DNA of 64,000 bases. Source: Candidatus Thiopontia autotrophica. GTDB taxonomy: Bacteria; Pseudomonadota; Gammaproteobacteria; GCF-002020875. The position numbers were made by a program, and so were the translations under genes. Positions 1-64,000 of this stretch are shown in pieces (the first letter of the stretch is position 1; every line of letters starts with the position of its first letter). The stretch spans positions 1,213 to 65,212 of the forward strand of contig JACNFK010000014.1 of assembly GCA_014384675.1 (NCBI GenBank), in the 5' to 3' direction. The notes under the pieces were generated by a model. It saw only the letters and a list, made by a program, of their open reading frames with translations. It had not been told where the DNA came from and searched no databases.

Positions 1-1289
1 GTTTGCTCCTCGGGATTCTTCTGCTCCTCTTCAAGAAGTTTTGGTGATCGTGCCAGTTTCTCAATCTGGGCAGGTTCGGTTATCTCTTTTTTGGGGTGAA
101 TTCCCATCTCTATAAAACGGCGAGCACTGGAAAACAGGTTTCGATCCAGTGAGCCAACCGCCTTGTTGAATGCATCAATACTGCCATCAAGATTTTTTCC
201 AACTTTTGCAAGGTGGCCACTGAATACGGCAAGGCGATCATAGAGCTGTACCCCTACTTCCCTGATGGTTTCAGCGTTTCTGGCGACCTCTTGTTGCCTC
301 CAGCCAAAGGATATTGCACGAAGCAGGGCAACCAGGCTGGTTGGGGTGGCAAGAATCACCTTCTCCTTGAGGGCATCTTCCAGCAGGGTGTGGTCCCGCT
401 CCAGGGCACTACTGAGAAATTGATCCCCGGGAATAAAGAGGACTACAAAATCGGGACTCTCGTCAAATTGCGACCAGTAGCTTTTGGCTGCCAGCTCCTT
501 GATCCGTTTGCGCACATTTCTGGTGTGGCGCCCCAGCTCTTGATCACGCTCCGCATCTGTGGCGGCCTCGGTTGCATTTATGTATGCATCCAGTGGGGTT
601 TTGGCATCAACAATAATGGCTCGATGATCGGGCAGATGGATGACCATGTCTGGACGGAGTATGCCATCCTCTCCATCGATCTGCTCCTGCTCTATAAAGT
701 CTGCATGTTCAACCATTCCTGCCAGCTCTGCCAGCCGTTTGAGGGTAAGTTCTCCCCACTGTCCACGAACCTCGGGGCGACGCAGGGCCTGAACCAGGTT
801 GCGGGTCTCTTGCTGTAGCTGCTCCTGGGTCAGGGTTATGCTTTTTAGGTGTTGGGTGAGAGAGCCATACTGCTCTTTGCGCTCCTTCTCTATCTCACGC
901 AGCTGTTTGTCACTCTTTTCCAGAGTCTCCTTGATTGGTTTCAGAAGGGTATCAATGGCCTGTTGACGCTGTTTTAGTTCACTATCCGATTGAGTGTGGT
1001 GTTTTGCCAGAGACTCCTCTGCCAGTTTAAGAAATGACTCGCTATTGTTCTTTAATGCTTTTGCAGTTAGATCATTAATTACCTGGTTCAGTTCATCGCG
1101 GTTTTTGCTGCGGGCGTGGCTTATCTTCTCCTCTACATGTTTCCGTTCACTATCCAGAACGGCCTCAAGTCTGGCATTCTCCGCACGTAGCTGCCTGTTT
1201 TCATCTCTATTGTGCTCTGCCTTGCGCCAGAGATAGAGGGAGACTGCAAGCAGGATGGCGAGGATTATGGTCAGGATGATTTCACTCAT
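1..1289 (-). CDS. rmuC: DNA recombination protein RmuC; the C-terminal end runs off the window start
   Basis: Minus-strand translation from ATG at 1289-1287 reads [38 protein letters not shown]... with an N-terminal TM, a coiled coil and a C-terminal RmuC-like region (FVVLFIPGDQF...ATPTSLVALLRAISFGWRQ). It is open to the window edge, so it is missing from the ORF track. The start overlaps the gph stop (ATGA). Confidence 0.8.
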   Translation of the reverse strand, partial: MSEIILTIILAILLAVSLYLWRKAEHNRDENRQLRAENARLEAVLDSERKHVEEKISHARSKNRDELNQVINDLTAKALKNNSESFLKLAEESLAKHHTQSDSELKQRQQAIDTLLKPIKETLEKSDKQLREIEKERKEQYGSLTQHLKSITLTQEQLQQETRNLVQALRRPEVRGQWGELTLKRLAELAGMVEHADFIEQEQIDGEDGILRPDMVIHLPDHRAIIVDAKTPLDAYINATEAATDAERDQELGRHTRNVRKRIKELAAKSYWSQFDESPDFVVLFIPGDQFLSSALERDHTLLEDALKEKVILATPTSLVALLRAISFGWRQQEVARNAETIREVGVQLYDRLAVFSGHLAKVGKNLDGSIDAFNKAVGSLDRNLFSSARRFIEMGIHPKKEITEPAQIEKLARSPKLLEEEQKNPEEQ

Positions 1290-1939
1290 TGGGATAGCCA
1301 GTTCAGTATTTCAGACGGGTGGTCAATAATGCCATCAGCGCACCACTCTGTAATCTTGTCATCACTGCTGAGATAGCCAAAGCGTGCGGCAATTGTAGTC
1401 ATCTCTGCCCTGTTTCCAGCCTCGATATCACGGCTGGCATCTCCAACATAGATGCACTGCTCTGGTGAGAGATTAAGTAACTCACAGGCATGGAGAAGTG
1501 GTTTTGGATGCGGTTTTGAGCTGTCTGTCGTATCTCCACTGATGATGCACGAGGCACGCTGAGAGAGCCCAAGTTGTTCGATCAGCGGATCGGTAAAGCG
1601 GGCAGGTTTGTTGGTGACAACCCCCCATGGAATATTCTGTCTGTCCAGATGCAGCAGAAGATCCTCCATTCCCCCCATAAGGGTGGTCTCACGAGCGATA
1701 TTTTCACTATAGATGTTCAGTAGTTGTTGACGATGCGCCTCAAATATCTGCTCTTCCAGCTGGTCACCAAAACCAAGATATATGAGGGGAGCACTGCCAT
1801 GGGAGGCCACCTCCCTGATGTCGGATAGCGGTAGTGGCTTCCTGTTGTTCTGGATTAGTACCTGATTCAGAGCATAGGCGAGATCAGGCGCAGTATCGGC
1901 AAGGGTGCCGTCAAGATCCAGGAGAACAGCTTTGATCAT
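1286..1939 (-). CDS. gph: Phosphoglycolate phosphatase (HAD family)
   Basis: [11 protein letters not shown] motif I and overall similarity to Gph. It overlaps ubiG by 4 nt. Confidence 0.85.
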
Positions 1940-2652
1940 GAACTGCCGAGAGGACGGGCATGGGCAAAGTAGTTTACATCCACATTTTTACCCAGTGAGT
2001 AGGTCATGGTGAGTGGGTTGTAGCTCATGCCGGTAAGGTCATCCATGGAGAGGTCTACCGCGCGGGCCCACTGCTCCAGCTCTGCTGGCTTGATGAACTT
2101 GTCATGGTCATGAGTGCCCTTGGGGAGAAGGTTGAGAATATACTCTGCCCCTATTATGGCCATCATGTAGGATTTCAGGTTGCGGTTGATGGTGGAGAAG
2201 AAGAGGTGGCCATCGGCCTTTACCAGCCTGCTACAGGCATCCACAACGGAGGCAGGGTTGGGGACATGTTCCAGCATCTCCATGCAGGTGACTATGTCAT
2301 AATTTCCTGGCTCTTTTTCTGCCAGCTCTTCCACTGTGATCTGTTGGTAATCAACATCCAGTTTTGACTCCAGCAGGTGCAGTCTTGCCACAGAGAGCGG
2401 AGCCTCTCCCATGTCAATACCGGTTACCGTCCCCCCAGCCCGAGCCATCCCCTCTGAGAGAATTCCGCCACCGCAGCCAACATCGAGAATTCGCATCCCA
2501 TTGATTGGGGTGTAGCGCTCGATATAGTCCAGGCGCAGTGGATTTATCTCATGCAGTGGCTTGAATTCGCTGTCCCGGTCCCACCAGCGGTGAGCCAGGG
2601 CCTCAAATTTGGCAATCTCTTCACTATCTACATTGTCTGCAACAGTTGTCAT
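1936..2652 (-). CDS. ubiG: Bifunctional 3-demethylubiquinone 3-O-methyltransferase / 2-polyprenyl-6-hydroxyphenol methylase
   Basis: Shows the [16 protein letters not shown] motif and UbiG-like N- and C-terminal regions. Confidence 0.9.
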
Positions 2653-3962
2653 TGATCTATTTTACCTTGCCACTCCATGGCTTGTTGTTTCAGTTTTTCC
2701 TGGTCCAGGGTGACCAGATCTCCGCCTCTTAGCAGGTGTTCTCCATTGACCCAAACCTCACGAACCTGGTTACGATTGGCAGAATATATCAGCTGGGAAG
2801 CGACATTGTATATGGGGTTAGTCTCCAGTGCACTGAGGTCAACGGCAATAAGGTCAGCCGCCTTTCCAGCAACTATGGAGCCGGTGATCTTTCCAAGCCC
2901 AAGTGCCTTGGCGCCATTCAGTGTTGCCATCTTTAGTGTCTGATGGGCAGACAGAGATGTGGGATCAAGGGAGACGCCTTTGGAGAGCAGGGCGGCAGTT
3001 CGTGCCTCACCCAGCATGTCCAGATCATTGTTGCTGGCGGCACTGTCTGTACCCAGTGCAACATTTACCCCTGCCTTCATCAATTTATCAACCGGGCAGA
3101 AACCACTGGCAAGCTTTAGATTTGATTCCGGGCAGTGGACTACACTGGCACCATACTCTGCAAGCAGCTTGATCTCGTCATCATTGAGCTGAGTCATGTG
3201 AACAGCAGTCAGTTGTGGCCCTAATAGCCCAAGATTGTGTAGCCGTTGCAGAGGTCTCATGCCAGATTGTTCAGTTGCCTCATCTACCTCATGGGCTGTC
3301 TCGTGAATATGCATGTGGATGGGTATGTCCAACTCCTCTGCAAGCATCTGAATTCTCTTCAGGGGTGCATCAGATACTGTGTATGGTGCATGTGGGGCAA
3401 ATGCAGTATGAATATGTGGGGAGTTTCGATACTGGTCATGTATTTTAAGCCCTTTCTCAAGATATTCATCGGGGCCGTCACCCCAGGCAGTTGGAAAATC
3501 GATGACAATCAGGCCGATTACTGCACGAATACCGCATTGGGCAGCGCTGTTTGCAGTCACCTCGGGGAAGAAGTACATGTCATTGAAGCAGGTTGTGCCT
3601 CCACGCAGCATCTCTGCCATCGCCAGCTCACTGCCGTCACGTACAAAATCTTCACTTACCCATTTCTGTTCAGCCGGCCAGATATGTTCCTGGAGCCAGG
3701 TCATAAGTGGAAGATCATCAGCAATCCCTCGTAACAGGGACATCGCTGTATGAGTATGGGAATTGATCAGCCCCGGCATCAATACGTGTCTCTCCAGGTC
3801 AAAACTCTGGGTCGCACTGTATTTTGCGCGCGCCTGTTCGCTTGTTAGTAGCTCAAGTATTAACCCATCATGGATAGCAACCGCATGGTTCTCCAGAATG
3901 GTCTCATCAGGCTCAATGGGGATGATCCATTCTGCATGAATTAATGTATCAATAGCTTGCAT
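2649..3962 (-). CDS. mtaD: 5-methylthioadenosine/S-adenosylhomocysteine deaminase (TRZ/ATZ amidohydrolase family)
   Basis: Contains the amidohydrolase metal motif [15 protein letters not shown] and is about 437 aa. It is divergent from mtnA, which fits a methionine-salvage context. Confidence 0.75.
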
Positions 3963-4015
3963 CCGGGTAAGATTACGGCCTGGATAGAAAAATACAAGTC
4001 ATAAGGAAGAAAGAG

Positions 4016-5059
4016 ATGATGATGGATAGAAAGGAGTCACCAGCAATTCAGTGGGATGGGGGTCAGTTGATCTTGCTGGACCAGAGAATTCTGCCGCTGC
4101 AGGAGGAGTATATTCAGTATCAGGATGTAGATGAGGTTGCAGTAGCAATACGGGACATGGTGGTTCGAGGGGCGCCGGCAATCGGGGTAACAGCCGCCTA
4201 TGGCGTGGTTCTGGCGACAAAAAATCGGCTCGCATCATCTGGAGAGAGATGGAGGGCGGATCTTGATAGTGATCTGAAGATGTTGGCACAGGCCAGACCT
4301 ACGGCAATCAATCTGCACTGGGCGATTGAGCGTATGCGTCCTCTGCTTGATGGTGACAAGAATACCCTGGTTCAGTCACTGACTGCAGAGGCTGAGGCTA
4401 TTCATCAGGAGGATATTGATGCCTGCAAAACAATGGGCGGGCTCGGTGCCGCCTATATCAACCCGGGAAGTGGGGTATTGACCCACTGTAATGCAGGGGC
4501 ATTGGCAACTGGGGGTTACGGGACGGCACTGGGGGTTATCCGTTCGGCATGGAGCGAAAATCGCCTGCAGGCGGTGTTTGCGGATGAGACCAGACCCTGG
4601 CTGCAGGGGGCACGACTCACCGCCTGGGAGCTGCTACAGGATGATATACCGGTGTCTCTGTTGGCAGATGGCGCCTCATCCTGGCTGATGAAACATGGCA
4701 AGGTGGATTGGGTGGTGGTTGGCTCTGACAGAATTGCAGCTAATGGGGATGTTGCCAACAAGATTGGCACCTACGCAACTGCTATAGCAGCCCGCCACCA
4801 CGGGGTTAAGTTCATGGTAGTTGCCCCAACCTCTACCATAGACAGGGATGTTGTCTCGGGTGATGAAATCCCGATAGAGGTACGTGAGGCCGAGGAGCTT
4901 TTTTCCTGTAGTGGGGGGCGCATGGCAGCGCAGGGAGCAGCCGGTTGGAACCCTGTTTTTGATGTGACCCCGGCTGAGTTGGTGGATGTGATTGTGACCG
5001 AGAGAGGGGTGGTGGAGAATCCCACAAGAGAGAAAATTGAGGCACTATTTTCCGCCTGA
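4016..5059 (+). CDS. mtnA: Methylthioribose-1-phosphate isomerase
   Basis: Belongs to the eIF-2B alpha/beta/delta-like family. The N-terminal region ([17 protein letters not shown]...[18 protein letters not shown]) is typical of MtnA. Confidence 0.85.
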
Positions 5060-5141
5060 TTCTGTTACAATTCACGGTTTGAAAAGAGCGGGATAAACCG
5101 TCTCTTTGTGGCTGTTCACAACTCATACCGTTTAATATTAA

Positions 5142-7709
5142 ATGACTGAATTTGCAAAGGAAGTCCTCCCTGTAAACATCGAGGAGGAGATGCGGCAGTC
5201 GTACCTTGACTACGCCATGAGCGTGATTGTCGGGCGTGCGCTCCCAGATGCCAGAGATGGCCTTAAACCTGTCCATCGTCGAGTGCTCTATGCGATGCAT
5301 GAGCTGGGGAATGACTGGAATAAATCCTACAAGAAATCGGCCCGCATTGTCGGTGACGTAATTGGTAAGTACCACCCTCATGGTGATACCGCGGTTTACG
5401 ATACGATTGTCCGTATGGCGCAGCCATTCTCGCTACGTTACATGCTGGTTGATGGTCAGGGTAACTTCGGTTCGGTGGATGGTGACTCCGCTGCCGCAAT
5501 GCGTTACACCGAGATCCGGATGTCAAAGATCGCCCATGATCTATTGGCTGACCTGGATAAGGAGACTGTCAATTTTACCCCCAACTACGATGAGAGTGAG
5601 CATGAGCCCTCCATCCTTCCGACCCGTCTGCCAAATCTACTGATCAACGGTTCTGAGGGAATTGCAGTAGGGATGGCAACCAAGATTCCTCCCCATAGTC
5701 TGACTGAGGTGGTTAGCGCAACAATAGCACTGGTTGATAATCCGGAGCTGGATATTGCTGGATTGATGGAGCATGTTCCTGGACCAGATTTCCCGACAGG
5801 GGCTATTATCAATGGGGTCAAGGGGATTCATGAGGCCTACAAGACGGGCCGTGGTCGTATATATTTGCGTGCGCGCACCCATATTGAGGGTGAAGAGGGG
5901 AAGAAGCAGACCCTGGTAGTTGATGAACTCCCATACCAAGTCAACAAGGCGAGACTGCTGGAGCGTATCGGTGAGCTGGTGCGCGAGAAGAAGTTGACCG
6001 GAATATCTGCCCTGCGTGACGAGTCCGATAAGGATGGCATGCGCATGGTGATTGAGCTGAAGAGGGGAGAGGTGGCGGACGTCGTTCGCAACAACCTCTT
6101 CAAGCAGACTGCTATGCAGAATGTCTTCGGCATCAATATGGTGGCGTTGGTTGATGGTCAGCCTCGTCTGATCAATCTGAAGCAGGCGCTTGAGGTGTTC
6201 ATTCGTCACCGCCGCGAGGTAGTAACTCGTCGTACTATATTTGAGCTACGCAAGGCACGTGAGCGTGCCCACGTACTGGAGGGGTTGGCGATTGCGTTAA
6301 CCAATATTGACCCTATTATTGCGCTGATCAAATCATCAGCAACACCAGCTGAAGCCAGAGAGAAGCTGGGATCGCAGGGGTGGCCGCCAGGAATCGTGGT
6401 GGAGATGCTGGATCGTGGCGATGCTGCAGATACCCGTCCCGAGGGGCTGGCTGATGGTTATGGTCTGATTGATGATCTATATCACCTCTCTCCAGTGCAG
6501 GTGCAGGCAATTCTTGATCTTAAACTTCACCGCCTTACCGGGCTGGAGAAGGAGAAAATTCTGGATGAGTACAGGGCCCTGCTGGAGAAGATTGGAGAGC
6601 TGCTCAATATCTTGCGCAATCCTGATCGCCTTATGGAGGTGATCCGTGAAGAGCTGGTAGAGATGCGGGACAAATATGGAGATGAGCGCAAGACCGAGAT
6701 TGTGCAGACTCAGGTAGATCTCTCGTTGGAGGATCTGATTAGTGAGGAGGATGTAGTTGTTACTCTTTCTCATGGTGGCTACGTCAAGGCGCAACCGGTT
6801 GCAGATTATCGCGCACAGCGCCGAGGTGGTCGTGGCAAGACGGCGGCAGCGATAAAGGATGAGGACTTTGTTGACAAGCTGGTTGTTGCCAATACCCATG
6901 ACACCATTCTCTGTTTCTCAACCAGAGGACGTCTCTATTGGTTGAAGGTGTATCAGTTACCGCAGGCTGGACGCACGGCTCGTGGAAAACCGATCAACAA
7001 CCTGCTTCCGCTGGAGGATGGGGAGCGTATTACCGCATTCCTGCCAGTGAGGGAATATAGTGAAGACAAGTTCATATTCATGGCGGCCACAAGCGGTATT
7101 GTTAAAAAGACACCTCTGACCGCATTTTCACGCCCCAGAACTGCAGGCATCATTGCTGTAGAGCTGAGGGATGATGATGAGCTGGTTGGGGTAGAGCTGA
7201 CTGGCGGGAGTAGTGACATTATGCTCTTTGCCAGCGGTGGCAAGGCGGTTCGTTTCCCTGAGTCGACAGTGCGGGCTATGGGACGTACAGCGCGCGGGGT
7301 CAAGGGAATGCGGCTCAATGTCGGTGAGCGCATTATCTCACTACTGGTTCCACAAAGGAGTCATGTTTTGACTGCAACCGAGCATGGGTTTGGCAAGCGC
7401 ACCTCGCTGGAGGAGTACCCATGCAAGGGCAGGGGAACCAAAGGGGTGATCTCAATTCAGACGTCAGAACGAAATGGTGCTGTTGTAGGTGCGGTTCAGG
7501 TTGATGAGGGAGAGGAGATCATGATGATCTCCAGTGGCGGTGTGCTGGTTCGTACCCGTGTGTCCGAGGTCTCCGTTTTGGCGCGCAATACCCAGGGTGT
7601 AACCCTTATTCGTCTGGGAGATGATGAGAGGTTGGTCGGGATCGAGCGTGTTGAGGAGAGTGAGGTGGAAGAAGCGGAAGAGGCAGTAGAGAATAGTGAA
7701 GATGAGTAA
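5142..7709 (+). CDS. gyrA: DNA gyrase subunit A
   Basis: 855 aa. The N-terminus ([29 protein letters not shown]) is the canonical GyrA motif, and the protein has an acidic C-terminal tail. Confidence 0.97.
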
Positions 7710-7759
7710 CGGCCGCCACCGGTGGCCACAATTGATGATATAGGCAAGGAAGATAGATA

Positions 7760-8842
7760 ATGGCAAGAAGCTACAATTTTAGTGCAGGTCCGGCAATGCT
7801 GCCGACTGCAGTTATCGAGCGCGCACAACAGGAGATGCTGGAGTGGGGTGATGCAGGAATGTCAGTGATGGAGATGAGCCATCGCGGCAAAGATTACATG
7901 TCCATTGCAGAGAGGGCAGAGGCTAACCTGCGCGAGGTTATGGCAATTCCAGAAAACTACAAGGTGCTATTCCTGCAGGGTGGCGCATCCAGCCAGTTTG
8001 CAATGGTTCCACTGAATCTGTTGCGTGGCAGGGAGAGTGCTGATTACCTCAATACCGGAATGTGGTCAAAGAAGGCTGTTGCCGAGGCAGGCCGTTACTG
8101 TAGTGTGAATCTGGCAGCTGATACCTCAGAGGGTGGTTTCACGGCGGTTCCAACAGCGGAGTCATTAAAACTGAATGCCGATGCGGCATATGTCCACTAC
8201 ACTCCCAATGAGACTATTGGCGGTGTGGAGTTTGACTATGTTCCAGAGACTGGCGATGTGCCTCTGGTTGCAGATATGTCATCTACTATCCTCTCTCGCC
8301 CTATGGATGTATCAAAGTATGGAGTGATCTATGCTGGGGCACAGAAGAATATCGGCCCTGCAGGACTAACTATTGTGATTGTCCGTGAGGATCTGGTTGG
8401 CGAGACCCTGGGTGGTACCCCGGCGATGTTTGACTATGCGACCCACGTAAAGGCTGGCTCAATGTATAACACCCCACCAACCTACAGCTGGTATATGGCA
8501 GGTCTGGTCTTTGAGTGGATCAAGGAGCAGGGTGGGCTGGCTACAATTGGAGAGATCAATGAGCGTAAGGCTGGAAAACTCTACGCCGCTATTGATGGTT
8601 CCGATTTCTATGGTAATCCGGTAGAGAAAAATGGTCGTTCATGGATGAATGTTCCGTTTACTCTGGCCGATGCGGAGCTGGATGGCGCATTCCTGAGTGG
8701 TGCTGCGGAGCGTGGCCTGGTCACTCTGAAGGGGCACCGTTCTGTTGGCGGCATGCGTGCCAGTATCTATAATGCAATGCCCGAGGCAGGTGTGGATGCA
8801 CTTGTCGAGTACATGAAAGAGTTCGAGAAAGATCAGGGATAG
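7760..8842 (+). CDS. serC: Phosphoserine aminotransferase
   Basis: 360 aa. The N-terminus (YNFSAGPAMLP) and a class V aminotransferase fold match SerC, and the gene sits downstream of gyrA as in Pseudomonas-type synteny. Confidence 0.95.
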   Translation: MARSYNFSAGPAMLPTAVIERAQQEMLEWGDAGMSVMEMSHRGKDYMSIAERAEANLREVMAIPENYKVLFLQGGASSQFAMVPLNLLRGRESADYLNTGMWSKKAVAEAGRYCSVNLAADTSEGGFTAVPTAESLKLNADAAYVHYTPNETIGGVEFDYVPETGDVPLVADMSSTILSRPMDVSKYGVIYAGAQKNIGPAGLTIVIVREDLVGETLGGTPAMFDYATHVKAGSMYNTPPTYSWYMAGLVFEWIKEQGGLATIGEINERKAGKLYAAIDGSDFYGNPVEKNGRSWMNVPFTLADAELDGAFLSGAAERGLVTLKGHRSVGGMRASIYNAMPEAGVDALVEYMKEFEKDQG

Positions 8843-8845
8843 ACA

Positions 8846-10006
8846 ATGAACAAGATTCTTACACTAAACAATATATCTGTGGCTGGGCTGGATCGTCTGC
8901 CACGTGACAACTATGAGGTTGCCTCCGAGATCCAGCATCCGGATGCAATCCTGCTGCGCTCCTACAAAATGCACGATATGGAGATCCCTGAGACCCTGAA
9001 AGCGGTTGGTCGTGCTGGTGCCGGGGTGAACAATATTCCGGTCGAGAAGATGACTGAGCATGGAATTCCGGTATTTAATGCCCCTGGTGCAAATGCCAAT
9101 GCGGTAAAGGAGCTGGTGATCTCCAGCATGTTGATGGCAAGTCGTAATATTGCCCAGGCGTGGAATTATGCAAAGAATCTCGAAGGAGATGATGCCTCCA
9201 TTGCCAAAAATGTCGAGGCAGGGAAGAAAAAATATGTCGGTTTTGAGCTGCCCGGACGTACCCTCGGGGTAATTGGTCTGGGTGCTATTGGGGTGCAGAT
9301 TGCCAATGCGGCAATCTCGCTGGGAATGAAGGTTATCGGTTATGATCCATCAGTAACAATTCAGAGCGCATGGAATCTCTCCTCCGAAGCGGTTCGTGCC
9401 CACAGTGTGGACGAGCTTCTGACAGAGGCCGATTTCATCACTTTTCATGTTCCGTTGATTGATGCGACAAAGAACATGATCAACGAAGATCGCCTCAAGA
9501 TCATGAAAGATGGCGTTGTGATAATGAACTTTGCCCGCGGCGGCATTGTTGATGATGCTGCTGTTCTGGAGGCCCTGGATTCTGGTAAGGTCTATGCGTA
9601 TATTAATGACTTCCCTACCAATGAGAACAAGGATCATCCCCGAGTAGTCTGTCTGCCACATCTGGGAGCATCTACTGCAGAGGCAGAGGACAACTGTGCC
9701 ATCATGGTTGCAGATCAGGTCAAGGACTACCTGGAGAATGGAAACATCACCAACTCGGTCAACTTCCCTGAGATGAAGATGCCACGGGCAGGTTCAGCGA
9801 GGATTGCAGTAGCGAACTCCAATGTTCCAAACATGGTGGGGCAGATAACCTCACTGTTGGCAGATGCTGGAATCAATATTGTTGATATGATGAACAAGTC
9901 GAGAGATGAGATCGCATACAACCTGCTTGATGTTGATGGAGATATGGATGATGTTGAGGAGAAGATTCGAGCTATTGAGGGGGTTTTGTCGGTTCGTATT
10001 ATTTAA
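8846..10006 (+). CDS. serA: D-3-phosphoglycerate dehydrogenase (2-hydroxyacid dehydrogenase with a C-terminal ACT-like domain)
   Basis: Contains a GxGxxG NAD-binding fold (GVIGLGAIGVQIA) and D-isomer-specific dehydrogenase catalytic residues. It is a 386 aa short-form PGDH. Confidence 0.75.
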   Translation: MNKILTLNNISVAGLDRLPRDNYEVASEIQHPDAILLRSYKMHDMEIPETLKAVGRAGAGVNNIPVEKMTEHGIPVFNAPGANANAVKELVISSMLMASRNIAQAWNYAKNLEGDDASIAKNVEAGKKKYVGFELPGRTLGVIGLGAIGVQIANAAISLGMKVIGYDPSVTIQSAWNLSSEAVRAHSVDELLTEADFITFHVPLIDATKNMINEDRLKIMKDGVVIMNFARGGIVDDAAVLEALDSGKVYAYINDFPTNENKDHPRVVCLPHLGASTAEAEDNCAIMVADQVKDYLENGNITNSVNFPEMKMPRAGSARIAVANSNVPNMVGQITSLLADAGINIVDMMNKSRDEIAYNLLDVDGDMDDVEEKIRAIEGVLSVRII

Positions 10007-10021
10007 CTGATTGGGGGCACA

Positions 10022-11119
10022 ATGGACGGAGAGAAGAGACTCGGAGAGATTCGCCAGGAGATTGATCAACTGGATCAGCAGATTCAGCAGATGATCAGTC
10101 GACGAGCAGAGCTTGCCCAGGAGGTGGCGGAGGTAAAGTTGTCTGCAGAAGATTCGGCTGGAGGCACAGTTGATTTCTACCGGCCGGAGCGAGAGGCGCA
10201 GGTTCTATCTCTGGTGATGGAGCGTAACCAGGGGCCGTTGGGCGACGAGGAGATGGCGCGCCTCTTCCGTGAAATCATGTCCGCCTGTCTAGCTCTGGAG
10301 AAGCCGATGCGTATCGCCTTTCTTGGTCCAAGGGGAACCTTTACTCAGGCAGCGGCACTGAAACAGTTTGGTAAGTCAGTAACAACAGTTCCACTGGGAG
10401 CCATTCCTGATGTGTTTCATGATGTGGAATCTGGTGAGGCCAACTATGGTGTGGTCCCGGTGGAAAACTCTACCGAAGGGGTGATCACCCATACCCTCGA
10501 CATGTTTATAAATTCACCACTGCAGATCAATGGTGAGGTGGAGCTTAGAATTCACCACCACCTTATGAGTCAGCTGGAAAATCTGGATGATGTAGTACGC
10601 ATCTATTCGCATCAACAGTCTCTGGCACAGTGTCGGGACTGGCTGGAGGCGCACCTTTCCGGAGTTGAGCAGGTTCCGGTCTCCAGTAATGCAGAGGCTG
10701 CCCGTCTTGCATCAGAGGAGAAGGGGGCTGCAGCAATAGCAGGTGAGGTCGCCGCAGAGATCTATGAGCTTGGTATCTTGGCACACAATATCGAGGATGA
10801 GCCGGACAATACCACCCGTTTTCTGGTGATAGGAAAACAGTCTCCTCGCCCCAGCGGCAACGACAAGACATCTCTGCTGGTCTCTACCAGTAATCGCCCG
10901 GGAGCACTTTATGATTTGCTCTCGCCATTCTCGGAAAACGGGGTCTCAATGAGTAGAATCGAATCTCGCCCGTCACGTCGTGGCAATTGGGACTACCTCT
11001 TCTTTGTTGATCTTGAAGGGCACTCGGAGGATGAGAATGTAAAGGATGCCCTGGAAAAACTGGAATCCAATGCAACCATGTTCCGGGTTTTGGGGGCGTA
11101 CCCCAAGGCTATCCTGTAA
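10022..11119 (+). CDS. pheA: Bifunctional chorismate mutase / prephenate dehydratase (P-protein)
   Basis: It has an N-terminal CM_2 domain (LGEIRQEIDQLDQQI), a PDT domain and a C-terminal ACT domain. Confidence 0.9.
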   Translation: MDGEKRLGEIRQEIDQLDQQIQQMISRRAELAQEVAEVKLSAEDSAGGTVDFYRPEREAQVLSLVMERNQGPLGDEEMARLFREIMSACLALEKPMRIAFLGPRGTFTQAAALKQFGKSVTTVPLGAIPDVFHDVESGEANYGVVPVENSTEGVITHTLDMFINSPLQINGEVELRIHHHLMSQLENLDDVVRIYSHQQSLAQCRDWLEAHLSGVEQVPVSSNAEAARLASEEKGAAAIAGEVAAEIYELGILAHNIEDEPDNTTRFLVIGKQSPRPSGNDKTSLLVSTSNRPGALYDLLSPFSENGVSMSRIESRPSRRGNWDYLFFVDLEGHSEDENVKDALEKLESNATMFRVLGAYPKAIL

Positions 11120-11130
11120 CAGAGTTTACA

Positions 11131-12249
11131 ATGGCCACTTGTGACATCCATGAATATGCCATGTCTGGAGTTCAGGGTATCAACCCATACCAGCCAGGCA
11201 AGCCAATCTCCACGCTGGCTCGTGAGATTGGAATGGATGAGTCTGCAATCATCAAGCTTGCATCCAACGAAAACCCGTTGGGGCCGTCTGCCAAGGTAAC
11301 GGAGGCCGTCTCCAGCGTACTTGGCGAGCAGTCTCGTTACCCCGATGGCGGAGCTGTTGAGTTACGAGATCGACTGGCTCAGCACCATGAATGCAATCCT
11401 GCGCAGATAACTGTCGGTAATGGGTCTAATGATGTGTTGGATCTGATTGCCAGAACATTTCTTGGCGAGGGGCGTTCTGCGGTCATGTCTGAACACGCCT
11501 TTGCGGTCTATCCGCTCTCCACCCAGGCTGTTGGTGCCTCCTCGGTTGTAACCCCGGCAAAGGAGTGGGGACATGATCTGGATGCAATGGCTGGTGCTGT
11601 CAGGGACGATACTCGTGTTGTCTGGATAGCTAACCCCAATAATCCAACAGGCAGCTGGGTTGATAGTGATGCACTGCACAGCTTTTTATTACAGCTACCA
11701 CAGGATGTGGTGGCGGTGGTTGATGAGGCCTATATAGAGTTTGTGGAAGATGATGATTATCCAGACAGCTCTCTCTGGCTGGGCCAATTTCCCAATCTGA
11801 TAGTGACCCGTACATTCTCCAAGGCATATGGCCTGGCCGGCTACAGAATAGGTTATGCACTATCCAGTGAGACCATTGCTGATCTGCTAAACCGTGTGCG
11901 TCAGCCATTCAATGTGAATACTCTGGCCCAGGCGGCAGCAATGGCTGCTCTTGATGACCAGGACCATATTCAGCGGGGGGTTGAGTTGAATCGAATCGAG
12001 ATGAGAAAGATGGAGCAGGGATTTGATCAGCTTGGTCTGAAATGGATTCCATCAGCAGGTAATTTTGTCTCGGTTGATATTGGACAGTCGGCAATGCCAG
12101 TTTTTGATGCCATGCAGAGAGAGGGAGTGATTGTGCGCCCTGTCGGTAACTATGGAATGGCTAACCATCTACGAATATCCATTGGCCTGCCTGACGAGAA
12201 CAGTCGTTGCCTGCAGGTGTTGACCAAAATATTGAGGGGGCAGCAATGA
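11131..12249 (+). CDS. hisC: Histidinol-phosphate aminotransferase
   Basis: Closely resembles Pseudomonas HisC2 (NPYQPGKP...KLASNENPLG...RTFSKAYGLAGYRIGY). Confidence 0.88.
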   Translation: MATCDIHEYAMSGVQGINPYQPGKPISTLAREIGMDESAIIKLASNENPLGPSAKVTEAVSSVLGEQSRYPDGGAVELRDRLAQHHECNPAQITVGNGSNDVLDLIARTFLGEGRSAVMSEHAFAVYPLSTQAVGASSVVTPAKEWGHDLDAMAGAVRDDTRVVWIANPNNPTGSWVDSDALHSFLLQLPQDVVAVVDEAYIEFVEDDDYPDSSLWLGQFPNLIVTRTFSKAYGLAGYRIGYALSSETIADLLNRVRQPFNVNTLAQAAAMAALDDQDHIQRGVELNRIEMRKMEQGFDQLGLKWIPSAGNFVSVDIGQSAMPVFDAMQREGVIVRPVGNYGMANHLRISIGLPDENSRCLQVLTKILRGQQ

Positions 12250-13103
12250 TCAAGCGTCTTGCACTGATTGGGGTTGGATTGATTGGGGGGTCACTGGTGC
12301 GCGCACTTCGCGGTCAGAATGTGGTGGCTGAGGTTGTTGGTTATGGAAGAGACCGGGAAAATCTGCAGCGGGCAGTTGAGTTGGGAGTTATTGATGAGAT
12401 TGCGACAACTGTAGCCGATGCGGTAACGGGTGCAGATGTGGTTGTGGTTGCAACCCCACTTGGATCCATGCGCTCGGTCTTTGCAGAGATGGCTGATCAC
12501 CTCTCATCTGAGGTGATAATTACTGATGTGGGGAGTGTAAAGGGTAGTGTTGTTGAGGATGCCAGAACCGTTTTTGGAGCTGTTCCTGTACGCTTTATCC
12601 CCGGCCACCCAATTGCAGGTACAGAGAGAAGCGGGGTAGAGGCGTCACTCACCGATCTATATCAAGATCGTCGAGTAATTCTTACCCCACTTGAGAATAG
12701 CGATCCTGAGGCACTTCGTGTTGTAACGGAAATGTGGCAGGCAACAGGTGCAGATGTTGTAGAGATGAACATTGAGCACCATGACAAGGTGCTGGCTGCA
12801 ACCAGCCACCTCCCTCACCTGCTCGCCTACGCCCTGGTAGATTCACTTGCCAGGCAAGAGTCCCATAGCGAGATCTTCCGCTTTGCCGCAGGTGGATTTC
12901 GTGACTTCAGCCGCATTGCATCCAGCAACCCAACCATGTGGCGTGATATATCCCTGGCCAATAGAGAACACCTGTTACAGGCAATAGATCTATTTCAGGA
13001 TGAGCTTGATCAGGTAAAGAGGATGGTCAGATCTGAAGATGGGGCATCACTACAGGAGCTGTTTTCACGTGCCAAACAGGCACGGGATGAACACTACGAA
13101 TAG
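12246..13103 (+). CDS. tyrA: Prephenate dehydrogenase
   Basis: MIKRLALIGVGLIGGSL Rossmann motif. The ATG at 12246 overlaps the hisC stop (ATGA), so the ORF-track start at 12207 is probably an N-terminal over-extension. Confidence 0.85.
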   Translation: MIKRLALIGVGLIGGSLVRALRGQNVVAEVVGYGRDRENLQRAVELGVIDEIATTVADAVTGADVVVVATPLGSMRSVFAEMADHLSSEVIITDVGSVKGSVVEDARTVFGAVPVRFIPGHPIAGTERSGVEASLTDLYQDRRVILTPLENSDPEALRVVTEMWQATGADVVEMNIEHHDKVLAATSHLPHLLAYALVDSLARQESHSEIFRFAAGGFRDFSRIASSNPTMWRDISLANREHLLQAIDLFQDELDQVKRMVRSEDGASLQELFSRAKQARDEHYE

Positions 13104-13113
13104 AAGAGGGAGC

Positions 13114-13141
13114 GGGTATAATCCGCGCAAATTAATAGCAG
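13114..13141. repeat. Left copy of a 28 bp direct repeat (GGGTATAATCCGCGCAAATTAATAGCAG) flanking the fic cassette
   Basis: The same 28-mer recurs at 14462-14489 with one mismatch. Confidence 0.85.
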
Positions 13142-13197
13142 CAATTACGGTGACAGTTTACTGAATACACTTAATTCACCACCTTCGGGCCATGTTT

Positions 13198-14316
13198 CTA
13201 CGGCCTCAAGGCGCGTCCCGTAGAAAAGGGTGCCAACTGATACCTGGAGTTTCTGCCTCCACCTGGCAACTGCTCGATGGCCCCTGTTTTTAACAGTGCA
13301 GAGAGGTCACGATAAGCTGTCGCTCTGGAGCAGTGACAGATAGTCTCGTACTTTTTAGTACTTATGCCTCCCTCAAAACCTTTCGTCCCTTCGGCAAATA
13401 CTCGATTGATCATTTTGATCTGCCTCTTGTTTAGATCAGTTTTATGCCTCTCCCAGAACCGTGCTTTTCCCAAAACAAAATCAACCTCTGTTTTGGCAAT
13501 ATCTTGAGCACTGTTAATTTCAGAGATAAAAAATTCAATCCATTCATTTAGATTGAGGTTGCCGCATGATATTTTTTGCAACTGTGAATAATACTCTTTA
13601 CGGTTATGTTCTATGGCCGTTGCAAGACAGGCGAGTGTTGACTGGTTAAGAGATTGAGAAAGTGCATGGTCGGCAATGGCCCTTCCAACACGCCCATTCC
13701 CATCATCAAAAGGGTGAATAATCTCAAACCATGCATGCGCAACCGCAGCCTGAATAGGCCCAGGAAGAGAGGTGCTATTGTACCAAGTGAGCATTACTGC
13801 CATCTCTTCGTAAATATGCTCTGCAGGCGGTGCCTCATAATAGACTCGCCTTTTACCATAATGACCGCCAACAATTTGCATCGGCTCGGGTGAATTACGA
13901 TACATTCCGCGTGTGATTAGGCTTAGTGGTTGGTGTGTGATAACCATCGATTGCCATCTGCCGAGCAGTTCATCGCTCAATGGGCTATTCCATTCGTTTC
14001 TAACATCAACCATCAGAGCTGCTGCACCCACTGCTTTTGTATCTTTATGAGTGGGTGCGGTAGAGTCTTTCGCAATCAGTTGCATAATTGAAGAACGAAC
14101 TGATTCACGATCTAGCATTTCACCCTCAATAGCACTGGTTTTAATGGCCTCAGAGAGCATTAAAGAGACGGTAGCATCAGTTTGATAACTAGCAGGCAAT
14201 GCATCAACTGTTCCCATTAAACGGGCGGATTTAAGTTTAAAGTGTTCTATTTCCACACTAAAAGCACTTGAATCAAACTCAAAGTTGGGCCAGTTTTTAT
14301 TTTGCCATGTCCACAT
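13198..14316 (-). CDS. Fic family protein (AMPylation / Fic-DOC domain)
   Basis: Carries the canonical Fic motif HPFDDGNGRVGR and a C-terminal winged-helix-like tail. It is inserted between tyrA and aroA on the opposite strand. Confidence 0.8.
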   Translation of the reverse strand: MWTWQNKNWPNFEFDSSAFSVEIEHFKLKSARLMGTVDALPASYQTDATVSLMLSEAIKTSAIEGEMLDRESVRSSIMQLIAKDSTAPTHKDTKAVGAAALMVDVRNEWNSPLSDELLGRWQSMVITHQPLSLITRGMYRNSPEPMQIVGGHYGKRRVYYEAPPAEHIYEEMAVMLTWYNSTSLPGPIQAAVAHAWFEIIHPFDDGNGRVGRAIADHALSQSLNQSTLACLATAIEHNRKEYYSQLQKISCGNLNLNEWIEFFISEINSAQDIAKTEVDFVLGKARFWERHKTDLNKRQIKMINRVFAEGTKGFEGGISTKKYETICHCSRATAYRDLSALLKTGAIEQLPGGGRNSRYQLAPFSTGRALRP

Positions 14317-14389
14317 GAAGCGATGATAATCATTATTCGCTTCAAAATCAACTTTAAAATGAAGCGAATAATAGCGCTATTCGCTTCAA
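14316..14389. promoter_or_regulatory. Cluster of overlapping inverted repeats at the fic start and 5' region
   Basis: The unit TTATTCGCTTCA and its complement TGAAGCGAATAA occur several times. One example is TTATTCGCTTCA-N15-TGAAGCGAATAA, a perfect 12 bp stem. This looks like an operator or attenuator. Confidence 0.4.
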
Positions 14390-14461
14390 AATGCCCTTGC
14401 CATAGGTGTCCGGTTGTGCGCATCCACGCATTGCGTAATACGATACATTAGATGGGGGAAT

Positions 14462-14489
14462 GGGTATAATTCGCGCAAATTAATAGCAG
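14462..14489. repeat. Right copy of the 28 bp direct repeat (GGGTATAATTCGCGCAAATTAATAGCAG)
   Basis: It matches 13114-13141 at 27 of 28 positions and lies immediately upstream of the aroA RBS. Confidence 0.85.
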
Positions 14490-14493
14490 GGTA

Positions 14494-15813
14494 ATGAACA
14501 AGATGTCAGGTTTAAAATTCAAGGTGCAGCCAGGGGGCAGGTTGCAGGGGACAATCCGTGTTCCTGGGGACAAATCAATTTCTCACCGCTCAATCATGTT
14601 CGGTTCTCTGGCAGAGGGGACTACGGAAGTCTCCGGTTTTCTTCAGGGAGATGATAGTCTGGCCACCCTGAATGCATTTCGTCAGATGGGCGTTGAGATT
14701 GAGGGGCCAATCGATGGAAAAGTAACTATACATGGGGTTGGAATGGATGGGTTGACCAGGCCCGATGCCCCGCTTTATCTGGGTAATTCCGGTACATCCA
14801 TGCGTCTGCTCTCGGGACTTCTTGCGGGACAGAAATTTGATGTAACCCTTGCTGGAGATGAATCTCTCTCGGGTCGTCCGATGGGGCGGGTTATAAATCC
14901 ATTGGGAGAGATGGGGGCAGAGATCAGAAGTAATTCTGATGGTACAGCTCCTCTCCAGATCTCTGGCGGTGCAGAGCTGAAGGGTATCGATTACGAGATG
15001 CCAATGGCCAGTGCTCAGGTAAAATCATCACTCCTGCTTGCTGGTCTCTATGCCGATGGTGATACCTGCGTTACCGAGCCTGCCCCCACACGTGACCATA
15101 CCGAGAGAATGCTCACCGGTTTTGGGGTGGAGGTAAAACGAGATAGCAACAAAGTATGCCTTAGTGGAGGCGGCTCACTGAAGGCAACCAAAGTGGATGT
15201 TCCGGCAGATATCTCCTCGGCGGCCTTCTTCCTGGTTGGGGCCTCAATTGCAGATGGGTCTGACTTGACCCTGCAGCATGTTGGGATGAATCCAACCAGG
15301 ATCGGGGTGATCAATATCCTGAGAGAGATGGGGGCAAATATTGAGGTGTTGAATGAGAGGATTTCCGGTGGTGAGCCAGTGGCTGATCTTCGGGTTCAAT
15401 CTGCACCACTTCATGGAATAGAGATTCCTGTGGATCAGGTTCCTCTGGCAATTGACGAGTTTCCGGTGCTATTTGTTGCTGCTGCCTGTGCTGATGGAGA
15501 GACAACTCTTACCGGGGCAGAGGAGCTGCGGGTCAAGGAGAGTGACCGGATACAGGTGATGGCAGATGGGCTAACTACTCTGGGGGTAGATGCCAGGCCA
15601 ACTCCTGATGGAGTTGTGATTCAGGGTGGAAACATTGGTGGGGGGACTGTCTATTCGCACCATGACCACCGCATCTCAATGTCATTTGCAATGGCTGGGT
15701 TGCGGGCCACGGCACCAATCGAGATTGAGGGGTGTGACAACGTAAATACGTCTTTCCCCGGGTTTGCATCCCTGGCCTCTGGAGCAGGACTTCATATAGA
15801 GGAGGAGTTATGA
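14494..15813 (+). CDS. aroA: 3-phosphoshikimate 1-carboxyvinyltransferase (EPSP synthase)
   Basis: LQGTIRVPGDKSISHRSIMFGSLAEG and LGNSGTSMRLL are EPSPS hallmarks. Confidence 0.93.
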   Translation: MNKMSGLKFKVQPGGRLQGTIRVPGDKSISHRSIMFGSLAEGTTEVSGFLQGDDSLATLNAFRQMGVEIEGPIDGKVTIHGVGMDGLTRPDAPLYLGNSGTSMRLLSGLLAGQKFDVTLAGDESLSGRPMGRVINPLGEMGAEIRSNSDGTAPLQISGGAELKGIDYEMPMASAQVKSSLLLAGLYADGDTCVTEPAPTRDHTERMLTGFGVEVKRDSNKVCLSGGGSLKATKVDVPADISSAAFFLVGASIADGSDLTLQHVGMNPTRIGVINILREMGANIEVLNERISGGEPVADLRVQSAPLHGIEIPVDQVPLAIDEFPVLFVAAACADGETTLTGAEELRVKESDRIQVMADGLTTLGVDARPTPDGVVIQGGNIGGGTVYSHHDHRISMSFAMAGLRATAPIEIEGCDNVNTSFPGFASLASGAGLHIEEEL

Positions 15814-16502
15814 CCCGGAATGGTTCTGTAGTAACAATAGACGGCCCCGGTGGGGCGGGAAAGGGGACGATCTCACTGGCAGTTGCCGGTAGACTGGGAT
15901 GGGATTACCTTGATAGCGGTGCCCTCTACCGTGTATTGGGGCTTGCGGCAATACGTAAACAGATTGCACTTGATGATGAAGATGCGCTGGCTGCTGAGGC
16001 GGCAGATCTGGGGGTATCCTTTGGGGCTGGAAGTTCCGGTCTTGGTGTGGAGGTATTGCTTGATGGAGAGGAGGTTACATCCGATATAAGAACGGAATCA
16101 GCAGGTGATGCAGCATCCAGAGTGGCAGCACTGCCGGCGGTACGTGAGGCACTGTTGAGGCGTCAGCGTGATTTTGAACGCCCCCCAGGGGTGGTGGCAG
16201 ATGGCCGAGACATGGGGACCACAGTTTTTCCTGATGCGGCATTAAAAATTTTTCTTACGGCAAGTGCTGAAGAGCGTGCAAAAAGACGTTATAAGCAGTT
16301 GATCGAGAAGGGTGATAATGCTAATATTCGCGCCCTTCAAAGTGAGATTGAAGCGCGTGATCGCAGAGATTCAGAACGATCCACCTCTCCATTACGTCCT
16401 GCAGAAGATGCGGTGATATTGGATACAACAGAGATGGATATAGAGTCGGTGGTTGCCGCAGTAATGGGACTGGCTGCAGAGCAGGGTCTGGTTGCTGAGT
16501 AG
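15810..16502 (+). CDS. cmk: Cytidylate kinase
   Basis: ITIDGPGGAGKGT P-loop. The gene sits just upstream of rpsA, as is canonical. Confidence 0.92.
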   Translation: MTRNGSVVTIDGPGGAGKGTISLAVAGRLGWDYLDSGALYRVLGLAAIRKQIALDDEDALAAEAADLGVSFGAGSSGLGVEVLLDGEEVTSDIRTESAGDAASRVAALPAVREALLRRQRDFERPPGVVADGRDMGTTVFPDAALKIFLTASAEERAKRRYKQLIEKGDNANIRALQSEIEARDRRDSERSTSPLRPAEDAVILDTTEMDIESVVAAVMGLAAEQGLVAE

Positions 16503-16684
16503 ATCTGCTCTGTTGTAACTGTGTAACGGTGGAAGACATCAATCAAATCAGGTGTTTTCTGTTTTATTAATGGGTTCTAAATAGCTCCGAATCTGGACGA
16601 CTGAACCCCAACCGCTCTGTTGATGATGCTGAATGGAATTAGCTTGATCATCTTCTTGAGTAGATATTTTAGGAAAGAATTATT

Positions 16685-18367
16685 ATGAGTGAGAATTTTG
16701 CCGAGCTTCTGGAAGAGAGCTTTCGTTCAACTGTCATGGAAAATGGCGAATTGGTCAGCGGTACTGTCATCGATGTTACTGATGAGGTAGTGCTGGTAAA
16801 TGCCGGACTAAAAACCGAGGCAGCAATCCCGGCCGAACAGTTCCGTGGCCGTAATGGTGATATGGAAGTAGCTGTTGGCGACATTGTTGAGGTTGCACTT
16901 GAGTCTGTTGCAGATGGGTATGGTGAGACAATTCTCTCTCGTGAAAAAGCAAAACGCCAGGAGGCGTGGAATCGCTTGCAGACTGCGCTGGATGCTAATG
17001 AGACTGTTATTGGTGTAATTAGTGGCAAGGTTCGTGGCGGCTTCACTGTTGATCTGGACGATATCCGCGCATTTTTGCCGGGCTCTCTGGTTGATGTGCG
17101 CCCAGTTCGCGATACTGCATATCTTGAAGGCAAGGATCTGGAGTTCAAGGTTATTAAACTTGATCAGAAGCGCAACAATGTTGTGGTTTCACGTCGTGCA
17201 GTGGTTGAGGCAGAGTACAGCGCAGAGCGTGAGGAGCTGCTCAAGACTCTGGAAGAAGGTGTCAACATCAATGGTATCGTCAAGAATCTTACCGACTATG
17301 GTGCATTTATTGACCTGGGTGGTATTGATGGCCTGCTCCATATTACAGACATGGCATGGAAGCGTGTTCGTCATCCTTCAGAGATTGTTAATGTTGGTGA
17401 AGAGATCAGTGTGCAGGTTCTCCGTTATGACCGTGAACGTAGCCGTGTTTCACTTGGACTCAAGCAGATGGGTGAAGATCCATGGATGAATATTGCTCGT
17501 CGCTATCCTGCAGGTACTCGTGTCTTCGGCAAGATCACAAATATTGCTGATTACGGTTCATTTGTTGAGATCGAGGATGGTGTAGAAGGTCTGGTTCACA
17601 CCTCAGAGATGGATTGGACCAACAAGAATATCCACCCATCCAAGGTTGTATCAATGGGTGATGAGGTCGAGGTTATGGTATTGGATATCGATGAGGAGCG
17701 TCGTCGCATCTCTCTCGGTATGAAGCAGTGTAAGGCCAATCCATGGGAGCTGTTTACTCTTACTCACAAGAAGGGTGATCGTATCGTTGGCAACATCAAG
17801 TCAATCACAGAGTTTGGAATCTTTATTGGTCTTGAGGGGGATATCGATGGCCTGGTTCACCTCTCTGATATCTCCTGGAATGAGAGTGGCGAGGATGTGA
17901 TCCGCAACTTCTCCAAGGGTGATGAGGTTGAGACAGTTGTACTTGCAATTGATGCAGAACGTGAGCGCATCTCTCTGGGAATCAAGCAGTTGGAGCAGAA
18001 TCCATTCTCCACTTATGTGGCAGAGAATCCAAGAGGCACTATTGTGACTGGTACAGTTGGTGAGGTTGATGCTCGTGGTGCGGTAATTGTATTGAATGAA
18101 GATGTAACTGGTTATCTGCGTGTATCCGAGATCTCAAAGGATCGTGTAGAGGATGCACGAACCAATTTGAGTGAAGGCGACGAGATCGAAGTCGCAATTC
18201 TCGGAGTTGACCGCAAGTCAAATACCTTGAATCTCTCTATCAAGCAGAAAGACTCGCTTGATGAAGAGAAGGCTATCAAGGATTACAATGAGGCCAATGC
18301 TGTAGAGGAGGAGGCGGCGGGATCAACCACAATTGGTGATCTCATTAAAGAGCAGATGGACTCGTAA
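16685..18367 (+). CDS. rpsA: 30S ribosomal protein S1
   Basis: 560 aa with six S1 repeats. The N-terminus (FAELLEESF) is canonical. Confidence 0.97.
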
Positions 18368-18381
18368 CAAGCGGTTTTTGT

Positions 18382-18418
18382 GTGACTCCAGTGTCAGGAA
18401 AGGGTACACTGGAGTCAC
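18382..18418 (+). terminator. Perfect 12 bp stem-loop downstream of rpsA (putative terminator or attenuator)
   Basis: GTGACTCCAGTG-N13-CACTGGAGTCAC. There is no clear T-run after it. Confidence 0.4.
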
Positions 18419-18477
18419 ATCATACAACCAATAATTAACAAGTTACGAGACTAGATAGGTAGTTTACGGGGAGAATT

Positions 18478-18774
18478 ATGACAAAATCAGAACTGATTGA
18501 ATCGTTGTACAAAAAACTTCCGCATCTGGCATATACCGATGTTGAGATGGCGGTAAAGACAATCATCGAATCAATGACTGACGCATTAGGATCTGGTGAG
18601 CGAATCGAGATTCGTGGCTTTGGGAGTTTCTCTCTTCACCACCGTCCAGCAAGAATGGGAAGAAATCCTAAAACCGGAGCATCGGTTGAGTTGCATGAGA
18701 AGTTTGTTCCCCACTTCAAACCTGGAAAGGATCTGCGTGAGCGGGTTAATGAGGCTTGGCTCAAGCAACAGTAG
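18478..18774 (+). CDS. ihfB: Integration host factor subunit beta
   Basis: MTKSELIE...[10 protein letters not shown]...GRNPKTG is the HU/IHF signature. Confidence 0.95.
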
Positions 18775-18798
18775 CAGTCCACCCATAGCAAGGGCTGT

Positions 18799-19038
18799 AT
18801 GCGTTTCCTTACCCTGATTCTGTTCCTGCTGGTTGCCGGTTTCGGCACTCTGTTTGCCGTACTTAATGCGGCCCCAGTCTTGTTTGATTACTATCTTGGG
18901 CAGGGCGAGATTCCACTCTCTCTATTGTTAGTTATTGTCCTGGCCTCTGGCGTACTGCTGGGAGTTCTATCTGCACTGCCACTGATACTCTCTCTGCGTA
19001 TTCGTCTTCGCAAGGCTGAGAAAAAAGCAGTAGAGTGA
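18799..19038 (+). CDS. lapA: Lipopolysaccharide assembly protein A (DUF1049 small membrane protein)
   Basis: 79 aa with two TM helices. It lies immediately upstream of lapB and downstream of ihfB. Confidence 0.75.
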   Translation: MRFLTLILFLLVAGFGTLFAVLNAAPVLFDYYLGQGEIPLSLLLVIVLASGVLLGVLSALPLILSLRIRLRKAEKKAVE

Positions 19039-20213
19039 GTACTCTATTTCCATACCTTGGTTTCGCACTGTTGCCGCTTGCAGCAGCCTCTGGCTGGTGG
19101 TTTGCCAGAAAAGGTGGGGTACAGGCTACGGACCAGCGCTGTTCCACACTATCTACAGACTACTTTCGCGGCCTAAACTATCTGATTAATGAGGAGCAGG
19201 ACCTGGCAATTGACCTCTTCTCCAAGCTGCTGGATGAGGATCCAAGCATGGTGGAGACACACCTGGCTCTGGGAACTCTGTTCCGCAGACAGGGTGATAC
19301 CTCACAGGCCATCCATCTCCACAGCAACCTGATTAAAAGTGAGAACCTTAACGACGAACAACGCAGTCTTGCCCTGTTGGAGTTGGGGCGGGACTATATG
19401 AAAGCCGGTCTGCTTGATCGTGCAGAGCAACCATTTCTTGATCTGATAGATCTTGGCTTTTACAAGAGTGATGCCTACGAATGGTTGGTAATGATCTACC
19501 AGCAGGAAAAAGAGTGGGATCGTGCTATTGATATGTTGGACAGACAACAGAAAAAAGATGGAAACAGTGCTGCAACAATTGCCCAGTTCCTTTGTGAAAA
19601 AGCGGAAATTGCCCGTTCTGGAGGAGACCTGAATGAGGCGTTTCATCTGGTGGAGCAGGCTCTTAAGCGAGATCCACTGGCAGTTAGAGCTACCATGATC
19701 AGGGCAGAGATTCTTGCTCTTAGGGAGGAAAATGGAGCAGCTATTGAAGAGTACAAGAAAATTGAGCAGCAGAACGCCAGTTATATACCAAATATTATCC
19801 ATCCACTGCTGAAACTTTATCGTCAGGATGGAGATCAGGAGGAGATTATCCGCTACCTTACCAATCTGTTGAAAAAGCATCCAAGCACCACGGTGTTGTT
19901 GGCAGCTGTTGAGCAGGTTCAATTGATGAGTGGTGATAGAAAGGCAGAGCTGTTTCTGGTAAACCAGTTGAAGAGCAAACCGTCCGTACGTGGTTTGGAG
20001 CGCCTGATTGAGCTGAATCTGAGACATGCCGAGGATGATCGTGCCAGAGAAGGGCTGTATGGTCTGCAGATGTTGACCAAGCAGCTACAGGAGGAGAAGC
20101 CAGAGTATCAGTGTAGCCACTGTGGTTTTCAGGCACACCACCTGCACTGGCAGTGCCCAGGGTGTAACAACTGGAATACCATTAAACCAATTGTCGGGGT
20201 ATCAGGGGAGTAG
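19035..20213 (+). CDS. lapB: Lipopolysaccharide assembly protein B (TPR repeats plus a C-terminal rubredoxin-like metal-binding domain)
   Basis: TPR repeats and a C-terminal CSHCGF...WQCPGCNNW motif. Confidence 0.85.
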
Positions 20214-20900
20214 GGTTGTGTTGATTGCGTGGAGTGCGGCAAGTGGATCTTCAGCAGCAGTAATCGGACGTCCAATGACTAGCCAGTTACTGCCAAGAGC
20301 AACAGCCTCTGCCGGTGTCATAACTCTTTTCTGATCACCACGCGCACTGCCGGCGGGGCGGATTCCTGGAGTAATCAGGCAGAAATCATCTCTCAGGGAG
20401 CCCCTTAATAGAGAGATCTCTCGTGGTGAGCAGACCACGCCATCCATTCCAGACTCCTCCGCAAGTGTGGCCAGGCGGAGTACCTGATTAGCAGGGTCAA
20501 TATCCAGACCGGTTTCGGCAAGGTCTCCACGGTCCATGCTGGTAAGAACAGTTACCGCAATAAGTAGTGGTGCACTCTCCCTGCTGGAAAGAGCATCGCG
20601 TGCAGCTTCCATCATCTTGCGTCCACCAGATGCATGAACATTGACCATCCACACCCCAAGGTCAGCCGCTGCTCTGCAGGCACTGGCTACAGTATTTGGG
20701 ATATCGTGATATTTAAGGTCAAGAAAAACATCAAACCCCATGGTTACCAACTGCTCTACACTCCTCGGGCCAGAGCGGGTAAAGAGCTCTTTGCCGACTT
20801 TGACTCTGCACTCTGCAGGGTCAAGTTGTCCTGCCAGATCCAGGGCCTTGCCAGCATCGGGAAAATCGAGTGCAACAACAACTTTTGACTGGTTTGCCAT
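20202..20900 (-). CDS. pyrF: Orotidine 5'-phosphate decarboxylase
   Basis: VVALDFP and KVGKELF motifs. The stop overlaps the lapB 3' end by 12 nt, with the two genes convergent. Confidence 0.9.
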
Positions 20901-20903
20901 GGG

Positions 20904-22361
<1,458 letters not shown>

Positions 22362-22384
22362 TTACAAGATGAGAAAATGGAGAG

Positions 22385-22990
22385 ATGAGTATAGATAGAG
22401 AGAAAGATTGCGCACTGCTTAATGAGCTCAAACAGGATCTTGTATTTCAGGACAATCTGCTTGGTACCCAACTTACATTCAATACTACCTGGGGGATTTT
22501 TAGCCCAAGAGGGATAGATGATGGGACCCATCTGTTGCTGAAATATCTGGAGGTGGAGGCTGATGAGACAATTATTGATATCGGTTGTGGGTATGGTCCT
22601 CTAGGTTTGGCTCTGGGGGGGCAGGCACCTGATGGAGAGGTTCATATGGTGGATAGAGATTATGTGGCTGTAGAGTATGCAAATAAAAATGCCAAAATAA
22701 ACAGGATGAGTCACTGTCGGGCATATACCTCCAATGGATTTAGCGAAGTACCAGAGAGCATGCGTTTTGACACAGTTGTATCCAATGTGCCGGCAAAAGT
22801 TGGTCGAGAGATGTTGACCATTTTATTGTGTGATGCCAGGTCCAGAATGAATCCCGGGGGGCAGATTGTGGTTGTTACAATCAATGGGTTGCGTGATTTT
22901 ATCAAGCGTAATTTCAAAGAGGTATTTGGGAACTACAAAAAACTCAAGCAGGGCAAGGCCTATACTGTGGCCAGAGCAATCATGGAGTAG
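22385..22990 (+). CDS. Class I SAM-dependent methyltransferase (MTS small domain, RsmC/RlmG-like)
   Basis: IDIGCGYGPLGLALGG SAM-binding motif and ...VVSNVPAKVG. 201 aa. Confidence 0.6.
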   Translation: MSIDREKDCALLNELKQDLVFQDNLLGTQLTFNTTWGIFSPRGIDDGTHLLLKYLEVEADETIIDIGCGYGPLGLALGGQAPDGEVHMVDRDYVAVEYANKNAKINRMSHCRAYTSNGFSEVPESMRFDTVVSNVPAKVGREMLTILLCDARSRMNPGGQIVVVTINGLRDFIKRNFKEVFGNYKKLKQGKAYTVARAIME

Positions 22991-22993
22991 CCT

Positions 22994-24382
22994 CTAAGGC
23001 TCCATGTCATACTGGCTAATCAGCCTTCTCAGGCGTGGGCGAGATACCCCCAGAATTTCACAGGCCCTTCCCTTATGCCATCCTGTGGCATCCAGAACGC
23101 GCAGTACATGTTCTCGCTCAACCTCTTGCAGAGATCGATTGACCTGGTCACTGACTGTTTCTGCCCGTTGCAGGGTTGAGTTCAGAGATTGATTCGGAAG
23201 GTCGCTTGCAAGAGCGCCGCTACAGAGATTTTCAGGTATCAGATCTGGGGTTATGGAGTCTCCTGGAGATAGTGCAACAAGCTTGGTTAGCAGGTTTTCC
23301 AGTTCACGAATATTCCCGGGCCAATCATACTGCTGAAAACAGTTGATAACCTCCATGCTTATCTGGCTTACATTTCTTCCCAGTTCACTGTTGATACGAT
23401 CCAGCAGGCTACGTACCAGATCCAGCAGATCATCCTTGCGTTCACGAAGTGGTGGAATATGGATAGTTACTACCTGGAGTCGATAGAATAGATCGGCACG
23501 GAACTCACCATTTTTAACCCGCTCATCAAAATCTATATTGGTAGCAGCTATAACACGTGCATTGTTGGTGATTGGATACTTGCCACCAACTGGAGTGAAC
23601 TCCTTCTCTTGTAGTACACGCAGTAATTTTGCCTGCATGTTTGGTGAGAGCTCTCCAATTTCATCAAGAAATATGGTTCCTCCCGAGGCAAGCTCAAATT
23701 TGCCAAGTTGTTTGGATGTGGCGCCGGTGAATGAGCCTTTTTCATGACCAAAAAGATCTGATTCCAGCAGGGTTTCGACAACGGCAGCACAATTTACGGC
23801 CACAAATGGACCGTCTGCAAGCTTTCCAGAGTTATGAATAGCATTGGCTACCAGCTCTTTTCCTGTGCCACTCTCTCCGGTAATAAGAACTGTGGCTGGG
23901 CTCTGTGCCACCATACCGATGGTCTTGAAAACCTCTCGCATCACATTGCTGTGGCCAACCATGGTTGAGCGGCTACTTGATGTGGATGCAGGTTCAACCA
24001 TCTGCTCAGTAGGACCATCTTGTGCCAGCAGGCGGGCTATCGACTGATCAAGTTCATCGATATCAATTGGTTTATGAATATAGTCATCAGCACCATTCTG
24101 CATTGCCTGAATAGTGCTCTCCATATCATGAAATGCAGTAATCATGATTATGTGTGCCTTGGGGAAAGTAGTAACAAATTCTGGTAGCCCCTCCAGTCCG
24201 GTTTTCCCCGGCATCTTAATATCGAGAATAATGATTTCAGGGGGGAGAGGCAGGGCTGATCCGGATGCGATTCCTTTATCAACACTGTGGCTGGTTGTAA
24301 CACTGTGCCCCTGCGCACCAAAATGGAGTTTAAGGGTTCTGCAGCTTGCCTCATCGTCATCGACAATTAATATATTTGCCAT
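22994..24382 (-). CDS. Sigma-54-dependent two-component response regulator (NtrC family: receiver, AAA+ and Fis-type HTH domains)
   Basis: Receiver domain (ILIVDDD...ILDIKMPG), a GESGTGKELVANAIH Walker A motif and a C-terminal HTH. Confidence 0.9.
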   Translation of the reverse strand: MANILIVDDDEASCRTLKLHFGAQGHSVTTSHSVDKGIASGSALPLPPEIIILDIKMPGKTGLEGLPEFVTTFPKAHIIMITAFHDMESTIQAMQNGADDYIHKPIDIDELDQSIARLLAQDGPTEQMVEPASTSSSRSTMVGHSNVMREVFKTIGMVAQSPATVLITGESGTGKELVANAIHNSGKLADGPFVAVNCAAVVETLLESDLFGHEKGSFTGATSKQLGKFELASGGTIFLDEIGELSPNMQAKLLRVLQEKEFTPVGGKYPITNNARVIAATNIDFDERVKNGEFRADLFYRLQVVTIHIPPLRERKDDLLDLVRSLLDRINSELGRNVSQISMEVINCFQQYDWPGNIRELENLLTKLVALSPGDSITPDLIPENLCSGALASDLPNQSLNSTLQRAETVSDQVNRSLQEVEREHVLRVLDATGWHKGRACEILGVSRPRLRRLISQYDMEP

Positions 24383-24425
24383 AATTCAGCTCTCTCTAAA
24401 TAATCTATATGCGGAAGGACAATTG

Positions 24426-27095
24426 TCATGACTTGCTTGTGGTTTCAGCCGTATCATCAAGTTTTTTGGTTTTAATGAATGTTGTCGGTGCTCTGTCTGC
24501 TTCAGTATCTGGAATATTATGTTTCATGTGGGTAACCGGAAGCGTAATAACTACACAAGTGCCAACCCCATTATTGCTCTCCATGGATATGGTTCCATTG
24601 TGTTGTTCAATAACTCGTTTAACGATAGCCAGCCCAAGTCCTGTCCCCTTTGATCGGCTGGTGACAAAAGGCTCAAAGATTTCGTCTCTGTTTGATTCAT
24701 CTATCCCTGTGCCATTGTCGCAGATCTCTAGCTGGATGATTGAGCCATCATCATGCAGATCCATGCGTGCATTGATGATTATTTTTGGTCTGTCTGGGGC
24801 TGCTTCGGTAATCGCATGGATTGCATTGCTTAGCAGGTTGGTTAATACACGACGCATCTTGGTTTTGTCGACCTGTATTGTGGGTAGGCCGGCTGGATAG
24901 TGGGTGATTACGTCAATGCTGTTTTCAATGATCTGTTTTTGAATGGCATTGATTGCGGTCTCGGTTAATTTATCAAGGCTGCTCCAGGAGAGATCCAGTT
25001 CATCTGGTCGGGAATATGCGAGTAGCCCGTCCAGAATACTCTCCATGTAACGAATCTGTTGTAGCCCAATTTCATGCAACTCTCTATCTTCAGCGTTTCC
25101 GCCCTCTTTTTTGCTGAGAATCTGTAGCCCCATTTTGATGGATGAGAGAGGGTTGCGCAGATCATGAGCAACCATGCTGGCCATGCGTCCAACTACAGCA
25201 AGAGTCTTGGCTTGTGCTAACTCATCTTTTCGTTTCCGAATCTCCTCTTCAAGATCTTTTTGTGCAGTGATATCTTCCTTAACGGAGAGGAAGTGAGTTA
25301 TCTCACCATCTTCGTTGCGAATTGGTGACATAAGGGCGGACTCCCAATATAGTTCACCGCTCTTCTTTCTATTATGAAGGATGCCGCGCCACTCTTTTCC
25401 ACTACTGATTGTCTGCCACAGATCTCTGTACTCTTCTGGAGAGGTGTCTCCTGATTTCAGGATGCGAGGGTTTTTTCCTATTACCTCTTGTGGCAGATAG
25501 CCGGTGAGTTCGGTGAATTTTGGATTGACGTACTCAATTCTGCCAGTTCTGTCTGTAATCAGGATTACAGCAGGGCTCTGTTCAGCAGCACGCGCCAGCT
25601 TGGTAAGCTCTTCACGAGTTTGGTGCTGCTCAGTAATGTCCTGTCCAATACAGGTGATGCTCTCTATCTGGTTTGCATCATTAATAGTGGTTGTTGAAGT
25701 CCATGCAATCAGTCTATTCTTGCCACGAAAATCAATAATATGAGACTCATGGTAAGTTGACCCCTGCAAGCCATCTTCTCCATCAAGAATCTGTTTTATC
25801 CCGTTTATACTGTCACCATCAGGAACAAAATTATCAAACCAGTTTTTTCCGATCACATCACTGCGACGTTTTCTGAGCAGGTGTAGCAGGTAGTTGTTGC
25901 AGAACAGGATGTTGCCATCCAGATCAATGGTGAGTGCGGCAAGATGTATCTCTTCAAGAGTGTCTCGGAAGCGCAGCTCATTTGCCCGCTGTAGCTCATG
26001 TTCCTCTCTGCGTATGATGTTGTTGGTGAGTAGCAATGACAGTAGTGAGATAAAGAAGAGAATTGCTATATAGAGCAATCTGTTTTTCTGCAGAAAACCA
26101 AGTGGCGTGGACTCAAGGTTGGATGTTGGCAGGTAAGAGATAACTTTCCAGTTATATCTATTTAGCTGATCTGTGCTGATTATATGGTCAGTTGTTCCTG
26201 CTCTTATCTGGGCAACCCTGAGAGGGTTTACAGTTATATGCGAGAAGAGGCCGTTTGCTGTAATGAACTGCCCGGATTTTGTGCCACTAATATGGCTCCA
26301 TTCACTTTTAAACTCACTACTGAAAATATTGTCAGGATTGCCCAGCATGAATCCCCACTCTTTTTCCGGATTATTATGGCTTAGCCAGTATCCGTCACTG
26401 TTAACCAGATGCACCCTGTCCGTAATAGAGGCCACAGCACTTCTGAAGTTGTTGACGAGATCGATACCAAGATAGTTGAGTACGATCATCCCCCGACGCT
26501 CACCAGAAGATGAGTAAATAGGGGTGACAAATCTGATAACAGGTTTGTATGGGGTCTCCAGGCTGTTATTCTCAATATTAAGGTCCATAGGAGACAGGTA
26601 GACCTCACCATCAAGAAGTTCGAGCCCCTCTTTGATGTAGTATCTGTCAGACTTGTTTTGCAACTCTGAATCTGCAACCGAGATTCCACCCTTGTTACTG
26701 TAGTTTATTCGGCAAAGCTCATTGCCGGAATCGTCTATATAACGGATCTGATCATATATTCCGTTGTTGTTGGCAAAACTCAGAAACAGCTGGTTGATGT
26801 CGCTCTTCTTTTGAGCCATTTCTGTCTTGTCTACAAACATGATGTTATCCATCTGTTCTGCAAGGAAGAGCAGGTCAGAGACAATCTTCGATATATCTTT
26901 TGTAATCATCTCCTCGGCAAGGTGAATATTTAGCTCTTCAGCTCGCTTGATTGCGTTACCACGCACCTCATAATCAGAGTAGAAATGGATAGTGGCAGCC
27001 ACAAACAGGACAACTATCATGGGTAAAAGGAAGAGCATTAACAGGCGGCTCTTCTTTAACAGTGATGGAGTGTAGTGGTGTAGCGTCATCCGCAA
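24426..27095 (-). CDS. Sensor histidine kinase with a periplasmic dCache-like domain, two PAS domains, HisKA and HATPase_c
   Basis: A TM helix (LLMLFLLPMIVVLFVAATI), a roughly 300 aa periplasmic domain, then a second TM. The H-box is MASMVAHDLRNPLSSIK. There is no receiver domain. Confidence 0.85.
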   Translation of the reverse strand: MRMTLHHYTPSLLKKSRLLMLFLLPMIVVLFVAATIHFYSDYEVRGNAIKRAEELNIHLAEEMITKDISKIVSDLLFLAEQMDNIMFVDKTEMAQKKSDINQLFLSFANNNGIYDQIRYIDDSGNELCRINYSNKGGISVADSELQNKSDRYYIKEGLELLDGEVYLSPMDLNIENNSLETPYKPVIRFVTPIYSSSGERRGMIVLNYLGIDLVNNFRSAVASITDRVHLVNSDGYWLSHNNPEKEWGFMLGNPDNIFSSEFKSEWSHISGTKSGQFITANGLFSHITVNPLRVAQIRAGTTDHIISTDQLNRYNWKVISYLPTSNLESTPLGFLQKNRLLYIAILFFISLLSLLLTNNIIRREEHELQRANELRFRDTLEEIHLAALTIDLDGNILFCNNYLLHLLRKRRSDVIGKNWFDNFVPDGDSINGIKQILDGEDGLQGSTYHESHIIDFRGKNRLIAWTSTTTINDANQIESITCIGQDITEQHQTREELTKLARAAEQSPAVILITDRTGRIEYVNPKFTELTGYLPQEVIGKNPRILKSGDTSPEEYRDLWQTISSGKEWRGILHNRKKSGELYWESALMSPIRNEDGEITHFLSVKEDITAQKDLEEEIRKRKDELAQAKTLAVVGRMASMVAHDLRNPLSSIKMGLQILSKKEGGNAEDRELHEIGLQQIRYMESILDGLLAYSRPDELDLSWSSLDKLTETAINAIQKQIIENSIDVITHYPAGLPTIQVDKTKMRRVLTNLLSNAIHAITEAAPDRPKIIINARMDLHDDGSIIQLEICDNGTGIDESNRDEIFEPFVTSRSKGTGLGLAIVKRVIEQHNGTISMESNNGVGTCVVITLPVTHMKHNIPDTEADRAPTTFIKTKKLDDTAETTSKS

Positions 27096-27418
27096 CGACT
27101 CCTTATCTCCAGTTCAACACGATCCAGATAATCGTCTAGGGATTCACCCCCGTCTCTGGGGACCAGAAAAATCAATTTTGCAGCAATCAGATAAGGTCTT
27201 CGCGCCCCATCTCCAGCTGGACGTTCATCCTGTAGATTGGCCTTCAGATAACGTAGTGCCTCTTCAGGATTTTCACAGTAGCGTGGGAGTGATACCTCAT
27301 CGGCATACCACTCAATAGCTGAAGAGACAGATAGCATCAGCACTACAACCACAACAACAAAAGGAAAAATCTTTCCAATTGGGAAGGCATCCGTATACAT
27401 GTTTTCCTGATTACTCAT
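27086..27418 (-). CDS. Small membrane-anchored protein of unknown function
   Basis: Single TM helix (FPFVVVVVVLMLSV). ATGA overlap with the HemY-like stop, and its own stop overlaps the kinase start, so it is translationally coupled in the operon. Confidence 0.4.
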   Translation of the reverse strand: MSNQENMYTDAFPIGKIFPFVVVVVVLMLSVSSAIEWYADEVSLPRYCENPEEALRYLKANLQDERPAGDGARRPYLIAAKLIFLVPRDGGESLDDYLDRVELEIRSRCG

Positions 27419-28884
27419 GATGTATGAAGCACCGAGTGGTCGGATGGTCTCCAAATTGAGCGAATGGTTGATACTGATGCAGTAGATGGAGAGATGTTCT
27501 CTTGTTTGAGAATCTCCGCTGATAAAATTTGCCCCTGGGCGATACGGTCACGTACTGAGACTCCTCCAATGTAGTTGGCAGCAATATGGATACCAGGGGA
27601 GGATGATATATTCGATTTTATCTGCTTCACTCGTGCAGCATATCTGCCATGGTATAGAGGTAGTGCGTCCTGGTGGCGGTGTAGTGTCACCATCTCTGGA
27701 GCCCCGTTAATTCCCAAAATTGGTTTAAGAGCAGAAACAGTTCTCTCTACAATCTCCTCACTCTTCCATTGCTGGATCTCCGGGTGACGTGCACCGCCCA
27801 GATATGTGGTTAGCAGAATCTTGCCCTCGGGGGCGCGATTGTTGAAAAGGCTGCTCATCCAGATATTGCCATTGAATGGTGTGTTCTCGGATTTCGGAGT
27901 AAGGAAGCCGGTACCATCCAGAGAGTGGTCAATCTGACCACGGTCAAAGCCTGTGTGCAGTACTGTGAGGGGGGCATATTCAATCCCGTCCAGAAGTCGA
28001 CTTGCCTCAGGGGATATCGAGCTTAGCAGAGTTGCAGTTACTGCTGCCGGGGTGCTGAAAATTATATGGTGAGCATCCTGTTCAATCTCTATGGATTGTG
28101 GGGATGACCTGTCATGGCCAAACAGACGCCATTTCGGGCTGTTGTTGGTTGATCCAGGTGCTCTTTCAATTGCTGTTGCCTCAAGATTGGTACGGAAGGT
28201 GATCCCCGACTGTCGTGCCAACTGTTCAACCAGGGTAGACATGCCTCCCTTAAAGGAGAAAGTCTCGGTAATGCATCCACTCTTTTTTCGATTGAATTTG
28301 TGAATCATGGCGCCTGCTGTCAGGCTACCATATCTCTTTTCCAGAGCAGTCAGTCTTCCAAGTGTTGCCTCGGCATTGGCCAGATCTGGATCGGAGGCCA
28401 GGGTTCCGGAGACAAATGGGTCCATCGCCTTTTCCAGAAGCTCTCTACCAAAACGGCGTGTAATAAACTCGCTAACCGTCTCATTCTCACTGCCACCACG
28501 AGGAATAAATGGCTCAGCCAGCATTCTCAGCCGTCCTCTCATGCTCCAGCTTTTAGAGAAGAGGACGCTCTGCATATTCATGGAGATGGAGTTGAGTTTC
28601 CCGTTGCTTAACAGGTATCGATTCTGCTCTGCAAGTTGGGTGCGACTGCTCTTTAGTTTCTCAAGCCCGCTCTTTGCTATCAGCTCAGCAACCTCGGGAC
28701 GGAAGTTCAGCAGCAGGGCTGCAGCCTGCTCCATTGTGTACCCATCATGCTCGGTGGTCTTTATCTTTCCTCCGGGTCGTTTGTCACGCTCCCAGATCTC
28801 CACCTCCATCCCGGCCTGGCTCAACCACCATGCAGTTGAAAGTCCGGAGATACCGCCACCAACAATCAATACCTTTTTGGTCAC
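27415..28884 (-). CDS. HemY-family FAD-dependent protoporphyrinogen/coproporphyrinogen oxidase homolog
   Basis: N-terminal VLIVGGGISGLSTAWWL dinucleotide fold. A central ETVSEFITRRFGRELLEKAMDPFVSGTLASDPD block resembles PPOX, and the C-terminus reads NYIGGVSVRDRI. Confidence 0.7.
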   Translation of the reverse strand: MTKKVLIVGGGISGLSTAWWLSQAGMEVEIWERDKRPGGKIKTTEHDGYTMEQAAALLLNFRPEVAELIAKSGLEKLKSSRTQLAEQNRYLLSNGKLNSISMNMQSVLFSKSWSMRGRLRMLAEPFIPRGGSENETVSEFITRRFGRELLEKAMDPFVSGTLASDPDLANAEATLGRLTALEKRYGSLTAGAMIHKFNRKKSGCITETFSFKGGMSTLVEQLARQSGITFRTNLEATAIERAPGSTNNSPKWRLFGHDRSSPQSIEIEQDAHHIIFSTPAAVTATLLSSISPEASRLLDGIEYAPLTVLHTGFDRGQIDHSLDGTGFLTPKSENTPFNGNIWMSSLFNNRAPEGKILLTTYLGGARHPEIQQWKSEEIVERTVSALKPILGINGAPEMVTLHRHQDALPLYHGRYAARVKQIKSNISSSPGIHIAANYIGGVSVRDRIAQGQILSAEILKQENISPSTASVSTIRSIWRPSDHSVLHTS

Positions 28885-30923
28885 TGTTTGGCCCCCTCTT
28901 TTTTGGAGGTTCGTGGTCTCTTTAGCTCTGCCTTCATCTTGTCGAGCATCTCACGATCCAGAATACCCAGGCCCTCACCATTCTCACCTTGATGGCTCTC
29001 AACGTGGGTACGAATTTCTCCAAAACGTTTCTCGGCCTGGGGGTTGTCTTTCAGGCGTGGCACCCGTTTTTTGGCAATCTCCCAAGCATCAAAATTCAGC
29101 TCATCCATGCCAAAGCCACGAAGTCTGCGTACCGCCTTCATCATTGCCCGATTACGAAAACGGGTAAGGTCATCAGGAGTGATGATGGACAGCCCTTCCC
29201 GACGCGCATTGAATTCAGCCGCTTTCTTGATTCCGGCACGAACAAATTCTGGTGCACCCTCAACCCTTTTCAGGGCAACAAGATCCCACTCAACTCCGGC
29301 AATCTGGGTATCAATAATAATCTGGATATCGCCAGCAGTTACAGTTATCGAGTTGCGCTGCTTTGCCGCCATCTCTGCAGCTGTCTCCAGTGTCGGCTTA
29401 ACGAACATCACAACCTGTGGCTCCCTGTTAGAGAGGAAATCATCAAGCAGATTATCGGCCTCATCCTCCCAGTTGAGCCTGCGACCAGGCTCATCCTCAG
29501 CCTCCAGTCGATCCAGTAGTTTGGTATTGACCTCCAGTCGCCCCTCGGTTTGGGCTACATCTTCCGCCACCGCACGTACCCCTTCACGCAGGAAGGATGG
29601 GGTCTCATCGAGCCGTTGCTGTGCCTCGGCAGTCCAGACAAGGTGAATTTCCCCGTTATTATTGTCATCTTTATGCCCTGGACGCTTCGGCATGTTGGCG
29701 CCGAATCTTTTGCTGGAGAGCTCGGTCAGCACCTCTGAGGTAACCTCGGAGAGTCCCTGTTCCAGTACATGTTGCTCGGCACGCTTCTTGACCATCTTGC
29801 GAAGAAATCCTGGAACCCGGCCGAGCCGTTTTTCAGCCTCCGCACTCCAGGCTACATCCTCTTGCTCTGTAGAGTTGAGAGGCTGGATTATCTTCCCATT
29901 CTGTGGCTGGTAGGAGCACCATGGATCGGTATCCATCAGATCAGCTCCCAGCGCCTTGGGACGGGCACGACAACCGCCACAGAGTATCTGGTATTCGCAC
30001 TCTCCACACTTTCCCTTGAGGGCTGGATTTCTTAGCTGTTCAAAGGTCTCTGACTCATCCCAGATCGAGAGGAAGCTCTGCTGACGGATATTGCCCTCCT
30101 CATCAGGGATATATGGACAGGCAGTAACACCACCCTCCGGGGTGATGCGACAATAGTGGGTTCCAGCAATACAGCCACCACCCTCGTACCCTTCGGCCCG
30201 CGTGACGGGGCTGTTGGGATCGTTCTGATAGGCGATTCGTTTGTAGTGGGGGGCACAGCGGGCGCGGATCATTAGGTCGGGGTGCTTCTGTTGTGCCGCA
30301 ATGATCTGGTTAAGGGCCGCTTCATAGCGTTGTGGGGTGATGTCGGACATCTTCTCGCCACGCCCGGTGCAGACGAGGAAAAAGATGTTGAGCAGGTGGG
30401 CACCAACGGATTTGGTGAAGTCGACCATCCCCTCCAGCTCTTCGGCATTGCCTTCAGTGATGGAGAAGTGAACCTGAAAAGGGAGTTCGTGTTTGCGGCA
30501 GGCGTCCATTCCAGCCAGAGTCTTCTCCCAGCTCCCAGGGCAGCCGCGGAACTGATCATGAAATCCCGGATCAAGAGAGTCAACGCTGATGCCTGCACCC
30601 ATTGCGCCAGCCGCCTTGAGTGATTTAACCCGCTTCTCATTTAGCAGAACGCCATTGGTGCCGATGACGATGGAGAGGCCTAGTTGAGATCCATGGGCAA
30701 CCAACGCCTCCAGATCTTTTCGTAGCAGTGGCTCTCCTCCAGTCAGAACCACCATGGTATCGGTACTGCGGGCGGCAATCTGATCCAGTAGCTGGATCAC
30801 CTCTTCAGTGCTCAACTCACCATCGCCCCCTTGTTGCAGTGTCTCTGCATCAAGATAGCAGTGGCTGCAGTTGAGATTGCAGCGACGCGTCAGGTTGATG
30901 GCAAGAAGGAAGAGATCGTTCAT
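28881..30923 (-). CDS. Radical SAM/SPASM-domain enzyme with C-terminal PCP_red (protochlorophyllide-reductase B C-terminal-like) repeats
   Basis: CNLNCSHC is a CxxxCxxC radical SAM motif. GKCGECEYQILCGGCRARP is a SPASM motif. At least three repeats of the W-x-x-EAE-x-RL-x-x-VP-x-F-x-R type follow. The start is moved to the ATG at 30923 because the upstream codons lie inside a 25 bp inverted repeat. Confidence 0.8.
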   Translation of the reverse strand: MNDLFLLAINLTRRCNLNCSHCYLDAETLQQGGDGELSTEEVIQLLDQIAARSTDTMVVLTGGEPLLRKDLEALVAHGSQLGLSIVIGTNGVLLNEKRVKSLKAAGAMGAGISVDSLDPGFHDQFRGCPGSWEKTLAGMDACRKHELPFQVHFSITEGNAEELEGMVDFTKSVGAHLLNIFFLVCTGRGEKMSDITPQRYEAALNQIIAAQQKHPDLMIRARCAPHYKRIAYQNDPNSPVTRAEGYEGGGCIAGTHYCRITPEGGVTACPYIPDEEGNIRQQSFLSIWDESETFEQLRNPALKGKCGECEYQILCGGCRARPKALGADLMDTDPWCSYQPQNGKIIQPLNSTEQEDVAWSAEAEKRLGRVPGFLRKMVKKRAEQHVLEQGLSEVTSEVLTELSSKRFGANMPKRPGHKDDNNNGEIHLVWTAEAQQRLDETPSFLREGVRAVAEDVAQTEGRLEVNTKLLDRLEAEDEPGRRLNWEDEADNLLDDFLSNREPQVVMFVKPTLETAAEMAAKQRNSITVTAGDIQIIIDTQIAGVEWDLVALKRVEGAPEFVRAGIKKAAEFNARREGLSIITPDDLTRFRNRAMMKAVRRLRGFGMDELNFDAWEIAKKRVPRLKDNPQAEKRFGEIRTHVESHQGENGEGLGILDREMLDKMKAELKRPRTSKKEGAKQ

Positions 30924-30936
30924 TATGGAAAAGCAA

Positions 30937-31151
30937 CAGCGCCTCGCGCAAAGACGCAAAGAGGCAAAGGTTCTTTCATCGTCTTTTCTGCAGGATGTGC
31001 GTGATTGATTGTGTGGGTGATTTTTTTAGCTCTATAGATGTACTGCATCACTGAGTAGATTGTAGGTAGTAATTCGTTGCCAATGGGCATTCTGAATTGA
31101 ATACCATTGAACGCTTTTCTTAGCGGCTTTGCGTCTTTGCGCGAGGCGCTG
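30937..31151. repeat. 215 bp element bounded by perfect 25 bp terminal inverted repeats (CAGCGCCTCGCGCAAAGACGCAAAG)
   Basis: Left arm 30937-30961, right arm 31127-31151 as the exact reverse complement. It fills the Usp / radical SAM intergenic gap. Confidence 0.8.
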
Positions 31152-31158
31152 TGGCAGT

Positions 31159-33318
31159 TCATTTATACTGATCCGGATTGGATTCGGAGTGGAATCCGCT
31201 GCCCATCTCCCAGGCGTCACTGGCCTTGTCGACGGCGGCATGAGTCACCTGCTCGAGCCCCAACTCCCGTGCGCATCGCTCTACCTCCAGAACGACCATG
31301 CCCTGGACAAAGTCTGGAATCTTTTTGATCCGTGCGCGGGCTGCAGGGTCCCACACCATGGTGGACTGCTTCTCTTTCGATCCTGCCGCCCACTCGCTAT
31401 ATTTCTCCTCAACCAGCGCCTCGGTAATCTCTTCGGTGCGATGTTTTTTTGCAAACTGCTCGACTCGCTGTTTAGTCAGGTCGCGCATAAACCCTTCAGG
31501 AATACGTTCCATGCGGGCCTCGGCCTCAGGGCTCCAGTGAAGGGAGGTGCGTTGTGCGAGATTGGCAAAGGGGCAGAGGCTCGCTTTTTTCTCTGCTGGC
31601 TGTGGAGGGGTAGAGGATTGTTCTTGCATGGCCTCGGTCATTGCCTCGCGCGCTTGTTCCAATCCCGCTTCGACGACTTCCAGTGTGATCTCTTGCAACT
31701 GGTTGTCGCGGGCATATGATTCAATGCGATCCCTGCTGGAGTCGCGCATGAACCCCTCGGGAACACGGGATAGGCGCGCGAGTGCAGCAGCACCCCATGT
31801 CAGTGTGGATGAGGTAGCAGTAGCCTCTTCTTGGCCGATGAATGGCCGGATATGCTCAATCTTGACCCGATTGGAGCGCTCTCCACGTGCCTTTTTCTCT
31901 GCACGCATACTGAGGTTGCCGCGCAGTGCCAGATCCTCAATCGTCATGAGTAACTGAGAGGCATCGCTGTCCCAGCGCATGATCTTGTCGGTGACGACTC
32001 CAGCTTCTTCCGGTTTACGTTTGAGTTCGCCTGCCTCGTAGGCATCTACAATCTCTCCCATCGCCTGCTCTGCATGGTTCGGCATCAACTGGGCGGTGGC
32101 CTCTTCAACAATTCGTTCGGTAATGACGGTATGGCCACGCTCCTGTGCATAACGGAGGATCGCCATTCTGGCCATATTGCGAACAAAGGAGGGGACCTTA
32201 TCCATTCTGGATTCAGCCTCATTTGTCCATGAGGTGGTGGTCTCCGCCACCACATCAATCTCTGGGCGGTAGGTGCGCTGGCTCAGTAGTACCGCACACT
32301 CGACATTGCGCAGTAATATCTCACTGTTGCCACCAATATCGAGCTCATCATCGGCATGAATCCCCAGCTTTCCGATAACCAGCAGGGAGGGGCGGGCGTT
32401 GGCGACATAGCGTTCAACTGCATCGTGCGCCTTGCCATCAAGCAGGGTGGTCTCAATCTCAACCCCATAATCTCGGGCAATAGATTCTGCCACATCCAGA
32501 TGCCCCTGATAAATCTTGGCCAGACCGGAGTCGATGATCTCCTCGTGGAGCTTCTCCTGCTCCTTGAACTTGAATACCTTGCCTGCCTCCTCGGAAAGAA
32601 CTCCTGCAATCCGGTTAAATGCTACGTAGTGGTAGTAGGGGTCAAAGGCGGAGATCACCTTAACCTTGCAGCTCCACTCTTTTGCCAGGGAGAAAGCCGT
32701 CAGTAATCCACCATAGGCTCTGTCAGAACCGTCAATGGCAACCACAATGGGGCCACGCTCAAGATTTATCTCTGGCTCCTTGATTACCAGAACATCAATC
32801 TCCGAGCGCCGAGCAACGCGGTCGGTTACTGTTCCCAGGCGACTGCCACGAATTGCGCCCAGCCCCAGTGCCCCCATAACCAGCAGGTCATACCTCCCAC
32901 TATTGGTTTCGCGGGTCAGTTCACGATAGTTTTTCCCCTCAAGTGGACGGCGATCAAATGCAATCTCGTTTTCCGCAGCAAGCTCCTCGGCCTGGTCCAG
33001 ATAAGAGTCGGTAATAATGGAGAGGCCCTTGGTGATCAAGTCATCGTGGACATCTCGTTGACGCTCCAGCTCCAGCTCCTCACGAAACTGCTCCGGCAGA
33101 CCTCCCTCCATCTGGCGGAAACGGATGTCATGTAGTTTGGCAGCATAGACATGCGTGCCCGTAATTTTTGCCCCCCAGTGCGCAGCCATTTGAAAGGCCT
33201 CGGTAGTGCCGCGGTTGGAGTGGTCCGAAGAGTCAACAGCAAGCAGTATCCCCTGGTAGGTTGGAAGAGGATCTGGCTTGGTTGGTTGCTCCATTTTTAC
33301 TACATTTTCATTTTGCAT
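31159..33318 (-). CDS. Tandem universal-stress-protein (UspA) domains fused to five PCP_red repeats
   Basis: Two Usp domains (ILLAVDSSDHS...LLVMGALG and IVVAIDGSDRA...LLVIGKLG). Five repeats follow, for example WTNEAESRMDKVPSFVRNMA and WSPEAEARMERIPEGFMRD. Confidence 0.75.
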   Translation of the reverse strand: MQNENVVKMEQPTKPDPLPTYQGILLAVDSSDHSNRGTTEAFQMAAHWGAKITGTHVYAAKLHDIRFRQMEGGLPEQFREELELERQRDVHDDLITKGLSIITDSYLDQAEELAAENEIAFDRRPLEGKNYRELTRETNSGRYDLLVMGALGLGAIRGSRLGTVTDRVARRSEIDVLVIKEPEINLERGPIVVAIDGSDRAYGGLLTAFSLAKEWSCKVKVISAFDPYYHYVAFNRIAGVLSEEAGKVFKFKEQEKLHEEIIDSGLAKIYQGHLDVAESIARDYGVEIETTLLDGKAHDAVERYVANARPSLLVIGKLGIHADDELDIGGNSEILLRNVECAVLLSQRTYRPEIDVVAETTTSWTNEAESRMDKVPSFVRNMARMAILRYAQERGHTVITERIVEEATAQLMPNHAEQAMGEIVDAYEAGELKRKPEEAGVVTDKIMRWDSDASQLLMTIEDLALRGNLSMRAEKKARGERSNRVKIEHIRPFIGQEEATATSSTLTWGAAALARLSRVPEGFMRDSSRDRIESYARDNQLQEITLEVVEAGLEQAREAMTEAMQEQSSTPPQPAEKKASLCPFANLAQRTSLHWSPEAEARMERIPEGFMRDLTKQRVEQFAKKHRTEEITEALVEEKYSEWAAGSKEKQSTMVWDPAARARIKKIPDFVQGMVVLEVERCARELGLEQVTHAAVDKASDAWEMGSGFHSESNPDQYK

Positions 33319-33419
33319 GTTATATAACCTCTTTTTACGGCCTCTTGTGGCCCCTCTCTCTTGTTTATGAATACTTGCAAAAGCACACTAATAATGCGGT
33401 TTTGTAAAGACCCTAAACG

Positions 33420-33445
33420 ATCATCCCCCAATAGAGGGGGATGAT
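33420..33445 (-). terminator. GC-rich hairpin downstream of the cupredoxin-like gene (candidate terminator)
   Basis: ATCATCCCCC-AATAGA-GGGGGATGAT, a 10 bp stem with a weak U-tract. Confidence 0.35.
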
Positions 33446-33580
33446 GTTACAGATTTGTTGGTTGTTCCTAGATCACCATGTACCAAATGATAATGGTGCA
33501 GACAACAACCATGTTGATAGCTCCACCTGTAAGTACCATACGGTCAAACAGGGTGAGTTTCTCTGGAAGCAGACGTCTCA

Positions 33581-34348
33581 TTACTTCATCTTGATATCAA
33601 CAGTTACAGTATCGCCACCCTTAACAGTAGCCTTGCCTTTTCCTGGCTTGAGGAAGCCATTGAAGGCCCTGACCTTGTATTTGCCAGGAGGTACGTTGTC
33701 GATAGTGTACTTTCCGTTGCCATCTACCACAGCGTAGTATGGGCTCTTGGCCACAAAGACGAAACCGTGCATAAAGTCATGAGCATCACACTCAACCTTC
33801 ATGGCATAACCTTTTTTCAGCTTTACAGTCTTGGTCACCTTGCTGCCCTGGTCAGGCTGGCTCACATTTGCAACGGTCTTTTTAGGCCCTTTGACGGTAC
33901 CGGTCATCAGCTCATAGGTGTGAAGATTGTGAAGAACAGGATCAGAGTTGATAGCAGTCATCTTGCCGCCATTTTGCATGATAGAGAGGAATGGGGTGAA
34001 TTCGCATCCTTTCTGATCTACATTGATCTCAGCAGGAGTGTCTCCCCACGCCTTGCCTGATTTTACCTTAGTCAGATAGACAACTGCATTGAGCAGTGCC
34101 TTGCCGTTGGTCTGAACGTAATCGATGATGCGCTGGTCATTGCCACATACGGCATTGTCCTTCTTTATGTCATAAACCTTGTGGGCAGACTTTGGTGCAG
34201 CCTTCTTCAGGGTTACGGTTCCGGTGATGGTGCCGCCATTAGCGACATCAACCACCTTGTAGCCAGCCTCTGAGCTGAGTGGGGTGAATGCAGCAGCAGT
34301 GATTGCTACAGCAGAGAGTGTCTTAAGTAGACGTTTTGATGTTTTCAT
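33581..34348 (-). CDS. Secreted cupredoxin-like (amicyanin/pseudoazurin-type) protein with a C-terminal carboxypeptidase-regulatory-like beta-sandwich
   Basis: Signal peptide. A VLHNLH ... VECDAHDFMHGF arrangement (H ... C-x2-H-x2-M) matches the amicyanin type-1 copper ligand spacing. The C-terminus (GKYTIDNVPPGKYKV) is CarboxypepD_reg-like. Confidence 0.5.
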   Translation of the reverse strand: MKTSKRLLKTLSAVAITAAAFTPLSSEAGYKVVDVANGGTITGTVTLKKAAPKSAHKVYDIKKDNAVCGNDQRIIDYVQTNGKALLNAVVYLTKVKSGKAWGDTPAEINVDQKGCEFTPFLSIMQNGGKMTAINSDPVLHNLHTYELMTGTVKGPKKTVANVSQPDQGSKVTKTVKLKKGYAMKVECDAHDFMHGFVFVAKSPYYAVVDGNGKYTIDNVPPGKYKVRAFNGFLKPGKGKATVKGGDTVTVDIKMK

Positions 34349-34404
34349 GTCAATTTGACTCCTGGGTTAAATAAAACAAAATAGTTAATGAAAAAATAGT
34401 TACT

Positions 34405-36846
34405 TTATGCGGCCTGAAGATGGTCGGGTTCCTGGCTGGTTTGGTATATCTCTTCCAGCATCTCGATCACAAATCTGCGCTCCGCACTGCTCTGCATGGA
34501 CTCCAGCAAGGGTAGCAGATGGTTTGCACCGATTACAGGGTCGAGAATTCTAAGTGCTCTTCCCATATGTCTTGCCTGTTCACCGGCACCAGCAAAACCT
34601 GCGTCCAGTATCTTTAGAATAAATTCTTTGCTCTCTTGGGGGCTTTCTGTGCCACTACTTAACAGCGAGGTTATTGCATCAGCCGCATATTTTCTGACTG
34701 AGGGTTGGTCATCTTCCAGTTTCTCACTGATTTTCTGCAAGATTTCACTGTTGGCAACCTCGTTGGTCACCATGTGAGCCTCTTCTACAGAGTCAAGTTT
34801 GCTTGAGGCAATGGTGGCAAGAGCACGCACCGACTCCATTCGTACAACGGTATCATCATCATCCAAACATTCAATCAGGGTTGGTATGGCAGCCCGGTTT
34901 TCCATTGCTCCAAGGGCGCGGATGGCAGCCATGCGAATGTCGGGGTCACCAAAATGGACCTGAGATATAAGTGTTCCCTGTGTATCAAGCAGTTTTGGGT
35001 TGGCCGGATTGCCAGCAGCAATCTCCGCCAGGGCCTCGGCAGCCAATCTACGAATCTCATGGTCATCATCACTAAGCGCAAGATTTAGCTCATTTATTGC
35101 CAGATTACTTTGTTGACGCCCCAGAATGGTTGCCGCCATGCGACGCACATCAGTATGTATGTCCTTGTTCTTGAACCTGCGTTCACGGCGAACTGTCGCC
35201 TCCTCGTTATCCTCCAGGATGCCAAGATACTCCTTGGTCTCTTCATCAAACTCCTCTTCAGCTGGGGCCTCCTCCTCATCCAGCAAAAGGGCTGCCTCAA
35301 CATTATCCATTGCAATGGCATCGAGTGTTGAGACACTATCGCGGCTTTCACCCTCCAGGGTTGGTGATTCAGGAAAGTCTGGCAACGCAGGTTCTTCGCT
35401 CACGGTATCTTCTTCCGTACCATTTTCAGTGTTGTTCTCCAGATCAACACTCTTGTTGAACTGAACCTCCTGAGACTGGGCAACCACCTCCTTCTGCTCC
35501 TCCTCCTCTTCCTCACGAGTCAGGTCAATCTCGCCATGGAGTGCCGAGAGGATGATCTCAATGGGGCGCGGATGATTTTCACTGTCATCACTGTCAGATG
35601 CTGCTACATATTTATCCTCACAATCCATAAGAGAGATCAGGGCGGCCAGACGAACAGGCTGTTCAGGATCGCTTAGTGCATTGGTGAGTGCATCAACTCC
35701 TGAATCTGTTATCTGGTCCATTAGTGACAGGCTAAGTGCGGCCTGTCTACGAATAGCGATTTCGTTACTGTCATCAGCAAGCAGAGTGACCAGTTTCTCT
35801 TCTGCATCACTGGTGTTCAGTTTTGAGAAGAGCTTGGTCGCTGCAGTAGAAGATTCAATGTCAGCATCACCGATTAATTCAATTATGCGATCAATGACTT
35901 CACCACCAAGCTTCTCTCTCAATACCTCTCTGCGCAGATTTGCCAGGGTATTGAGTGAGGTTGCACGTACCAGGGCGCTCTCATCGTCAAGAAGACCAGT
36001 AAACAGGTCTACAGTCTCCTGGGTTGGGTTTTTCATCTCTCCCAATGTGGTCGCAGCATGTGCTGCTGCACTGCGCACTTCGTCACTTGGGTTCTTTAGT
36101 AACAGCATAATGGCCGGCAGGTATCTCTTCGCATCCTGCTCCTCCAGGGCCTTAATTGCATGTACGCGGACATCAGTGTGTTTGGAGCTTAGTGCTCTAC
36201 CAAGAATCTTGACTGCCTCTGCAGAATTTGACCGTCCCAGAGCGGTAGCCGCACGGCGCTGTTTACGAACATCCCCTTCATTCAGGATCTTTTCCAGGGT
36301 TTTGATGCTCTCTTCACTACCAATAGCGGCCATGGATCGCAGAATCTCTGGCTCTATATCTTCACCTTCAATGCTGTTGAGCAGTCGTTCCAGTGCAGGT
36401 ACAGCGTCATTGGCCTTTAGCTTGCCGAGTGATTTAACCGCAGCGAGCTGAACATCCCACCAGAGATCCCATCCATCCTCGATGTAACCTATCTCATCAT
36501 CACGATTCTCCATAACGCGCATCAGCTCAGGTACTGCGGATTGGTCGCCGAGTTCCCCCAGGGCCTTGGCAACGGCAGTTTTTACCTCGCCATCAGGATC
36601 TTTCTCAAGAGACTCAATTAGTGAAGCAGCGACCCCCTCGCCACCAAGTTTTCCGAGTGTGGATGCTGCATCAACACATACATCAATATCCTTGTCTCTA
36701 AGGAATGGCAGAACTTTTTTGGATACACTATTTGTAGCTGATGGGGCACAAAGTTTCCCCAGAGCCTGAGTTACATAACAGCGATCAGCTTCGTCACCGG
36801 TCTCTAGCAGGTGGGTTAATGCATCAATTGTTTTATTCAGGCTCAT
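34405..36846 (-). CDS. Large HEAT-repeat (PBS-lyase-type) protein with acidic low-complexity segments
   Basis: Repeated VRxxAAxALGxLGD HEAT/E-Z motifs throughout its 813 aa, with EEEEEQKE and DEEEAPAEEEFDEE tracts. Confidence 0.7.
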   Translation of the reverse strand: MSLNKTIDALTHLLETGDEADRCYVTQALGKLCAPSATNSVSKKVLPFLRDKDIDVCVDAASTLGKLGGEGVAASLIESLEKDPDGEVKTAVAKALGELGDQSAVPELMRVMENRDDEIGYIEDGWDLWWDVQLAAVKSLGKLKANDAVPALERLLNSIEGEDIEPEILRSMAAIGSEESIKTLEKILNEGDVRKQRRAATALGRSNSAEAVKILGRALSSKHTDVRVHAIKALEEQDAKRYLPAIMLLLKNPSDEVRSAAAHAATTLGEMKNPTQETVDLFTGLLDDESALVRATSLNTLANLRREVLREKLGGEVIDRIIELIGDADIESSTAATKLFSKLNTSDAEEKLVTLLADDSNEIAIRRQAALSLSLMDQITDSGVDALTNALSDPEQPVRLAALISLMDCEDKYVAASDSDDSENHPRPIEIILSALHGEIDLTREEEEEEQKEVVAQSQEVQFNKSVDLENNTENGTEEDTVSEEPALPDFPESPTLEGESRDSVSTLDAIAMDNVEAALLLDEEEAPAEEEFDEETKEYLGILEDNEEATVRRERRFKNKDIHTDVRRMAATILGRQQSNLAINELNLALSDDDHEIRRLAAEALAEIAAGNPANPKLLDTQGTLISQVHFGDPDIRMAAIRALGAMENRAAIPTLIECLDDDDTVVRMESVRALATIASSKLDSVEEAHMVTNEVANSEILQKISEKLEDDQPSVRKYAADAITSLLSSGTESPQESKEFILKILDAGFAGAGEQARHMGRALRILDPVIGANHLLPLLESMQSSAERRFVIEMLEEIYQTSQEPDHLQAA

Positions 36847-36895
36847 GGTATTAGGCTCTCTATATAAAAATTATCTTTAGAATTCAGTAACAGTA

Positions 36896-36911
36896 TGCAT
36901 AAGGTGTGCCA
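36896..36911 (-). promoter_or_regulatory. Sigma-54 (-24/-12) promoter for the HEAT-cupredoxin transcript
   Basis: The minus strand reads TGGCACACCTTATGCA. GG and GC are spaced exactly as in TGGCAC-N5-TTGC, about 50 nt upstream of the HEAT start. Confidence 0.6.
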
Positions 36912-36975
36912 AATACTTTATCTTATTGATAATCAATGGGTTGATTATCTGGATATTTATATACTACCAGGTAAA

Positions 36976-37087
36976 TTGAACGATATGTTCAATTGGAAGA
37001 ATCGTTCCATAGATTATTGAACAAAACGTTCAGTTTGTGAACATTATGGTCTATTTTTTATAAACTTAAAACTGAACAAAACGTTCA
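36976..37087. promoter_or_regulatory. Three TGAAC-N5-GTTCA palindromes (candidate UAS/enhancer sites) plus one TGGAA-N6-TTCCA palindrome
   Basis: TTGAACGATATGTTCAA (36976-36992), TGAACAAAACGTTCA (37018-37032) and TGAACAAAACGTTCA (37073-37087), plus TGGAAGAATCGTTCCA (36994-37009). They lie in a divergent AT-rich intergenic region between two sigma-54 promoters. Confidence 0.6.
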
Positions 37088-37140
37088 CATTCATATGTAA
37101 CAGACTGTAAAATAAAATATATTTATAAAATTTTTATTTA

Positions 37141-37156
37141 TGGCATATAAAATGCA
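37141..37156 (+). promoter_or_regulatory. Sigma-54 (-24/-12) promoter for the CydA-like/cytochrome operon
   Basis: TGGCATATAAAATGCA with GG-N10-GC spacing. It is 62-158 bp downstream of the three palindromes. Confidence 0.6.
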
Positions 37157-37195
37157 AGTAGTTGGCGGATATTGGCATTAAACCAAGGGTTGGCT

Positions 37196-37348
37196 ATGAC
37201 AGAAGAGAACGAGAACAGAGAAAGTGTTAAGCAGGATAGTGAAGAGGTGACATGGGGGCCGAAGCTGTTTCTGGCGGTAACAGGCGGTGTTCTTCTCTTC
37301 TTCTGGTGGCTTCTGATCTATTCAGGTGGTGTGGTATTACACCACTGA
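37196..37348 (+). CDS. 50 aa small membrane protein (below the ORF-track size cutoff)
   Basis: MTEENENRESVKQDSEEVTWGPKLFLAVTGGVLLFFWWLLIYSGGVVLHH. It has an RBS-like AAGGG about 8 nt upstream and is the first ORF after the sigma-54 promoter. Confidence 0.3.
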   Translation: MTEENENRESVKQDSEEVTWGPKLFLAVTGGVLLFFWWLLIYSGGVVLHH

Positions 37349-37393
37349 CTTTTCAAACACCAAAGCGCTCATAATCATTTAGCAGGTAAACTG

Positions 37394-37519
37394 ATGAAAA
37401 CTGGAATTGCATTTGTAGTTGCCCTTTTTGTGGCATTTTTTCTGTTCTATGGAATGGATCATCTCATCATGGGAATGCAGGGGCTTCCTCTGAATCTCGA
37501 CATGTCGCCGGCGCAGTAG
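37394..37519 (+). CDS. 41 aa single-TM peptide, possibly a CydX-like accessory subunit
   Basis: MKTGIAFVVALFVAFFLFYGMDHLIMGMQGLPLNLDMSPAQ. It ends 16 nt before the CydA-like start. Confidence 0.3.
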   Translation: MKTGIAFVVALFVAFFLFYGMDHLIMGMQGLPLNLDMSPAQ

Positions 37520-37535
37520 AAGGAATAAAAATCCA

Positions 37536-39356
37536 ATGAAACAAAGACTATTTTTCTGGGTATTGCTCTTCTCTGTCATTGTGGCAGGGATGTTTGGGGG
37601 TGATTTCGGTTCACCTTCACTACTCAATGAGGCTCTCGCCTCTGATGCTGTAGTAGAGGAGGGGGCGCAACTGGCTTCAGCTCCTCAGCCAAATCGTGGC
37701 GATTATCCAAATATAGGGGTCAGTAGTCGGGCGGTTGTGTGGGTTATCGCACAGATGCACCTCTTCTTTGGGGCGCTGGTGTTGGCGGTACCGATGTTTG
37801 TGGTCGGTATTGAGTTTATGGGTTTCAAAACCGGTGATGAGCGCTATGATGATATGGCCCATGAGTTCATGAAGATCAGTATCACCGCCTACTCCATTAC
37901 TGCGCTGTTTGGTGGAACCCTGGCGATTGCCCTCTTCCTGCTCTATCCAACCTTTATGAGCTACATGATGGAGGTGTTCGGGGCACAGATGTTGGTCTAT
38001 GCGGTGCTCTTTTTCCTTGAGAGCTTCTTCCTCTATATCTACTACTATGGCTGGAATGTACTCCGTTATGGTAACAAAAAGTGGATCCACCTCTCTTTGG
38101 GGATGATGCTCAATGGGGTAGGGCTGACTCTGATGTTTATGGCTAACTCCTGGTCCACCTTCATGATGGCCCCATCCGGGGTGAGTGATGTGGGTGCAGT
38201 GGTGGGGAATATCTGGGAGGTTATGAAGGGGCCGCTGTGGAACCCAATCAATCTGCATCGATTCATCGCCAATGTCGCCTTTGGTGGAGCCGTAGTAGGG
38301 GCCTATGCCGGGTTTAAGTTTCTTGCAGCAAAAACGCAGGAGCAGAAAGCACACTATGACTGGATGGGATATACCTCTAACTTTATTGCGATCCTCGCCT
38401 TTTTACCCCTCCCCTTTGCGGGCTATTGGTTGATGGCAGAGGTCTATGCATACTCTCAGCAGATGGGAATTACCGCCATGGGTGGTATTCTTGCGTGGCT
38501 CTTTATTGTACAGGCGGTATTGATTGGAACCATCTTGTTGGCAGCCAACTACTATCTATGGTCAGGGATGTCTCGTACCGAGGGCTCCAAACGCTATCAG
38601 GGGTTTATTAAGTGGATTGCTGGAACGCTTGTGGTCTGCTTTCTGATCTGGATGACCCCTCACACCTTGCTGCTAACGGCAAGCGAGATCTCCGCCTTGG
38701 GTGGAAGTCACCACCATATTCTTGGGCCACTGGGGATCATGCCGGCGAAAAATATTGCGGTCAATCTGATGTTGATTATGACCTTTCTCTCCTTCCAGCT
38801 CTACCGTCGATCCGATAAAGTGGCAACCGTCTCTTGGGCGCCAGTTGGAAATGCACTGATGACAGCCATCTATATTGTGGCGATTGTGAATATTATCTTT
38901 GCAGGTGTCTATTATGGATATTTCACTAATACGGTATACAAGGTCGGATCCAGTGTGACCCAGGTGGTATCTACCTTGATGGTGATTATCATTGGGGTAA
39001 TGCTGGATGGCATCATGTATAAAAATGCCAAAGTGAAATTTCCTGCAGTTTGGGGAAAAGTCTCCAACCGTTCACAGTATGCACTCTTCGCCCTACCGGT
39101 TGCCTTTACCTGGTTGATGGGATTGATGGGATATGTACGCTCTTCGGTCAAGACCCATTGGCATGTCTATACGGTGATGAAAGATAACTCACCAGATAAC
39201 TATATTCCTGCAATTGGTTATGCGGGAAATATGGTTACTCTGGTTACGGTACTGTTTATTGTCTTCCTGTTATTCGTGTTCTGGATTGCCAACCTTAGTG
39301 GGCAGAAACAGATTGCACCCCAAGCTGCCAATGGTGAAAAAGGAGCAGAGGGATGA
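37536..39356 (+). CDS. Cytochrome bd-type quinol oxidase subunit I-like membrane protein (an orphan CydA homolog with no CydB partner)
   Basis: 606 aa and polytopic. MHLFFGALVLAVPMF corresponds to the CydA helix-1 His region. LESFFLYIYYYGWNVL matches the CydA FLES...FFFGWDRL block. The C-terminus is extended. Confidence 0.7.
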   Translation: MKQRLFFWVLLFSVIVAGMFGGDFGSPSLLNEALASDAVVEEGAQLASAPQPNRGDYPNIGVSSRAVVWVIAQMHLFFGALVLAVPMFVVGIEFMGFKTGDERYDDMAHEFMKISITAYSITALFGGTLAIALFLLYPTFMSYMMEVFGAQMLVYAVLFFLESFFLYIYYYGWNVLRYGNKKWIHLSLGMMLNGVGLTLMFMANSWSTFMMAPSGVSDVGAVVGNIWEVMKGPLWNPINLHRFIANVAFGGAVVGAYAGFKFLAAKTQEQKAHYDWMGYTSNFIAILAFLPLPFAGYWLMAEVYAYSQQMGITAMGGILAWLFIVQAVLIGTILLAANYYLWSGMSRTEGSKRYQGFIKWIAGTLVVCFLIWMTPHTLLLTASEISALGGSHHHILGPLGIMPAKNIAVNLMLIMTFLSFQLYRRSDKVATVSWAPVGNALMTAIYIVAIVNIIFAGVYYGYFTNTVYKVGSSVTQVVSTLMVIIIGVMLDGIMYKNAKVKFPAVWGKVSNRSQYALFALPVAFTWLMGLMGYVRSSVKTHWHVYTVMKDNSPDNYIPAIGYAGNMVTLVTVLFIVFLLFVFWIANLSGQKQIAPQAANGEKGAEG

Positions 39357-40177
39357 GTCAGAGTAACCAGGTACTTCCAAAGATATTGGCATTTAGTGTG
39401 GGGCTGGTGTTGCTCTTTACCTTTGTTGCCAACATTCTTCCACAGGTTGAGGGCGAGGCGCCGGTGGACAAGAAGGTGGATCTCGGTGCGCTCACCATGG
39501 ATGGCTTTGTCTCGATGGGAGAAGAGTTATTCAAGGGGAAGGGGACCTGTACCCTCTGTCATAATAATCTTGGGCGCGCGCCTGATATTCTGGCATTGAA
39601 TATGGTGGAGACTGCCGCTGAGCGGTTAAAAGATGAGCGCTATCAAGGAAAATCTACTGATTCGGCCAGTTACTTTATGGAGTCAATGGTAGACCCCTCG
39701 ATCTATGTGGTGGCGAGCTTTGGAAAGAAGGGCAGTAATGATACGGAATCACCTATGCCCGCTGTGAATAAGGCCCCCATTAACCTTTCAGCGATAGAGA
39801 TGGATGCGGTCATCGCCTTTATGCAGGCCAAGGATGGTGGTGAGGTTACGGTGGAGCTGCCTACAGAGGCTCCAGTGGTCGATGAATCTGCTGTCACAGG
39901 CGGCGGAGCACCTGCCCCGGCAGCAACTGGTGAAGAGGCGGTAGGAAAATATGGTTGTGCGGCCTGTCATGTTATTAACGGTTCAGGAGGCGATCTTGGT
40001 CCGGACCTGACTGGGCTAGGCAGCAGACAAAATGTTCTGGTTATTCAACAGAGTATTGTTGATCCAAATGCAGTTATTGCAGATGGATTTGCCCAAGGAC
40101 TTATGCCGGCTGATTTTGGTGACAAGATGACAGTCAAGGAGTTGTCGATGATTGTTGAATTGCTGCAGGGGCAGTAG
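39353..40177 (+). CDS. Membrane-anchored diheme cytochrome c
   Basis: Two CxxCH motifs (CTLCH and CAACH) and an N-terminal TM anchor. Its start overlaps the CydA-like stop (ATGA). Confidence 0.8.
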   Translation: MSQSNQVLPKILAFSVGLVLLFTFVANILPQVEGEAPVDKKVDLGALTMDGFVSMGEELFKGKGTCTLCHNNLGRAPDILALNMVETAAERLKDERYQGKSTDSASYFMESMVDPSIYVVASFGKKGSNDTESPMPAVNKAPINLSAIEMDAVIAFMQAKDGGEVTVELPTEAPVVDESAVTGGGAPAPAATGEEAVGKYGCAACHVINGSGGDLGPDLTGLGSRQNVLVIQQSIVDPNAVIADGFAQGLMPADFGDKMTVKELSMIVELLQGQ

Positions 40178-40242
40178 TCGAGATTTCAATGGCAGCGGAT
40201 GCTGCGATTTTTTTAACTTTTTATCAATGTAAGGAATTAATA

Positions 40243-40560
40243 ATGAACAAGGTAATGATTAGTGTTGTGGCAACTGTAGTAATGGCTTCAAGCCAGTCTG
40301 TAATGGCCGATGCCGCCGGTGATTTTGCCGCCGGCTGTTTTGCCTGTCACAGCCCTGCAACTGCAGCTGCAGTAGGCGCTCCTGGCATGGGTGATAAGGC
40401 TGCCTGGGCGCCACGCATCGCCAAGGGTATGGATGCACTCTATGCAACCGCAATCAATGGCTCTCCAACAAACCCACTGATGATGCCGCGTGGTGGAACC
40501 GCTTTGAGTGATGATGCGCTAAAGGCTGTGGTGGACTACATGGTTGAGCAGTCAAAATAA
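40243..40560 (+). CDS. Monoheme cytochrome c (c5/c553-like)
   Basis: Signal peptide, then a CFACH heme motif in a roughly 85-residue mature domain. The start is taken at MNKVMIS, which has a better RBS than the ORF-track start at 40189. Confidence 0.75.
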   Translation: MNKVMISVVATVVMASSQSVMADAAGDFAAGCFACHSPATAAAVGAPGMGDKAAWAPRIAKGMDALYATAINGSPTNPLMMPRGGTALSDDALKAVVDYMVEQSK

Positions 40561-40615
40561 GTTGGCTGATATTTTTTTACCAAAATAGCTATTAGAGATT
40601 TGGAGTAGACCCCCC

Positions 40616-43051
40616 ATGAAACGATTTGGAATTTCGGCATTCTGGCAGGCAATTATTGTAACTATTGCGGCCTACCTGATATTTACCAATGCCTTTCCTC
40701 CATTGATGCCAAAGTCACTGGTGGTTCAGTTTATGCTGATTACCGTGATAGGGGTGCTACTCTACTTCTCTTTTGATGATGAGCGCTGGGCAGAATTTTT
40801 AAGTCCCATTCAGAATGTTCTGCGAGGCGGTGGTTTCCGTTTGACGGTTACCCGTTGGCTCTTCCTGCTTGCAATCCCTGCAGTGGTTGGTTACACAACC
40901 TATGGGTTGGTCAAACCATCACTGGACTCTCCTGTGGAGCTGCGCCAGGTTCATCCTGCCCCTCCATCAACCGTCAAGATCTGGGGCAAGAATTTTGATC
41001 TAAACAGTCTGGAGAGCCCGATCCGTACCGAGGTGCTGACCCAGTGGAAGAGTGGTGAGCGTGAGGGAGCCATGGAGATCTATAACGAGTCAGTCAATGC
41101 GGGCCGTGATGTCTACTATGGCAACTGCTTCTTCTGTCACGGTGATCTGCTGGATGGCAAGGGCCACTATGCGGAAGGGTTTAACCCTCAACCCATCAAT
41201 TTTCAGGATCCAACTGTAATTCCACAACAGCAGGAGGCCTTCCTCTTCTGGCGTGCGGCAACAGGTGGTCCAGGTCTGCCCAAGGAGGGAACTCCATGGA
41301 ACTCTGCAATGCCGGTCTGGCACGAAATGTTGAGTGAGGATGATATCTGGAATGTGCTGATGTTTATCTTCGACTACAACGAGCAGGTTCCAAGAATCTG
41401 GAATCTGGAAGATTCTGAGGCAGCTACAGGAATCAGAGACTCTATTCTCGAGGCCCGCAAAGGGATGGGGGGAGATGAACTCTACCAGTTCCGCTGTATG
41501 GTCTGTCACGGTGAGGAGGGCATGGGTGATGGTGTTGCTGCAGAGTTGATGTACCCCAAGCCACGTGATTTCTCCTTGTCGATGTTTAAATACAAAAGCT
41601 CTCCAGGAACAATCCTGCCAAGGGATGAAGATCTTTTCCATACCATCAAGTTTGGACTGGATGGTACGGGAATGCCAGGTTGGGGAACCCTGCTTAGCGA
41701 TGAGCAGATCAGTAGTCTGATACCGGTAATCAAGTCGTTTGATATTGCCGCAGCATGGCCGCCAGAAGAGGCGGATGATGAAGATTATGATGAGGATAGC
41801 GGCCGTTATCTGAAGGATGATTTCCAGGTAATTACCGAGCGTGAACCGGAAGAGGGACAGATTGCATACACCCCGGAGTCAATAGAGAAGGGCAAGGCTG
41901 CCTTCGAAAAGTCATGTACAGAGTGTCACGGTGATACTGGACGAGGCAATATCATGTCCGGTAAACAGCTAGCGGATGACTGGGGTAATCGTATCTGGCC
42001 ACGAGATCTGACCAAGCCATGGACTTGGCGCGCCACCAACTATACTGCTGGCAAGACTCCGGAAGAGAGCCGAGATCAGACTGTGCGCAATATCTATAGT
42101 CGACTATCTATCGGCATACCAGGAACTCCAATGCCAGCTCACCGAGCTACAGAAGAGGGGAATAAAGATCCGGTAAGTCTGGAGGATCGTTGGCATATTG
42201 CCAATTATGTATACAGCCTGCGCGAAACCACTACCCAGCTGGGTGATAATAATGTGATTCGTGCAGCCAAGGTAGCTGGGGCTCTCCCTGATAGTATGGA
42301 TGATGCCGGTTGGGAAGGGGCTGAGCCTACAACTCTGATGATGGTTCCTAATATCATCAAGGAAGAGCGTCTCTTCACCCCGCTTAATGATGCAATTACT
42401 GTGCGTGCCCTCTACAACAAAAAGGAGATCGCCCTGCTGCTGGAGTTTGATGACCGTACTGATAGTCGTCCCGGTGAAGAGACCTCGGAGGGAATTCAGG
42501 ATGAGGATCTGGAGCTGTTCTCGGATGCGGTTGCGGTTCAGTTCCCCAAGGAGGATGGATTTGAGACCTCACCGGTAGTGGTTAAGCCGTTATACCGCCA
42601 CGGTGATGGCAGACACCACACAACCATGTGGTACTGGAATGCTGGTAGTGTAGAGCCGGCTGTTGCCGATTCCGGGATGTTGCTGGATGCCTCTGGCCCA
42701 GACAAGAAGATCGAGCCACGAATTGGTGATACCTCTCTCTTGACCGAAGGTAGATGGAAAGATGGTCGCTGGCAGGTACTGATGAAGCGTTCACGCAATG
42801 GTGGAGGCAGGGATGGCAAAACTGGTGATCTCAACTTTGTTGAGGGCAGATTCCTCCCCATCTCCTTTGCCAACTGGGATGGCAGTAATGGCGAGAAGGG
42901 TGCCAGACATACCCTCACCACATGGACCTGGTTGGTGCTGCCACCAGAGATTGATGAGCAGCGACTCTATGGGGTTCCTGGGGGTGTTGCCTTTGCCATC
43001 TTCCTTGCCGGCCTTATTTTGGTAAGAACCCAGCGTAGAGGTGCCAAGTAG
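40616..43051 (+). CDS. Membrane-bound triheme cytochrome c with a large C-terminal domain
   Basis: Three N-terminal TM helices, three class-I-like heme sites (CFFCHGD, CMVCHGE, CTECHGD) and a C-terminal TM helix. 811 aa. Confidence 0.75.
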   Translation: MKRFGISAFWQAIIVTIAAYLIFTNAFPPLMPKSLVVQFMLITVIGVLLYFSFDDERWAEFLSPIQNVLRGGGFRLTVTRWLFLLAIPAVVGYTTYGLVKPSLDSPVELRQVHPAPPSTVKIWGKNFDLNSLESPIRTEVLTQWKSGEREGAMEIYNESVNAGRDVYYGNCFFCHGDLLDGKGHYAEGFNPQPINFQDPTVIPQQQEAFLFWRAATGGPGLPKEGTPWNSAMPVWHEMLSEDDIWNVLMFIFDYNEQVPRIWNLEDSEAATGIRDSILEARKGMGGDELYQFRCMVCHGEEGMGDGVAAELMYPKPRDFSLSMFKYKSSPGTILPRDEDLFHTIKFGLDGTGMPGWGTLLSDEQISSLIPVIKSFDIAAAWPPEEADDEDYDEDSGRYLKDDFQVITEREPEEGQIAYTPESIEKGKAAFEKSCTECHGDTGRGNIMSGKQLADDWGNRIWPRDLTKPWTWRATNYTAGKTPEESRDQTVRNIYSRLSIGIPGTPMPAHRATEEGNKDPVSLEDRWHIANYVYSLRETTTQLGDNNVIRAAKVAGALPDSMDDAGWEGAEPTTLMMVPNIIKEERLFTPLNDAITVRALYNKKEIALLLEFDDRTDSRPGEETSEGIQDEDLELFSDAVAVQFPKEDGFETSPVVVKPLYRHGDGRHHTTMWYWNAGSVEPAVADSGMLLDASGPDKKIEPRIGDTSLLTEGRWKDGRWQVLMKRSRNGGGRDGKTGDLNFVEGRFLPISFANWDGSNGEKGARHTLTTWTWLVLPPEIDEQRLYGVPGGVAFAIFLAGLILVRTQRRGAK

Positions 43052-43120
43052 GCTCTCTATTCTCGGACAGCCTCCAAGTAGTCTTCTCTGCAGTGATAGT
43101 TAATTGATTGCCCTTGATTT

Positions 43121-43154
43121 ACCCTCCCGGCACTGTCGGCGAGGGTATTTTTTT
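43121..43154 (+). terminator. Rho-independent terminator after the triheme cytochrome gene
   Basis: ACCCTC...GAGGGT stem followed by ATTTTTTT. Confidence 0.5.
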
Positions 43155-43183
43155 GAATGTAACGTTCTGTTTGAGTGGTCAGT

Positions 43184-43241
43184 TGAACGATTCGTTTAAG
43201 TAGTTCACCATAGTTACAGATAAAGTGAATAATGTGTTCAC
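43184..43241. promoter_or_regulatory. Two TGAA-N7-TTCA palindromes (candidate UAS sites) upstream of the CCP operon promoter
   Basis: TGAACGATTCGTTTA (43184-43198, one mismatch) and GTGAATAATGTGTTCAC (43225-43241). Both have the same half-site and spacing as the 36976-37087 sites. Confidence 0.5.
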
Positions 43242-43328
43242 TTTTTGCTATATAAGCTGGCGCTAATAATTGGGCAAATAAATAATAACTAACTGAAAAC
43301 ACTGATATAAGTAAAATATTATATTTTC

Positions 43329-43344
43329 TGGCACAGAAAATGCT
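43329..43344 (+). promoter_or_regulatory. Sigma-54 (-24/-12) promoter for the CCP-CCP-Rieske-Mo operon
   Basis: TGGCACAGAAAATGCT, exact TGGCAC with a correctly spaced GC, about 120 nt upstream of the first CCP start. Confidence 0.6.
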
Positions 43345-43466
43345 TAATACTTAGTGGTTATAAATAGATTGGGCGGGGGTTATTGCCCAAAGAACCAGGT
43401 TTTTTATAGGTTCGTCAGCAGTTTTGGCGAATATTTTTTTGTTAAACCATACAACGGAGAAACAAT

Positions 43467-44603
43467 ATGGGAGAACGACTGAAAACAGTGCAAGGTGCAA
43501 TCGCAGCAACGATTGCCCTGAGCCTGAGTGTCGGGGTATCCACAGCGGTTGCAGCAGGGTCTCATGGACCAGTTGCCAAGATCGATGTGAATGCTGCGAA
43601 GGCTGAGCTCGGTAAACGACTCTTCTTTGACCGCCGCCTATCGGGTGATGCGGGTATAGCATGTGCGGATTGTCACAGTCCAGATCACGGTTTTGGTAGT
43701 AAGGATGCGCTTTCACCTGGATACCCAGGTAACGGCCATTTCCGCAACGCACCATCACTGGTGAATACGGCACATAAGAAGACATGGATGCATGATGGCC
43801 GCCTCGGTACCAACCTCAATGATGTTACTCGTGAGATGCTCACAGAGGACTACATCATGAATATGGACATGCGGATGATGCAGGAACGTGTCAAACAGGA
43901 TTCAGAATACCTGGCACTCTACAAGGCTGCAGGTATGAATGAGCCATCAAATGGCAGTATTCGTAAAATGCTCCCTATCTTCATGAAGACTCTGACCACA
44001 CGCAATGCGCCAGTGGACAATGGGACTATGAGTGATGCAGCAAAACGTGGCGGAGCAATCTTTGACGGCAAGGGTGGATGTAACCAGTGTCATACTGGTG
44101 CCCTCTACTCAGATGGTGGTCGTCACAACACAGGTGTTCCTGAGAATCTGGATGTCTTCCTTGATCCAATGAACCATCAGGCATACCTAGCCTACGGAAT
44201 TGGTATGGGGGTTGAGAATATTTTCAATACCAAACGTGATATTGGTGCGGCAGTACAGACTCATGAGGCTGACGGTTCTGACCGCGGCATGTTCATGACC
44301 CCGCAGTTACGTGGTCTCAAGTACAGTGCTCCATATATGCATAACGGCATGATGGGCACGCTTGATGATGTGGTTGAGTTCTACAATCAGGGTGGTGGTC
44401 AGGATAGCAACAAGAGCTCTCTGCTTAAGCCACTACGTTTGACTGACGGTGAGAAAGCTGATCTGGTGGCCTATCTTGAGGCACTATCAGGCGACGCACT
44501 GACTGGTCCAGAGTTTGTATGGTCCAAGCCATTCCCTGCAGAGTATGAGGTTATCGAGAACTGGAGACAGGTCGATAACCGTACACGTGCACCAATCAAA
44601 TAA
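43467..44603 (+). CDS. Di-heme cytochrome c peroxidase (CCP/MauG family); IdrP1-like
   Basis: Signal peptide. Two CxxCH motifs (CADCHSP and CNQCHTG) and a conserved CCP C-terminal block (MHNGMMGTLDDVVEFYNQGGG). Confidence 0.85.
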   Translation: MGERLKTVQGAIAATIALSLSVGVSTAVAAGSHGPVAKIDVNAAKAELGKRLFFDRRLSGDAGIACADCHSPDHGFGSKDALSPGYPGNGHFRNAPSLVNTAHKKTWMHDGRLGTNLNDVTREMLTEDYIMNMDMRMMQERVKQDSEYLALYKAAGMNEPSNGSIRKMLPIFMKTLTTRNAPVDNGTMSDAAKRGGAIFDGKGGCNQCHTGALYSDGGRHNTGVPENLDVFLDPMNHQAYLAYGIGMGVENIFNTKRDIGAAVQTHEADGSDRGMFMTPQLRGLKYSAPYMHNGMMGTLDDVVEFYNQGGGQDSNKSSLLKPLRLTDGEKADLVAYLEALSGDALTGPEFVWSKPFPAEYEVIENWRQVDNRTRAPIK

Positions 44604-44622
44604 GCGATCAGGAGAGTTAATT

Positions 44623-45882
44623 ATGTTTGAAAAGAAAAACAGAAACCCAATCGCTGTTGCTGTCGTAATGACTACAACATTGATGGTTGGATGTACCTCA
44701 CAGGCGGGTTCTGTTGCCACCGAGACTGCAGCTGCTCCAACAGTTGTTGCCTCCATGGATAGTGGAACACCTATAGTAGCACCTGGCCTTAAGCCGGCTG
44801 GCGCCTCAATCAACCCATCTCTGGCGGCACTTGGTCCAGTACCGGTTCCTCCAGATAACCCCATCACTCCTGCAAAGGTAGAGCTGGGCAAGATGTTGTT
44901 TTTTGAGCCAGCAATCGGTGGTGATACCTCAACTCCTTGCTCTGCATGTCATGAGCCGGATCAGGGTTGGGCATGGGCCGAGGATATCTCTCGTGGATAC
45001 CCAGGTACTGTTCACTGGCGTAACAGCCAGACTGCGGTTAACTCAGCCTACTACCCACGTCTCTTCTGGGCAGGTTCTGTATCCTCACTAGAGGCACAGG
45101 CCAAGTCTGCGGCAGGCGGTGCAGTAGCAGGTAATGCGGAGTTCGATATTGTTGAGGCCCGTCTTGCTCTGATGCCAGAGTACAGAAAACGTTTCAATGA
45201 GGTCTTCGGCGACGAAATGCCTCTATACAGAAATGCATTCCGTGCGATTGCTGCTTTTGAGCGTGCTGAGCTGGTTCAGCGTGATGCACCAATTGATAAC
45301 TACTTCAATGGTGATGACAGCGCACTGAGCGAAGAGCAGAAGCGCGGTATGGCTCTGTTTAACGGCAAGGCAAACTGTATTGAGTGTCATAATGGCCCAA
45401 TGGCTACGGATTTTGACTTCTACAATATTGGTGTGCCTACTCTAGAGCGTTGGAAGACCGATGGTCTGGCACAGATAACTTATCGTTATGAGATGTATGC
45501 CAAGGGTTCAAACGAGGAGATGTATCGCAACTCCAAGGGCGATCCAGGCTTCTACTTCCGTGGTAAGAATAGCTGGGACAAGGGTAAATTCCGGGTTCCA
45601 TCACTGCGCTACACTATGTATACCGCACCGTATATGCATAACGGCACACTCATGACACTGGAAGATGTTGTTGACTTCTATAATGAGGGCGGTGGCCATA
45701 ATGACTACTCCAAAAACAAGAGTGATCTTATCAAGCCTCTTGGTCTGAGTGATGAAGAGAAAGAAGATCTGGTTGCGTTCCTGGAGGCATTCTCTGGTGA
45801 TGAGATTGAGATTGAGCGTCCCAAGATGCCTGGTTATGCACCTCTGTTTACCAAGGCAGAGCTGATGATGGAGAAGAAATAA
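44623..45882 (+). CDS. Di-heme cytochrome c peroxidase, lipoprotein; IdrP2-like
   Basis: LMVGC lipobox. CSACHEP and CIECHNG heme motifs, and the CCP block MHNGTLMTLEDVVDFYNEGGG. The start is taken at MFEKKN, which has an AGGAG RBS. Confidence 0.85.
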   Translation: MFEKKNRNPIAVAVVMTTTLMVGCTSQAGSVATETAAAPTVVASMDSGTPIVAPGLKPAGASINPSLAALGPVPVPPDNPITPAKVELGKMLFFEPAIGGDTSTPCSACHEPDQGWAWAEDISRGYPGTVHWRNSQTAVNSAYYPRLFWAGSVSSLEAQAKSAAGGAVAGNAEFDIVEARLALMPEYRKRFNEVFGDEMPLYRNAFRAIAAFERAELVQRDAPIDNYFNGDDSALSEEQKRGMALFNGKANCIECHNGPMATDFDFYNIGVPTLERWKTDGLAQITYRYEMYAKGSNEEMYRNSKGDPGFYFRGKNSWDKGKFRVPSLRYTMYTAPYMHNGTLMTLEDVVDFYNEGGGHNDYSKNKSDLIKPLGLSDEEKEDLVAFLEAFSGDEIEIERPKMPGYAPLFTKAELMMEKK

Positions 45883-46478
45883 TGAGCACTAAAACAGAAG
45901 TGACAAAGAAAAGAGAGGACCAGACTGCTGGTGAGCACGGCAAGTGCATGCTCAACCGCCGTCAGTTCCTGATGTACAGTGGTGCTACTGCAGCCACTGC
46001 GAGCACTGTCTCTCTTACCCTGTTCCCAGGAACAGCCAAGGCTGTACAGACCAAGGCACGAGTGGTTGGTTATCCTCGCAAACTGGTTGGTAAGCTGAGT
46101 GAGATGAAGGATAACGTTCCAGTAATGATCAACTATCCAGATAATGGCAAGAACTCCATGGCTACCATGGTGAAGACTGGCGTTAAATGTGGTGGTGGAG
46201 TCGGTGCTGGACGTGACCTGGTTGCATTCAGTGCGCTCTGTACACATCAGGGTGGCCCACTGCTGGGACGTTACACTGCGGTAGATGAGCATAGAGTTAT
46301 GGGTTCATGCCCACTGCATCTATCTACCTACGATGTGACTCGCCATGGAATCATTGTCTCTGGTCAGGCTTATGAGAGTCTGCCACAGGTCCTCCTGGAG
46401 CTGGATGGAGATGATATCTACGCAGTTGGCATGATGGGGCTGATTTACGGCCGTAACCAGAACCTGATGGAATCTTAA
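45882..46478 (+). CDS. TAT-exported Rieske [2Fe-2S] small subunit (AioB/IdrB-like)
   Basis: RRQFL twin-arginine motif. The Rieske ligands are CTHQGGPL ... CPLHLSTY. The start overlaps the CCP2 stop. Confidence 0.8.
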   Translation: MSTKTEVTKKREDQTAGEHGKCMLNRRQFLMYSGATAATASTVSLTLFPGTAKAVQTKARVVGYPRKLVGKLSEMKDNVPVMINYPDNGKNSMATMVKTGVKCGGGVGAGRDLVAFSALCTHQGGPLLGRYTAVDEHRVMGSCPLHLSTYDVTRHGIIVSGQAYESLPQVLLELDGDDIYAVGMMGLIYGRNQNLMES

Positions 46479-46490
46479 GGAGAAAAAGAT

Positions 46491-49184
46491 ATGTCTACAA
46501 ATTATTATCTGCCAGAAGACTCCGCACCATTGCCACCCAAGCATGCGGAAGTCCTGACTACAGCCTGTGACTACTGTATTGTTGCCTGTGGCTATAAAGT
46601 CTATCGCTGGCCTGTCGGCTCTGGTGATGGTGGTCCAACTGCTGATGCAAATGCATTCGGTCAGGACTTCCCAACCAGCGCCCTTCAAAACTGGGTAGCC
46701 CCTGCACAGCATAATGTTGTTATGCACGGTGGTCGTCCACATAACGTGATCGTTGTCCCTGATAAGGACACTCAAGCGGTTAACAAAACCGGTGACTCCT
46801 CCATGCGTGGTGGTCTGCTTGCAGCCAAGTGCTACAATCCAAAGACCCCTACCCGTGATCGTCTCACCAATCCTATGGTACGTATCAACGGTACCCTTCA
46901 GCCAGTTAGTTGGGACTTCGCTCTCGATATTGCTGCTGAGGTTGGTAAGTATGTCATCAAGAACCATGGCGCTAACGCCTACTCGGTGAAGACATTCTCC
47001 TACCAGTATCTTGAGAACACCTATGCGATCAAGAAGTATGCACGTCGTAATGTAAATACTGCATCCTTCACCTTCCACGATACCCCATCTGACGTAACCT
47101 CTACACCAGGTTTCCGTGATGCCGGTTTCGATAACTTTGGCCCATCATATGATGACTGGGGAGATGCAGATGTACTGCAGATCCATGGTACAGATCCGTA
47201 TGAGACCAAGACCATTATCTATACGCAGTTCATCAAACCTGCGATTGAGCGTGGCATGAAGACCATCTGGCTGAATCCTCGTGAGACTGCCGGTATCGCC
47301 TATGCAAACAGCAAGGGTCCTGATCAGACTATCCACTTCCAGCTGACACTTGGTACCGATACGGTGCTTATGGGTGCAATTGCCCGTGTCATCTGTGAGA
47401 ACGGATGGGAGGACAAGGATTGGGTAAACAACTGGGTCAACAGCAAGTGGGAGACCTCTTCCGGCTTCGGTCAGGGAACCCGTAATACCCCATGGCAGTG
47501 GCGTACAACCTGGGGCATGTTCCAGCTCAAGGGTGGCTATAAAGGCTACAGCAAGTGGGTTCAGTCCAAGGATGAGTACAAGGTAGAGAATGCCGCGAAG
47601 ATCTGTGATGTTCCTGCTGCAGATATCATCAAGGCTGCTGAGTGGCTCACCAACAAGGGCGCTGGAACCAAGGCCTCCTTCGGTATCGAGAAGGGCTACT
47701 ACTGGTCCAACAATACCGGTAACACCAATGCTGTATCTTCACTGGCAACCATCTGTGGTGCCGGCGGACGTCCAGGACAGGTTGTTGGTCGCTTCGGTGG
47801 TCACCAGCGTGGTGGTGCAGGTGGCGGTAGCTATCCTCGTAACAAGTCTCCAGAGAAGCGTCCAGGTCGTCGTCGTCGTTCACTCGACACCGATCGTTAC
47901 CTGATCTCCGGTCACACCCGCTTTGCACACGTAATCGGCACTACCTGGATTCAGGCAATGACCGGTTCTCAGAGCCTCTACCACAAGTTCCATGAGCTGG
48001 TACTTGCCAACCCTAATCAGGTTAAATCCTATGATAAGGGTGATATCATCGAGACCCTGAAGAAGCGTGCTGATTCTGGTGGTATGGTTGTGATCAATCA
48101 GGATATCTATCTACGTGATCCAATCGGTGCCCGTTTCGCGGATGTGGTCTTCCCGGCTGCAACCTGGGGTGAGTCTGACTTCACCAGATCAAACGGTGAG
48201 CGTCGTCTTCGTATCTACAACAAGTTCTACGATGCCCCAGGACAGGCAATGCCAGACTGGTGGATTATTGGTGGAATGGCGAGCCGTATGGGCTACGAAG
48301 GCTTCGACTGGAAGAGCGCCAATGAGGTTGCGGAGGAGTCTACACGCTCCAGCCGTGGTAACCGTAAGGCATACCATATGATCAAGGTCGCGGCACATCG
48401 TGAGGGTAAAACCTTCCATGAGAAGATGCGTGAGTTTGGTACTACTGGTATCCAGGGACCAACAGTCTATAACTACAACACCGGTGAACTGCATGGAACC
48501 AAGCGTCTCCATGACACTACACTGACTGAAGCAGATATGGAGCGTATGGGTGTCACCCAGGGTGCCAACATGACCAACAAGAAGATGACGCACTTCAACT
48601 CTCAGACCGGTAAGGTCAATATCCAGAAGCATCCATGGAAACTGTTTGCAGACTTCCATGATTGGCTCTCTCCCAAGGGGGACGAGCTCTGGTTCTCGAA
48701 TGGTCGTATCAACGAGATCTGGCAGTCTGGATTTGATGATGTTGAGCGTCGTCCTTACGTGACACAGCGTTGGCCTGAGAACTGGGTAGAGATCCATCCT
48801 GATGATGCCAAGGCTCGTGGAATCGAGTCTGGTGATCAGGTCATGCTCTACTCTGATCGTGTGGTCGAGTCCAAGGACACCATCCTCGGTGTTCATGGCA
48901 ATGACTTCCAGTTCTCTGAGATGATGAAGAATGGTCATCTCAAGCTAACCAAGGCCGCAGTCACAGCCGTTGCAGTAATCGCTCCCCACCTGAAGAAGGG
49001 AATGATGTACGGCAATATGCTGGATATGCGCCAGCCCAACAATGCGTTGCAGAACCGCGTGGTCGATCAGATCAGTGGTAACTACAACTACAAGATGGGT
49101 GTGGCCAGGGTCAAGAAGATTGGTGAGTCGAAGTACAAGAAGGAGTTCCGCTCCATGTCCTTCGCACCACGTAATATCATCTAG
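46491..49184 (+). CDS. Molybdopterin (bis-MGD) oxidoreductase large subunit of the AioA/IdrA clade; an iodate reductase-type catalytic subunit is the favoured reading
   Basis: N-terminal LPPKHAEVLTTACDYCIVACGYKVYRWP contains the Cys-X2-Cys-X3-Cys 3Fe-4S motif diagnostic of arsenite oxidase-like enzymes. Further blocks (NVIVVPDKD, IWLNPRET, RFGGHQRGG) align with AioA. 897 aa. Confidence 0.85.
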   Translation: MSTNYYLPEDSAPLPPKHAEVLTTACDYCIVACGYKVYRWPVGSGDGGPTADANAFGQDFPTSALQNWVAPAQHNVVMHGGRPHNVIVVPDKDTQAVNKTGDSSMRGGLLAAKCYNPKTPTRDRLTNPMVRINGTLQPVSWDFALDIAAEVGKYVIKNHGANAYSVKTFSYQYLENTYAIKKYARRNVNTASFTFHDTPSDVTSTPGFRDAGFDNFGPSYDDWGDADVLQIHGTDPYETKTIIYTQFIKPAIERGMKTIWLNPRETAGIAYANSKGPDQTIHFQLTLGTDTVLMGAIARVICENGWEDKDWVNNWVNSKWETSSGFGQGTRNTPWQWRTTWGMFQLKGGYKGYSKWVQSKDEYKVENAAKICDVPAADIIKAAEWLTNKGAGTKASFGIEKGYYWSNNTGNTNAVSSLATICGAGGRPGQVVGRFGGHQRGGAGGGSYPRNKSPEKRPGRRRRSLDTDRYLISGHTRFAHVIGTTWIQAMTGSQSLYHKFHELVLANPNQVKSYDKGDIIETLKKRADSGGMVVINQDIYLRDPIGARFADVVFPAATWGESDFTRSNGERRLRIYNKFYDAPGQAMPDWWIIGGMASRMGYEGFDWKSANEVAEESTRSSRGNRKAYHMIKVAAHREGKTFHEKMREFGTTGIQGPTVYNYNTGELHGTKRLHDTTLTEADMERMGVTQGANMTNKKMTHFNSQTGKVNIQKHPWKLFADFHDWLSPKGDELWFSNGRINEIWQSGFDDVERRPYVTQRWPENWVEIHPDDAKARGIESGDQVMLYSDRVVESKDTILGVHGNDFQFSEMMKNGHLKLTKAAVTAVAVIAPHLKKGMMYGNMLDMRQPNNALQNRVVDQISGNYNYKMGVARVKKIGESKYKKEFRSMSFAPRNII

Positions 49185-49203
49185 ATCTGACCTTCGTGTT
49201 GTG

Positions 49204-49241
49204 AAAAACCCCGGTAGCTTAAATGCTACCGGGGTTTTTTT
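49204..49241. terminator. Strong bidirectional rho-independent terminator
   Basis: AAAAACCCCGGTAGC-TTAAAT-GCTACCGGGGTTTTTTT, a 15 bp perfect stem with an A-tract upstream and a T-tract downstream. Confidence 0.85.
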
Positions 49242-49478
49242 ATGGTGTTTGAATCCTTGTGAAAATTCTGAAAAAACTTTTTCAGAGGCTCCCTAACTAA
49301 CCATAGGTAGAAAAATTGATCCAGGTCAATTCAGTAGAATCAGTAATCAACTATAGTCTTAAGTGTCTGTTGTGATCTCCGATTATTATTCCTACATTAG
49401 TATGAAGAGGGAGCAGGCACCGCACCGGTTCACTTCTCCAAGCGAACCGGTGCATCTGTGTGAATGGTTGATGTAGTG

Positions 49479-49958
49479 CTAGAAGTGGGGATTTTGTAGG
49501 TGAAAGAAGGGTGTATCTTCCCCTTTTTTACCATTTAGCCTCTCTTCAGCCTCGTTGAGGATATCAATCATCTCAATCTGAAAATCGTTAAACGGTATCT
49601 CTTTGCCTTTGGTGCTACCCCAGTGGTCACGTACAAACTTTCCAAGCCTGTCTGTGATCTGGTCAGCATCTGCGAATAGTTTTTTTCCATAAGCGACTGT
49701 TTCAGCAGGGCAATCGGGTTGGCTGATGGTTGATTTAATGTGGTCAGTCTCTACGGAGAAGTACTCTGATAGAGAGGTGGTGAATTTTTGCAGCTCATTC
49801 ACCAGGTAGGGGATATCAAAATGACCACTACCACAATGGCTTCTGATTGCCGATAGTGTCCCTAACAGACTGTGTTGCTCATCAAGAAGATCTTGATCCA
49901 TCTTTATCTCCAATATCAATGGGTTGTGTATGGTCTGGATGAGATTCCTACTTCTCAT
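49479..49958 (-). CDS. Hypothetical protein. The true start is probably the internal Met at 49901, and hemerythrin-like His/Glu spacing is unconfirmed.
   Basis: An ORF with no recognisable family by eye. Scattered H/E/D pairs (DEQHSLL, HCGSGHF, RDHWGS) are seen. Confidence 0.3.
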   Translation of the reverse strand: MRSRNLIQTIHNPLILEIKMDQDLLDEQHSLLGTLSAIRSHCGSGHFDIPYLVNELQKFTTSLSEYFSVETDHIKSTISQPDCPAETVAYGKKLFADADQITDRLGKFVRDHWGSTKGKEIPFNDFQIEMIDILNEAEERLNGKKGEDTPFFHLQNPHF

Positions 49959-50107
49959 GCCATCCTGTCCAAGGGTTTTAACTTTACTGTTTTAGTTGTT
50001 TATGGCCAACCAAAATAGTAGCTATTAATAGTAGTTTTTCAAAGTAAATTGCTGGCAGTCATGATGATAGATCGAGGCATCTGCTTAATTAAGGTACAAT
50101 TAGGCAG

Positions 50108-50608
50108 ATGCAAAATAGTTACCAATCTGTTGAGACGGGACTGAATCCGAAGATTCCCCCATTTATTGCAGCACCACTGAAAATGGTACCCAATGTGGTC
50201 CATACGCAGCTGTTGGTTGCGGTGCTTAACCATCTGTTCAAGCAGCAGCTGAGTGAGGGTGATCTCGATTTTCTGGAGTCGCGTACTGCAGTGATTCGCC
50301 TGCTGGATGCCGGGGTGGAGTTTCGTTTCACCAAGGGGCGCAAGGGGTTGGTGGCCCACTCCGGAGAGGGGCCGATTGACCTTGCTATTAGTGGTGATCT
50401 CTACGATTTTTTGCAGTTATCACTGGGCAAGGAGGATCCTGATACTCTCTTTTTCCAGCGTCGTATTCGGCTTGAGGGTGATGTAGAGTTGGGGCTGGAG
50501 ACCAAAAATCTTATATACGGACTGGATGTCGAGGCTCTATCGATTCCTGCCCCACTGCGCATGGCCTTTAACAAGGCTATGAGCTTCTATCAGACAAGAT
50601 CAAAGTAA
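50108..50608 (+). CDS. ubiT: SCP2-domain ubiquinone biosynthesis accessory factor UbiT (YhbT)
   Basis: EDPDTLFFQRRIRLEGDVELGLETKNL closely matches the E. coli UbiT block QDPDTLFFQRRLVIEGDTELGLYVKNL. Confidence 0.75.
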   Translation: MQNSYQSVETGLNPKIPPFIAAPLKMVPNVVHTQLLVAVLNHLFKQQLSEGDLDFLESRTAVIRLLDAGVEFRFTKGRKGLVAHSGEGPIDLAISGDLYDFLQLSLGKEDPDTLFFQRRIRLEGDVELGLETKNLIYGLDVEALSIPAPLRMAFNKAMSFYQTRSK

Positions 50609-50681
50609 CCAACCTTTTTTATCAGGAAATTTCCCTCGCTCCTCTACTGATTCCCCGGGGGATCCGATATACTTTCGCCCC

Positions 50682-51614
50682 ATGGCGCTGACCGACTATA
50701 TCCACACATTTGGAAGCACAATGCAGGCCCGTTTTGGCGAGCGGGTGCACAAGGTGTCGATTGATGCCGGCTTCACCTGCCCAAACATCGATGGCTCCAA
50801 GGGGCGTGGCGGCTGTACTTTTTGTAATAATATCTCTTTTAGCCCACATGGCAGAAATCCACGAACTGTTGCCGAGCAGATTGAGTCCGGCAGGCAGGTG
50901 ATTCGCAAACGTACGGGCGCACAGAGTTATATTGCCTATTTTCAGGCCTACACCAATACCTATGCAGACCCGGATGTTCTGGACAAGATGTATCGAGAGG
51001 CATTGGATGAGCCGGATGTGGTTGGTCTTTCGATTGGCACACGCCCAGATTGTGTCCCAGATCCGGTACTGGATCTGTTGGCAGGTTATCGTGAGGAGGG
51101 TTATGAGATATGGCTGGAGCTTGGTCTGCAATCCGCCTTTGATGAGACCCTTGATCGAGTCAATCGACTTCACTACTTTTCGGAATATCGTCAGGCTGTA
51201 AGGTCGGCACAACTGCGGGGGATTCAGCTCTGCACTCATCTTATTGCAGGACTCCCTGGTGAAAATGCATACCATTATCGCGAGAGCATGGAGCGAGTGC
51301 TCGAGTTGGGAACTGATGGATTTAAATTTCACCCTCTGCATGTGGTCAAGGGGACAATGTTGGCCAATGAGTGGCGCAGTGGGGATTTTGTCTCATTGAC
51401 CCAGGAGGAGTATGTGAACGTTGTGGTCAACTGGATTGAACAGGCCCCGAATAGCATGGTCTACCACCGTCTTACTGCTACAGCATCGGAAGATATTCTG
51501 CTGGATCCTGCGTGGTGCAGTAAGAAATGGCTGGTTCTCAATGCCATTGAGGATGAGTTGGCGCGCCGTCAGGTAGATACGGATAATCTGATATCACAGG
51601 TAAAAGCGGTATGA
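50682..51614 (+). CDS. Radical SAM protein of the TIGR01212 (YhcC-like) family
   Basis: CPNIDGSKGRGGCTFC cluster motif, typical of the YhcC family. 310 aa. Confidence 0.75.
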   Translation: MALTDYIHTFGSTMQARFGERVHKVSIDAGFTCPNIDGSKGRGGCTFCNNISFSPHGRNPRTVAEQIESGRQVIRKRTGAQSYIAYFQAYTNTYADPDVLDKMYREALDEPDVVGLSIGTRPDCVPDPVLDLLAGYREEGYEIWLELGLQSAFDETLDRVNRLHYFSEYRQAVRSAQLRGIQLCTHLIAGLPGENAYHYRESMERVLELGTDGFKFHPLHVVKGTMLANEWRSGDFVSLTQEEYVNVVVNWIEQAPNSMVYHRLTATASEDILLDPAWCSKKWLVLNAIEDELARRQVDTDNLISQVKAV

Positions 51615-52873
51615 GTACCATGCAGTATGACATTGTTGTAATTGGTGGAGGTTCTGCCGGCCTCAGTTTTGGCTGCTCATTGGCTGAGAGTGGTATTGGG
51701 GTGTTGATCCTGGAGCGACAGGATCTGGATTCGCTACAGAACCCGAAAATGGACGGCCGAGATTTTGCCAACACCCACCTCTCAAAAAAGGTTATGCAAG
51801 AGTTGGGGGTCTGGCAGCGCATTCCGGCAGAGGAGATAGCCCCATTAAAGGCGGCCAGAGTGGTGGATGGCGACTCTGATTATGCACTACGTTTCGATAC
51901 CAGTGGACGCTCGATAGATGAGCTTGGATATCTCATATCCAACCATGTAATTCGCAAAGCTCTTTATGAGCAGGTCTCAGAGGCGCGTAATGTAGAGATT
52001 CGTTGCGGTGTTGAGGTGACAGCCCTGAGCACAAATAGTGGTTCCGCATCAGTAACACTCTCTACAGGAGAGCAGATAGAGACAGAGATGGTGGTATCTG
52101 CCGACAGCAGATTCTCCGGTACGCGCAGAATGATGGGGATATCGGCAGATATGTTCGATTTTGGTCGCACCGCAATAGTCTGTCGTGTCACTCATGAAAA
52201 GCCCCACCATGAAACTGCCTATGAGTGTTTTCGTTATAGCCGTACTCTGGCCCTGCTTCCATTGAATGGTAACCGTGCCTCAGTGGTAATTACCGTCCCC
52301 TCTAATCAGGCGAAGCGATATATGGAGATGACAGTTGATGATTTCAACACAACCATCGAGGAGGGGCTGGGTGGAGAGTTTGGCAGAATGGAGCTGGAGG
52401 GCGAGCGTTTCTCATATCCGCTGGTGGCGGTTCATGCCAACCACTTTGTGGGCACCCGTTATGCTCTGCTGGGGGATGCGGCAGTTGGCATGCATCCGGT
52501 AACTGCACATGGATTCAATCTTGGCCTGCGTGGACAGAATACCCTGGCAACGGCCATGAAGAGTGCGATCAGCAGAGGTGAACCGTTCTATGGTCACTCT
52601 GTGCTGGGTCACTATGAGCGCCAGCAGATGGTTGCCAGTCGTCCCATCTATCATGGAACAAATGCCATTGTGCGTCTCTTTACCAATGATAGTGCCGCGG
52701 CACGACTATTGAGAAAGGCGGCACTGCGCTTTGGCAACAACTTCCCTCCGGTGCAGTGGGCAATTATTCACAAGCTGACTGAGGTTGGGGGGACAGGTGG
52801 GATCGATCTCCATTTGCTGGATGGAATTACCGAGCGGATCCCGAAGAAATTTCCTAAATACTCAACCCGTTAG
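51611..52873 (+). CDS. FAD-dependent ubiquinone-biosynthesis hydroxylase (UbiH/UbiF/VisC/Coq6 family)
   Basis: YDIVVIGGGSAGLSFGCSLA dinucleotide fold, and the DAAVGMHPVTAHGFNLGL motif typical of UbiH-family monooxygenases. Confidence 0.8.
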   Translation: MSTMQYDIVVIGGGSAGLSFGCSLAESGIGVLILERQDLDSLQNPKMDGRDFANTHLSKKVMQELGVWQRIPAEEIAPLKAARVVDGDSDYALRFDTSGRSIDELGYLISNHVIRKALYEQVSEARNVEIRCGVEVTALSTNSGSASVTLSTGEQIETEMVVSADSRFSGTRRMMGISADMFDFGRTAIVCRVTHEKPHHETAYECFRYSRTLALLPLNGNRASVVITVPSNQAKRYMEMTVDDFNTTIEEGLGGEFGRMELEGERFSYPLVAVHANHFVGTRYALLGDAAVGMHPVTAHGFNLGLRGQNTLATAMKSAISRGEPFYGHSVLGHYERQQMVASRPIYHGTNAIVRLFTNDSAAARLLRKAALRFGNNFPPVQWAIIHKLTEVGGTGGIDLHLLDGITERIPKKFPKYSTR

Positions 52874-52969
52874 GGAGCCGCTGAAAAAGCTTAATGGCTG
52901 GGGTGATCTGAATCAAATTTTGCTGTTATAGCATTCGATTCTGCAGGGTGAATCAACTACAATCCCCCG

Positions 52970-53968
52970 ATGGAATTGGTATGTCCGGCAGGTAATCTTC
53001 CCTCACTGAAAGCAGCGGTCGATAATGGCGCTGATGCGGTATATATGGGGTTTAAGGATGACACGAACGCCAGAAATTTTGCCGGGCTCAATTTTAATGA
53101 GAATAATATCGGGCAGGGGATTGAGTATGCTCACAGCCATGGCGCCAGAATGTTTGCAGCCATCAACACCTTCCCACAACCGAGCGGCTGGGAGCGCTGG
53201 ACCAGTGCAGTAGACCGTGCCGCCGAGGCCGGGATTGATGCAGTTATCCTGGCAGATATGGGAATTCTCGACTACGCAGCCAACCGCTGGCCTGATCTGA
53301 AACTGCACCTCTCGGTTCAGGGGTCGGCAACCAACTATGAGGCGATCAGCTTCATGCATAAAACATTCGGCATAAGCAGGGTGGTTATCCCCCGGGTACT
53401 CTCTGCCCCGCAGGTACGTCATCTTGCAGAGCACACCCCAGTTCCACTTGAGTTGTTTGGTTTTGGCAGTCTCTGTGTGATGGTGGAGGGGCGTTGTCTG
53501 CTCTCCTCCTATGCAACAGGCAGATCTCCAAACACCTATGGTGCCTGCTCTCCGGGTAGCCATGTGGAGTGGATTGAGCGTGATGATGGCGGCATGGAGA
53601 CCAGGCTGGGCGGTATTCTGGTGGACAGTTATAACGCTGGCGAGAGTGCTGGCTATCCAACCATCTGCAAGGGTCGTTTCGAGGTCCAGGGCAAGGAGGG
53701 GTACGCAATTGAGGAACCCACTAGTCTGAATACCCTGGAGCTGTTGCCAGAGATGATGGATATGGGGATTGCTGCAATCAAGATTGAGGGGCGTCAGCGC
53801 AGCCCTGCCTATGTGGCGCAGGTAACCAGGGTTTGGCGCGAGGCTATTGATGCCTGCAAACGTAATCCTGAGGCATTCCAGGTCAAGGATGCATGGAATG
53901 CAGAGTTAAGCAAGGTGGCGGAGGGGGCACAGACTACACTTGGTGCCTACCACCGTTCGTGGCAATAG
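52970..53968 (+). CDS. ubiU: O2-independent ubiquinone hydroxylase subunit UbiU (peptidase U32 family)
   Basis: MELVCPAGNLPSLKAAVDNGADAVYMGFKDDTNARNFAGLNF is nearly identical to the E. coli UbiU N-terminus. Confidence 0.85.
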   Translation: MELVCPAGNLPSLKAAVDNGADAVYMGFKDDTNARNFAGLNFNENNIGQGIEYAHSHGARMFAAINTFPQPSGWERWTSAVDRAAEAGIDAVILADMGILDYAANRWPDLKLHLSVQGSATNYEAISFMHKTFGISRVVIPRVLSAPQVRHLAEHTPVPLELFGFGSLCVMVEGRCLLSSYATGRSPNTYGACSPGSHVEWIERDDGGMETRLGGILVDSYNAGESAGYPTICKGRFEVQGKEGYAIEEPTSLNTLELLPEMMDMGIAAIKIEGRQRSPAYVAQVTRVWREAIDACKRNPEAFQVKDAWNAELSKVAEGAQTTLGAYHRSWQ

Positions 53969-53970
53969 AG

Positions 53971-54867
53971 ATGAAGATCTCACTGGGCCCAATCCTCTAC
54001 TTCTGGCCTGAGGAGGATATTAGATCGTTCTACCGCAAGGTGGCAGAGTCTCCGGTAGATATTGTCTATCTGGGAGAGACCATCTGTTCCAAGCGCCGCT
54101 CTCTTAATACAGACCAGTGGATTGAGATCGCACAGCAACTCAAGACGGCAGGGAAAGAGGTGGTGCTCTCTACATTGGCACTGCTGGAGGCTGAATCGGA
54201 GCTTAAAACCCTGAGAAGAATATGTGGCAATGGCGAGTTTCTGGTGGAGGCAAATGACCTTGCGGCTGTTAATCTGCTCTCCGGGCAGGGCGCAAATTTT
54301 GTGGTCGGACACTCGGTAAATATCTATAACCAGGGCACCATGAAGGTGTTGGCTGAGGCTGGAATGAGTCGCTGGGTTCTTCCGGTCGAGCTATCTCGGG
54401 ATACCTTGCGCGAACTGCAGGCAGAGCGCCCGGATTTGGTAGAGACAGAGGTCTTCGCATGGGGAAGAATCCCATTGGCATATGCTGCCCGTTGCTATAC
54501 AGCACGCCACTATGAGCTACCAAAAGATGACTGCCAGTATAGATGTCTGGCTGATCCTGATGGAATGTTGTTGAATACCAAGGAGGGTGAGCCGTTCCTT
54601 ACCATCAATGGAATCCAGACCCAGTCGGCACAGAGCTGTAATTTGTTGGGTGCAATGGAGGAGATGCGTGAACTTGGGGTGGATGTAGTAAGAATCAGTC
54701 CGCAGTCACAATTTACTCCAGAGATAATCGCCCTGTTTGATCAACTTCAGCGTGGTGACATATCCGTCAAAGATGCAATGGAGCAGGCCGCAAGTTATTT
54801 GCCCAATGGTGGGGTGGATGGTTACTGGCGTGGTGAGGCGGGGATAGCGCAGACAGAACCGGCCTGA
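53971..54867 (+). CDS. ubiV: O2-independent ubiquinone hydroxylase subunit UbiV (peptidase U32 family)
   Basis: MKISLGPILYFWPEEDIRSFY...VYLGETICSKRRS matches the E. coli UbiV N-terminus. The ATG at 53971 directly follows the ubiU stop. Confidence 0.85.
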   Translation: MKISLGPILYFWPEEDIRSFYRKVAESPVDIVYLGETICSKRRSLNTDQWIEIAQQLKTAGKEVVLSTLALLEAESELKTLRRICGNGEFLVEANDLAAVNLLSGQGANFVVGHSVNIYNQGTMKVLAEAGMSRWVLPVELSRDTLRELQAERPDLVETEVFAWGRIPLAYAARCYTARHYELPKDDCQYRCLADPDGMLLNTKEGEPFLTINGIQTQSAQSCNLLGAMEEMRELGVDVVRISPQSQFTPEIIALFDQLQRGDISVKDAMEQAASYLPNGGVDGYWRGEAGIAQTEPA

Positions 54868-54884
54868 CACTGAAGTCAGAATGG

Positions 54885-55757
54885 TTACAGGATGACACTC
54901 GCCATCTTGCGCCGCCATGTCCCTGCTACTGCCGGATCCTGGATTGATTCCAGTATTGCCAGCATCCCTTTGCGTGCGCCATCATCACCATATTCACGGT
55001 CTCTCATCATCAGGTTTAAGAGCTCACCAAGCGCACTCTCCGTCTCGCCGTCAACCACCATTCTGGCAGCAAGACGGTAGCGTGATGCGCTATCGTTTGG
55101 ATCTTTCTCAATAAGTGTCATCAGCTCATCTGCTAACGGGGCATCTGCAGCTGCTTTTACAAACAGAAGTCTGTTCTCAAGCTCCTTGATCTCCGGTGCC
55201 TCTCTCTCATTGACAGGGAGGGCGGCAACAGCCTGCTCAACACTCTCATAATCACCCTTGGCAAATAGTGCACCAATCAGGTCCATCCGTACCCCGGGGT
55301 TATCGGGATCCTCCTGATTAGCCTGTTGCAGAAGCGTGACTGCTTCGTCAACATTGCCTTGCTTGACCAGCTCACCAGCCTTGGCTCTTAATTTGTCGGA
55401 TTCACTTTCAATATGGTTGCCCAGAACCTTGCGTACATTTCCCTCTGGCTGTGCTCCCATAAACTCATCAACCACCTCTCCATTACGGAATATTTTTACT
55501 GTCGGAACACTGCGTGCATTATATTTTCCAGCTAGTGGCTGATTATCATCCACATTGACCTTTGCCAAAATGAATTTTCCACCAAACTCCTCGGCCAGCT
55601 TGGTGACTATCGGCATTAAGGTTTTACACGGATTGCACCAGGGGGCCCAGAAATCGACCATCACCGGAACAGTAAAGGATTTTTTAACTACCTCATCCTC
55701 AAAGTTGCTCTCATTTACATCAACAATATATGTTGAAGGCTGGTTGTCTGTACTCAT
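54885..55757 (-). CDS. cnoX: Thioredoxin-domain / TPR chaperedoxin (CnoX/YbbN)
   Basis: Thioredoxin fold with a WAPWCNPCK active-site-like motif, followed by TPR repeats. The start is taken at MSTDNQ (55757), giving a protein of about 290 aa like E. coli YbbN. Confidence 0.7.
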   Translation of the reverse strand: MSTDNQPSTYIVDVNESNFEDEVVKKSFTVPVMVDFWAPWCNPCKTLMPIVTKLAEEFGGKFILAKVNVDDNQPLAGKYNARSVPTVKIFRNGEVVDEFMGAQPEGNVRKVLGNHIESESDKLRAKAGELVKQGNVDEAVTLLQQANQEDPDNPGVRMDLIGALFAKGDYESVEQAVAALPVNEREAPEIKELENRLLFVKAAADAPLADELMTLIEKDPNDSASRYRLAARMVVDGETESALGELLNLMMRDREYGDDGARKGMLAILESIQDPAVAGTWRRKMASVIL

Positions 55758-55800
55758 TTTTCTGTTCCTGAAATTGTCCGGATAGTGGGTGTGGCGAGAC

Positions 55801-56178
55801 CTACTTGTCCCACCGCTTGAATCGTTTGCGGCAGTATGCCAGAAGCTCGTCATAACTGGTGAAGTAACGTCTGAAATGTTTCTCAGCCGGTTCATCATAT
55901 TCGCACCAATCGTTATCGTACTCCCTGCAGACAGTTGGGCGTTGGTCATAAATGGTGCAACTGCCACCGTTGCCGATGAATTGACAACGGTTATTTATTA
56001 TCAGAAACCAGCCATCTTCATCCTGATAAATCTCTATATCCCGATGGGCAATCTGCCAGAGCAGGGTCTGAAAGTCATCTTTGCTGCGTGGAGTATCAAC
56101 CTGTTGAGTAAAGTAACTGCAACATTTGGTTCCACTGCAGAAGCTACATTTGTTTTCTGTGGTGATTTTTGTCATCAC
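55801..56178 (-). CDS. YkgJ-family (UPF0153) zinc/iron-chelating CxxCxxCC domain protein
   Basis: CSFCSGTKCC motif plus further Cys residues. 125 aa. Confidence 0.55.
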   Translation of the reverse strand: MMTKITTENKCSFCSGTKCCSYFTQQVDTPRSKDDFQTLLWQIAHRDIEIYQDEDGWFLIINNRCQFIGNGGSCTIYDQRPTVCREYDNDWCEYDEPAEKHFRRYFTSYDELLAYCRKRFKRWDK

Positions 56179-56255
56179 TATTTGGAATACTGTCCGGGTA
56201 GAATGGTCAATAATATAGTTGGCCTACAAGAATACCAAACCAGAGGAGTTGATGG

Positions 56256-56495
56256 ATGAGAAGATTGATTGCGTTTTTTATGGTGCTGTTTGCATCTGGT
56301 GTAGTTGCAGAAAATGTGGTGCGTGACTATCCGTTTGAACAGGTTGCAGAAAACACATGGGTAATTCATGGGCCACTTGGGGTGCCAAATGTAGAGAATC
56401 AGGGGTTTATGAATAATCCCGGGATTGTTATAACAGATGCTGGTGTGGTGATAGTTGACCCTGGATCAAGTGTCATGCCAGCCACGCATATTTAG
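56256..56495 (+). pseudogene. N-terminal remnant of a secreted MBL-fold metallo-hydrolase (truncated after 79 codons)
   Basis: Signal peptide followed by TWVIHGPLGVPNVENQGFMNNPGIVITDAGVVIVDPGSS, which resembles an MBL-fold N-terminus. The ORF stops before the HxHxDH metal motif, and no continuation is found in other frames. Confidence 0.35.
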
Positions 56496-56534
56496 AGGTA
56501 GAGGCCAACGAGTTTTGATGTAGAATCAGTTTTC

Positions 56535-56705
56535 GATCTCTCGGGTGTCCTCTCTCCAGGTCTGGAGATGGGAAGAATCGGGAAAGCGGTGTAAATCCGC
56601 TACGTGCCCAGCGCTGTAATGGGGATCTCTCAACCAGAACCCACTGATCCTGTGATCGGGAAGGGGGTTGAGAGAGTTGAACCAGAGTCAGAAGACCGGC
56701 CTGAG
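56535..56705 (+). promoter_or_regulatory. Cobalamin (adenosylcobalamin) riboswitch upstream of bluB
   Basis: Conserved core GGGAAGAATCGGGAAAGCGGTGTAAATCCGCTACGTGCCCAGCGCTGTAATGGGGA and a B12-box-like CCCACTGATCCTGTGATCGGGAAGGGGG. Confidence 0.75.
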
Positions 56706-56764
56706 AGAGTAACAGGAGATGCCGTGGAGTGGCCTCTTCAGATGTTTTTCATAAGGGGACTATA

Positions 56765-57460
56765 ATGGAAAAACATGCTTTTTCAGATGATGAACGTGCA
56801 GCTGTATACAAGGCAATTTTTAATCGCCGCGATGTCAGAGGTGAATTTTTGGCAGATCCGGTGCCGGATGATGTTCTTGGACGGGTGCTCAATGCGGCGC
56901 ACCATGCCCCCTCGGTTGGCTTTATGCAACCGTGGGATTTTATGGTGATTCGTTCCATGGATGTGCGCAAAAGAGTTCATGAACTATTCAACAAGGCGCA
57001 TGCCGAGGCGACAGATATGTTTCCTGAGGAGAAGCAGGATACCTACCGTAACCTCAAGCTGGAGGGGATTCTGGAGTCACCGCTGAATCTGGTAATAACC
57101 TGTGACCGTTCCCGTACCGGGCCTGTAGTAATAGGCCGTACCCATATGGAGTGGATGGATCTCTATAGCAGTGTCTGTGCAGTGCAAAATTTCTGGCTGG
57201 CAGCACGCAGTGAGGGGTTGGGTGTGGGCTGGGTCAGCATTATGGATCCGGATGCATTGACAGAGACTCTGGAGCTACCGGAATCTGTGGTGCCGGTGGC
57301 ATACCTCTGTGTTGGTTATGTATCACAATTTCATGAAAAGCCTGAACTGGAGAAGGCAGGATGGCTACCCAGAATGCCGCTGGATGAGGTGATCCATTTT
57401 GACCAGTGGGGAGAGAGGGAGAAAGATACCGAATTTCTTGATGTTATACGGCAACTGTAA
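56765..57460 (+). CDS. bluB: 5,6-dimethylbenzimidazole synthase (BluB, nitroreductase fold)
   Basis: FSDDERAAVYKAIFNRRDVRGEFLADPVPDDVLGRVLNAAHHAPSVGFMQPWDF is the BluB signature. The ATG at 56765 has an AAGGGGA RBS. Confidence 0.85.
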   Translation: MEKHAFSDDERAAVYKAIFNRRDVRGEFLADPVPDDVLGRVLNAAHHAPSVGFMQPWDFMVIRSMDVRKRVHELFNKAHAEATDMFPEEKQDTYRNLKLEGILESPLNLVITCDRSRTGPVVIGRTHMEWMDLYSSVCAVQNFWLAARSEGLGVGWVSIMDPDALTETLELPESVVPVAYLCVGYVSQFHEKPELEKAGWLPRMPLDEVIHFDQWGEREKDTEFLDVIRQL

Positions 57461-57530
57461 CTGTTTTATGCGTAATATCAATGTGTTACGTTTGGTTGGT
57501 GTGGTAAAATTCGGCGCAATTTGAAATTGC

Positions 57531-58433
57531 GTGTGGAGTACAGTTATGAGTGACAGCAACCCCTTTGACCTTAATGATGATTCTGCCTACCAGGCCTGGC
57601 GTGAGCGCAAGCTGAGAGAGGCCCCTCAAGAGGTGGGTGACCTGATTGTCGAGATCAACGATCCGAGAACAATTACAAACTCCGAACATGATGCAATCCT
57701 TGATCGTGTGCGTCGATTCAATATGGCGGTCTATGTCAGCAATATTGGGGATATGGAGGGGACCCACATTCCACGTGCCGTCGGGATGCGCTTTGGCTGT
57801 AACAATATCAATCGTAATCGTGGTGCAGAGGATGATGGGGTAACTGCAATTACGATACAGGCTGATGAGATCCACTCACCCTATATTCCATACTCCAACA
57901 AGGAGATCCACTGGCATACCGATGGATACTATAATCGATTGGATCTGCAGAACTATGCACTGCTGCTCCACTTTGTACGTCCCGCTATGGAGGGTGGGGA
58001 GAATGCGGTGATGGATCACGAGATGGCCTATCTGCTGATGCGTGATGAGAATCCGGATTATGTCTGTGCCCTGATGCGTGAGGATGCAATGATCATCCCC
58101 AACCATGTGGTGGATGGGTGTGAGCTGCGCCCGGAACGTGCCGGCCCGGTGTTTCTGGAGACGGCAGCAGGAAATCTGCATATGCGTTATACCATGCGCA
58201 AGCGCAACATCATCTGGAACAGCGATCCACTGGTACAAGAGGCGGTTGCATGGCTGGAGAATCTGCTAAAGAGTGATTGTGATCAGATATTCCGCGCAAC
58301 CATGCAGTCAGGATGGGGCTTTGTCTCCAATAATGTTCTGCATGATCGAACCGGCTTTACCGATGATCCTGATCCGGCGAAGAAGCGTCTGATGTATCGG
58401 GCACGTTATTATGATCGTGTTCACAACACCTAG
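57531..58433 (+). CDS. TauD/TfdA-family Fe(II)/2-oxoglutarate-dependent dioxygenase
   Basis: HWHTDGYY is an HxD iron-binding motif, with a later His. 300 aa. The substrate is unknown. Confidence 0.6.
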   Translation: MWSTVMSDSNPFDLNDDSAYQAWRERKLREAPQEVGDLIVEINDPRTITNSEHDAILDRVRRFNMAVYVSNIGDMEGTHIPRAVGMRFGCNNINRNRGAEDDGVTAITIQADEIHSPYIPYSNKEIHWHTDGYYNRLDLQNYALLLHFVRPAMEGGENAVMDHEMAYLLMRDENPDYVCALMREDAMIIPNHVVDGCELRPERAGPVFLETAAGNLHMRYTMRKRNIIWNSDPLVQEAVAWLENLLKSDCDQIFRATMQSGWGFVSNNVLHDRTGFTDDPDPAKKRLMYRARYYDRVHNT

Positions 58434-58443
58434 GGAACCCGTC

Positions 58444-58463
58444 ATCCCAGCGAAGGCTGGGAT
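58444..58463. terminator. Hairpin between the convergent TauD-like and sbcB genes
   Basis: ATCCCAGC-GAAG-GCTGGGAT, an 8 bp perfect stem. Confidence 0.4.
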
Positions 58464-58471
58464 CCGGTGAT

Positions 58472-59923
58472 TTAAAAACCTGACACCAGCGTCTGCCCAT
58501 AATCTGACAGCTGTTCCAGCACCCTGAGCTTCTCCGGGTTACTGGCGTGGGTCTCTGTCAGCGTGGATAGCTGTCGCATGTACTCCTCGTAATGGATTGT
58601 TCCTCCTCCATCACTATCCATAATTCTGTGTTGGCAGATGCGCCGCCACCGTTGTTGCTCCTGTTCGGTAAGTGAATCTGGCCAGTTGCGGGCACGATAG
58701 CGGAATAGCATCTCCCCAAGGCGCGGATCCTCAAACTGTAGTTTCTGGCTAGCTAGTTCTTGCGGAGAGAGGGAGTGGATCTTGCGCATAAGCTGCTTGT
58801 CGATATCACCAAAGAATCCACTGTAGATCATACGGTCAGGGTCACTCTCTTCCGGAAAGTGATGAAGTTGATGAGCCGCAGCAACCTTCTCTGCAAGATA
58901 TGGGTCGTTCTGTAGGGGGGCTATATGTTCCAGTTGCTGTTGCAGGTCTATTCCGAGTCGCTCTTGCGTCTCTTCATTTAGTGTATTGAGTGGGGCCAGT
59001 ACCGGGCACCTGTTTAGGTGGATGGTTTTTAGCGGGATTCTCTTGACCCCCTCTGGAAGATCGGTACTACGGGTAAATAGACGTTGGTGAATCTCATCAA
59101 TGGATAGCGTGAGCAGGGGAGTGGGATCCTCTCTTAGGTTATAGACAATTACCCCGTTACTATTGGTTGGGTGGCGTGCTATTGGAAGCACTACGGCAAG
59201 ATTGCCATGCTCGGAAGGGAACATTGAGGAGGCATGGAGGATTGGTGTGGGGCTACTACTCATGCTGTTAAGGTTGAGGAGTCTTCCAGCACTTGCCTTG
59301 TCTCTATGAGAAAGTACATATTCGTAGAGTCGTGGCTGTCTCTCTTTCACCAGTCTGGCCATGGCAATGGTGGCATGGACATCTGCCAGTGCATCATGTG
59401 CCATGCCGTGGTCAATGCCATTGGCAATGGTCAAATGCTCCAGTCTCATGCTTGGTTTGCCGTCATCATAGAGTGGCCACTCAATACCGTCTGGACGGAG
59501 TGCCCTGGTGAGGCGGAGCAGATCAATAAGATCCCAGCGTGAGTTACCGTTTTTATACTCGCGCTCATATGGATCGTAGAGGTTTCGATAGAGGGTGTTG
59601 CGGGTCACCTCATCATCAAAGCGCAGTGAGTTGTAACCTACACCACATGTTCCCGGTGTTGCTAGCTCATCCATTATCTCTCTAATGAAGTCTACCTCGA
59701 GCAGCCCTTTTTCAAGCGCCTCCTGTGGGGTGATCCCAGTCACCATGCAGGCCTCTGGTTGGGGAAGAAAGTCTGCGGATGGCCTGCTGTATACCATCAA
59801 GGGGTCACCAACTATATTCAGATCATAGTCGGTACGAATGCCTGCAAATTGAACAGGGCGATCACTGCGTGTATCAGCGCCGAAAGTCTCGTAGTCGTGC
59901 CAGTAGAAAGTTTGTGGAGACAT
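58472..59923 (-). CDS. sbcB: Exodeoxyribonuclease I
   Basis: FYWHDYETFGADTRSDRPVQFAGIRTD is the ExoI DEDDh N-terminus. 483 aa. Confidence 0.9.
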   Translation of the reverse strand: MSPQTFYWHDYETFGADTRSDRPVQFAGIRTDYDLNIVGDPLMVYSRPSADFLPQPEACMVTGITPQEALEKGLLEVDFIREIMDELATPGTCGVGYNSLRFDDEVTRNTLYRNLYDPYEREYKNGNSRWDLIDLLRLTRALRPDGIEWPLYDDGKPSMRLEHLTIANGIDHGMAHDALADVHATIAMARLVKERQPRLYEYVLSHRDKASAGRLLNLNSMSSSPTPILHASSMFPSEHGNLAVVLPIARHPTNSNGVIVYNLREDPTPLLTLSIDEIHQRLFTRSTDLPEGVKRIPLKTIHLNRCPVLAPLNTLNEETQERLGIDLQQQLEHIAPLQNDPYLAEKVAAAHQLHHFPEESDPDRMIYSGFFGDIDKQLMRKIHSLSPQELASQKLQFEDPRLGEMLFRYRARNWPDSLTEQEQQRWRRICQHRIMDSDGGGTIHYEEYMRQLSTLTETHASNPEKLRVLEQLSDYGQTLVSGF

Positions 59924-60114
59924 AATTGTGCGAGGGTAGCAGAACCATGGTTAATCAACCACACTGTCCCATTAAGATTTTCCAGAGGTTCCCTATATTT
60001 TTTCCCAGAAAATAACTCACTATAGGTAAGGCTTTTTCTTGTAATAACTGTTTTTATTGTGTAGACTCCCTGTCGGTTGCATTAAGTTAGTTTATTTGCG
60101 ATATTCTGCAAACA

Positions 60115-60132
60115 AATTGCTAAATAGCAATT
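60115..60132. promoter_or_regulatory. Perfect 18 bp palindrome AATTGCTAAATAGCAATT abutting a TATAAT hexamer upstream of ccoN
   Basis: It has a TTGCT-N4-AGCAA core, reminiscent of but not identical to an FNR/Anr box (TTGAT-N4-ATCAA). TATAAT lies at 60133-60138. Confidence 0.35.
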
Positions 60133-60202
60133 TATAATGTTTTTGGTGGTGCGAAAGCACCTTTTGTTTCTAATTTTTCATGATCCCTTAGGGAGGTTTT
60201 TC

Positions 60203-61597
60203 GTGGAAGCAGCAGAAAAATATGACTTTGGTGCCGTCCGATGGTTCTCCATCGCTGCGGTTATCTATCTGGTTGTAGGAACCCTAGTCGGTTTCTATAT
60301 CGCAGCGGAGTTGGCCTGGCCGGCATTAAACCTGGACCTGCCATATACGACTTTTGGTCGTCTCCGTCCTCTTCATACCAACGCGGTTATCTTTGCATTT
60401 GGTGGTTGTACCTTGATGGCAACCGCCTTCTATAGTGTGCAACGTACCTGTGGCACCAGAATCTGGAGCCCAGGGATGGCATGGTTCACCTTCTGGGGCT
60501 GGAACCTGATCATCGTCTCGGCCGTAATCACTCTGCCACTGGGTATTACTCAGGGCAAGGAGTATGCAGAGCTGGAGTGGCCAATTGATCTGGCCATTGC
60601 CGTGGTCTGGTTGAGCTTCTTCCTCAACTTCGTGATGACTCTGGTGAACAAGAAGACCTCTCATATATATGTATCAAACTGGTTCTTCCTGGGAATGCTG
60701 GTAATGATCACATATCTGCATGTGGTTAACAGCCTGGCAATTCCTGTAAGTCTCTTCAAGTCCTACTCGCTGTTCTCGGGAGTACAGGATGCGATGATTC
60801 AGTGGTGGTGGGGACATAATGCTGTTGGCTTCTACCTGACTGCAGGCTTCCTCGGGATCATGTACTACTTTGTACCAAAGCAGGCTAACCGTCCTATCTA
60901 CTCATACCGGCTCTCCGTGATCCACTTCTGGGCACTGATGTTCGGTTATGTATGGCTTGGTGCGCACCATCTTCAGTATACGGCACTGCCTGACTGGACT
61001 GGTTCACTTGGTGCTGCGGTATCATTGGCGATGATTATCCCTTCGTGGGGTGGTGCGGTGAACGGAATGATGACTCTCTCCGGAGCTTGGGACAAGCTGC
61101 GTGATGACTACATCCTCCGCTTCATGATTGTCTCACTGGCATTCTATGCAATGTCTACTTTTGAAGGGCCAGTAATGTCAGTGAAGACAGTGAATGCACT
61201 CTCTCACTATACAGACTGGACCGTTGGTCACGTACACTCCGGTGCACTGGGCTGGGTTGCAATGGTTGCAGCCGGCGCACTCTACCACCTGGTAGAGAGA
61301 CTCTGGAATGTGAAGATCTACTCACCAAAACTGGTCAACACCCACTTCTGGCTCGCTACCATCGGTACCGTAGTCTACATTACTGCGATGTGGGTATCCG
61401 GAATCATGCAGGGTCTGATGTGGCGTGATTATGATGAGTTCGGAACACTGAGTTATACCTTTGCAGAGTCTGTAGCGGCGATGGTGCCTTACTACAAGAT
61501 GCGTGCAATTGGTGGCCTGATTTTCTGGCTTGGGGGCGTTGTGATGCTTTACAACGTGGTTATGACAATTCGCAAGGCTCCGGCCCGCACAGTCTAA
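60203..61597 (+). CDS. ccoN: cbb3-type cytochrome c oxidase subunit I
   Basis: Heme-copper oxidase helices with conserved His residues ([29 protein letters not shown]). The start is reassigned to the GTG at 60203, downstream of a GGGAGG RBS. The ORF-track ATG at 60137 adds an implausible leader. Confidence 0.9.
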
Positions 61598-61613
61598 GGA
61601 AAGGAGAATAGAT

Positions 61614-62339
61614 ATGTCTGATAAGATTTATTCAACCAAGCTTCAAGACAAGATCGAGCGTAGCGGAATCTTGATGATGCTCTTCGTGATGGTTGCTGTT
61701 TCAGTTGGTGGCCTGGTAGAGATCGTGCCACTTTTCACTATTGATGAGACCATGGAGCACAATGCCAACCCGGAAATCGTCTGGCAGCGTAAGGACGGCG
61801 ATACTCTGGATACATGGAAGGCTGGTGATGGTATCCGTCCATATACTGCTCTTGAGCTGGCAGGGCGTGATGTCTATATCCGTGAGGGGTGCTATCTGTG
61901 TCACTCACAGATGATCCGTCCATTCCGTGATGAGAAGGAGCGTTATGGTCACTACTCACTGGCTTCCGAGTCAATGTATGACCATCCATTCCAGTGGGGA
62001 TCAAAGCGTACCGGACCTGATCTGGCTCGTGTCGGTGGCAAGTACTCTGATGAGTGGCACCGCCAGCATATGATGGCACCACGCTCTGTTGTTCCTGAGT
62101 CAGTCATGCCAAACTATCCTTGGTTGGCAGAGAACAAACTGGATGACTTTGATGTTGAGAGTCATATGAAGGTGATGCAGATGATGCCGGGCGTGGGTCA
62201 CGTACCATATACCGATGCTGATATCGACGGTGCGAATGCCAAGATGGCGGGCAAGACTGAAATGGATGCAGTAATTGCATACCTTCAGGTGCTCGGAACC
62301 ATGGCCAAGCTCGACTACAACAAGACCTATCGCAAATAA
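61614..62339 (+). CDS. ccoO: cbb3-type cytochrome c oxidase subunit II (monoheme)
   Basis: TM anchor plus a [12 protein letters not shown] heme motif. Confidence 0.93.
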
Positions 62340-62353
62340 CGGATGTTATTAGC

Positions 62354-62554
62354 ATGAATAAGGATACTAGCTACTTCTTTACCGACTGGTCTGCAATGAC
62401 AGTAAACGATTGGGTGGGAATGATCGTTACTGTGACTGTGGCCGTCGTTATGGTTGTAGCCTATATCCTGGTCTTTCATCCAAAGAACAAAGAGCATTTA
62501 GAATCTCAACGCTATCTCGTTGACGGGGTAGACGGAGAAGGAGAAAACAAATGA
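62354..62554 (+). CDS. ccoQ: cbb3-type cytochrome c oxidase subunit IV
   Basis: 66 aa single-TM protein located between ccoO and ccoP. Confidence 0.7.
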   Translation: MNKDTSYFFTDWSAMTVNDWVGMIVTVTVAVVMVVAYILVFHPKNKEHLESQRYLVDGVDGEGENK

Positions 62555-63468
62555 GTGAGAATAATCCGTTTCCAAACGAAAATAATACAGGTCACTTCTG
62601 GGACGACAACCTGCGTGAACTGAGTAATGATCCTCCGGGCTGGTGGCGCATAGGCTTCCATGCAAGCTGGATATTTTGTATTGTCTATTTTGTCCTCTAT
62701 CCAGCACTTCCATCGCTGGATGGGTATACCAAGGGCACTATGGGTTGGACTGCAGTAGGTGAGTACAAGCAGGATCTGAGCGCAATTGATCAGGTTCGTG
62801 AGAAGTGGGAGAGGCAGATCAATGATCCCGCAACAACTCCTGCGATGATCATCGCTGATGATGAGCTCCGTAACTATACAGTACGTTCTGCAAAGGTACT
62901 GTTCGGTGATTACTGTGCGGCATGTCATGGTGCTGGTGGTGCAGGAAATGCTGCAATGTCAGTATCTGAGTCAGGTTACCCGGTATTGGCTGATGATGAC
63001 TGGCTCTATGGCGGTACTGTCGAGCAGATTCAGACCACTATTAACAATGGTCGCAAGGGTATTATGACCCCTTACGGGGCGCGTCTGAGTAGTGATGAGA
63101 TCGAAGATCTTGCCAAGCACGTTGTTGCCCTTAGTGAGGGCAGTGAACATGCCGCTGGTAAGGCTCTCTTTATGGAGCCAACCAAGGGTGGATGTTTTGC
63201 CTGTCACGGTATGGACGCTAAAGGTCTGGCGCCGCTCGGTTCTGCCAACCTGACAGATGCAGTATGGCGTTTTGATGTGCAGGGAGGTGGGGATAATCGC
63301 CTGGCTAGTGCACGTCATACAATTGCTCACGGTGTTAATGGTGAATTGATGGATCCGCAATCACGCAATGCGGTAATGCCTGCATTCGGACCTTTGGGTA
63401 AAAGCCTGAGCGAGGGCACCATCAAAAAGCTTGCTGTCTATGTCCATCAGTTGGGTGGCGGAAAATAA
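62551..63468 (+). CDS. ccoP: cbb3-type cytochrome c oxidase subunit III (diheme)
   Basis: CAACHGAGGAG and CFACHGMDAKG heme motifs with an N-terminal TM anchor. Confidence 0.9.
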   Translation: MSENNPFPNENNTGHFWDDNLRELSNDPPGWWRIGFHASWIFCIVYFVLYPALPSLDGYTKGTMGWTAVGEYKQDLSAIDQVREKWERQINDPATTPAMIIADDELRNYTVRSAKVLFGDYCAACHGAGGAGNAAMSVSESGYPVLADDDWLYGGTVEQIQTTINNGRKGIMTPYGARLSSDEIEDLAKHVVALSEGSEHAAGKALFMEPTKGGCFACHGMDAKGLAPLGSANLTDAVWRFDVQGGGDNRLASARHTIAHGVNGELMDPQSRNAVMPAFGPLGKSLSEGTIKKLAVYVHQLGGGK

Positions 63469-63480
63469 GGAGAAAACATA

Positions 63481-63633
63481 ATGATTGATATCATAAAGAA
63501 TACATTCTCTGGAGCAGATGTTGATCTGGTAGTGGTGGGTTCAATTGTTTCGGTTGCAATTGCTGCTGTTATCGCCATCTATCTTGGGTTCAAGATTCGG
63601 ACGTTGATGAACTCAACACACTCTGAAGATTGA
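63481..63633 (+). CDS. 50 aa single-TM small protein at the end of the cco operon
   Basis: MIDIIKNTFSGADVDLVVVGSIVSVAIAAVIAIYLGFKIRTLMNSTHSED. A strong AAGGAG RBS lies 8 nt upstream, and a terminator follows. Confidence 0.4.
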   Translation: MIDIIKNTFSGADVDLVVVGSIVSVAIAAVIAIYLGFKIRTLMNSTHSED

Positions 63634-63663
63634 TATATAGATAGAGAGTCTGTCTGTAGAAAA

Positions 63664-63694
63664 GGGGGAGTAGTGTGAGCTACTCCCCTTTTTT
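63664..63694 (+). terminator. Rho-independent terminator ending the ccoNOQP transcript
   Basis: GGGGAGTAG-TGTGAG-CTACTCCCC followed by TTTTTT. Confidence 0.75.
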
Positions 63695-63802
63695 CATATG
63701 TAATAATGGTAAAATCGGCTGATTGGAAATATTATTGAAACAGTCTGCTAATACGATCAATTTGTAATAATAATAAATGTAATAAACAGGAAATATGTTA
63801 GA

Positions 63803-64000
63803 TGTCAGAGAGAGAACAAGATCAATGTTGTCAGGCAGCTGACGAGCTCTATGCCGAGGCTGGTGAGTGGAAGATCAATACTGGTGAAGAGACTATTCAT
63901 GCCAAGCGTATGTCTGGCAAGTTCCGCACCCTTAAATGGCTGGCTGCATCAACCTGGTTGATTTTCTTTTTTGGGCCATATATGCGCTGGAATGATAGCC
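63803..64000 (+). CDS. ccoG: Cytochrome c oxidase accessory protein CcoG (FixG); N-terminal fragment, running off the window end
   Basis: MSEREQDQCC...LYAEAGEWKINTGEETIHAKRMSGKFRTLKWLAASTWLIFFFGPYMRW resembles the CcoG N-terminus, and the gene sits downstream of ccoP. Confidence 0.6.

What the first reader, a model, noticed from the sequence alone, without database searches (positions are those of the whole stretch)
33581..36846. Cupredoxin-like domain fused to a carboxypeptidase-regulatory-like fold, co-transcribed with a giant acidic HEAT-repeat protein
The ligand pattern H...C-x2-H-x2-M (VLHNLH ... CDAHDFMHG) matches the amicyanin type-1 copper site. The downstream GKYTIDNVPPGKYKV region resembles a CarboxypepD_reg beta-sandwich. 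The pair follows, separated by only 56 bp, an 813 aa PBS-lyase-type HEAT protein. HEAT proteins of this type act as scaffolds or lyases for tetrapyrroles in cyanobacteria. Both are under the island's leftward sigma-54 promoter. The function is unknown; a periplasmic electron carrier plus a scaffold for the tetrapyrrole module is one possibility.
Basis: inference. Interest (0 to 1): 0.5.

Follow-up and report, generated by a model that had tools for sequence, protein, structure and literature searches.

The report
Hidden blue-copper protein beside iodate reductase
The 255-residue protein is very probably a secreted blue-copper electron carrier of an unrecognised design, and it sits with an acidic HEAT-repeat protein in an enlarged version of the gene island that lets marine bacteria respire iodate.

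Summary
Observation confirmed. ORF 33581-34348(-) encodes a Sec-exported 255-aa protein. An AlphaFold model (pLDDT 88) matches type-1 copper cupredoxins (amicyanin, plastocyanin) and a carboxypeptidase-D transthyretin-like sandwich. His140, Cys187, His190 and Met193 align with amicyanin's four copper ligands and are kept in 128-130 of 131 distant relatives. Refinement: the cupredoxin is inserted inside a split CarboxypepD_reg domain, not fused in front of it. Databases name the family only as 'carboxypeptidase regulatory-like'.

It is enlarged by a cytochrome bd-like/cytochrome c membrane module and a haem-type biosynthesis set. Three sigma-54 promoters with shared upstream palindromes tie these units into one regulon. 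Among 29 well-flanked related loci, 28 pair the copper protein with the bd-like module.

The HEAT protein is real and acidic (pI 4.45). Orthologues also sit in compact Vibrio and Moritella islands, which lack both the copper protein and the tetrapyrrole genes. The 'tetrapyrrole scaffold' reading is therefore not supported.

Best explanation: a dedicated periplasmic copper electron carrier for this respiratory module. The fold and copper site are well supported; the redox partners are inferred. New variant of a known kind.

The parts
33581..34348 (-). Gene for the 255-aa exported copper protein ('CupCR'): a cupredoxin nested in a CarboxypepD_reg sandwich. The mature protein is about 24.5 kDa with pI 9.6.
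   Evidence: ORF. Model. Fold matches. Family conservation. pI.
34265..34348 (-). Sec-type signal peptide, aa 1-28 (MKTSKRLLKTLSAVAITAAAFTPLSSEA | GYK).
   Evidence: Read from the sequence. This stretch has pLDDT below 50. A hydrophobic N-terminus followed by small residues (AxA-type in most orthologues; SEA in the window protein) is conserved in the orthologues. No signal-peptide predictor was available, so this is by inspection.
34169..34249 (-). N-terminal strands of the split CarboxypepD_reg sandwich, aa 34-60 (GGTITGTVTL...).
33746..34168 (-). Inserted cupredoxin domain, aa 61-201. Putative type-1 copper ligands and their codons: His140 (33929-33931), Cys187 (33788-33790), His190 (33779-33781), Met193 (33770-33772). 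Cys68 and Cys115 probably form a disulfide.
   Evidence: The hhalign alignment to amicyanin 1aac places H140/C187/H190/M193 on H53/C92/H95/M98. Conservation is 128-130 of 131. PF00127 matches only weakly (E 0.019, 15.8 bits, below cutoff).
33584..33745 (-). C-terminal two-thirds of the CarboxypepD_reg sandwich, aa 202-255.
   Evidence: Pfam PF13620, E 4.4e-8, profile positions 28-82.
33468..33581 (-). Unannotated 37-aa single-helix membrane micro-ORF. Its ATG overlaps the copper-protein stop codon (TAATG). It is conserved immediately downstream of the copper-protein gene.
   Evidence: ORF. A tblastn counterpart lies within 400 nt downstream of the copper gene in 53 other loci (54 rows counting the window itself). 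The whole 1.29-Mb set gives only 55 HSPs at E<=1. Motif: (R/K)LxxFDxxVLxGxxVNxxVV...YWLL.
34405..36846 (-). 813-aa cytoplasmic acidic HEAT-repeat protein, the first gene of the leftward operon. Two HEAT blocks are joined by an acidic linker (about aa 410-550).
   Evidence: Pfam HEAT_2 E 1.3e-66. pI 4.45 and no transmembrane segment. Invariant motifs across orthologues are GDEADRCY, DxDIDVCVDAA and DDWDxWWDxQL.
36896..36911 (-). Sigma-54 type -24/-12 promoter of the HEAT-copper protein operon.
   Evidence: Its conservation in related loci is shown.
36977..37087 (.). Three perfect TGAAC-N5-GTTCA palindromes, probably upstream activator sites shared by the two divergent sigma-54 promoters.
   Evidence: 11 matches in the window against 2.35 expected. 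Two one-mismatch copies lie at 43184-43240, before idrP1.
37141..37156 (+). Sigma-54 type promoter of the rightward bd-like operon.
   Evidence: only three matches to TGGCAY-N5-WTGCW in 64 kb, each in front of one transcription unit.
37172..43051 (+). Membrane redox module. It contains two small transmembrane ORFs (37172-37348, 37394-37519), a cytochrome bd subunit-I-like protein (37536-39356; at least 11 hydrophobic segments by a hydropathy scan), an anchored di-haem cytochrome c (39353-40177), a mono-haem cytochrome c (40189-40560), and an anchored tri-haem cytochrome c fused to an EB_dh haem-b domain (40616-43051).
   Evidence: Pfam and NCBIfam. CxxCH counts and hydropathy. Small ORFs. Found next to the copper gene in 28 of 29 well-flanked loci.
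43329..49184 (+). Iodate-reductase-type operon. It has a sigma-54 promoter (43329-43344), two di-haem peroxidases idrP1/idrP2-like (43467-44603 and about 44600-45882), a Tat-exported Rieske subunit idrB-like (45882-46478), and a molybdopterin subunit idrA-like (46491-49184).
   Evidence: The large subunit is 70-73% identical to Vibrio, Moritella and Photobacterium proteins. Other species of those three genera are listed as island carriers in PMC8692401 Table S3. Similarity to solved arsenite oxidases is only about 269 bits. The gene order is the same as in Denitromonas IR-12.
22994..33318 (-). Rest of the leftward operon: USP plus 4x PCP_red (31159-33318), AhbD/NirJ2-like radical SAM plus 3x PCP_red (28881-30959), HemY-type protoporphyrinogen/coproporphyrinogen oxidase (27415-28884), a 122-aa membrane protein (27086-27454), a sensor kinase (24426-27095), and a sigma-54 response regulator (22994-24382).
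   Evidence: The order is conserved in Gammaproteobacteria. The kinase is 35% identical and the regulator 53-54% identical to those of the Moritella and Vibrio islands.

Best explanation
The 255-aa protein is exported to the periplasm, where it binds one copper ion at a type-1 ('blue') site formed by His140, Cys187, His190 and Met193. It acts as a one-electron carrier. Its cupredoxin domain is inserted into a CarboxypepD_reg (transthyretin-like) sandwich, which probably serves as a docking or spacer module.

The protein belongs to an add-on package that enlarges the iodate-reductase island idrP1P2BA. The package comprises:
- a membrane complex of a cytochrome bd-like protein, anchored cytochromes c and an EB_dh haem-b domain;
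- the copper protein and a 37-aa membrane peptide;
- cytoplasmic haem-type enzymes (HemY-like, and AhbD-like radical SAM with PCP_red domains).

The likely electron path is quinol, then the bd-like/cytochrome c complex, then the copper protein (and/or the small cytochrome c), then the Rieske/3Fe-4S/Mo enzyme IdrBA and the two peroxidases.

All three transcription units are driven by sigma-54 promoters with shared upstream sites, under the island's kinase/regulator pair.

The HEAT protein is a cytoplasmic accessory of the island's regulatory operon. It is co-transcribed with the copper protein but is not its specific partner.

Shown here: fold, ligand conservation, nested topology, synteny, promoters. 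Inferred: export, copper binding, direction of electron flow, identity of the redox partners.
For: Fold and copper site:
- AF2 model pLDDT 87.9.
- All four amicyanin ligands align with residues kept in 128-130 of 131 distant relatives. Asn141, next to the first His, is also kept in 118 of 131.

Export:
- A conserved signal peptide is seen by inspection.

Nested domain:
- The chimera test restores the full PF13620 profile.

Context:
- In 29 non-redundant loci with at least 9 kb on both sides, all 29 carry a respiratory module. The bd-like/cytochrome c module is present in 28, and idr genes lie within 10 kb in 15.
- In Betaproteobacteria and Bradyrhizobium the copper gene is the first gene of a Cup-idrP1-idrP2-idrB-idrA unit behind a sigma-54 promoter.
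- In a distant relative, idrA, two peroxidases, a copper-protein gene, bd-like, two cytochromes c, the multihaem protein and a second copper-protein gene are colinear.
- An SCO1 copper chaperone gene flanks the module in the tubeworm symbiont and in Sedimenticola.

Precedent:
- NCBIfam and NCBI records name the homologous AioAB enzyme 'arsenate reductase (azurin)', that is, it is named for a cupredoxin partner.
- Reyes-Umana et al. noted that the canonical island lacks a dedicated quinone oxidoreductase (PMC8692401).
- NXR clusters of Nitrospina, Nitrospira and Kuenenia combine a bd-like protein, cytochromes c, an NxrC-type subunit and cupredoxin-like proteins. A copper- or haem-based carrier role was proposed for them (PMC3578206).

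One regulon:
- Exactly three TGGCAY-N5-WTGCW sites occur in the window, one before each unit, plus shared palindromes.
Against: - No metal data exist, and I could not read the model's coordinates. The ligand geometry is therefore inferred from alignment, not measured.
- Sequence models do not place the domain in the cupredoxin family. PF00127 scores 15.8 bits against a cutoff of 21.2. NCBIfam has no hit. The PDB profile search finds only the sandwich part.
- The copper protein is not needed for iodate respiration in general. It is not among the 26 genes shared by Denitromonas IR-12 and Pseudomonas SCT. It is absent from the Moritella and Vibrio islands.
- In 14 of 29 well-flanked loci no idr gene lies within 10 kb. 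The firmest partner is therefore the bd-like module, whose own function is unknown.
- A distant family member in a Nitrospiria MAG sits next to iron-uptake genes instead.
- The gene shares an operon with cytoplasmic proteins, which says nothing about physical partners.
Confidence: 0.6

Rival explanations
1. The copper protein is not a free shuttle. It is a fixed subunit of the bd-like/cytochrome c membrane complex, held there by its CarboxypepD_reg sandwich and/or the 37-aa membrane peptide. It serves as the complex's built-in copper exit or entry site, much as a CuA-type or cupredoxin domain does in an oxidase.
For: - The micro-ORF is translationally coupled to the copper gene (overlapping TAATG) and is conserved downstream of it in 53 other loci, including loci without HEAT.
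- The bd-like module accompanies the copper gene in 28 of 29 loci.
Against: - The protein has its own cleavable-looking signal peptide and no membrane segment.
- In Betaproteobacteria the copper gene heads the idr operon, and the bd-like gene was detected within 10 kb in only one of those loci (L084), several kb from the copper gene.
- No complex prediction could be run.
Confidence: 0.2
2. The protein is a copper chaperone or assembly factor. It would deliver copper to another centre of the module, for example a putative copper site in the bd-like protein, working together with SCO1.
For: - SCO1/SenC genes lie next to the module in three loci.
- A distant member sits beside iron-uptake genes.
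Against: - The ligand set His/Cys/His/Met, with amicyanin's C-x2-H-x2-M spacing and the His-Asn pair, is the signature of electron-transfer type-1 sites, not of the chaperones named (established knowledge).
- This set is almost invariant across the family.
- SCO1 is absent from the window and from most loci.
Confidence: 0.1
3. One reading: the HEAT protein is a scaffold or lyase for a tetrapyrrole made by the neighbouring PCP_red, radical-SAM and HemY genes, and it works together with the copper protein.
For: - HEAT_PBS repeats are present (E 2.3e-25).
- HEAT lies directly upstream of the copper gene in 56 of 85 loci, next to genes with protochlorophyllide-reductase-type domains, an AhbD/NirJ2-like radical SAM gene and a HemY-type oxidase.
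Against: - Orthologous HEAT proteins with the same invariant motifs occur in Moritella and Vibrio islands that lack all those genes and the copper protein.
- HEAT is absent where the copper gene heads the idr operon.
- Scores against CpcE, CpcF, CpeY and NblB are 3 to 13 times below their cutoffs.
- HEAT has no signal peptide, whereas the copper protein is exported.
Confidence: 0.07

Closest known systems
Amicyanin and plastocyanin (type-1 blue copper cupredoxins)
   Same: - The same ligand pattern, His-Asn...Cys-x2-His-x2-Met. It aligns residue for residue with amicyanin His53/Cys92/His95/Met98.
- Periplasmic location.
- The gene lies next to the enzyme it presumably serves.
   Different: - Only 15-23% identity, and below the Pfam cutoff.
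- The domain is inserted inside a second beta-sandwich, giving a 24.5-kDa two-domain protein.
- It has an extra conserved Cys pair.
- It accompanies an iodate-reductase/bd-like module, not methylamine dehydrogenase or photosystems.
Azurin as the redox partner of arsenite oxidase AioAB ('arsenate reductase (azurin)')
   Same: A cupredoxin paired with a periplasmic Rieske/3Fe-4S/Mo enzyme of the same family. The window enzyme passes the AioA and AioB NCBIfam cutoffs.
   Different: - The enzyme here belongs to the IdrA clade (70-73% identical to Vibrio and Moritella proteins), and electrons would flow towards the enzyme.
- The copper protein is unrelated in sequence to azurin.
- No partner test was possible.
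Iodate-reduction island idrABP1P2 (Yamazaki 2020; Reyes-Umana 2021, PMC8692401)
   Same: The order kinase, sigma-54 regulator, two peroxidases, Rieske subunit, Mo subunit, as in Denitromonas IR-12. Sedimenticola and Thiomargarita, which carry the copper gene, are listed there as island carriers.
   Different: - The described island has four structural genes and 'lacked a quinone oxidoreductase'.
- Here it is joined by a bd-like/cytochrome c module, the copper protein, a micro-peptide, haem-type enzymes and a HEAT protein.
- None of these additions is mentioned in the papers I could search.
NXR-cluster accessory genes of Nitrospina, Nitrospira and Kuenenia (PMC3578206)
   Same: The combination of a many-helix cytochrome bd-like protein, mono- and di-haem cytochromes c, an EB_dh (NxrC-type) haem-b domain and cupredoxin-like proteins next to a periplasmic Mo enzyme. 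A proposed alternative-complex-III-like role.
   Different: - The Mo enzyme is different (type II DMSO reductase NXR against the Aio/Idr type).
- Whether the NXR cupredoxin-like proteins share the nested architecture was not tested.
- That module's function is itself unproven.
CpcE/CpcF/NblB phycobilin lyase-type HEAT proteins
   Same: PBS-lyase HEAT-like repeats.
   Different: - Scores are far below the equivalog cutoffs.
- The protein is three to four times longer, with an acidic linker.
- It has its own invariant motifs (GDEADRCY, DDWDxWWDxQL).
- There are no phycobiliprotein genes nearby.
- It heads a kinase/regulator operon.

Membership tests
Cupredoxin, type-1 copper (amicyanin/plastocyanin type) | Greek-key beta-sandwich cupredoxin fold | tested here: met
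   [not shown]
Cupredoxin, type-1 copper (amicyanin/plastocyanin type) | Ligand set His ... Cys-xn-His-xn-Met at the equivalent positions | tested here: met
   H140/C187/H190/M193 align with amicyanin H53/C92/H95/M98. They are kept in 128-130 of 131 distant relatives.
Cupredoxin, type-1 copper (amicyanin/plastocyanin type) | Match to the family's sequence model (PF00127 or PF13473) above the gathering score | tested here: not met
   The whole protein has no cupredoxin hit. The excised domain matches PF00127 at 15.8 bits against a cutoff of 21.2, E 0.019. I therefore file it as a structural and functional cupredoxin, not as a Pfam-defined member.
Cupredoxin, type-1 copper (amicyanin/plastocyanin type) | Binds one copper ion, with intense absorption near 600 nm and a narrow-hyperfine EPR signal | not testable with these tools
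   This needs purified protein.
Cupredoxin, type-1 copper (amicyanin/plastocyanin type) | The four ligand side chains converge within bonding distance in the structure | not testable with these tools
   The model's coordinates are not readable here. Only summary scores are returned.
CarboxypepD_reg (PF13620, transthyretin-like sandwich) | Pfam match above the gathering score, and the matching fold | tested here: met
   [not shown]
Phycobilin lyase CpcE/F-type HEAT proteins | PBS-lyase HEAT-like repeats | tested here: met
   PF03130 E 2.3e-25; PF13646 E 1.3e-66.
Phycobilin lyase CpcE/F-type HEAT proteins | Score above the curated equivalog cutoff (CpcE, CpcF, CpeY, NblB) | tested here: not met
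   CpcE 101.8 vs 330; NblB 79.2 vs 300; CpeY 46.9 vs 600; CpcF 33.6 vs 220.
Phycobilin lyase CpcE/F-type HEAT proteins | Genomic association with phycobiliprotein or bilin genes | tested here: not met
   There are none in the window. Orthologues head kinase/regulator operons of idr islands.
Iodate-reduction island (idrABP1P2) | Two di-haem peroxidase genes adjacent to AioB-like Rieske and AioA-like molybdopterin genes | tested here: met
   43467-49184. This is the criterion used in PMC8692401 to separate idrA from aioA neighbourhoods.
Iodate-reduction island (idrABP1P2) | Large subunit inside the IdrA clade rather than the AioA clade | tested here: inconclusive
   70-73% identity to Vibrio, Moritella and Photobacterium proteins. 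Other species of those genera are listed as island carriers. Similarity to solved AioA is only about 269 bits. No tree with the reference IdrA of Pseudomonas SCT or Denitromonas could be built.
Iodate-reduction island (idrABP1P2) | Iodate-dependent growth or iodate reductase activity | not testable with these tools
   The organism is an uncultured marine gammaproteobacterium. The copper protein is 100% identical to a Gammaproteobacteria MAG protein.
NXR-type bd-like/cupredoxin electron-transfer module | A many-helix cytochrome bd subunit-I-like protein, cytochromes c, an EB_dh haem-b domain and a cupredoxin-like protein, all encoded together | tested here: met
   Described in PMC3578206.
NXR-type bd-like/cupredoxin electron-transfer module | Association with nitrite oxidoreductase NxrABC | tested here: not met
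   No Nxr/Nar-type enzyme was found among the neighbouring genes scanned. The Mo enzyme present is of the Aio/Idr type. The module works like that one but is not a member.

The most novel reading that the evidence does not exclude
The following parts form a previously undescribed, self-contained respiratory unit: the nested copper protein, its 37-aa membrane peptide, the bd-like/cytochrome c/EB_dh complex, and the dedicated HemY plus AhbD-like/PCP_red haem-tailoring enzymes. The unit would be an alternative-complex-III-like quinol dehydrogenase with a built-in blue-copper wire and possibly a special haem. It would plug into periplasmic Mo enzymes such as iodate reductase. It would give sulfur-oxidising symbionts, giant sulfur bacteria and oxygen-minimum-zone bacteria an energy-conserving route from quinol to iodate.
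Probability: 0.3. Interest if true: 0.75.

Novelty: new variant of a known kind. Interest (0 to 1): 0.55.

Why it matters
1. A large protein family (522 clusters at 50% identity with E<=1e-30) is annotated only as 'carboxypeptidase regulatory-like'. Its members carry an almost invariant blue-copper site, so a whole class of periplasmic electron carriers is currently invisible to annotation.

2. The published model of iodate respiration lacks a dedicated link to the quinone pool (PMC8692401). The enlarged island seen here offers concrete candidates for that link: the bd-like complex and the copper protein. It also shows that all units share one sigma-54 regulon.

3. The carriers include Sedimenticola, Thiodiazotropha, tubeworm endosymbionts, Thiomargarita, Beggiatoaceae, marine Alphaproteobacteria and an oxygen-deficient-zone Thiotrichales MAG. 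This suggests iodate may be a more widely used electron acceptor among sulfur oxidisers and symbionts than assumed.

4. The same kind of bd-like plus cupredoxin module is an unsolved part of nitrite-oxidoreductase clusters. A culturable carrier (Aestuariirhabdus, Sedimenticola) could make that question testable.

Tried and rejected
- NCBIfam gave no hit for the 255-aa protein.
- Sequence and profile searches of the PDB found only the sandwich part and chance capsid matches. They found no cupredoxin.
- The AlphaFold-database fold library was not available. I therefore could not ask whether the NXR-cluster cupredoxin-like proteins share the nested architecture.
- Literature searches for 'cytochrome bd-like' plus Sedimenticola, for PCP_red/PF08369, for idrA with radical SAM or HEAT, and for iodate with cupredoxin, azurin or bd-like found nothing relevant.
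- The iodate papers do not mention these accessory genes.
- I considered that HEAT and the copper protein, with opposite charges (pI 4.45 and 9.6), form a complex. This is unlikely for the mature proteins, because HEAT has no export signal and occurs without the copper protein.
- I considered a catalytic role on reactive iodine or peroxide. I rejected it because a His/Cys/His/Met site is coordinatively saturated (established knowledge) and two peroxidases are already encoded.
- I ran no further search on the HEAT protein. A solenoid model without readable coordinates would not discriminate between the hypotheses.

Full report
**1. The observation**

ORF 33581..34348(-) encodes 255 aa. ORF 34405..36846(-) encodes 813 aa. 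They are 56 bp apart, and AGGAG lies 12 nt before the ATG of the smaller gene.

The N-terminus, MKTSKRLLKTLSAVAITAAAFTPLSSEA, looks like a Sec signal peptide. Its hydrophobic core followed by small residues is conserved in orthologues.

Pfam sees only a CarboxypepD_reg match at aa 202-255 (33.8 bits, cutoff 32.3). It reports no cupredoxin family. For the 813-aa protein it reports HEAT_2 (E 1.3e-66) and HEAT_PBS (E 2.3e-25). NCBIfam has nothing for the 255-aa protein. The HEAT protein has pI 4.45, 20% Asp+Glu and a very acidic linker at about aa 410-550. The mature small protein has pI 9.6.

**2. Is it a cupredoxin with a copper site?**

An AlphaFold2 model built on 39 orthologues is confident (pLDDT 87.9, pTM 0.82).

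- Foldseek independently ranks amicyanin, plastocyanin, pseudoazurin and the cupredoxin domain of NirK on top (E about 5e-5, probability 1.00, TM 0.63-0.70 on the target).

I then aligned it to the family profile. His140-Asn141-x-His143 falls on His53-Asn54-x-His56. Cys187, His190 and Met193 fall on Cys92, His95 and Met98. It is established knowledge that His53, Cys92, His95 and Met98 are amicyanin's copper ligands. The pairwise score is weak (E 0.0097), so this alignment is supporting evidence, not proof.

The stronger argument is conservation. A profile search of 1.84 billion cluster representatives finds 522 clusters at E<=1e-30, mostly full-length proteins of 240-290 aa. Among 130 of them plus the query (131 sequences), conservation is as follows:

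| Residue | Kept in (of 131) |
|---|---|
| His140 | 128 |
| Asn141 | 118 |
| Cys187 | 130 |
| His190 | 129 |
| Met193 | 130 |
| Cys68 | 123 |
| Cys115 | 126 |
| His194 | 32 |

Cys68 and Cys115 probably form a disulfide. His194 is clearly not essential. Source databases call these proteins 'carboxypeptidase regulatory-like domain-containing', or 'plastocyanin' in a single case.

**3. Topology**

The Pfam match begins at profile position 28, so the first strands of the sandwich are missing from the C-terminal piece. Joining aa 34-62 (GGTITGTVTL...) to aa 200-255 restores a full-length match (profile positions 1-82) and raises the score from 36.8 to 43.3 bits. The excised middle part (aa 61-202) gives a sub-threshold match to the plastocyanin/azurin family PF00127 (15.8 bits, E 0.019) over nearly the whole profile.

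**4. Surroundings in the window**

Rightward, starting at 37172, the window encodes:

- two small membrane ORFs;
- a cytochrome bd subunit-I-like protein;
- an anchored di-haem cytochrome c and a mono-haem cytochrome c;
- an anchored tri-haem cytochrome c fused to an EB_dh haem-b domain;
- two di-haem peroxidases;
- a Tat-exported Rieske protein;
- a molybdopterin subunit with the 3Fe-4S 'Rieske_3' domain.

These are documented.

The last four genes have the order and content of the iodate-reductase island. In Denitromonas IR-12 the order is kinase, sigma-54 regulator, two peroxidases, AioB-like, AioA-like (Table S2 of PMC8692401). Adjacency of the two peroxidases is that paper's criterion for separating idrA from aioA neighbourhoods.

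The large subunit is 70-73% identical to proteins of Vibrio, Moritella and Photobacterium. Other species of those three genera are listed as island carriers, together with Sedimenticola thiotaurini and Thiomargarita nelsonii. It is far from solved arsenite oxidases (about 269 bits). I could not build a tree with the reference IdrA sequences, so clade membership is strongly suggested but not proven.

Leftward, after the HEAT and copper genes, come:

- a USP protein with four PCP_red domains;
- an AhbD/NirJ2-like radical SAM enzyme with three PCP_red domains;
- a HemY-type protoporphyrinogen/coproporphyrinogen oxidase (250 bits, cutoff 97.85);
- a 122-aa membrane protein;
- a sensor kinase;
- a sigma-54 regulator.

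These are documented.

**5. One regulon**

The pattern TGGCAY-N5-WTGCW occurs exactly three times in 64 kb (0.61 expected). The sites are at 36896-36911(-) before HEAT, at 37141-37156(+) before the bd-like operon, and at 43329-43344(+) before idrP1.

Three perfect TGAAC-N5-GTTCA palindromes lie between the divergent promoters (36977-37087). Two one-mismatch copies precede the idrP1 promoter.

No terminator-like site lies on the minus strand between HEAT and the copper gene, or after the copper gene.

Across related loci, a -24/-12 element lies within 350 nt upstream of the operon's first gene in 42 of 74 cases, against 0.05 expected per 350 nt. It sits before HEAT in Gammaproteobacteria and before the copper gene where that gene comes first. 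It is absent in Alphaproteobacteria, where HEAT follows idrA in one long unit.

**6. Comparative context**

I collected 85 loci encoding relatives and scored them with the window's proteins. Three arrangements recur.

- Gammaproteobacteria (tubeworm endosymbionts, Thiodiazotropha, Sedimenticola, and an 87%-identical Thiotrichales MAG from an oxygen-deficient inlet) repeat the window's arrangement. SCO1 sometimes follows the multihaem gene.
- Alphaproteobacteria have everything colinear: multihaem protein, two peroxidases, Rieske, Mo subunit, HEAT, copper protein, USP, radical SAM, HemY.
- Betaproteobacteria and a Bradyrhizobium MAG have the copper gene directly in front of idrP1-idrP2-idrB-idrA, without HEAT.

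A distant relative has idrA, two peroxidases, a copper-protein gene, bd-like, two cytochromes c, the multihaem protein and a second copper-protein gene in a row.

Among 29 non-redundant loci with at least 9 kb on both sides:

| Neighbour | Loci (of 29) |
|---|---|
| bd-like/cytochrome c module | 28 |
| USP/PCP_red gene | 27 |
| radical SAM gene | 26 |
| HemY gene | 26 |
| HEAT | 23 |
| idr genes within 10 kb | 15 |

The idr figure is a lower bound, because the flanks stop at 10 kb. One remote member (Nitrospiria) sits by iron-uptake genes instead.

**7. The HEAT protein**

Orthologues of about 750-900 aa follow the same genomes but diverge faster than the copper protein: 29-40% identity against 52-58%. 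Their invariant residues cluster in N-terminal motifs: GDEADRCY, DxDIDVCVDAA, DDWDxWWDxQL and STLDAIAMDNVE.

The decisive result comes from Moritella viscosa and Vibrio sp. VB16. Their compact islands read: regulator, kinase, HEAT, then divergently two peroxidases, Rieske, IdrA and a 100-aa cytochrome c. They have no copper protein, no bd-like gene, no PCP_red genes, no radical SAM gene and no HemY gene.

Those HEAT proteins align over most of their length (E 1e-21) and share the signature motifs. The kinase is 35% identical and the regulator 53-54% identical.

The window's leftward operon is therefore the compact HEAT-kinase-regulator operon with six genes inserted after HEAT. HEAT is an accessory of the island itself (regulation or enzyme maturation; undetermined). 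It is neither a partner specific to the copper protein nor a tetrapyrrole scaffold. It also fails all phycobilin-lyase equivalog cutoffs.

**8. How it most likely works**

The copper protein is a periplasmic one-electron carrier serving the add-on package.

The package supplies what the published island was noted to lack, a dedicated connection to the quinone pool. That connection would be a bd-like haem-b membrane protein with anchored cytochromes c and an EB_dh domain. Electrons would pass from it through the copper protein and/or the mono-haem cytochrome c to the Rieske/3Fe-4S/Mo enzyme and the peroxidases.

Two precedents support this:

- The sister enzyme is named 'arsenate reductase (azurin)' in NCBIfam and NCBI records, that is, for a cupredoxin partner.
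- NXR clusters combine the same kinds of parts, and a copper- or haem-based carrier and an alternative-complex-III-like role were proposed for them (PMC3578206).

The sandwich probably mediates docking. A similar fold is the Kuenenia HDH assembly factor bound to a multihaem complex.

The HemY-like and AhbD-like/PCP_red enzymes plausibly provide or tailor haem for the haem-rich module. This is inference only.

Shown: fold, conserved ligands, nested topology, synteny, regulon. Inferred: export, copper binding, direction of flow, partners.

Evidence against a strict link to iodate: the copper protein is dispensable in the studied iodate reducers, and 14 of 29 well-flanked loci show no idr gene within 10 kb.

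**9. Rivals**

- A fixed subunit of the membrane complex, perhaps held by the 37-aa peptide.
- A copper chaperone working with SCO1.

The second is disfavoured by the electron-transfer ligand signature. The third is disfavoured by the Moritella and Vibrio islands.

**10. Novelty and verdict**

Cupredoxins are classic. The new points are:

- the nested architecture;
- the size of an unannotated family;
- its place in an enlarged iodate-reductase island, which I found described in none of the searchable papers.

I rate it a new variant of a known kind, with interest 0.55.

Noticed in passing
window 33468-33581 (-): An unannotated 37-aa single-helix membrane ORF (MRRLLPEKLTLFDRMVLTGGAINMVVVCTIIIWYMVI). 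Its ATG overlaps the copper-protein stop codon. A counterpart with the motif FDxxVLxGxxVN...YWLL lies just downstream of the copper gene in 53 other loci, including loci without HEAT.
   Followed up: partly
window 37172-37348 (+) and 37394-37519 (+): Two small predicted membrane ORFs (58 or 50 aa, and 41 aa) at the head of the bd-like operon. ORFs of 45-51 aa are called at the same place in the tubeworm-symbiont and Sedimenticola loci. They may be small subunits, as CydX is for cytochrome bd.
   Followed up: no
window 43467-49184 (+): An idrP1-idrP2-idrB-idrA-type iodate reductase operon in an uncultured marine gammaproteobacterium. The large subunit is 70-73% identical to Vibrio and Moritella proteins, and the Rieske subunit has a twin-arginine signal (NRRQFL).
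   Followed up: partly
window 36977-37087 and 43184-43240: TGAAC-N5-GTTCA palindromes (three perfect, two with one mismatch) lie upstream of the sigma-54 promoters. They are likely binding sites of the island's NtrC-type regulator.
   Followed up: partly
window 27415-30959 (-): A HemY-type (proto/copro)porphyrinogen oxidase lies next to an AhbD/NirJ2-like radical SAM enzyme fused to three PCP_red domains. This unusual pairing suggests an oxygen-independent or specialised haem branch dedicated to this island.
   Followed up: no
window 50108-54867 (+): An SCP2 protein, a radical SAM protein, an FAD-binding (FAD_binding_3 family) protein and two U32 peptidase-family proteins in a row. From my own knowledge this resembles the ubiT/ubiU/ubiV genes of oxygen-independent ubiquinone synthesis, directly downstream of the island.
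   Followed up: no
L088 4383-6695 (-), L089 4311-6692 (-): Moritella viscosa and Vibrio sp. VB16 carry a 770-793 aa HEAT protein heading the kinase/regulator operon of their compact iodate-reductase islands. It shares the motifs GDEAxRCY and DWDxWWDxQL with the window protein. This island component is not mentioned in the iodate papers I read.
   Followed up: partly
L087 3453-4160 and 10001-10882: One distant metagenomic contig carries two paralogous copper-protein genes (36-38% identical to the window protein) bracketing the bd-like/cytochrome c genes, in one colinear unit with idrA and the peroxidases.
   Followed up: no
L001 727-1329, L005 40-675: An SCO1/SenC copper-chaperone gene follows the multihaem cytochrome gene in the tubeworm endosymbiont and in Sedimenticola hydrogenitrophicus. 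No such gene is present at that position in the window.
   Followed up: no

What the first reader, a model, noticed from the sequence alone, without database searches (positions are those of the whole stretch)
36847..37535. Divergent back-to-back sigma-54 promoters sharing one AT-rich enhancer region
A minus-strand promoter (TGGCACACCTTATGCA) and a plus-strand promoter (TGGCATATAAAATGCA) lie 230 bp apart and point away from each other. They have three TGAAC-N5-GTTCA palindromes and a TGGAA-N6-TTCCA palindrome between or beside them, and long A/T tracts (for example TAAAATAAAATATATTTATAAAATTTTTATTTA) suited to IHF-mediated looping. A single enhancer array serving two divergent sigma-54 promoters is an elegant and uncommon arrangement.
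Basis: seen in the sequence. Interest (0 to 1): 0.7.

Follow-up and report, generated by a model that had tools for sequence, protein, structure and literature searches.

The report
Conserved divergent sigma-54 promoters, shared enhancer
Two back-to-back sigma-54 promoters flank a set of TGAAC-N5-GTTCA activator sites, conserved across many marine sulfur-oxidising bacteria; they probably let one locally encoded two-component activator switch on an uncharacterised respiratory gene cluster, an arrangement already known from other bacteria.

Summary
Both 16-mers and the three TGAAC-N5-GTTCA palindromes lie where stated and are the only exact copies in 64 kb, apart from a third promoter at 43329.

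Across 66 orthologous intergenic regions from other Gammaproteobacteria:
- 63 keep a minus-strand sigma-54 motif just upstream of the HEAT-repeat gene, and 63 keep a plus-strand one.
- TGAAY-N5-RTTCA occurs at 1.54 per kb between them, against 0.01 per kb elsewhere.

The likely activator is encoded locally. The minus-strand operon ends in a sensor kinase and an NtrC-type sigma-54 enhancer-binding response regulator, and both are conserved with the cluster. Its recognition helix does not vary among the eight orthologues compared.

The same sites also precede the third promoter, which heads an idr/aio-like operon. Loci that lack the regulator operon lack the sites. One genome has the two promoters split by an insertion and keeps a full three-site array on each side.

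Binding, start sites and sigma-54 dependence are inferred, not shown. IHF involvement is weakly supported.

The architecture is a known kind (zraP/zraSR, hyc/hyp). The new elements are the regulator, its motif and its targets. Verdict: a real, ordinary-in-kind, newly described regulon.

The parts
36896..36911 (-). Sigma-54-type promoter P_minus (TGGCAC-N5-ATGCA). Predicted start is near 36885, 39 nt before the ATG of the HEAT-repeat gene.
   Evidence: A minus-strand sigma-54 motif lies within 250 bp of the HEAT start in 63 of 66 orthologous regions. GG and GC are invariant in alignment A1.
36926..36946 (.). IHF-like element. It comprises a TTGAT conserved in close relatives plus a palindromic exact IHF consensus (AATCAATGGGTTGATT), about -41 to -61 from the P_minus start.
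   Evidence: exact WATCAANNNNTTR on both strands. (TTGA invariant). Conservation across the family is weak.
36977..36991 (.). Activator site 1, TGAACGATATGTTCA (centre -99 from P_minus, -183 from P_plus).
36994..37009 (.). Site 1', TGGAAGAATCGTTCCA. It aligns as a degenerate tandem copy of site 1 with an intact GTTC half.
   Evidence: conserved as TGGAAGATCTGTTCCA in L001 and L003-L007.
37018..37032 (.). Activator site 2, TGAACAAAACGTTCA (centre -140 from P_minus and -142 from P_plus, the centre of symmetry of the region).
37038..37052 (.). Site 2', a degenerate copy TGAACATTATGGTCT, 20 bp from site 2.
   Evidence: TTTGTGAAC..ATGG conserved in relatives.
37073..37087 (.). Activator site 3, TGAACAAAACGTTCA (centre -87 from P_plus, -195 from P_minus).
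37108..37140 (.). 33-nt pure A/T tract abutting the -24 element of P_plus. It may act as an intrinsic bend or a degenerate IHF site.
   Evidence: The region is AT-rich but not sequence-conserved in relatives.
37141..37156 (+). Sigma-54-type promoter P_plus (TGGCAT-N5-ATGCA). Predicted start is near 37167, 29-30 nt before the first small gene.
   Evidence: A plus-strand motif is present in 63 of 66 orthologous regions.
37196..37519 (+). Two conserved small single-helix membrane-protein genes (37196-37348, 50 aa; 37394-37519, 41 aa). They are the first genes of the plus operon.
   Evidence: conserved WGPKLF..FFYWLLIYSGGV and FYGLDHLIM.MQGLPLNLD. Called as genes in L081-L087.
37536..43051 (+). 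Structural genes of the plus operon: a cytochrome bd-like subunit I (606 aa), a cytochrome c of 274 aa with two CxxCH motifs, a cytochrome c (123 aa), and a multihaem cytochrome c with an EB_dh haem-b domain (811 aa).
   Evidence: Synteny is conserved in about 70 loci.
27086..36846 (-). Minus operon, presumed maturation part. It encodes a HEAT-repeat protein, a secreted 255-aa protein, USP+PCP_red, an AhbD/NirJ-like radical SAM+PCP_red protein, a protoporphyrinogen-oxidase-like flavoprotein, and a 122-aa protein.
   Evidence: Synteny.
24426..27095 (-). Sensor histidine kinase (periplasmic Cache-like sensor, two PAS domains, HisKA, HATPase).
   Evidence: Conserved with the cluster.
22994..24382 (-). 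NtrC-type sigma-54 enhancer-binding response regulator. It is the proposed binder of the TGAAY-N5-RTTCA sites and the last gene of the minus operon.
   Evidence: Asp54, Walker A, GSFTGA, invariant HTH SRPRLRR.
43154..43240 (.). Second array of the same sites upstream of the third promoter: TGAATGTAACGTTCT (43154), TGAACGATTCGTTTA (43184) and TGAATAATGTGTTCA (43226).
43329..43344 (+). Third sigma-54-type promoter (TGGCAC-N5-ATGCT). It precedes two cytochrome c peroxidase genes, a Rieske gene and an AioA/IdrA-like molybdoenzyme gene (43467-49184). A terminator follows at about 49207-49240.
   Evidence: The same module sits upstream of the orthologous peroxidase gene in L001 and L067, and a similar site pair plus sigma-54 motif occurs in L007.

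Best explanation
**What it is.** The region 36847-37195 is the control region of a conserved respiratory gene cluster.

**Proposed mechanism.**
1. A sensor kinase (24426-27095) phosphorylates an NtrC-type enhancer-binding response regulator (22994-24382).
2. Dimers of that regulator bind the TGAAY-N5-RTTCA sites: three strong ones and two degenerate ones.
3. The bound dimers assemble into an ATPase oligomer that contacts sigma-54 RNA polymerase by DNA looping.
4. The polymerase is already sitting in closed complexes at the two outward-facing promoters.

**What each promoter drives.**
- P_plus drives two small membrane proteins, a bd-like (OR-N-type) subunit and three cytochromes c.
- P_minus drives a HEAT-repeat and tetrapyrrole-modifying maturation operon. 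That operon ends in the kinase and regulator genes, so the circuit feeds back positively on itself.
- A second array of the same sites drives a third sigma-54 promoter at 43329, heading an idr/aio-like operon.

**Shown here (by sequence and comparison):** the motifs, their conservation, their co-occurrence with the regulator genes, and the domain content of the regulator.

**Inferred:** sigma-54 dependence, the start sites, which protein binds the sites, operon continuity as far as the regulator genes, the signal sensed, and any role of IHF.
For: **Motifs in the window.** They are present and non-random.

**Promoters across relatives.**
- Invariant alignment columns coincide with both -24/-12 elements and with the sites.
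- In 66 orthologous regions, sigma-54-like hits run at 1.16 per kb per strand, against 0.33 in the rest of the loci.
- 63 of 66 have the minus promoter within 250 bp of the HEAT start, and 63 of 66 have a plus promoter.

**Sites across relatives.**
- Sites with one mismatch or fewer occur at 1.96 per kb inside against 0.055 per kb outside.
- TGAAY-N5-RTTCA exact occurs at 1.54 against 0.01 per kb, in 56 of 66 loci.
- Preferred positions are near -95 and -140 from P_minus, with recurrent 41-bp spacing.
- All site clusters outside the main region lie upstream of further sigma-54 motifs. In L001 and L067 the gene downstream is a cytochrome c peroxidase, the first gene of the same operon type.

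**The regulator.**
- The kinase and regulator genes end the minus operon in Sedimenticola, Thiolapillus, Thiodiazotropha and others, while the genes flanking the cluster differ.
- It has the receiver Asp, Walker A, a G(A/S)FTGA loop and an invariant HTH helix (L087).

**Negative control.** Six bd-like loci without the adjacent HEAT/regulator operon have no sites upstream of the bd-like gene; five also lack any sigma-54 motif there, and L075 has one lone hit (score 18.5).

**Natural split.** In L017 each separated promoter keeps a full three-site array.

**Alternatives checked.** Sigma-70-like matches are not enriched in the region (5 found against 2.8 expected). No Rfam family matches it.
Against: - There is no experimental evidence of any kind.
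- rpoN is not in the window, and its presence in this genome could not be checked.
- The regulator carries GSFTGA rather than the canonical GAFTGA. Its closest relative has GAFTGA.
- The regulator lies 12-14 kb from the sites. Two gaps of 262 and 199 bp inside the minus 'operon' (33319-33580 and 30960-31158) could hold internal promoters or terminators, so autoregulation is not established.
- Ten of 66 loci lack an exact site, and three loci lack recognisable promoters at the threshold used.
- IHF consensus sites are only weakly enriched: 16-25% of promoter-proximal zones against 8% background.
- In genera with longer intergenic regions, the sites look partitioned into promoter-proximal groups rather than one common array.
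Confidence: 0.72

Rival explanations
1. Both promoters are sigma-54-dependent and use the same regulator, but the array is partitioned rather than shared. Sites 1, 1' and 2 serve P_minus. Site 3, with 2', serves P_plus. The compact 282-bp arrangement merely juxtaposes two independent enhancers.
For: In genera with 400-600 bp between the predicted start sites, the sites fall into a pair at about -95/-137 from P_minus and a separate site at about -130 to -200 from P_plus. The third promoter works with its own local array. L017 shows that arrays can function when attached to a single promoter.
Against: In the clade of L013, L015 and L020 only three sites lie between the promoters, yet the split relative L017 carries three on each side. 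This implies that each promoter needs the whole array. Site 2 is equidistant from both predicted starts (-140/-142). A single dimer site (site 3 alone) is normally not enough to nucleate an enhancer-binding-protein oligomer (general knowledge of NtrC-type activators).
Confidence: 0.2
2. The palindromes bind a different protein, not the cluster-encoded regulator. This could be another enhancer-binding protein encoded elsewhere, or a repressor or nucleoid protein. The cluster-encoded regulator would then act at other, unrecognised sequences or other targets.
For: No binding data exist. The regulator gene is 12-14 kb away. Other conserved blocks are present in some clades, for example TTGCAAGCCTGCAA and GTAATGTGCAAAT in L064-type regions.
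Against: No other DNA-binding regulator is encoded in the conserved cluster. The sites occur only at enhancer-like distances from sigma-54 motifs, at three promoters. Sites and the regulator operon are present or absent together. The HTH helix is invariant, matching the invariant half-site.
Confidence: 0.06
3. The sigma-54-like 16-mers are chance matches in AT-rich DNA, and the operons are transcribed from ordinary sigma-70 promoters. The palindromes would then be operators of a conventional regulator.
For: Five sigma-70-like hexamer pairs are found in the region. The motifs are short.
Against: The sigma-70-like count is not above the shuffled expectation (5 against 2.8 ± 1.6). GG-N10-GC with matching flanks is conserved at the same position in 63 of 66 regions, although the surrounding sequence has diverged beyond alignment. 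A sigma-54 activator gene is part of the cluster.
Confidence: 0.02

Closest known systems
zraP / zraSR (hydHG) of E. coli and Salmonella
   Same: Two divergent sigma-54-dependent promoters are controlled by one NtrC-type response regulator. That regulator's own two-component genes form one of the two divergent operons, giving positive autoregulation (PMC4987338). The regulator binds inverted repeats in the intergenic region (own knowledge of Leonhartsberger et al. 2001).
   Different: The regulator here is not a ZraR orthologue: 339 bits against a cutoff of 760. The binding motif, the sensed signal and the targets all differ. The regulator genes sit at the far end of an 8-gene, 14-kb operon rather than next to the promoter. 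A third promoter belongs to the regulon.
hyc / hyp divergent operons controlled by FhlA in enterobacteria
   Same: Structural genes and maturation genes of one redox enzyme are transcribed divergently from sigma-54 promoters under one activator (table in PMC4987338). IHF assistance is from own knowledge.
   Different: FhlA is a formate-binding GAF-type activator, not a phosphorylated response regulator. Its site is CATTTCGTACGAAATG. The enzyme regulated there is hydrogenase 3, not a bd-like cytochrome complex.
NtrC (glnAp2) enhancer
   Same: A receiver-AAA+-HTH_8 activator that binds dyad-symmetric sites of about 15-17 bp at roughly -100 to -140, in multiples, to build the active oligomer. NtrC is the best-scoring NCBIfam model (418.7 bits).
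   Different: The score is below the NtrC equivalog cutoff of 558.6. The half-site is TGAAY rather than TGCACC. The regulator is not linked to nitrogen-assimilation genes.
AioXSR control of aioBA (arsenite oxidase)
   Same: A sigma-54 promoter in front of a Rieske plus AioA-family molybdoenzyme operon, controlled by a histidine kinase and NtrC-type regulator pair (own knowledge). The third promoter here precedes such genes.
   Different: No AioX-like periplasmic binding-protein gene was seen in the cluster. The operon starts with two cytochrome c peroxidases, which is the idr (iodate reductase) signature (PMC8692401). The regulator pair is inherited with the bd-like/HEAT cluster, also in genomes where no aio/idr genes are adjacent.

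Membership tests
Sigma-54 (RpoN)-dependent promoter | GG and GC doublets exactly 10 bp apart within a TGGCAC-N5-TTGCW-like context | tested here: met
   P_minus is TGGCACACCTTATGCA, P_plus is TGGCATATAAAATGCA and P3 is TGGCACAGAAAATGCT.
Sigma-54 (RpoN)-dependent promoter | The element is conserved at the orthologous position in related genomes | tested here: met
   63 of 66 regions for each promoter, against a background of 0.33 hits per kb per strand. Invariant in alignment A1.
Sigma-54 (RpoN)-dependent promoter | The transcript starts about 12 nt downstream of the GC, and expression needs rpoN | not testable with these tools
   No transcript data are available. rpoN is not in the window, and the rest of the genome could not be searched.
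Bacterial enhancer-binding protein, NtrC-type response regulator | Receiver domain with a phospho-acceptor Asp, an AAA+ sigma-54 interaction domain with Walker A and a GAFTGA loop, and a C-terminal Fis-type HTH | tested here: met
   Pfam Response_reg, Sigma54_activat, AAA_lid_14 and HTH_8. D54, GESGTGKE, GSFTGA (GAFTGA in six relatives) and an invariant HTH.
Named equivalogs NtrC, AtoC, ZraR, GlrR, NorR, LuxO | Whole-protein score at or above the curated NCBIfam equivalog cutoff | tested here: not met
   NtrC 418.7 against 558.6. AtoC 391.5 against 714. ZraR 339.2 against 760. All others are also below their cutoffs.
Upstream activating sequence (enhancer) of a sigma-54 promoter | Several dyad-symmetric sites about 80-200 bp upstream of the promoter, conserved and specific to such promoters | tested here: met
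   Geometry. Enrichment of 36-fold to 154-fold. Every site cluster outside the main region lies upstream of another sigma-54 motif.
Upstream activating sequence (enhancer) of a sigma-54 promoter | Physical binding by the cognate activator | not testable with these tools
   Needs a footprint, EMSA or DAP-seq.
IHF-assisted sigma-54 promoter | An IHF site (WATCAANNNNTTR) between the enhancer and the promoter | tested here: inconclusive
   An exact consensus lies at 36931-36946 upstream of P_minus, and none upstream of P_plus. Across loci only 10 of 63 and 16 of 63 zones have a match with one mismatch or fewer, against 8% background.
Divergent autoregulated sigma-54 two-component module (zraP/zraSR type) | Two outward-facing sigma-54 promoters around one set of activator sites, with the activator and its kinase encoded in one of the two operons | tested here: met
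   Operon continuity down to the regulator genes is inferred: no convincing minus-strand terminator was found, but two gaps of about 200-260 bp exist.
Iodate reductase cluster idrABP1P2 (for the third operon) | An AioA-related molybdoenzyme plus a Rieske subunit, adjacent to two cytochrome c peroxidases | tested here: met
   Two CCP_MauG proteins, a Rieske-size 198-aa protein, and a molybdopterin protein with a Rieske_3 domain. The synteny criterion comes from PMC8692401. Placement inside the IdrA clade and activity were not tested.

The most novel reading that the evidence does not exclude
One dedicated two-component sigma-54 circuit, with a previously undescribed TGAAY-N5-RTTCA enhancer motif, co-regulates three units as a single respiratory regulon. 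The units are an OR-N-type bd-like cytochrome complex, a private tetrapyrrole-modifying maturation operon (an AhbD/NirJ-like radical SAM protein, a protoporphyrinogen-oxidase-like enzyme, PCP_red and HEAT proteins), and an idrABP1P2-like iodate reductase operon. This would mean the enigmatic bd-like complex carries a specially made haem cofactor. It would also mean the complex works together with iodate (or a related oxyanion) reduction, for instance by consuming the reactive oxygen or iodine products.
Probability: 0.15. Interest if true: 0.7.

Novelty: new member of a known kind. Interest (0 to 1): 0.42.

Why it matters
**Function of the cluster.** OR-N-type bd-like proteins are widespread, but how they work is not known (bioRxiv 10.1101/2021.01.16.426971). 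This control region supplies three things:
- a defined regulator;
- a defined DNA motif that can be searched for genome-wide, to list everything the cell switches on together with the complex;
- a kinase whose stimulus would reveal the conditions under which the complex is used.

**Link to the idr/aio-like operon.** The same motif sits in front of that operon in this organism and in Motiliproteus. This suggests a functional connection that can be tested in cultivable Sedimenticola or Motiliproteus strains.

**As a regulatory architecture.** It adds a well-conserved example, but not a new principle.

Tried and rejected
- **Rfam scan of 36700-37700 at E ≤ 1.** Only a meaningless weak hit, so there is no riboswitch or small RNA in the region.
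- **Sigma-70 promoter and terminator scan.** Matches are not above the shuffled expectation.
- **FNR/CRP-type reading of the palindromes.** Rejected. TTGA-N9-TCAA has the wrong spacing for TTGAT-N4-ATCAA (sequence inspection).
- **IHF as a conserved component.** Tested across 63 loci and found only weakly enriched, so it is kept as possible for this window only.
- **The 12-mer ATCAATGGGTTG.** It occurs three times in the window. The other two copies lie inside genes with no extended similarity, so it was not pursued.
- **Literature searches.** Searches for the motif, for an AioR binding site and for the bd-like cluster in sulfur-oxidiser papers found nothing relevant.
- **Active-site comparison of the AioA-like protein with solved AioA structures.** Only a distant alignment was obtained, and it was not taken further.
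- **A long direct repeat to explain the duplicated array in L017.** None was found.
- **Two alignment calls failed** because of off-by-one coordinates. They were repeated correctly.
Full report

Yes.
- TGGCACACCTTATGCA lies at 36896-36911 on the minus strand and TGGCATATAAAATGCA at 37141-37156 on the plus strand. They are 230 bp apart and face outwards.
- The pattern TGGCAY-N5-WTGCW occurs three times in 64 kb against 0.61 expected. The third copy is at 43329 (+).
- TGAAC-N5-GTTCA occurs exactly three times, all here (36977, 37018, 37073), against 0.13 expected. None of 100 shuffles gave three.
- TGGAA-N6-TTCCA (36994) is not significant on its own.
- The 33-nt pure A/T tract (37108-37140) abuts the plus-strand -24 element.

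**2. Gene context**

The minus promoter faces an eight-gene string:
- a HEAT-repeat protein (34405-36846);
- a secreted 255-aa protein;
- a USP+PCP_red protein;
- an AhbD/NirJ-like radical SAM/SPASM+PCP_red protein;
- a protoporphyrinogen-oxidase-like flavoprotein;
- a 122-aa protein;
- a sensor histidine kinase (24426-27095);
- an NtrC-type sigma-54 enhancer-binding response regulator (22994-24382).

The plus promoter faces these genes:
- Two small genes come first, at 37196-37348 and 37394-37519.
- Next is a cytochrome bd-like subunit I. This gene probably belongs to the quinol-site-less OR-N family (my reading, not tested).
- Then come three cytochromes c. The last of these carries an EB_dh haem-b domain.

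**3. Comparative evidence for the promoters and sites**

The organism is an uncultured marine gammaproteobacterium. The bd-like protein is 72-93% identical in MAGs labelled Piscirickettsiaceae or Thiotrichales, and in Sedimenticola, Thiodiazotropha, Thiolapillus, Motiliproteus and others.

Of the 80 loci from species-representative genomes, plus six loci fetched later and the window itself, 66 have the same HEAT<-|->bd-like divergent arrangement with 300-1600 bp between the genes.

An alignment of the window with its seven closest relatives gives only 62% mean column identity. Even so, the invariant columns coincide with both -24/-12 elements, the palindromes, a TTGA next to the minus promoter, and the TGGAA element. 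That alignment also shows two further things:
- The TGGAA palindrome is a degenerate tandem copy of site 1 (TTGGAcGATCTGTTCaAT | TGGAaGATCTGTTCcAT).
- A fifth, degenerate site follows site 2.

Across all 66 regions:
- Sigma-54-like hits occur at 1.16 per kb per strand, against 0.33 in the rest of the same loci.
- 63 regions have a minus-strand hit within 250 bp of the HEAT start, and 63 have a plus-strand hit.
- Palindromes with at most one mismatch occur at 1.96 per kb inside against 0.055 per kb outside.
- The refined motif TGAAY-N5-RTTCA occurs at 1.54 against 0.01 per kb, and is present in 56 of 66 regions.
- The sites sit preferentially near -95 and -140 from the predicted minus start, with a recurrent 41-bp spacing.

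**4. The activator**

- The kinase and regulator genes close the minus-strand string in every longer contig examined: a close relative, Sedimenticola, Thiolapillus, Thiodiazotropha, a Polarisedimenticolaceae MAG and two others. The genes beyond them differ each time. The pair therefore belongs to the cluster.
- The regulator has the receiver aspartate, Walker A and a GSFTGA loop (GAFTGA in relatives). Its recognition helix, SRPRLRR, is invariant at 60-80% overall identity (for an eighth sequence).
- It is below the curated cutoff of every named equivalog, including NtrC, AtoC, ZraR, NorR, GlrR and LuxO. It is thus an uncharacterised member of the NtrC family.

**5. Tests of the link between regulator, sites and promoters**

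- **Same module elsewhere.** Every cluster of sites outside the main region lies upstream of another sigma-54 motif.
  - In the window there are three sites, at about -194, -164 and -122 from the promoter at 43329.
  - That promoter heads two cytochrome c peroxidase genes, a Rieske gene and an AioA/IdrA-family molybdoenzyme gene.
  - The same module precedes the orthologous peroxidase gene in L001 and in Motiliproteus L067.
- **Negative control.** Six loci have the bd-like gene without the adjacent HEAT/regulator operon (Parabeggiatoa, Halobeggiatoa, Sulfuricaulis, a Thiotrichaceae MAG and a Burkholderiales MAG). None has sites upstream of the gene. Five also have no sigma-54 motif there, and the Sulfuricaulis locus L075 has one lone hit.
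- **Natural split.**
  - In L017 a 4.4-kb insertion carries a LuxR-type regulator gene and a large peroxidase-like gene, and it separates the two promoters.
  - Each side keeps a complete three-site array with the same internal spacing.
  - Its unsplit relatives (L013, L015, L020) have a single three-site array between the promoters.
  - No long repeat explains this.
  - This is the best available argument that each promoter needs the whole array, and hence that the array is shared in the compact arrangement.

**6. Geometry in the window**

Predicted starts are near 36885 and 37167, 282 bp apart. The 5' leaders are about 39 and 30 nt.

| Site | From P_minus | From P_plus |
|---|---|---|
| 1 | -99 | -183 |
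| 1' | -116 | -165 |
| 2 | -140 | -142 |
| 2' | -160 | -122 |
| 3 | -195 | -87 |

Site 2 is the centre of symmetry. The 281-284 bp distance and the 41/55 bp spacings are strictly kept in the seven closest relatives.

**7. IHF and A/T tracts**

- An exact, palindromic IHF consensus lies at 36931-36946, at about -45 to -61 from the minus start.
- No such site precedes the plus promoter, where only the A/T tract is found.
- Across the family, IHF-like matches are only modestly enriched in the promoter-proximal zones: 16% and 25%, against 8%.
- IHF assistance is therefore plausible for this window but is not a supported general feature.

**8. Alternatives**

- Sigma-70-like matches are not enriched.
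- No RNA family matches the region.
- The palindrome spacing does not fit FNR/CRP sites.
- A different binding protein cannot be excluded without biochemistry. However, no other regulator is encoded in the conserved cluster.
- The most serious rival is that the array is partitioned rather than shared, which only site mutations in dual reporters can settle.

**9. Comparison with known systems**

- The closest architecture is zraP/zraSR. There ZraR drives divergent sigma-54 promoters, one of them for its own two-component operon (PMC4987338).
- hyc/hyp under FhlA is the closest in logic: structural genes one way, maturation genes the other.
- The regulator here is an orthologue of neither.
- Its motif was not found in the searchable literature.
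- The arrangement is a new member of a known kind.

**10. Verdict**

Four additions follow:
- the cognate two-component genes;
- likely positive autoregulation;
- a third promoter in the regulon;
- five sites rather than three plus one.

The IHF element and the claim of rarity are the weak parts. Interest is moderate. The architecture is textbook. The value lies in giving an uncharacterised, widely conserved respiratory cluster, and its apparent link to an idr/aio-like operon, a defined regulator and motif.

Noticed in passing
window 43467-49184 (terminator about 49207-49240): An operon of two cytochrome c peroxidases, a Rieske-size subunit and an AioA-family molybdoenzyme. This is the gene content used to define iodate reductase (idrABP1P2) clusters. 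It lies directly downstream of the bd-like operon, with its own sigma-54 promoter and the same activator sites.
   Followed up: partly
window 27415-33318 (-): Unusual domain fusions. A universal-stress protein carries four PCP_red domains. An AhbD/NirJ2-like radical SAM/SPASM protein carries three PCP_red domains. Next to them is a protoporphyrinogen-oxidase-like gene that passes the TIGR00562 cutoff. Together they suggest a dedicated tetrapyrrole-cofactor pathway for the bd-like complex.
   Followed up: partly
L017 1777-4842: A 4.4-kb insertion lies between the divergent promoters. It carries a LuxR-type response regulator gene and a 766-aa peroxidase/MauG-like gene. The three-site array is present on both sides of the insertion, with no long direct repeat.
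   Followed up: partly
L067 11300-12440: In Motiliproteus, SCO1/SenC-like and PCuAC-like copper-chaperone genes lie between the EB_dh cytochrome gene and the peroxidase operon. This hints that the bd-like complex or its partners need copper. The identification rests on reading the sequence only.
   Followed up: no
window 50108-53968: An SCP2 (UbiT-like) gene and a U32 peptidase (UbiU/V-like) gene, with a radical SAM gene and a flavin mono-oxygenase-like gene between them. They resemble the oxygen-independent ubiquinone biosynthesis set. A cbb3-type oxidase (ccoNOP) follows at 60137-63468. The window is thus rich in low-oxygen respiration genes.
   Followed up: no
window 22880, 36932, 49915: The 12-mer ATCAATGGGTTG occurs three times exactly. 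One copy is the IHF-like element of the control region. The other two lie inside genes without extended similarity.
   Followed up: partly
window 171-186 (-): Another good sigma-54-like match, TGGCAGTATTGATGCA, lies in an intergenic stretch at the very start of the window and points out of the window.
   Followed up: no
L064, L045, L056, L058 intergenic regions (alignment A3): In this clade the activator site is the symmetric variant TGAAT-N5-ATTCA. Further invariant blocks are present (TTGCAAGCCTGCAA, GTAATGTGCAAAT). They may be sites for an additional factor.
   Followed up: no
window 13198-14316 (-): A Fic/DOC-family gene with a DUF4172 N-terminal domain, sitting among housekeeping genes.
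   Followed up: no

What the first reader, a model, noticed from the sequence alone, without database searches (positions are those of the whole stretch)
43052..43466. Terminator, then UAS palindromes, then a sigma-54 promoter: an insulated regulatory unit inside the cytochrome/Idr-like cluster
A GC stem with a T7 tract (43121-43154) ends the cytochrome operon. Two palindromes with the same half-site and spacing as the 37 kb sites follow (43184-43198 and 43225-43241). Then TGGCACAGAAAATGCT (43329-43344) precedes the first CCP gene. This indicates that the reductase operon is separately but coordinately controlled.
Basis: seen in the sequence. Interest (0 to 1): 0.6.

Follow-up and report, generated by a model that had tools for sequence, protein, structure and literature searches.

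The report
Sigma-54 promoter unit of iodate-reductase-like operon
The 415-base gap in front of an iodate-reductase-like gene cluster holds a transcription stop signal, two activator-binding palindromes and a sigma-54 promoter; the layout is ordinary in kind, is conserved in many marine bacteria, and points to the still-uncharacterised regulator of these genes.

Summary
These are a stem-loop plus T7 (43120-43154, dG -19.1), two 15-bp palindromes one mismatch from TGAAC-N5-GTTCA (43184-43198, 43226-43240), and TGGCACAGAAAATGCT (43329-43344) 122 nt before the first peroxidase gene.

The sigma-54 match alone is not above chance in this window. The palindrome motif is: 11 hits against 2.35 expected, with five in two intergenic regions.

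Comparative data decide the case. Among 8 close relatives whose spacers are only 49% identical, the terminator hairpin, both palindromes, an IHF-like block, the -24/-12 elements and the ribosome-binding region stand out as conserved. Across 61 idr-like loci the promoter and palindromes recur at fixed offsets.

In Vibrio, Photobacterium, Amphritea and Marinobacter, an NtrC-type activator lies beside the cluster. It is 55% identical to the window's only such activator (22994-24382). There it sits in a HEAT-kinase-activator operon, divergent from the cluster, and a shared palindrome pair lies between two sigma-54 promoters.

The unit is therefore a classic enhancer-dependent sigma-54 promoter for CCP-CCP-IdrB-IdrA, coordinated with the two promoters at 37 kb. 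It is a new member of a known kind. No expression or binding data exist, and the inducing signal (iodate or low oxygen) is inferred.

The parts
43120..43154 (+). Intrinsic terminator of the upstream bd-like oxidase/cytochrome c operon: bulged GC stem 43120-43147 plus T7 43148-43154
   Evidence: Sequence. Fold -19.1 kcal/mol, z -4.18. Relatives L073, L001, L002, L003 and L004 carry a hairpin plus T-run at the same place with different stem sequences.
43154..43168 (.). Possible weak third activator site, TGAATGTAACGTTCT (2 mismatches), abutting the T-tract
   Evidence: Only partly kept in L073 and not in the other relatives. Low confidence.
43184..43198 (.). Distal upstream activator site, TGAACgattcGTTtA (1 mismatch to TGAAC-N5-GTTCA)
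   Evidence: Partly conserved in relatives as TTG(a/t)ACGATT(c/t)GTT. It lies 42 bp from the proximal site.
43226..43240 (.). Proximal upstream activator site, TGAATaatgtGTTCA (1 mismatch), 103 bp upstream of the promoter 16-mer
   Evidence: GTGAA...GTTCA is invariant in all 8 aligned relatives. The offset falls in the 100-104 bp class seen across loci.
43286..43298 (-). Candidate IHF bending site, TTTCAGTTAGTTA (2 mismatches to WATCAANNNNTTR), between the activator sites and the promoter
   Evidence: The TAAy-N4-TGA block is conserved in position in relatives, with 1 mismatch in L001 and L003. The pattern is not enriched in the window overall, so this is inconclusive.
43329..43344 (+). Sigma-54 (-24/-12) promoter TGGCACAGAAAATGCT: GG at 43330-43331, GC at 43342-43343, predicted start near 43355
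   Evidence: T-G-G..A..T-G-C columns are invariant in relatives. A sigma-54-like site lies at -200..-30 in 43 of 61 idr-like loci, against a chance rate of about 9% per locus.
43356..43395 (+). Nested stem-loop at the 5' end of the predicted leader (outer GGUU/AACC, inner GGGC../..GCCC)
   Evidence: Fold -12.4 kcal/mol, z -2.0. The same geometry with different inner-stem sequences appears in 7 relatives, but individual z-scores are weak, -0.07 to -3.0. No alignable covariation.
43410..43440 (+). Second leader hairpin followed by AT7 (terminator-like), a lineage-specific insertion
   Evidence: One search lists it. Fold -8.9 kcal/mol, z -3.25. Present only in the window and L073, absent from the six other close relatives. 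Unique in the window.
43467..44603 (+). First di-haem cytochrome c peroxidase gene (IdrP-like), with a Sec signal and two CxxCH motifs
   Evidence: PF03150 at 5.6e-31. Motifs. GGAG at 43456-43459 lies before the ATG.
44623..45882 (+). Second di-haem peroxidase gene (IdrP-like). The true start is the ATG at 44623, not the TTG at 44515.
45882..46478 (+). Rieske small subunit (IdrB/AioB-like) with the Tat motif RRQFL
   Evidence: TIGR02694 at 2.1e-33. Motifs.
46491..49184 (+). Molybdopterin large subunit (IdrA/AioA-like) with the 3Fe-4S motif CDYCIVAC
49203..49246 (+). Strong intrinsic terminator that ends the four-gene operon
   Evidence: 16-bp stem plus T-run. Fold -28.4 kcal/mol, z -6.9.
36896..37156 (.). 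Sister control region at 37 kb. It holds a sigma-54 promoter (-) at 36896-36911 for the HEAT-repeat operon, a perfect IHF palindrome at 36931-36946, activator sites at 36977, 37018 and 37073 (perfect) plus weaker ones at 36994 and 37038, and a sigma-54 promoter (+) at 37141-37156 for the bd-like/cytochrome operon.
   Evidence: All blocks are conserved in L073, L001, L002 and L004.
22994..24382 (-). NtrC-type response regulator (receiver + sigma-54 AAA+ domain with GSFTGA + Fis-type HTH). It is the only sigma-54 activator gene in the window and the proposed binder of the palindromes.
   Evidence: It is 55% identical over its full length, with a conserved HTH, to the Vibrio sinaloensis activator encoded next to the idr-like operon.
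24426..27095 (-). Partner sensor histidine kinase: two TM segments around a dCache-like periplasmic domain, two PAS domains, HisKA and HATPase

Best explanation
The 43052-43466 spacer is the complete control region of a four-gene operon: two di-haem peroxidases, a Rieske subunit and a molybdopterin subunit. This gene set is the idrP1P2BA-type, iodate-reductase-like cluster.

Shown from sequence and conservation:
- A Rho-independent terminator (43120-43154) lies at the end of the upstream bd-like oxidase/cytochrome c operon.
- Two dyad sites matching TGAAC-N5-GTTCA, 42 bp apart, lie 103 and 145 bp upstream of a -24/-12 sigma-54 promoter (43329-43344).
- An AT-rich, IHF-like block lies between the sites and the promoter.

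Inferred mechanism:
- The membrane kinase (24426-27095) phosphorylates the NtrC-type regulator (22994-24382).
- Regulator dimers bind the two dyads and assemble into the active ATPase ring.
- DNA bending brings the ring to the sigma-54 holoenzyme held in a closed complex.
- ATP hydrolysis opens the promoter, and transcription starts near 43355.
- The transcript carries a 112-nt leader and runs to the terminator at 49203-49246.

The same regulator would drive the two divergent sigma-54 promoters at 36896-37156. One serves the HEAT-repeat operon, possibly reading through to the kinase/regulator genes and so autoregulating. The other serves the bd-like oxidase/cytochrome operon. This would give three separately initiated but co-regulated transcripts.

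By analogy with published idr induction, the likely signals are iodate and/or oxygen limitation. That step is not shown here.
For: The elements are present and the dyad motif is strongly enriched.

Phylogenetic footprint: in the 49%-identical spacers of 8 relatives, the conserved blocks are these elements and the ribosome-binding region. The terminator stem varies in sequence but keeps its form. The 37-kb region shows the same logic.

Across 61 idr-like loci:
- A sigma-54-like site lies at -200..-30 in 43 loci, against a chance rate of about 9% per locus.
- A dyad with at most one mismatch lies at -330..-140 in 29 loci, against a chance rate of about 0.8% per locus.
- Dyad-to-promoter offsets cluster at 88-93, 100-104 and 121-123 bp. 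These classes differ by about 1 and 3 helical turns.

In Vibrio, Enterovibrio, Photobacterium, Amphritea, Marinobacter, Alginatibacterium and Psychromonadaceae, an orthologous activator (47-56% identity), kinase and HEAT gene form an operon divergent from the idr-like operon. A shared dyad pair lies between two outward-facing sigma-54 promoters.

The window's activator is the only one in the 64 kb. It keeps the receiver, AAA+ and HTH_8 domains, and its HTH is conserved with the Vibrio protein.

No FNR- or CRP-like site lies in the spacer, and the sigma-70-like matches there are not above chance.

Literature: idr genes are induced by iodate and low oxygen (PMC11445184). A sigma-54 regulator/kinase pair lies upstream of idr in Azoarcus sp. 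DN11 (PMC10149662).
Against: - There are no transcript, binding or genetic data.
- The sigma-54 pattern alone is at the chance level in the window.
- rpoN is not in the window, as far as I annotated it.
- The activator gene lies 19 kb away here, so its pairing with these sites rests on orthology and synteny in other genomes.
- Both 43-kb dyads carry a mismatch, and the IHF-like site has two mismatches.
- idr-like loci of Thiomargarita/Beggiatoa relatives and of Alphaproteobacteria lack the module, so it is not universal.
- The loci are phylogenetically related, so the counts overstate independent support.
- The leader holds a terminator-like hairpin (43410-43440) whose role is unknown.
Confidence: 0.8

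Rival explanations
1. The dyads are real regulatory sites but are bound by a different protein from the activator encoded at 22994-24382. This could be another sigma-54 activator elsewhere in the genome, or a classical repressor or activator.
For: The activator gene is 19 kb from the 43-kb sites, and the rest of the genome is unseen. No binding data exist. Loci L028 and L029 carry a more distant activator (37-40% identity) with a variant dyad, GGAACGATTCTTTCA. This shows that regulator and site pairs can drift.
Against: The orthologous activator is adjacent to the same dyad motif in at least 17 loci from several families. The dyads keep helically phased offsets of about 90-123 bp from a -24/-12 promoter, which is typical of enhancer sites and not of operators. 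The activator's HTH is conserved. It is the only sigma-54 activator in the window.
Confidence: 0.1
2. The operon is mainly transcribed by read-through from the cytochrome operon or from a sigma-70 promoter in the AT-rich spacer. On this view the TGGCAC-N5-ATGCT match is fortuitous.
For: The sigma-54 pattern is not enriched in the window. Two 9-of-12 sigma-70-like matches lie in the spacer at 43204-43233 and 43293-43322. Terminator efficiency is unknown.
Against: The sigma-70-like matches are at the chance level (16 found against 17.9 expected), and their hexamers are not conserved in relatives, whereas TGG-N9-TGC is invariant. The same promoter type recurs in Vibrionaceae, which have no upstream cytochrome operon. 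A -19 kcal/mol hairpin plus T7 separates the operons.
Confidence: 0.07
3. The conserved blocks reflect constraint other than transcription control, such as a small RNA or a mobile repeat.
For: Conserved hairpin-forming segments occur in the predicted leader.
Against: There is no Rfam match in 36800-43600. The leader hairpin sequence is unique in the window. The conserved blocks are short protein-site-like motifs at fixed distances, not an extended structured region, and no covariation was detectable.
Confidence: 0.03

Closest known systems
AioSR (AioXSR)/RpoN control of the arsenite oxidase genes aioBA
   Same: The structural genes are the closest characterised homologues (AioA/AioB). In both systems a two-component kinase plus an NtrC-type sigma-54 activator encoded near the enzyme genes drives a -24/-12 promoter in front of them. 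For aioBA, the RpoN site and AioR dependence are reported in PMC7533571, which cites Kang et al. 2012 and Koechler et al. 2010.
   Different: The enzyme cluster here is the idr type, with two di-haem peroxidases before the Rieske and Mo genes. I did not see an AioX-like periplasmic binding protein gene among the annotated neighbours. The kinase has its own dCache-like periplasmic domain. A large HEAT-repeat protein is the conserved companion gene.
Classical NtrC/IHF-type enhancer-dependent sigma-54 promoters (for example glnAp2, glnHp2, nifH); textbook knowledge
   Same: Paired dyad sites lie about 100-150 bp upstream of GG-N10-GC, with an AT-rich, IHF-like segment between them. The activator has the receiver-AAA+-Fis-HTH architecture. 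Divergent promoters sharing one enhancer also occur in the Vibrionaceae loci.
   Different: The recognition sequence differs (TGAACG-N3-CGTTCA-like against TGCACC-N5-GGTGCA for NtrC), and so do the regulon and the sensor kinase. Nothing in the mechanism appears new.
idrABP1P2 iodate-reductase clusters of Pseudomonas sp. SCT, Denitromonas sp. IR-12 and Azoarcus sp. DN11
   Same: The gene content is the same: an AioA-like Mo subunit with CX2CX3C, a Tat-Rieske subunit and two Sec-exported di-haem peroxidases (criteria from PMC8692401). In DN11 a sigma-54 regulator (atoC-like) and a kinase (atoS-like) lie upstream of idr (PMC10149662). idr transcription is inducible by iodate (PMC11445184).
   Different: No published description of the promoter, enhancer sites or regulator function was found. 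I could not fetch those betaproteobacterial loci to test for the same dyad. The window's organism is an uncultured Piscirickettsiaceae/Thiotrichales-type bacterium with no physiology.

Membership tests
Sigma-54 (RpoN)-dependent promoter | GG and GC doublets exactly 10 nt apart, within a good match to TGGCACG-N4-TTGCW | tested here: met
   TGGCACAGAAAATGCT at 43329-43344, one mismatch. The GG and GC columns are invariant in 8 relatives.
Sigma-54 (RpoN)-dependent promoter | Positioned upstream of, and oriented toward, a gene; conserved in orthologous loci | tested here: met
   It lies 122 nt before the ATG at 43467. A comparable site lies at -200..-30 in 43 of 61 loci, against a chance rate of about 9% per locus.
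Sigma-54 (RpoN)-dependent promoter | The genome encodes sigma-54, and transcription from the site depends on it | not testable with these tools
   No rpoN among the window genes I annotated. The rest of the genome and expression data are unavailable.
Sigma-54 (RpoN)-dependent promoter | A cognate AAA+ enhancer-binding activator is present | tested here: met
   PF00158 at 5.8e-69, with receiver and HTH_8 domains, at 22994-24382. Orthologues are adjacent to the operon in at least 17 other loci.
Bacterial enhancer (upstream activator sites of an NtrC-type activator) | Two or more dyad-symmetric sites about 80-200 bp upstream of the -24/-12 element | tested here: met
   Sites at 43184 and 43226, which are 145 and 103 bp upstream of the promoter start.
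Bacterial enhancer (upstream activator sites of an NtrC-type activator) | Motif over-represented and conserved in position and helical phase across orthologous promoters | tested here: met
   11 hits against 2.35 expected in the window. 29 of 61 loci carry a site, against a chance rate of about 0.8% per locus. Offsets cluster at 88-93, 100-104 and 121-123 bp.
Bacterial enhancer (upstream activator sites of an NtrC-type activator) | IHF (or intrinsic bend) site between the enhancer and the promoter | tested here: inconclusive
   43286-43298(-) has 2 mismatches to WATCAANNNNTTR. Its position is conserved in relatives, but the pattern is not enriched. The 37-kb region has a perfect site at 36931-36946.
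Bacterial enhancer (upstream activator sites of an NtrC-type activator) | Physical binding by the activator | not testable with these tools
   Needs a gel shift, footprint or ChIP.
Rho-independent terminator | GC-rich stem-loop immediately followed by a U-tract, downstream of a stop codon | tested here: met
   43120-43154, -19.1 kcal/mol, z -4.18, T7, 69 nt after the stop codon. Equivalent hairpins with different stems occur in 5 relatives.
Rho-independent terminator | Transcript 3' ends at the U-tract | not testable with these tools
   Needs 3'-end mapping.
idrABP1P2-type iodate reductase cluster (criteria of PMC8692401) | AioA-like Mo subunit and Rieske subunit adjacent to two di-haem cytochrome c peroxidase genes | tested here: met
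   The order here is P-P-B-A, the same as in all gammaproteobacterial relatives.
idrABP1P2-type iodate reductase cluster (criteria of PMC8692401) | A Tat signal on IdrB, Sec signals on the peroxidases, no signal on IdrA, and a 3Fe-4S CX2CX3C motif | tested here: met
   RRQFL in IdrB, hydrophobic N-termini on both peroxidases, and CDYCIVAC in IdrA. These were inspected by eye; no signal-peptide predictor was run.
idrABP1P2-type iodate reductase cluster (criteria of PMC8692401) | IdrA profile-HMM score above the authors' threshold (640), or placement in the IdrA clade | not tested
   The authors' HMM is not available. Indirect evidence: 63-65% identity to Rhodobacteraceae and 54% to Methylomirabilales cluster homologues. 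NCBIfam and public annotations call it an arsenite-oxidase/arsenate-reductase large subunit.
idrABP1P2-type iodate reductase cluster (criteria of PMC8692401) | Iodate reduction activity | not testable with these tools
   The organism is uncultured.

The most novel reading that the evidence does not exclude
The dCache/PAS kinase, the NtrC-type regulator and the conserved cytoplasmic HEAT-repeat protein together form the dedicated sensor-regulator of iodate respiration in marine Gammaproteobacteria. On this reading the system recognises TGAACG-N3-CGTTCA enhancers. In this lineage its regulon has expanded from the idr operon to a bd-like oxidase/multi-cytochrome operon and a radical-SAM/PCP_red gene set. 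That would define a whole iodate-responsive respiratory branch. It would also hand experimenters the sensor that detects sub-micromolar iodate.
Probability: 0.35. Interest if true: 0.6.

Novelty: new member of a known kind. Interest (0 to 1): 0.4.

Why it matters
Published work shows that iodate-reductase (idr) genes are switched on by nanomolar-to-micromolar iodate and by low oxygen. In the papers I could search, no regulator, promoter or binding site has been described.

This region, together with its conserved counterparts in culturable Vibrio, Photobacterium, Amphritea and Marinobacter, gives a concrete and testable circuit. The circuit consists of a specific two-component system, a 15-bp enhancer consensus and a sigma-54 promoter.

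It also suggests that the bd-like oxidase/cytochrome operon and a HEAT-repeat operon belong to the same regulon. That is useful for interpreting idr expression in oxygen-minimum-zone metatranscriptomes. Mechanistically it is textbook sigma-54 control.

Tried and rejected
- Rfam scan of 36800-43600 at E<=1: only a chance snoRNA hit inside a coding region, so no riboswitch or known leader RNA.
- RNAalifold on the predicted leaders: the sequences were too diverged to align and gave 0 pairs. Single-sequence folds show similar nested hairpins, but mostly with insignificant z-scores.
- The leader hairpin as a repeated mobile element: it is unique in the window.
- FNR and CRP sites as alternative oxygen or catabolite control: none with at most 2 mismatches in the spacer.
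- Sigma-70 promoters: matches are at the chance level and not conserved.
- A possible fourth regulon member, from the dyad at 50226 plus the weak sigma-54-like site at 50109-50124(-) upstream of the 159-aa ORF. I rejected it because the ORF is conserved only in the nearest relative (L049), so the site is probably chance.
- Experimentally validated iodate reducers (Azoarcus DN11, Denitromonas, Pseudomonas SCT), to test for the same dyad. The single genome scan kept only closer relatives, and the protein search listed only hits of at least 69% identity, so this test could not be done.
- Literature search for an AioR site consensus: nothing retrievable.

Full report
OBSERVATION. I read 42800-43700 directly and rechecked every coordinate by script.

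The 811-aa cytochrome c/EB_dh gene ends with TAG at 43049-43051. Sixty-nine bases later lies TACCCTCCCGGCACTGTCGGCGAGGGTA (43120-43147), followed by TTTTTTT (43148-43154). As RNA it folds at -19.1 kcal/mol, with z = -4.18 and 1 of 200 shuffles as good. The generic terminator scan did not list it, probably because of a one-base bulge in the stem.

Each is one mismatch from TGAAC-N5-GTTCA. Perfect copies of that motif are at 36977, 37018 and 37073.

The window holds 11 matches with at most one mismatch, against 2.35 +/- 1.5 expected, and no shuffle of 100 reached 11. Five of the 11 lie in two intergenic stretches that make up about 1.7% of the window.

TGGCACAGAAAATGCT occupies 43329-43344. As a bare pattern it is not enriched: 4 matches with at most one mismatch against 3.58 expected. 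Only two of the four keep both GG and GC, namely 36896-36911(-) and 43329-43344(+). Both are intergenic, correctly oriented and about 100 bp from a dyad cluster. A third, slightly weaker site, TGGCATATAAAATGCA (37141-37156, +), faces the bd-like operon.

GENE CONTEXT. Downstream of the spacer lie four genes:
- two di-haem cytochrome c peroxidases (43467-44603, and 44623-45882 after correcting the start);
- a Rieske small subunit with a twin-arginine motif (45882-46478);
- an AioA/IdrA-like molybdopterin subunit with CX2CX3C (46491-49184).

A strong terminator follows at 49203-49246. This is the gene content that PMC8692401 uses to separate iodate-reductase (idr) clusters from arsenite oxidase clusters. 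Pipelines annotate the large subunit as arsenite oxidase/arsenate reductase.

Upstream lies an operon with a cytochrome-bd-subunit-I-like protein, two small c-type cytochromes and the 811-aa tri-haem/EB_dh protein. A minus-strand gene series diverges from that operon. It starts with an 813-aa HEAT-repeat protein (34405-36846) and ends with a dCache/PAS histidine kinase (24426-27095) and an NtrC-type response regulator (22994-24382). That regulator is the only sigma-54 activator signature in the six-frame translation of the window. I found no rpoN among the genes I annotated.

COMPARATIVE TEST. A scan of one genome per species with the large subunit returned 80 loci. The nearest, at 93-97% identity, are uncultured Piscirickettsiaceae/Thiotrichales MAGs. 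Others are Vibrio, Photobacterium, Enterovibrio, Amphritea, Marinobacter, tubeworm endosymbionts, Thiomargarita/Beggiatoa relatives and Alphaproteobacteria.

I aligned the spacer of the window with 7 close relatives. Mean column identity is only 49%, and the conserved blocks are:
- a hairpin plus T-run whose stem sequence differs between genomes (CCCTCCCGG.., CCTCACCG.., CCCCCACCG.., CTTTCCGG..);
- the distal dyad;
- the proximal dyad (GTGAA..GTTCA invariant);
- a TAAy-N4-TGA block that reads as an imperfect IHF site on the minus strand;
- TGG-N9-TGC;
- the ribosome-binding region.

The 37-kb region shows the same footprint: a minus promoter, a perfect IHF palindrome at 36931-36946, the dyads and a plus promoter.

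I then scanned the 61 loci with enough upstream sequence:
- 43 have a sigma-54-like site (at least 8 of 11 consensus positions, GG and GC intact) at -200..-30 from the first peroxidase gene. The background rate predicts about 9% per locus.
- 29 have a dyad with at most one mismatch at -330..-140, against about 0.8% per locus expected.
- Dyad-to-promoter offsets fall into classes of 88-93, 100-104 and 121-123 bp. The window's offsets are 103 and 145 bp. These classes differ by roughly one and three helical turns, as expected for a face-of-helix constraint.

The loci are related to each other, so these counts are not independent trials. They do span several families.

LINK TO THE REGULATOR. An orthologue of the window's activator (47-56% identity) and of its kinase and HEAT-repeat gene lies beside the idr-like operon in Vibrio, Enterovibrio, Photobacterium, Amphritea, Marinobacter, Alginatibacterium and Psychromonadaceae loci, and in a related Oceanospirillaceae MAG. 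The three genes form one operon transcribed away from the idr-like operon.

In Vibrio sinaloensis the 370-bp spacer holds, in order:
- a minus-strand AGGCATGGATTCTGCT;
- two dyads 32 bp apart (TTAACGTTTCGTTCA, TGAACAAAACGTTAA);
- a plus-strand TGGAACACTTTATGCT.

The same symmetric layout recurs in most of the 19 such loci examined. The window's activator aligns with the V. sinaloensis protein over its full length at 55% identity, and the C-terminal helix-turn-helix is conserved (HKGRACEILGVSRPRLRRL against HKGKACEILKISRPRLQRI).

The 37-kb region of the window is therefore the counterpart of the Vibrio divergent control region. The difference is that the bd-like/cytochrome operon sits on the plus side.

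MECHANISM. Shown here: the sequence elements, their enrichment, their conservation and phasing, and their genomic association with one activator family.

Inferred from established knowledge of NtrC-type activators:
- the kinase phosphorylates the regulator;
- dimers occupy the dyads and assemble the AAA+ ring;
- a bend (IHF-like site at 43286-43298; inconclusive) delivers the ring to the closed sigma-54 holoenzyme complex;
- ATP hydrolysis opens the DNA;
- transcription starts near 43355 and runs through a 112-nt leader to the terminator at 49203-49246.

The signal is also inferred. Literature shows idr induction by iodate from 0.1 uM and by oxygen limitation (PMC11445184). An atoC/atoS-like pair lies upstream of idr in Azoarcus sp. 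DN11 (PMC10149662). The kinase here has a periplasmic dCache-like domain between two TM segments plus two PAS domains, which is compatible with sensing an anion and redox state. Nothing here tests that.

RIVALS. A sigma-70 promoter or pure read-through is unlikely for three reasons. Sigma-70-like matches are at the chance level and unconserved. Vibrionaceae use the same promoter without any upstream cytochrome operon. A stable terminator intervenes.

Binding of the dyads by another protein cannot be excluded without biochemistry. Synteny and phasing argue for the NtrC-type regulator. A structured RNA or a repeat element is not supported.

KNOWN RELATIVES AND NOVELTY. The closest described system is AioSR/RpoN control of aioBA, the sister enzyme (PMC7533571). 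The architecture is that of classical NtrC/IHF enhancer-dependent promoters.

Searches of the paper library for idr regulation found only the DN11 gene-neighbourhood remark. I therefore class the unit as a new member of a known kind. It is a well-supported but mechanistically ordinary sigma-54 control region. Its value is that it nominates the regulator, the enhancer consensus and the regulon of iodate-reductase-like genes.

LIMITS. The module is absent from idr-like loci of Thiomargarita/Beggiatoa relatives and Alphaproteobacteria. I could not retrieve the experimentally validated betaproteobacterial and Pseudomonas loci. All functional statements await transcript mapping, genetics and binding assays.

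Noticed in passing
window 43356-43395, and the equivalent positions in L073, L001-L006: The predicted 5' end of the leader folds into a nested hairpin (outer GGUU/AACC, inner 5-11 bp stem). Its inner-stem sequence differs in each relative while the geometry is kept. Individual z-scores are mostly weak, and no alignment-based covariation could be obtained. It may be a 5' stabilising stem-loop.
   Followed up: partly
window 43410-43440: A second leader hairpin followed by AT7 looks like a weak intrinsic terminator or attenuator only 27 nt before the start codon. It is a roughly 29-bp insertion found only in the window and L073, with one compensatory G-C to A-U change between them. It is absent from six other close relatives.
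   Followed up: partly
window 34405-36846 (-); L015-L080 (HEAT hits): A large cytoplasmic HEAT-repeat protein (about 770-813 aa) accompanies idr-like clusters in both Gamma- and Alphaproteobacteria. It lies divergent upstream in Vibrionaceae and downstream of idrA in Rhodobacteraceae/Rhodospirillales and Thiomargarita relatives. It looks like an unrecognised conserved partner of the cluster.
   Followed up: partly
window 27086-34348 (-); L027 13806-20172; L031 13179-21517: A gene set sits between the HEAT gene and the kinase/regulator genes and recurs downstream of idrA in Thiotrichaceae/Thiomargarita loci. It comprises a 255-aa CarboxypepD_reg-domain protein with an N-terminal signal-like sequence, a Usp plus 4x PCP_red-domain protein, a radical-SAM/SPASM plus PCP_red protein, a 122-aa protein and a flavin amine oxidase. 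Function unknown; possibly a maturation module.
   Followed up: partly
window 37195-37520 (+): Two small hydrophobic ORFs (50 aa MTEENENRES...VVLHH and 41 aa MKTGIAFVVALF...) lie between the 37141 sigma-54 promoter and the bd-like oxidase gene. The first start codon is conserved in relatives. They may be small membrane subunits of the bd-like complex.
   Followed up: no
window 37536-39356 (+): The 606-aa 'cytochrome bd subunit I-like' protein matches Pfam Cyt_bd_oxida_I only over its N-terminal half (E 1e-21) and has no NCBIfam hit. It is followed by c-type cytochromes rather than a CydB. It is linked to idr-like clusters in several Thiotrichales, Sedimenticolaceae and tubeworm-symbiont genomes.
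   Followed up: no
window 44515-44623: The longest-ORF start of the second peroxidase gene (TTG 44515) overlaps the first peroxidase gene by 89 nt. The likely true start is ATG 44623, behind a GGAGAG ribosome-binding site, giving a lipoprotein-like signal (…LMVGC).
   Followed up: yes
L028 and L029 (about -226 and -125 from the first peroxidase gene); L079: A subgroup of gammaproteobacterial idr-like loci has a more distant activator/kinase pair (37-40% / 24% identity) downstream of idrA. It has a variant dyad (GGAACGATTCTTTCA) about 100 bp upstream of TGGCGTGAAAAATGCA. This suggests co-drift of regulator and site.
   Followed up: no
window 60137-63468 (+): A cbb3-type cytochrome oxidase operon (CcoN, CcoO, CcoP) lies about 11 kb downstream of the idr-like cluster. 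This is consistent with a micro-oxic lifestyle.
   Followed up: no
window 46491-49184; Public annotations of the large subunit and its >=69%-identical homologues read 'arsenate reductase (azurin) large subunit', 'arsenite oxidase' or 'molybdopterin-dependent oxidoreductase'. By the idr synteny criterion, these are probably systematic mis-annotations of IdrA-type proteins.
   Followed up: partly
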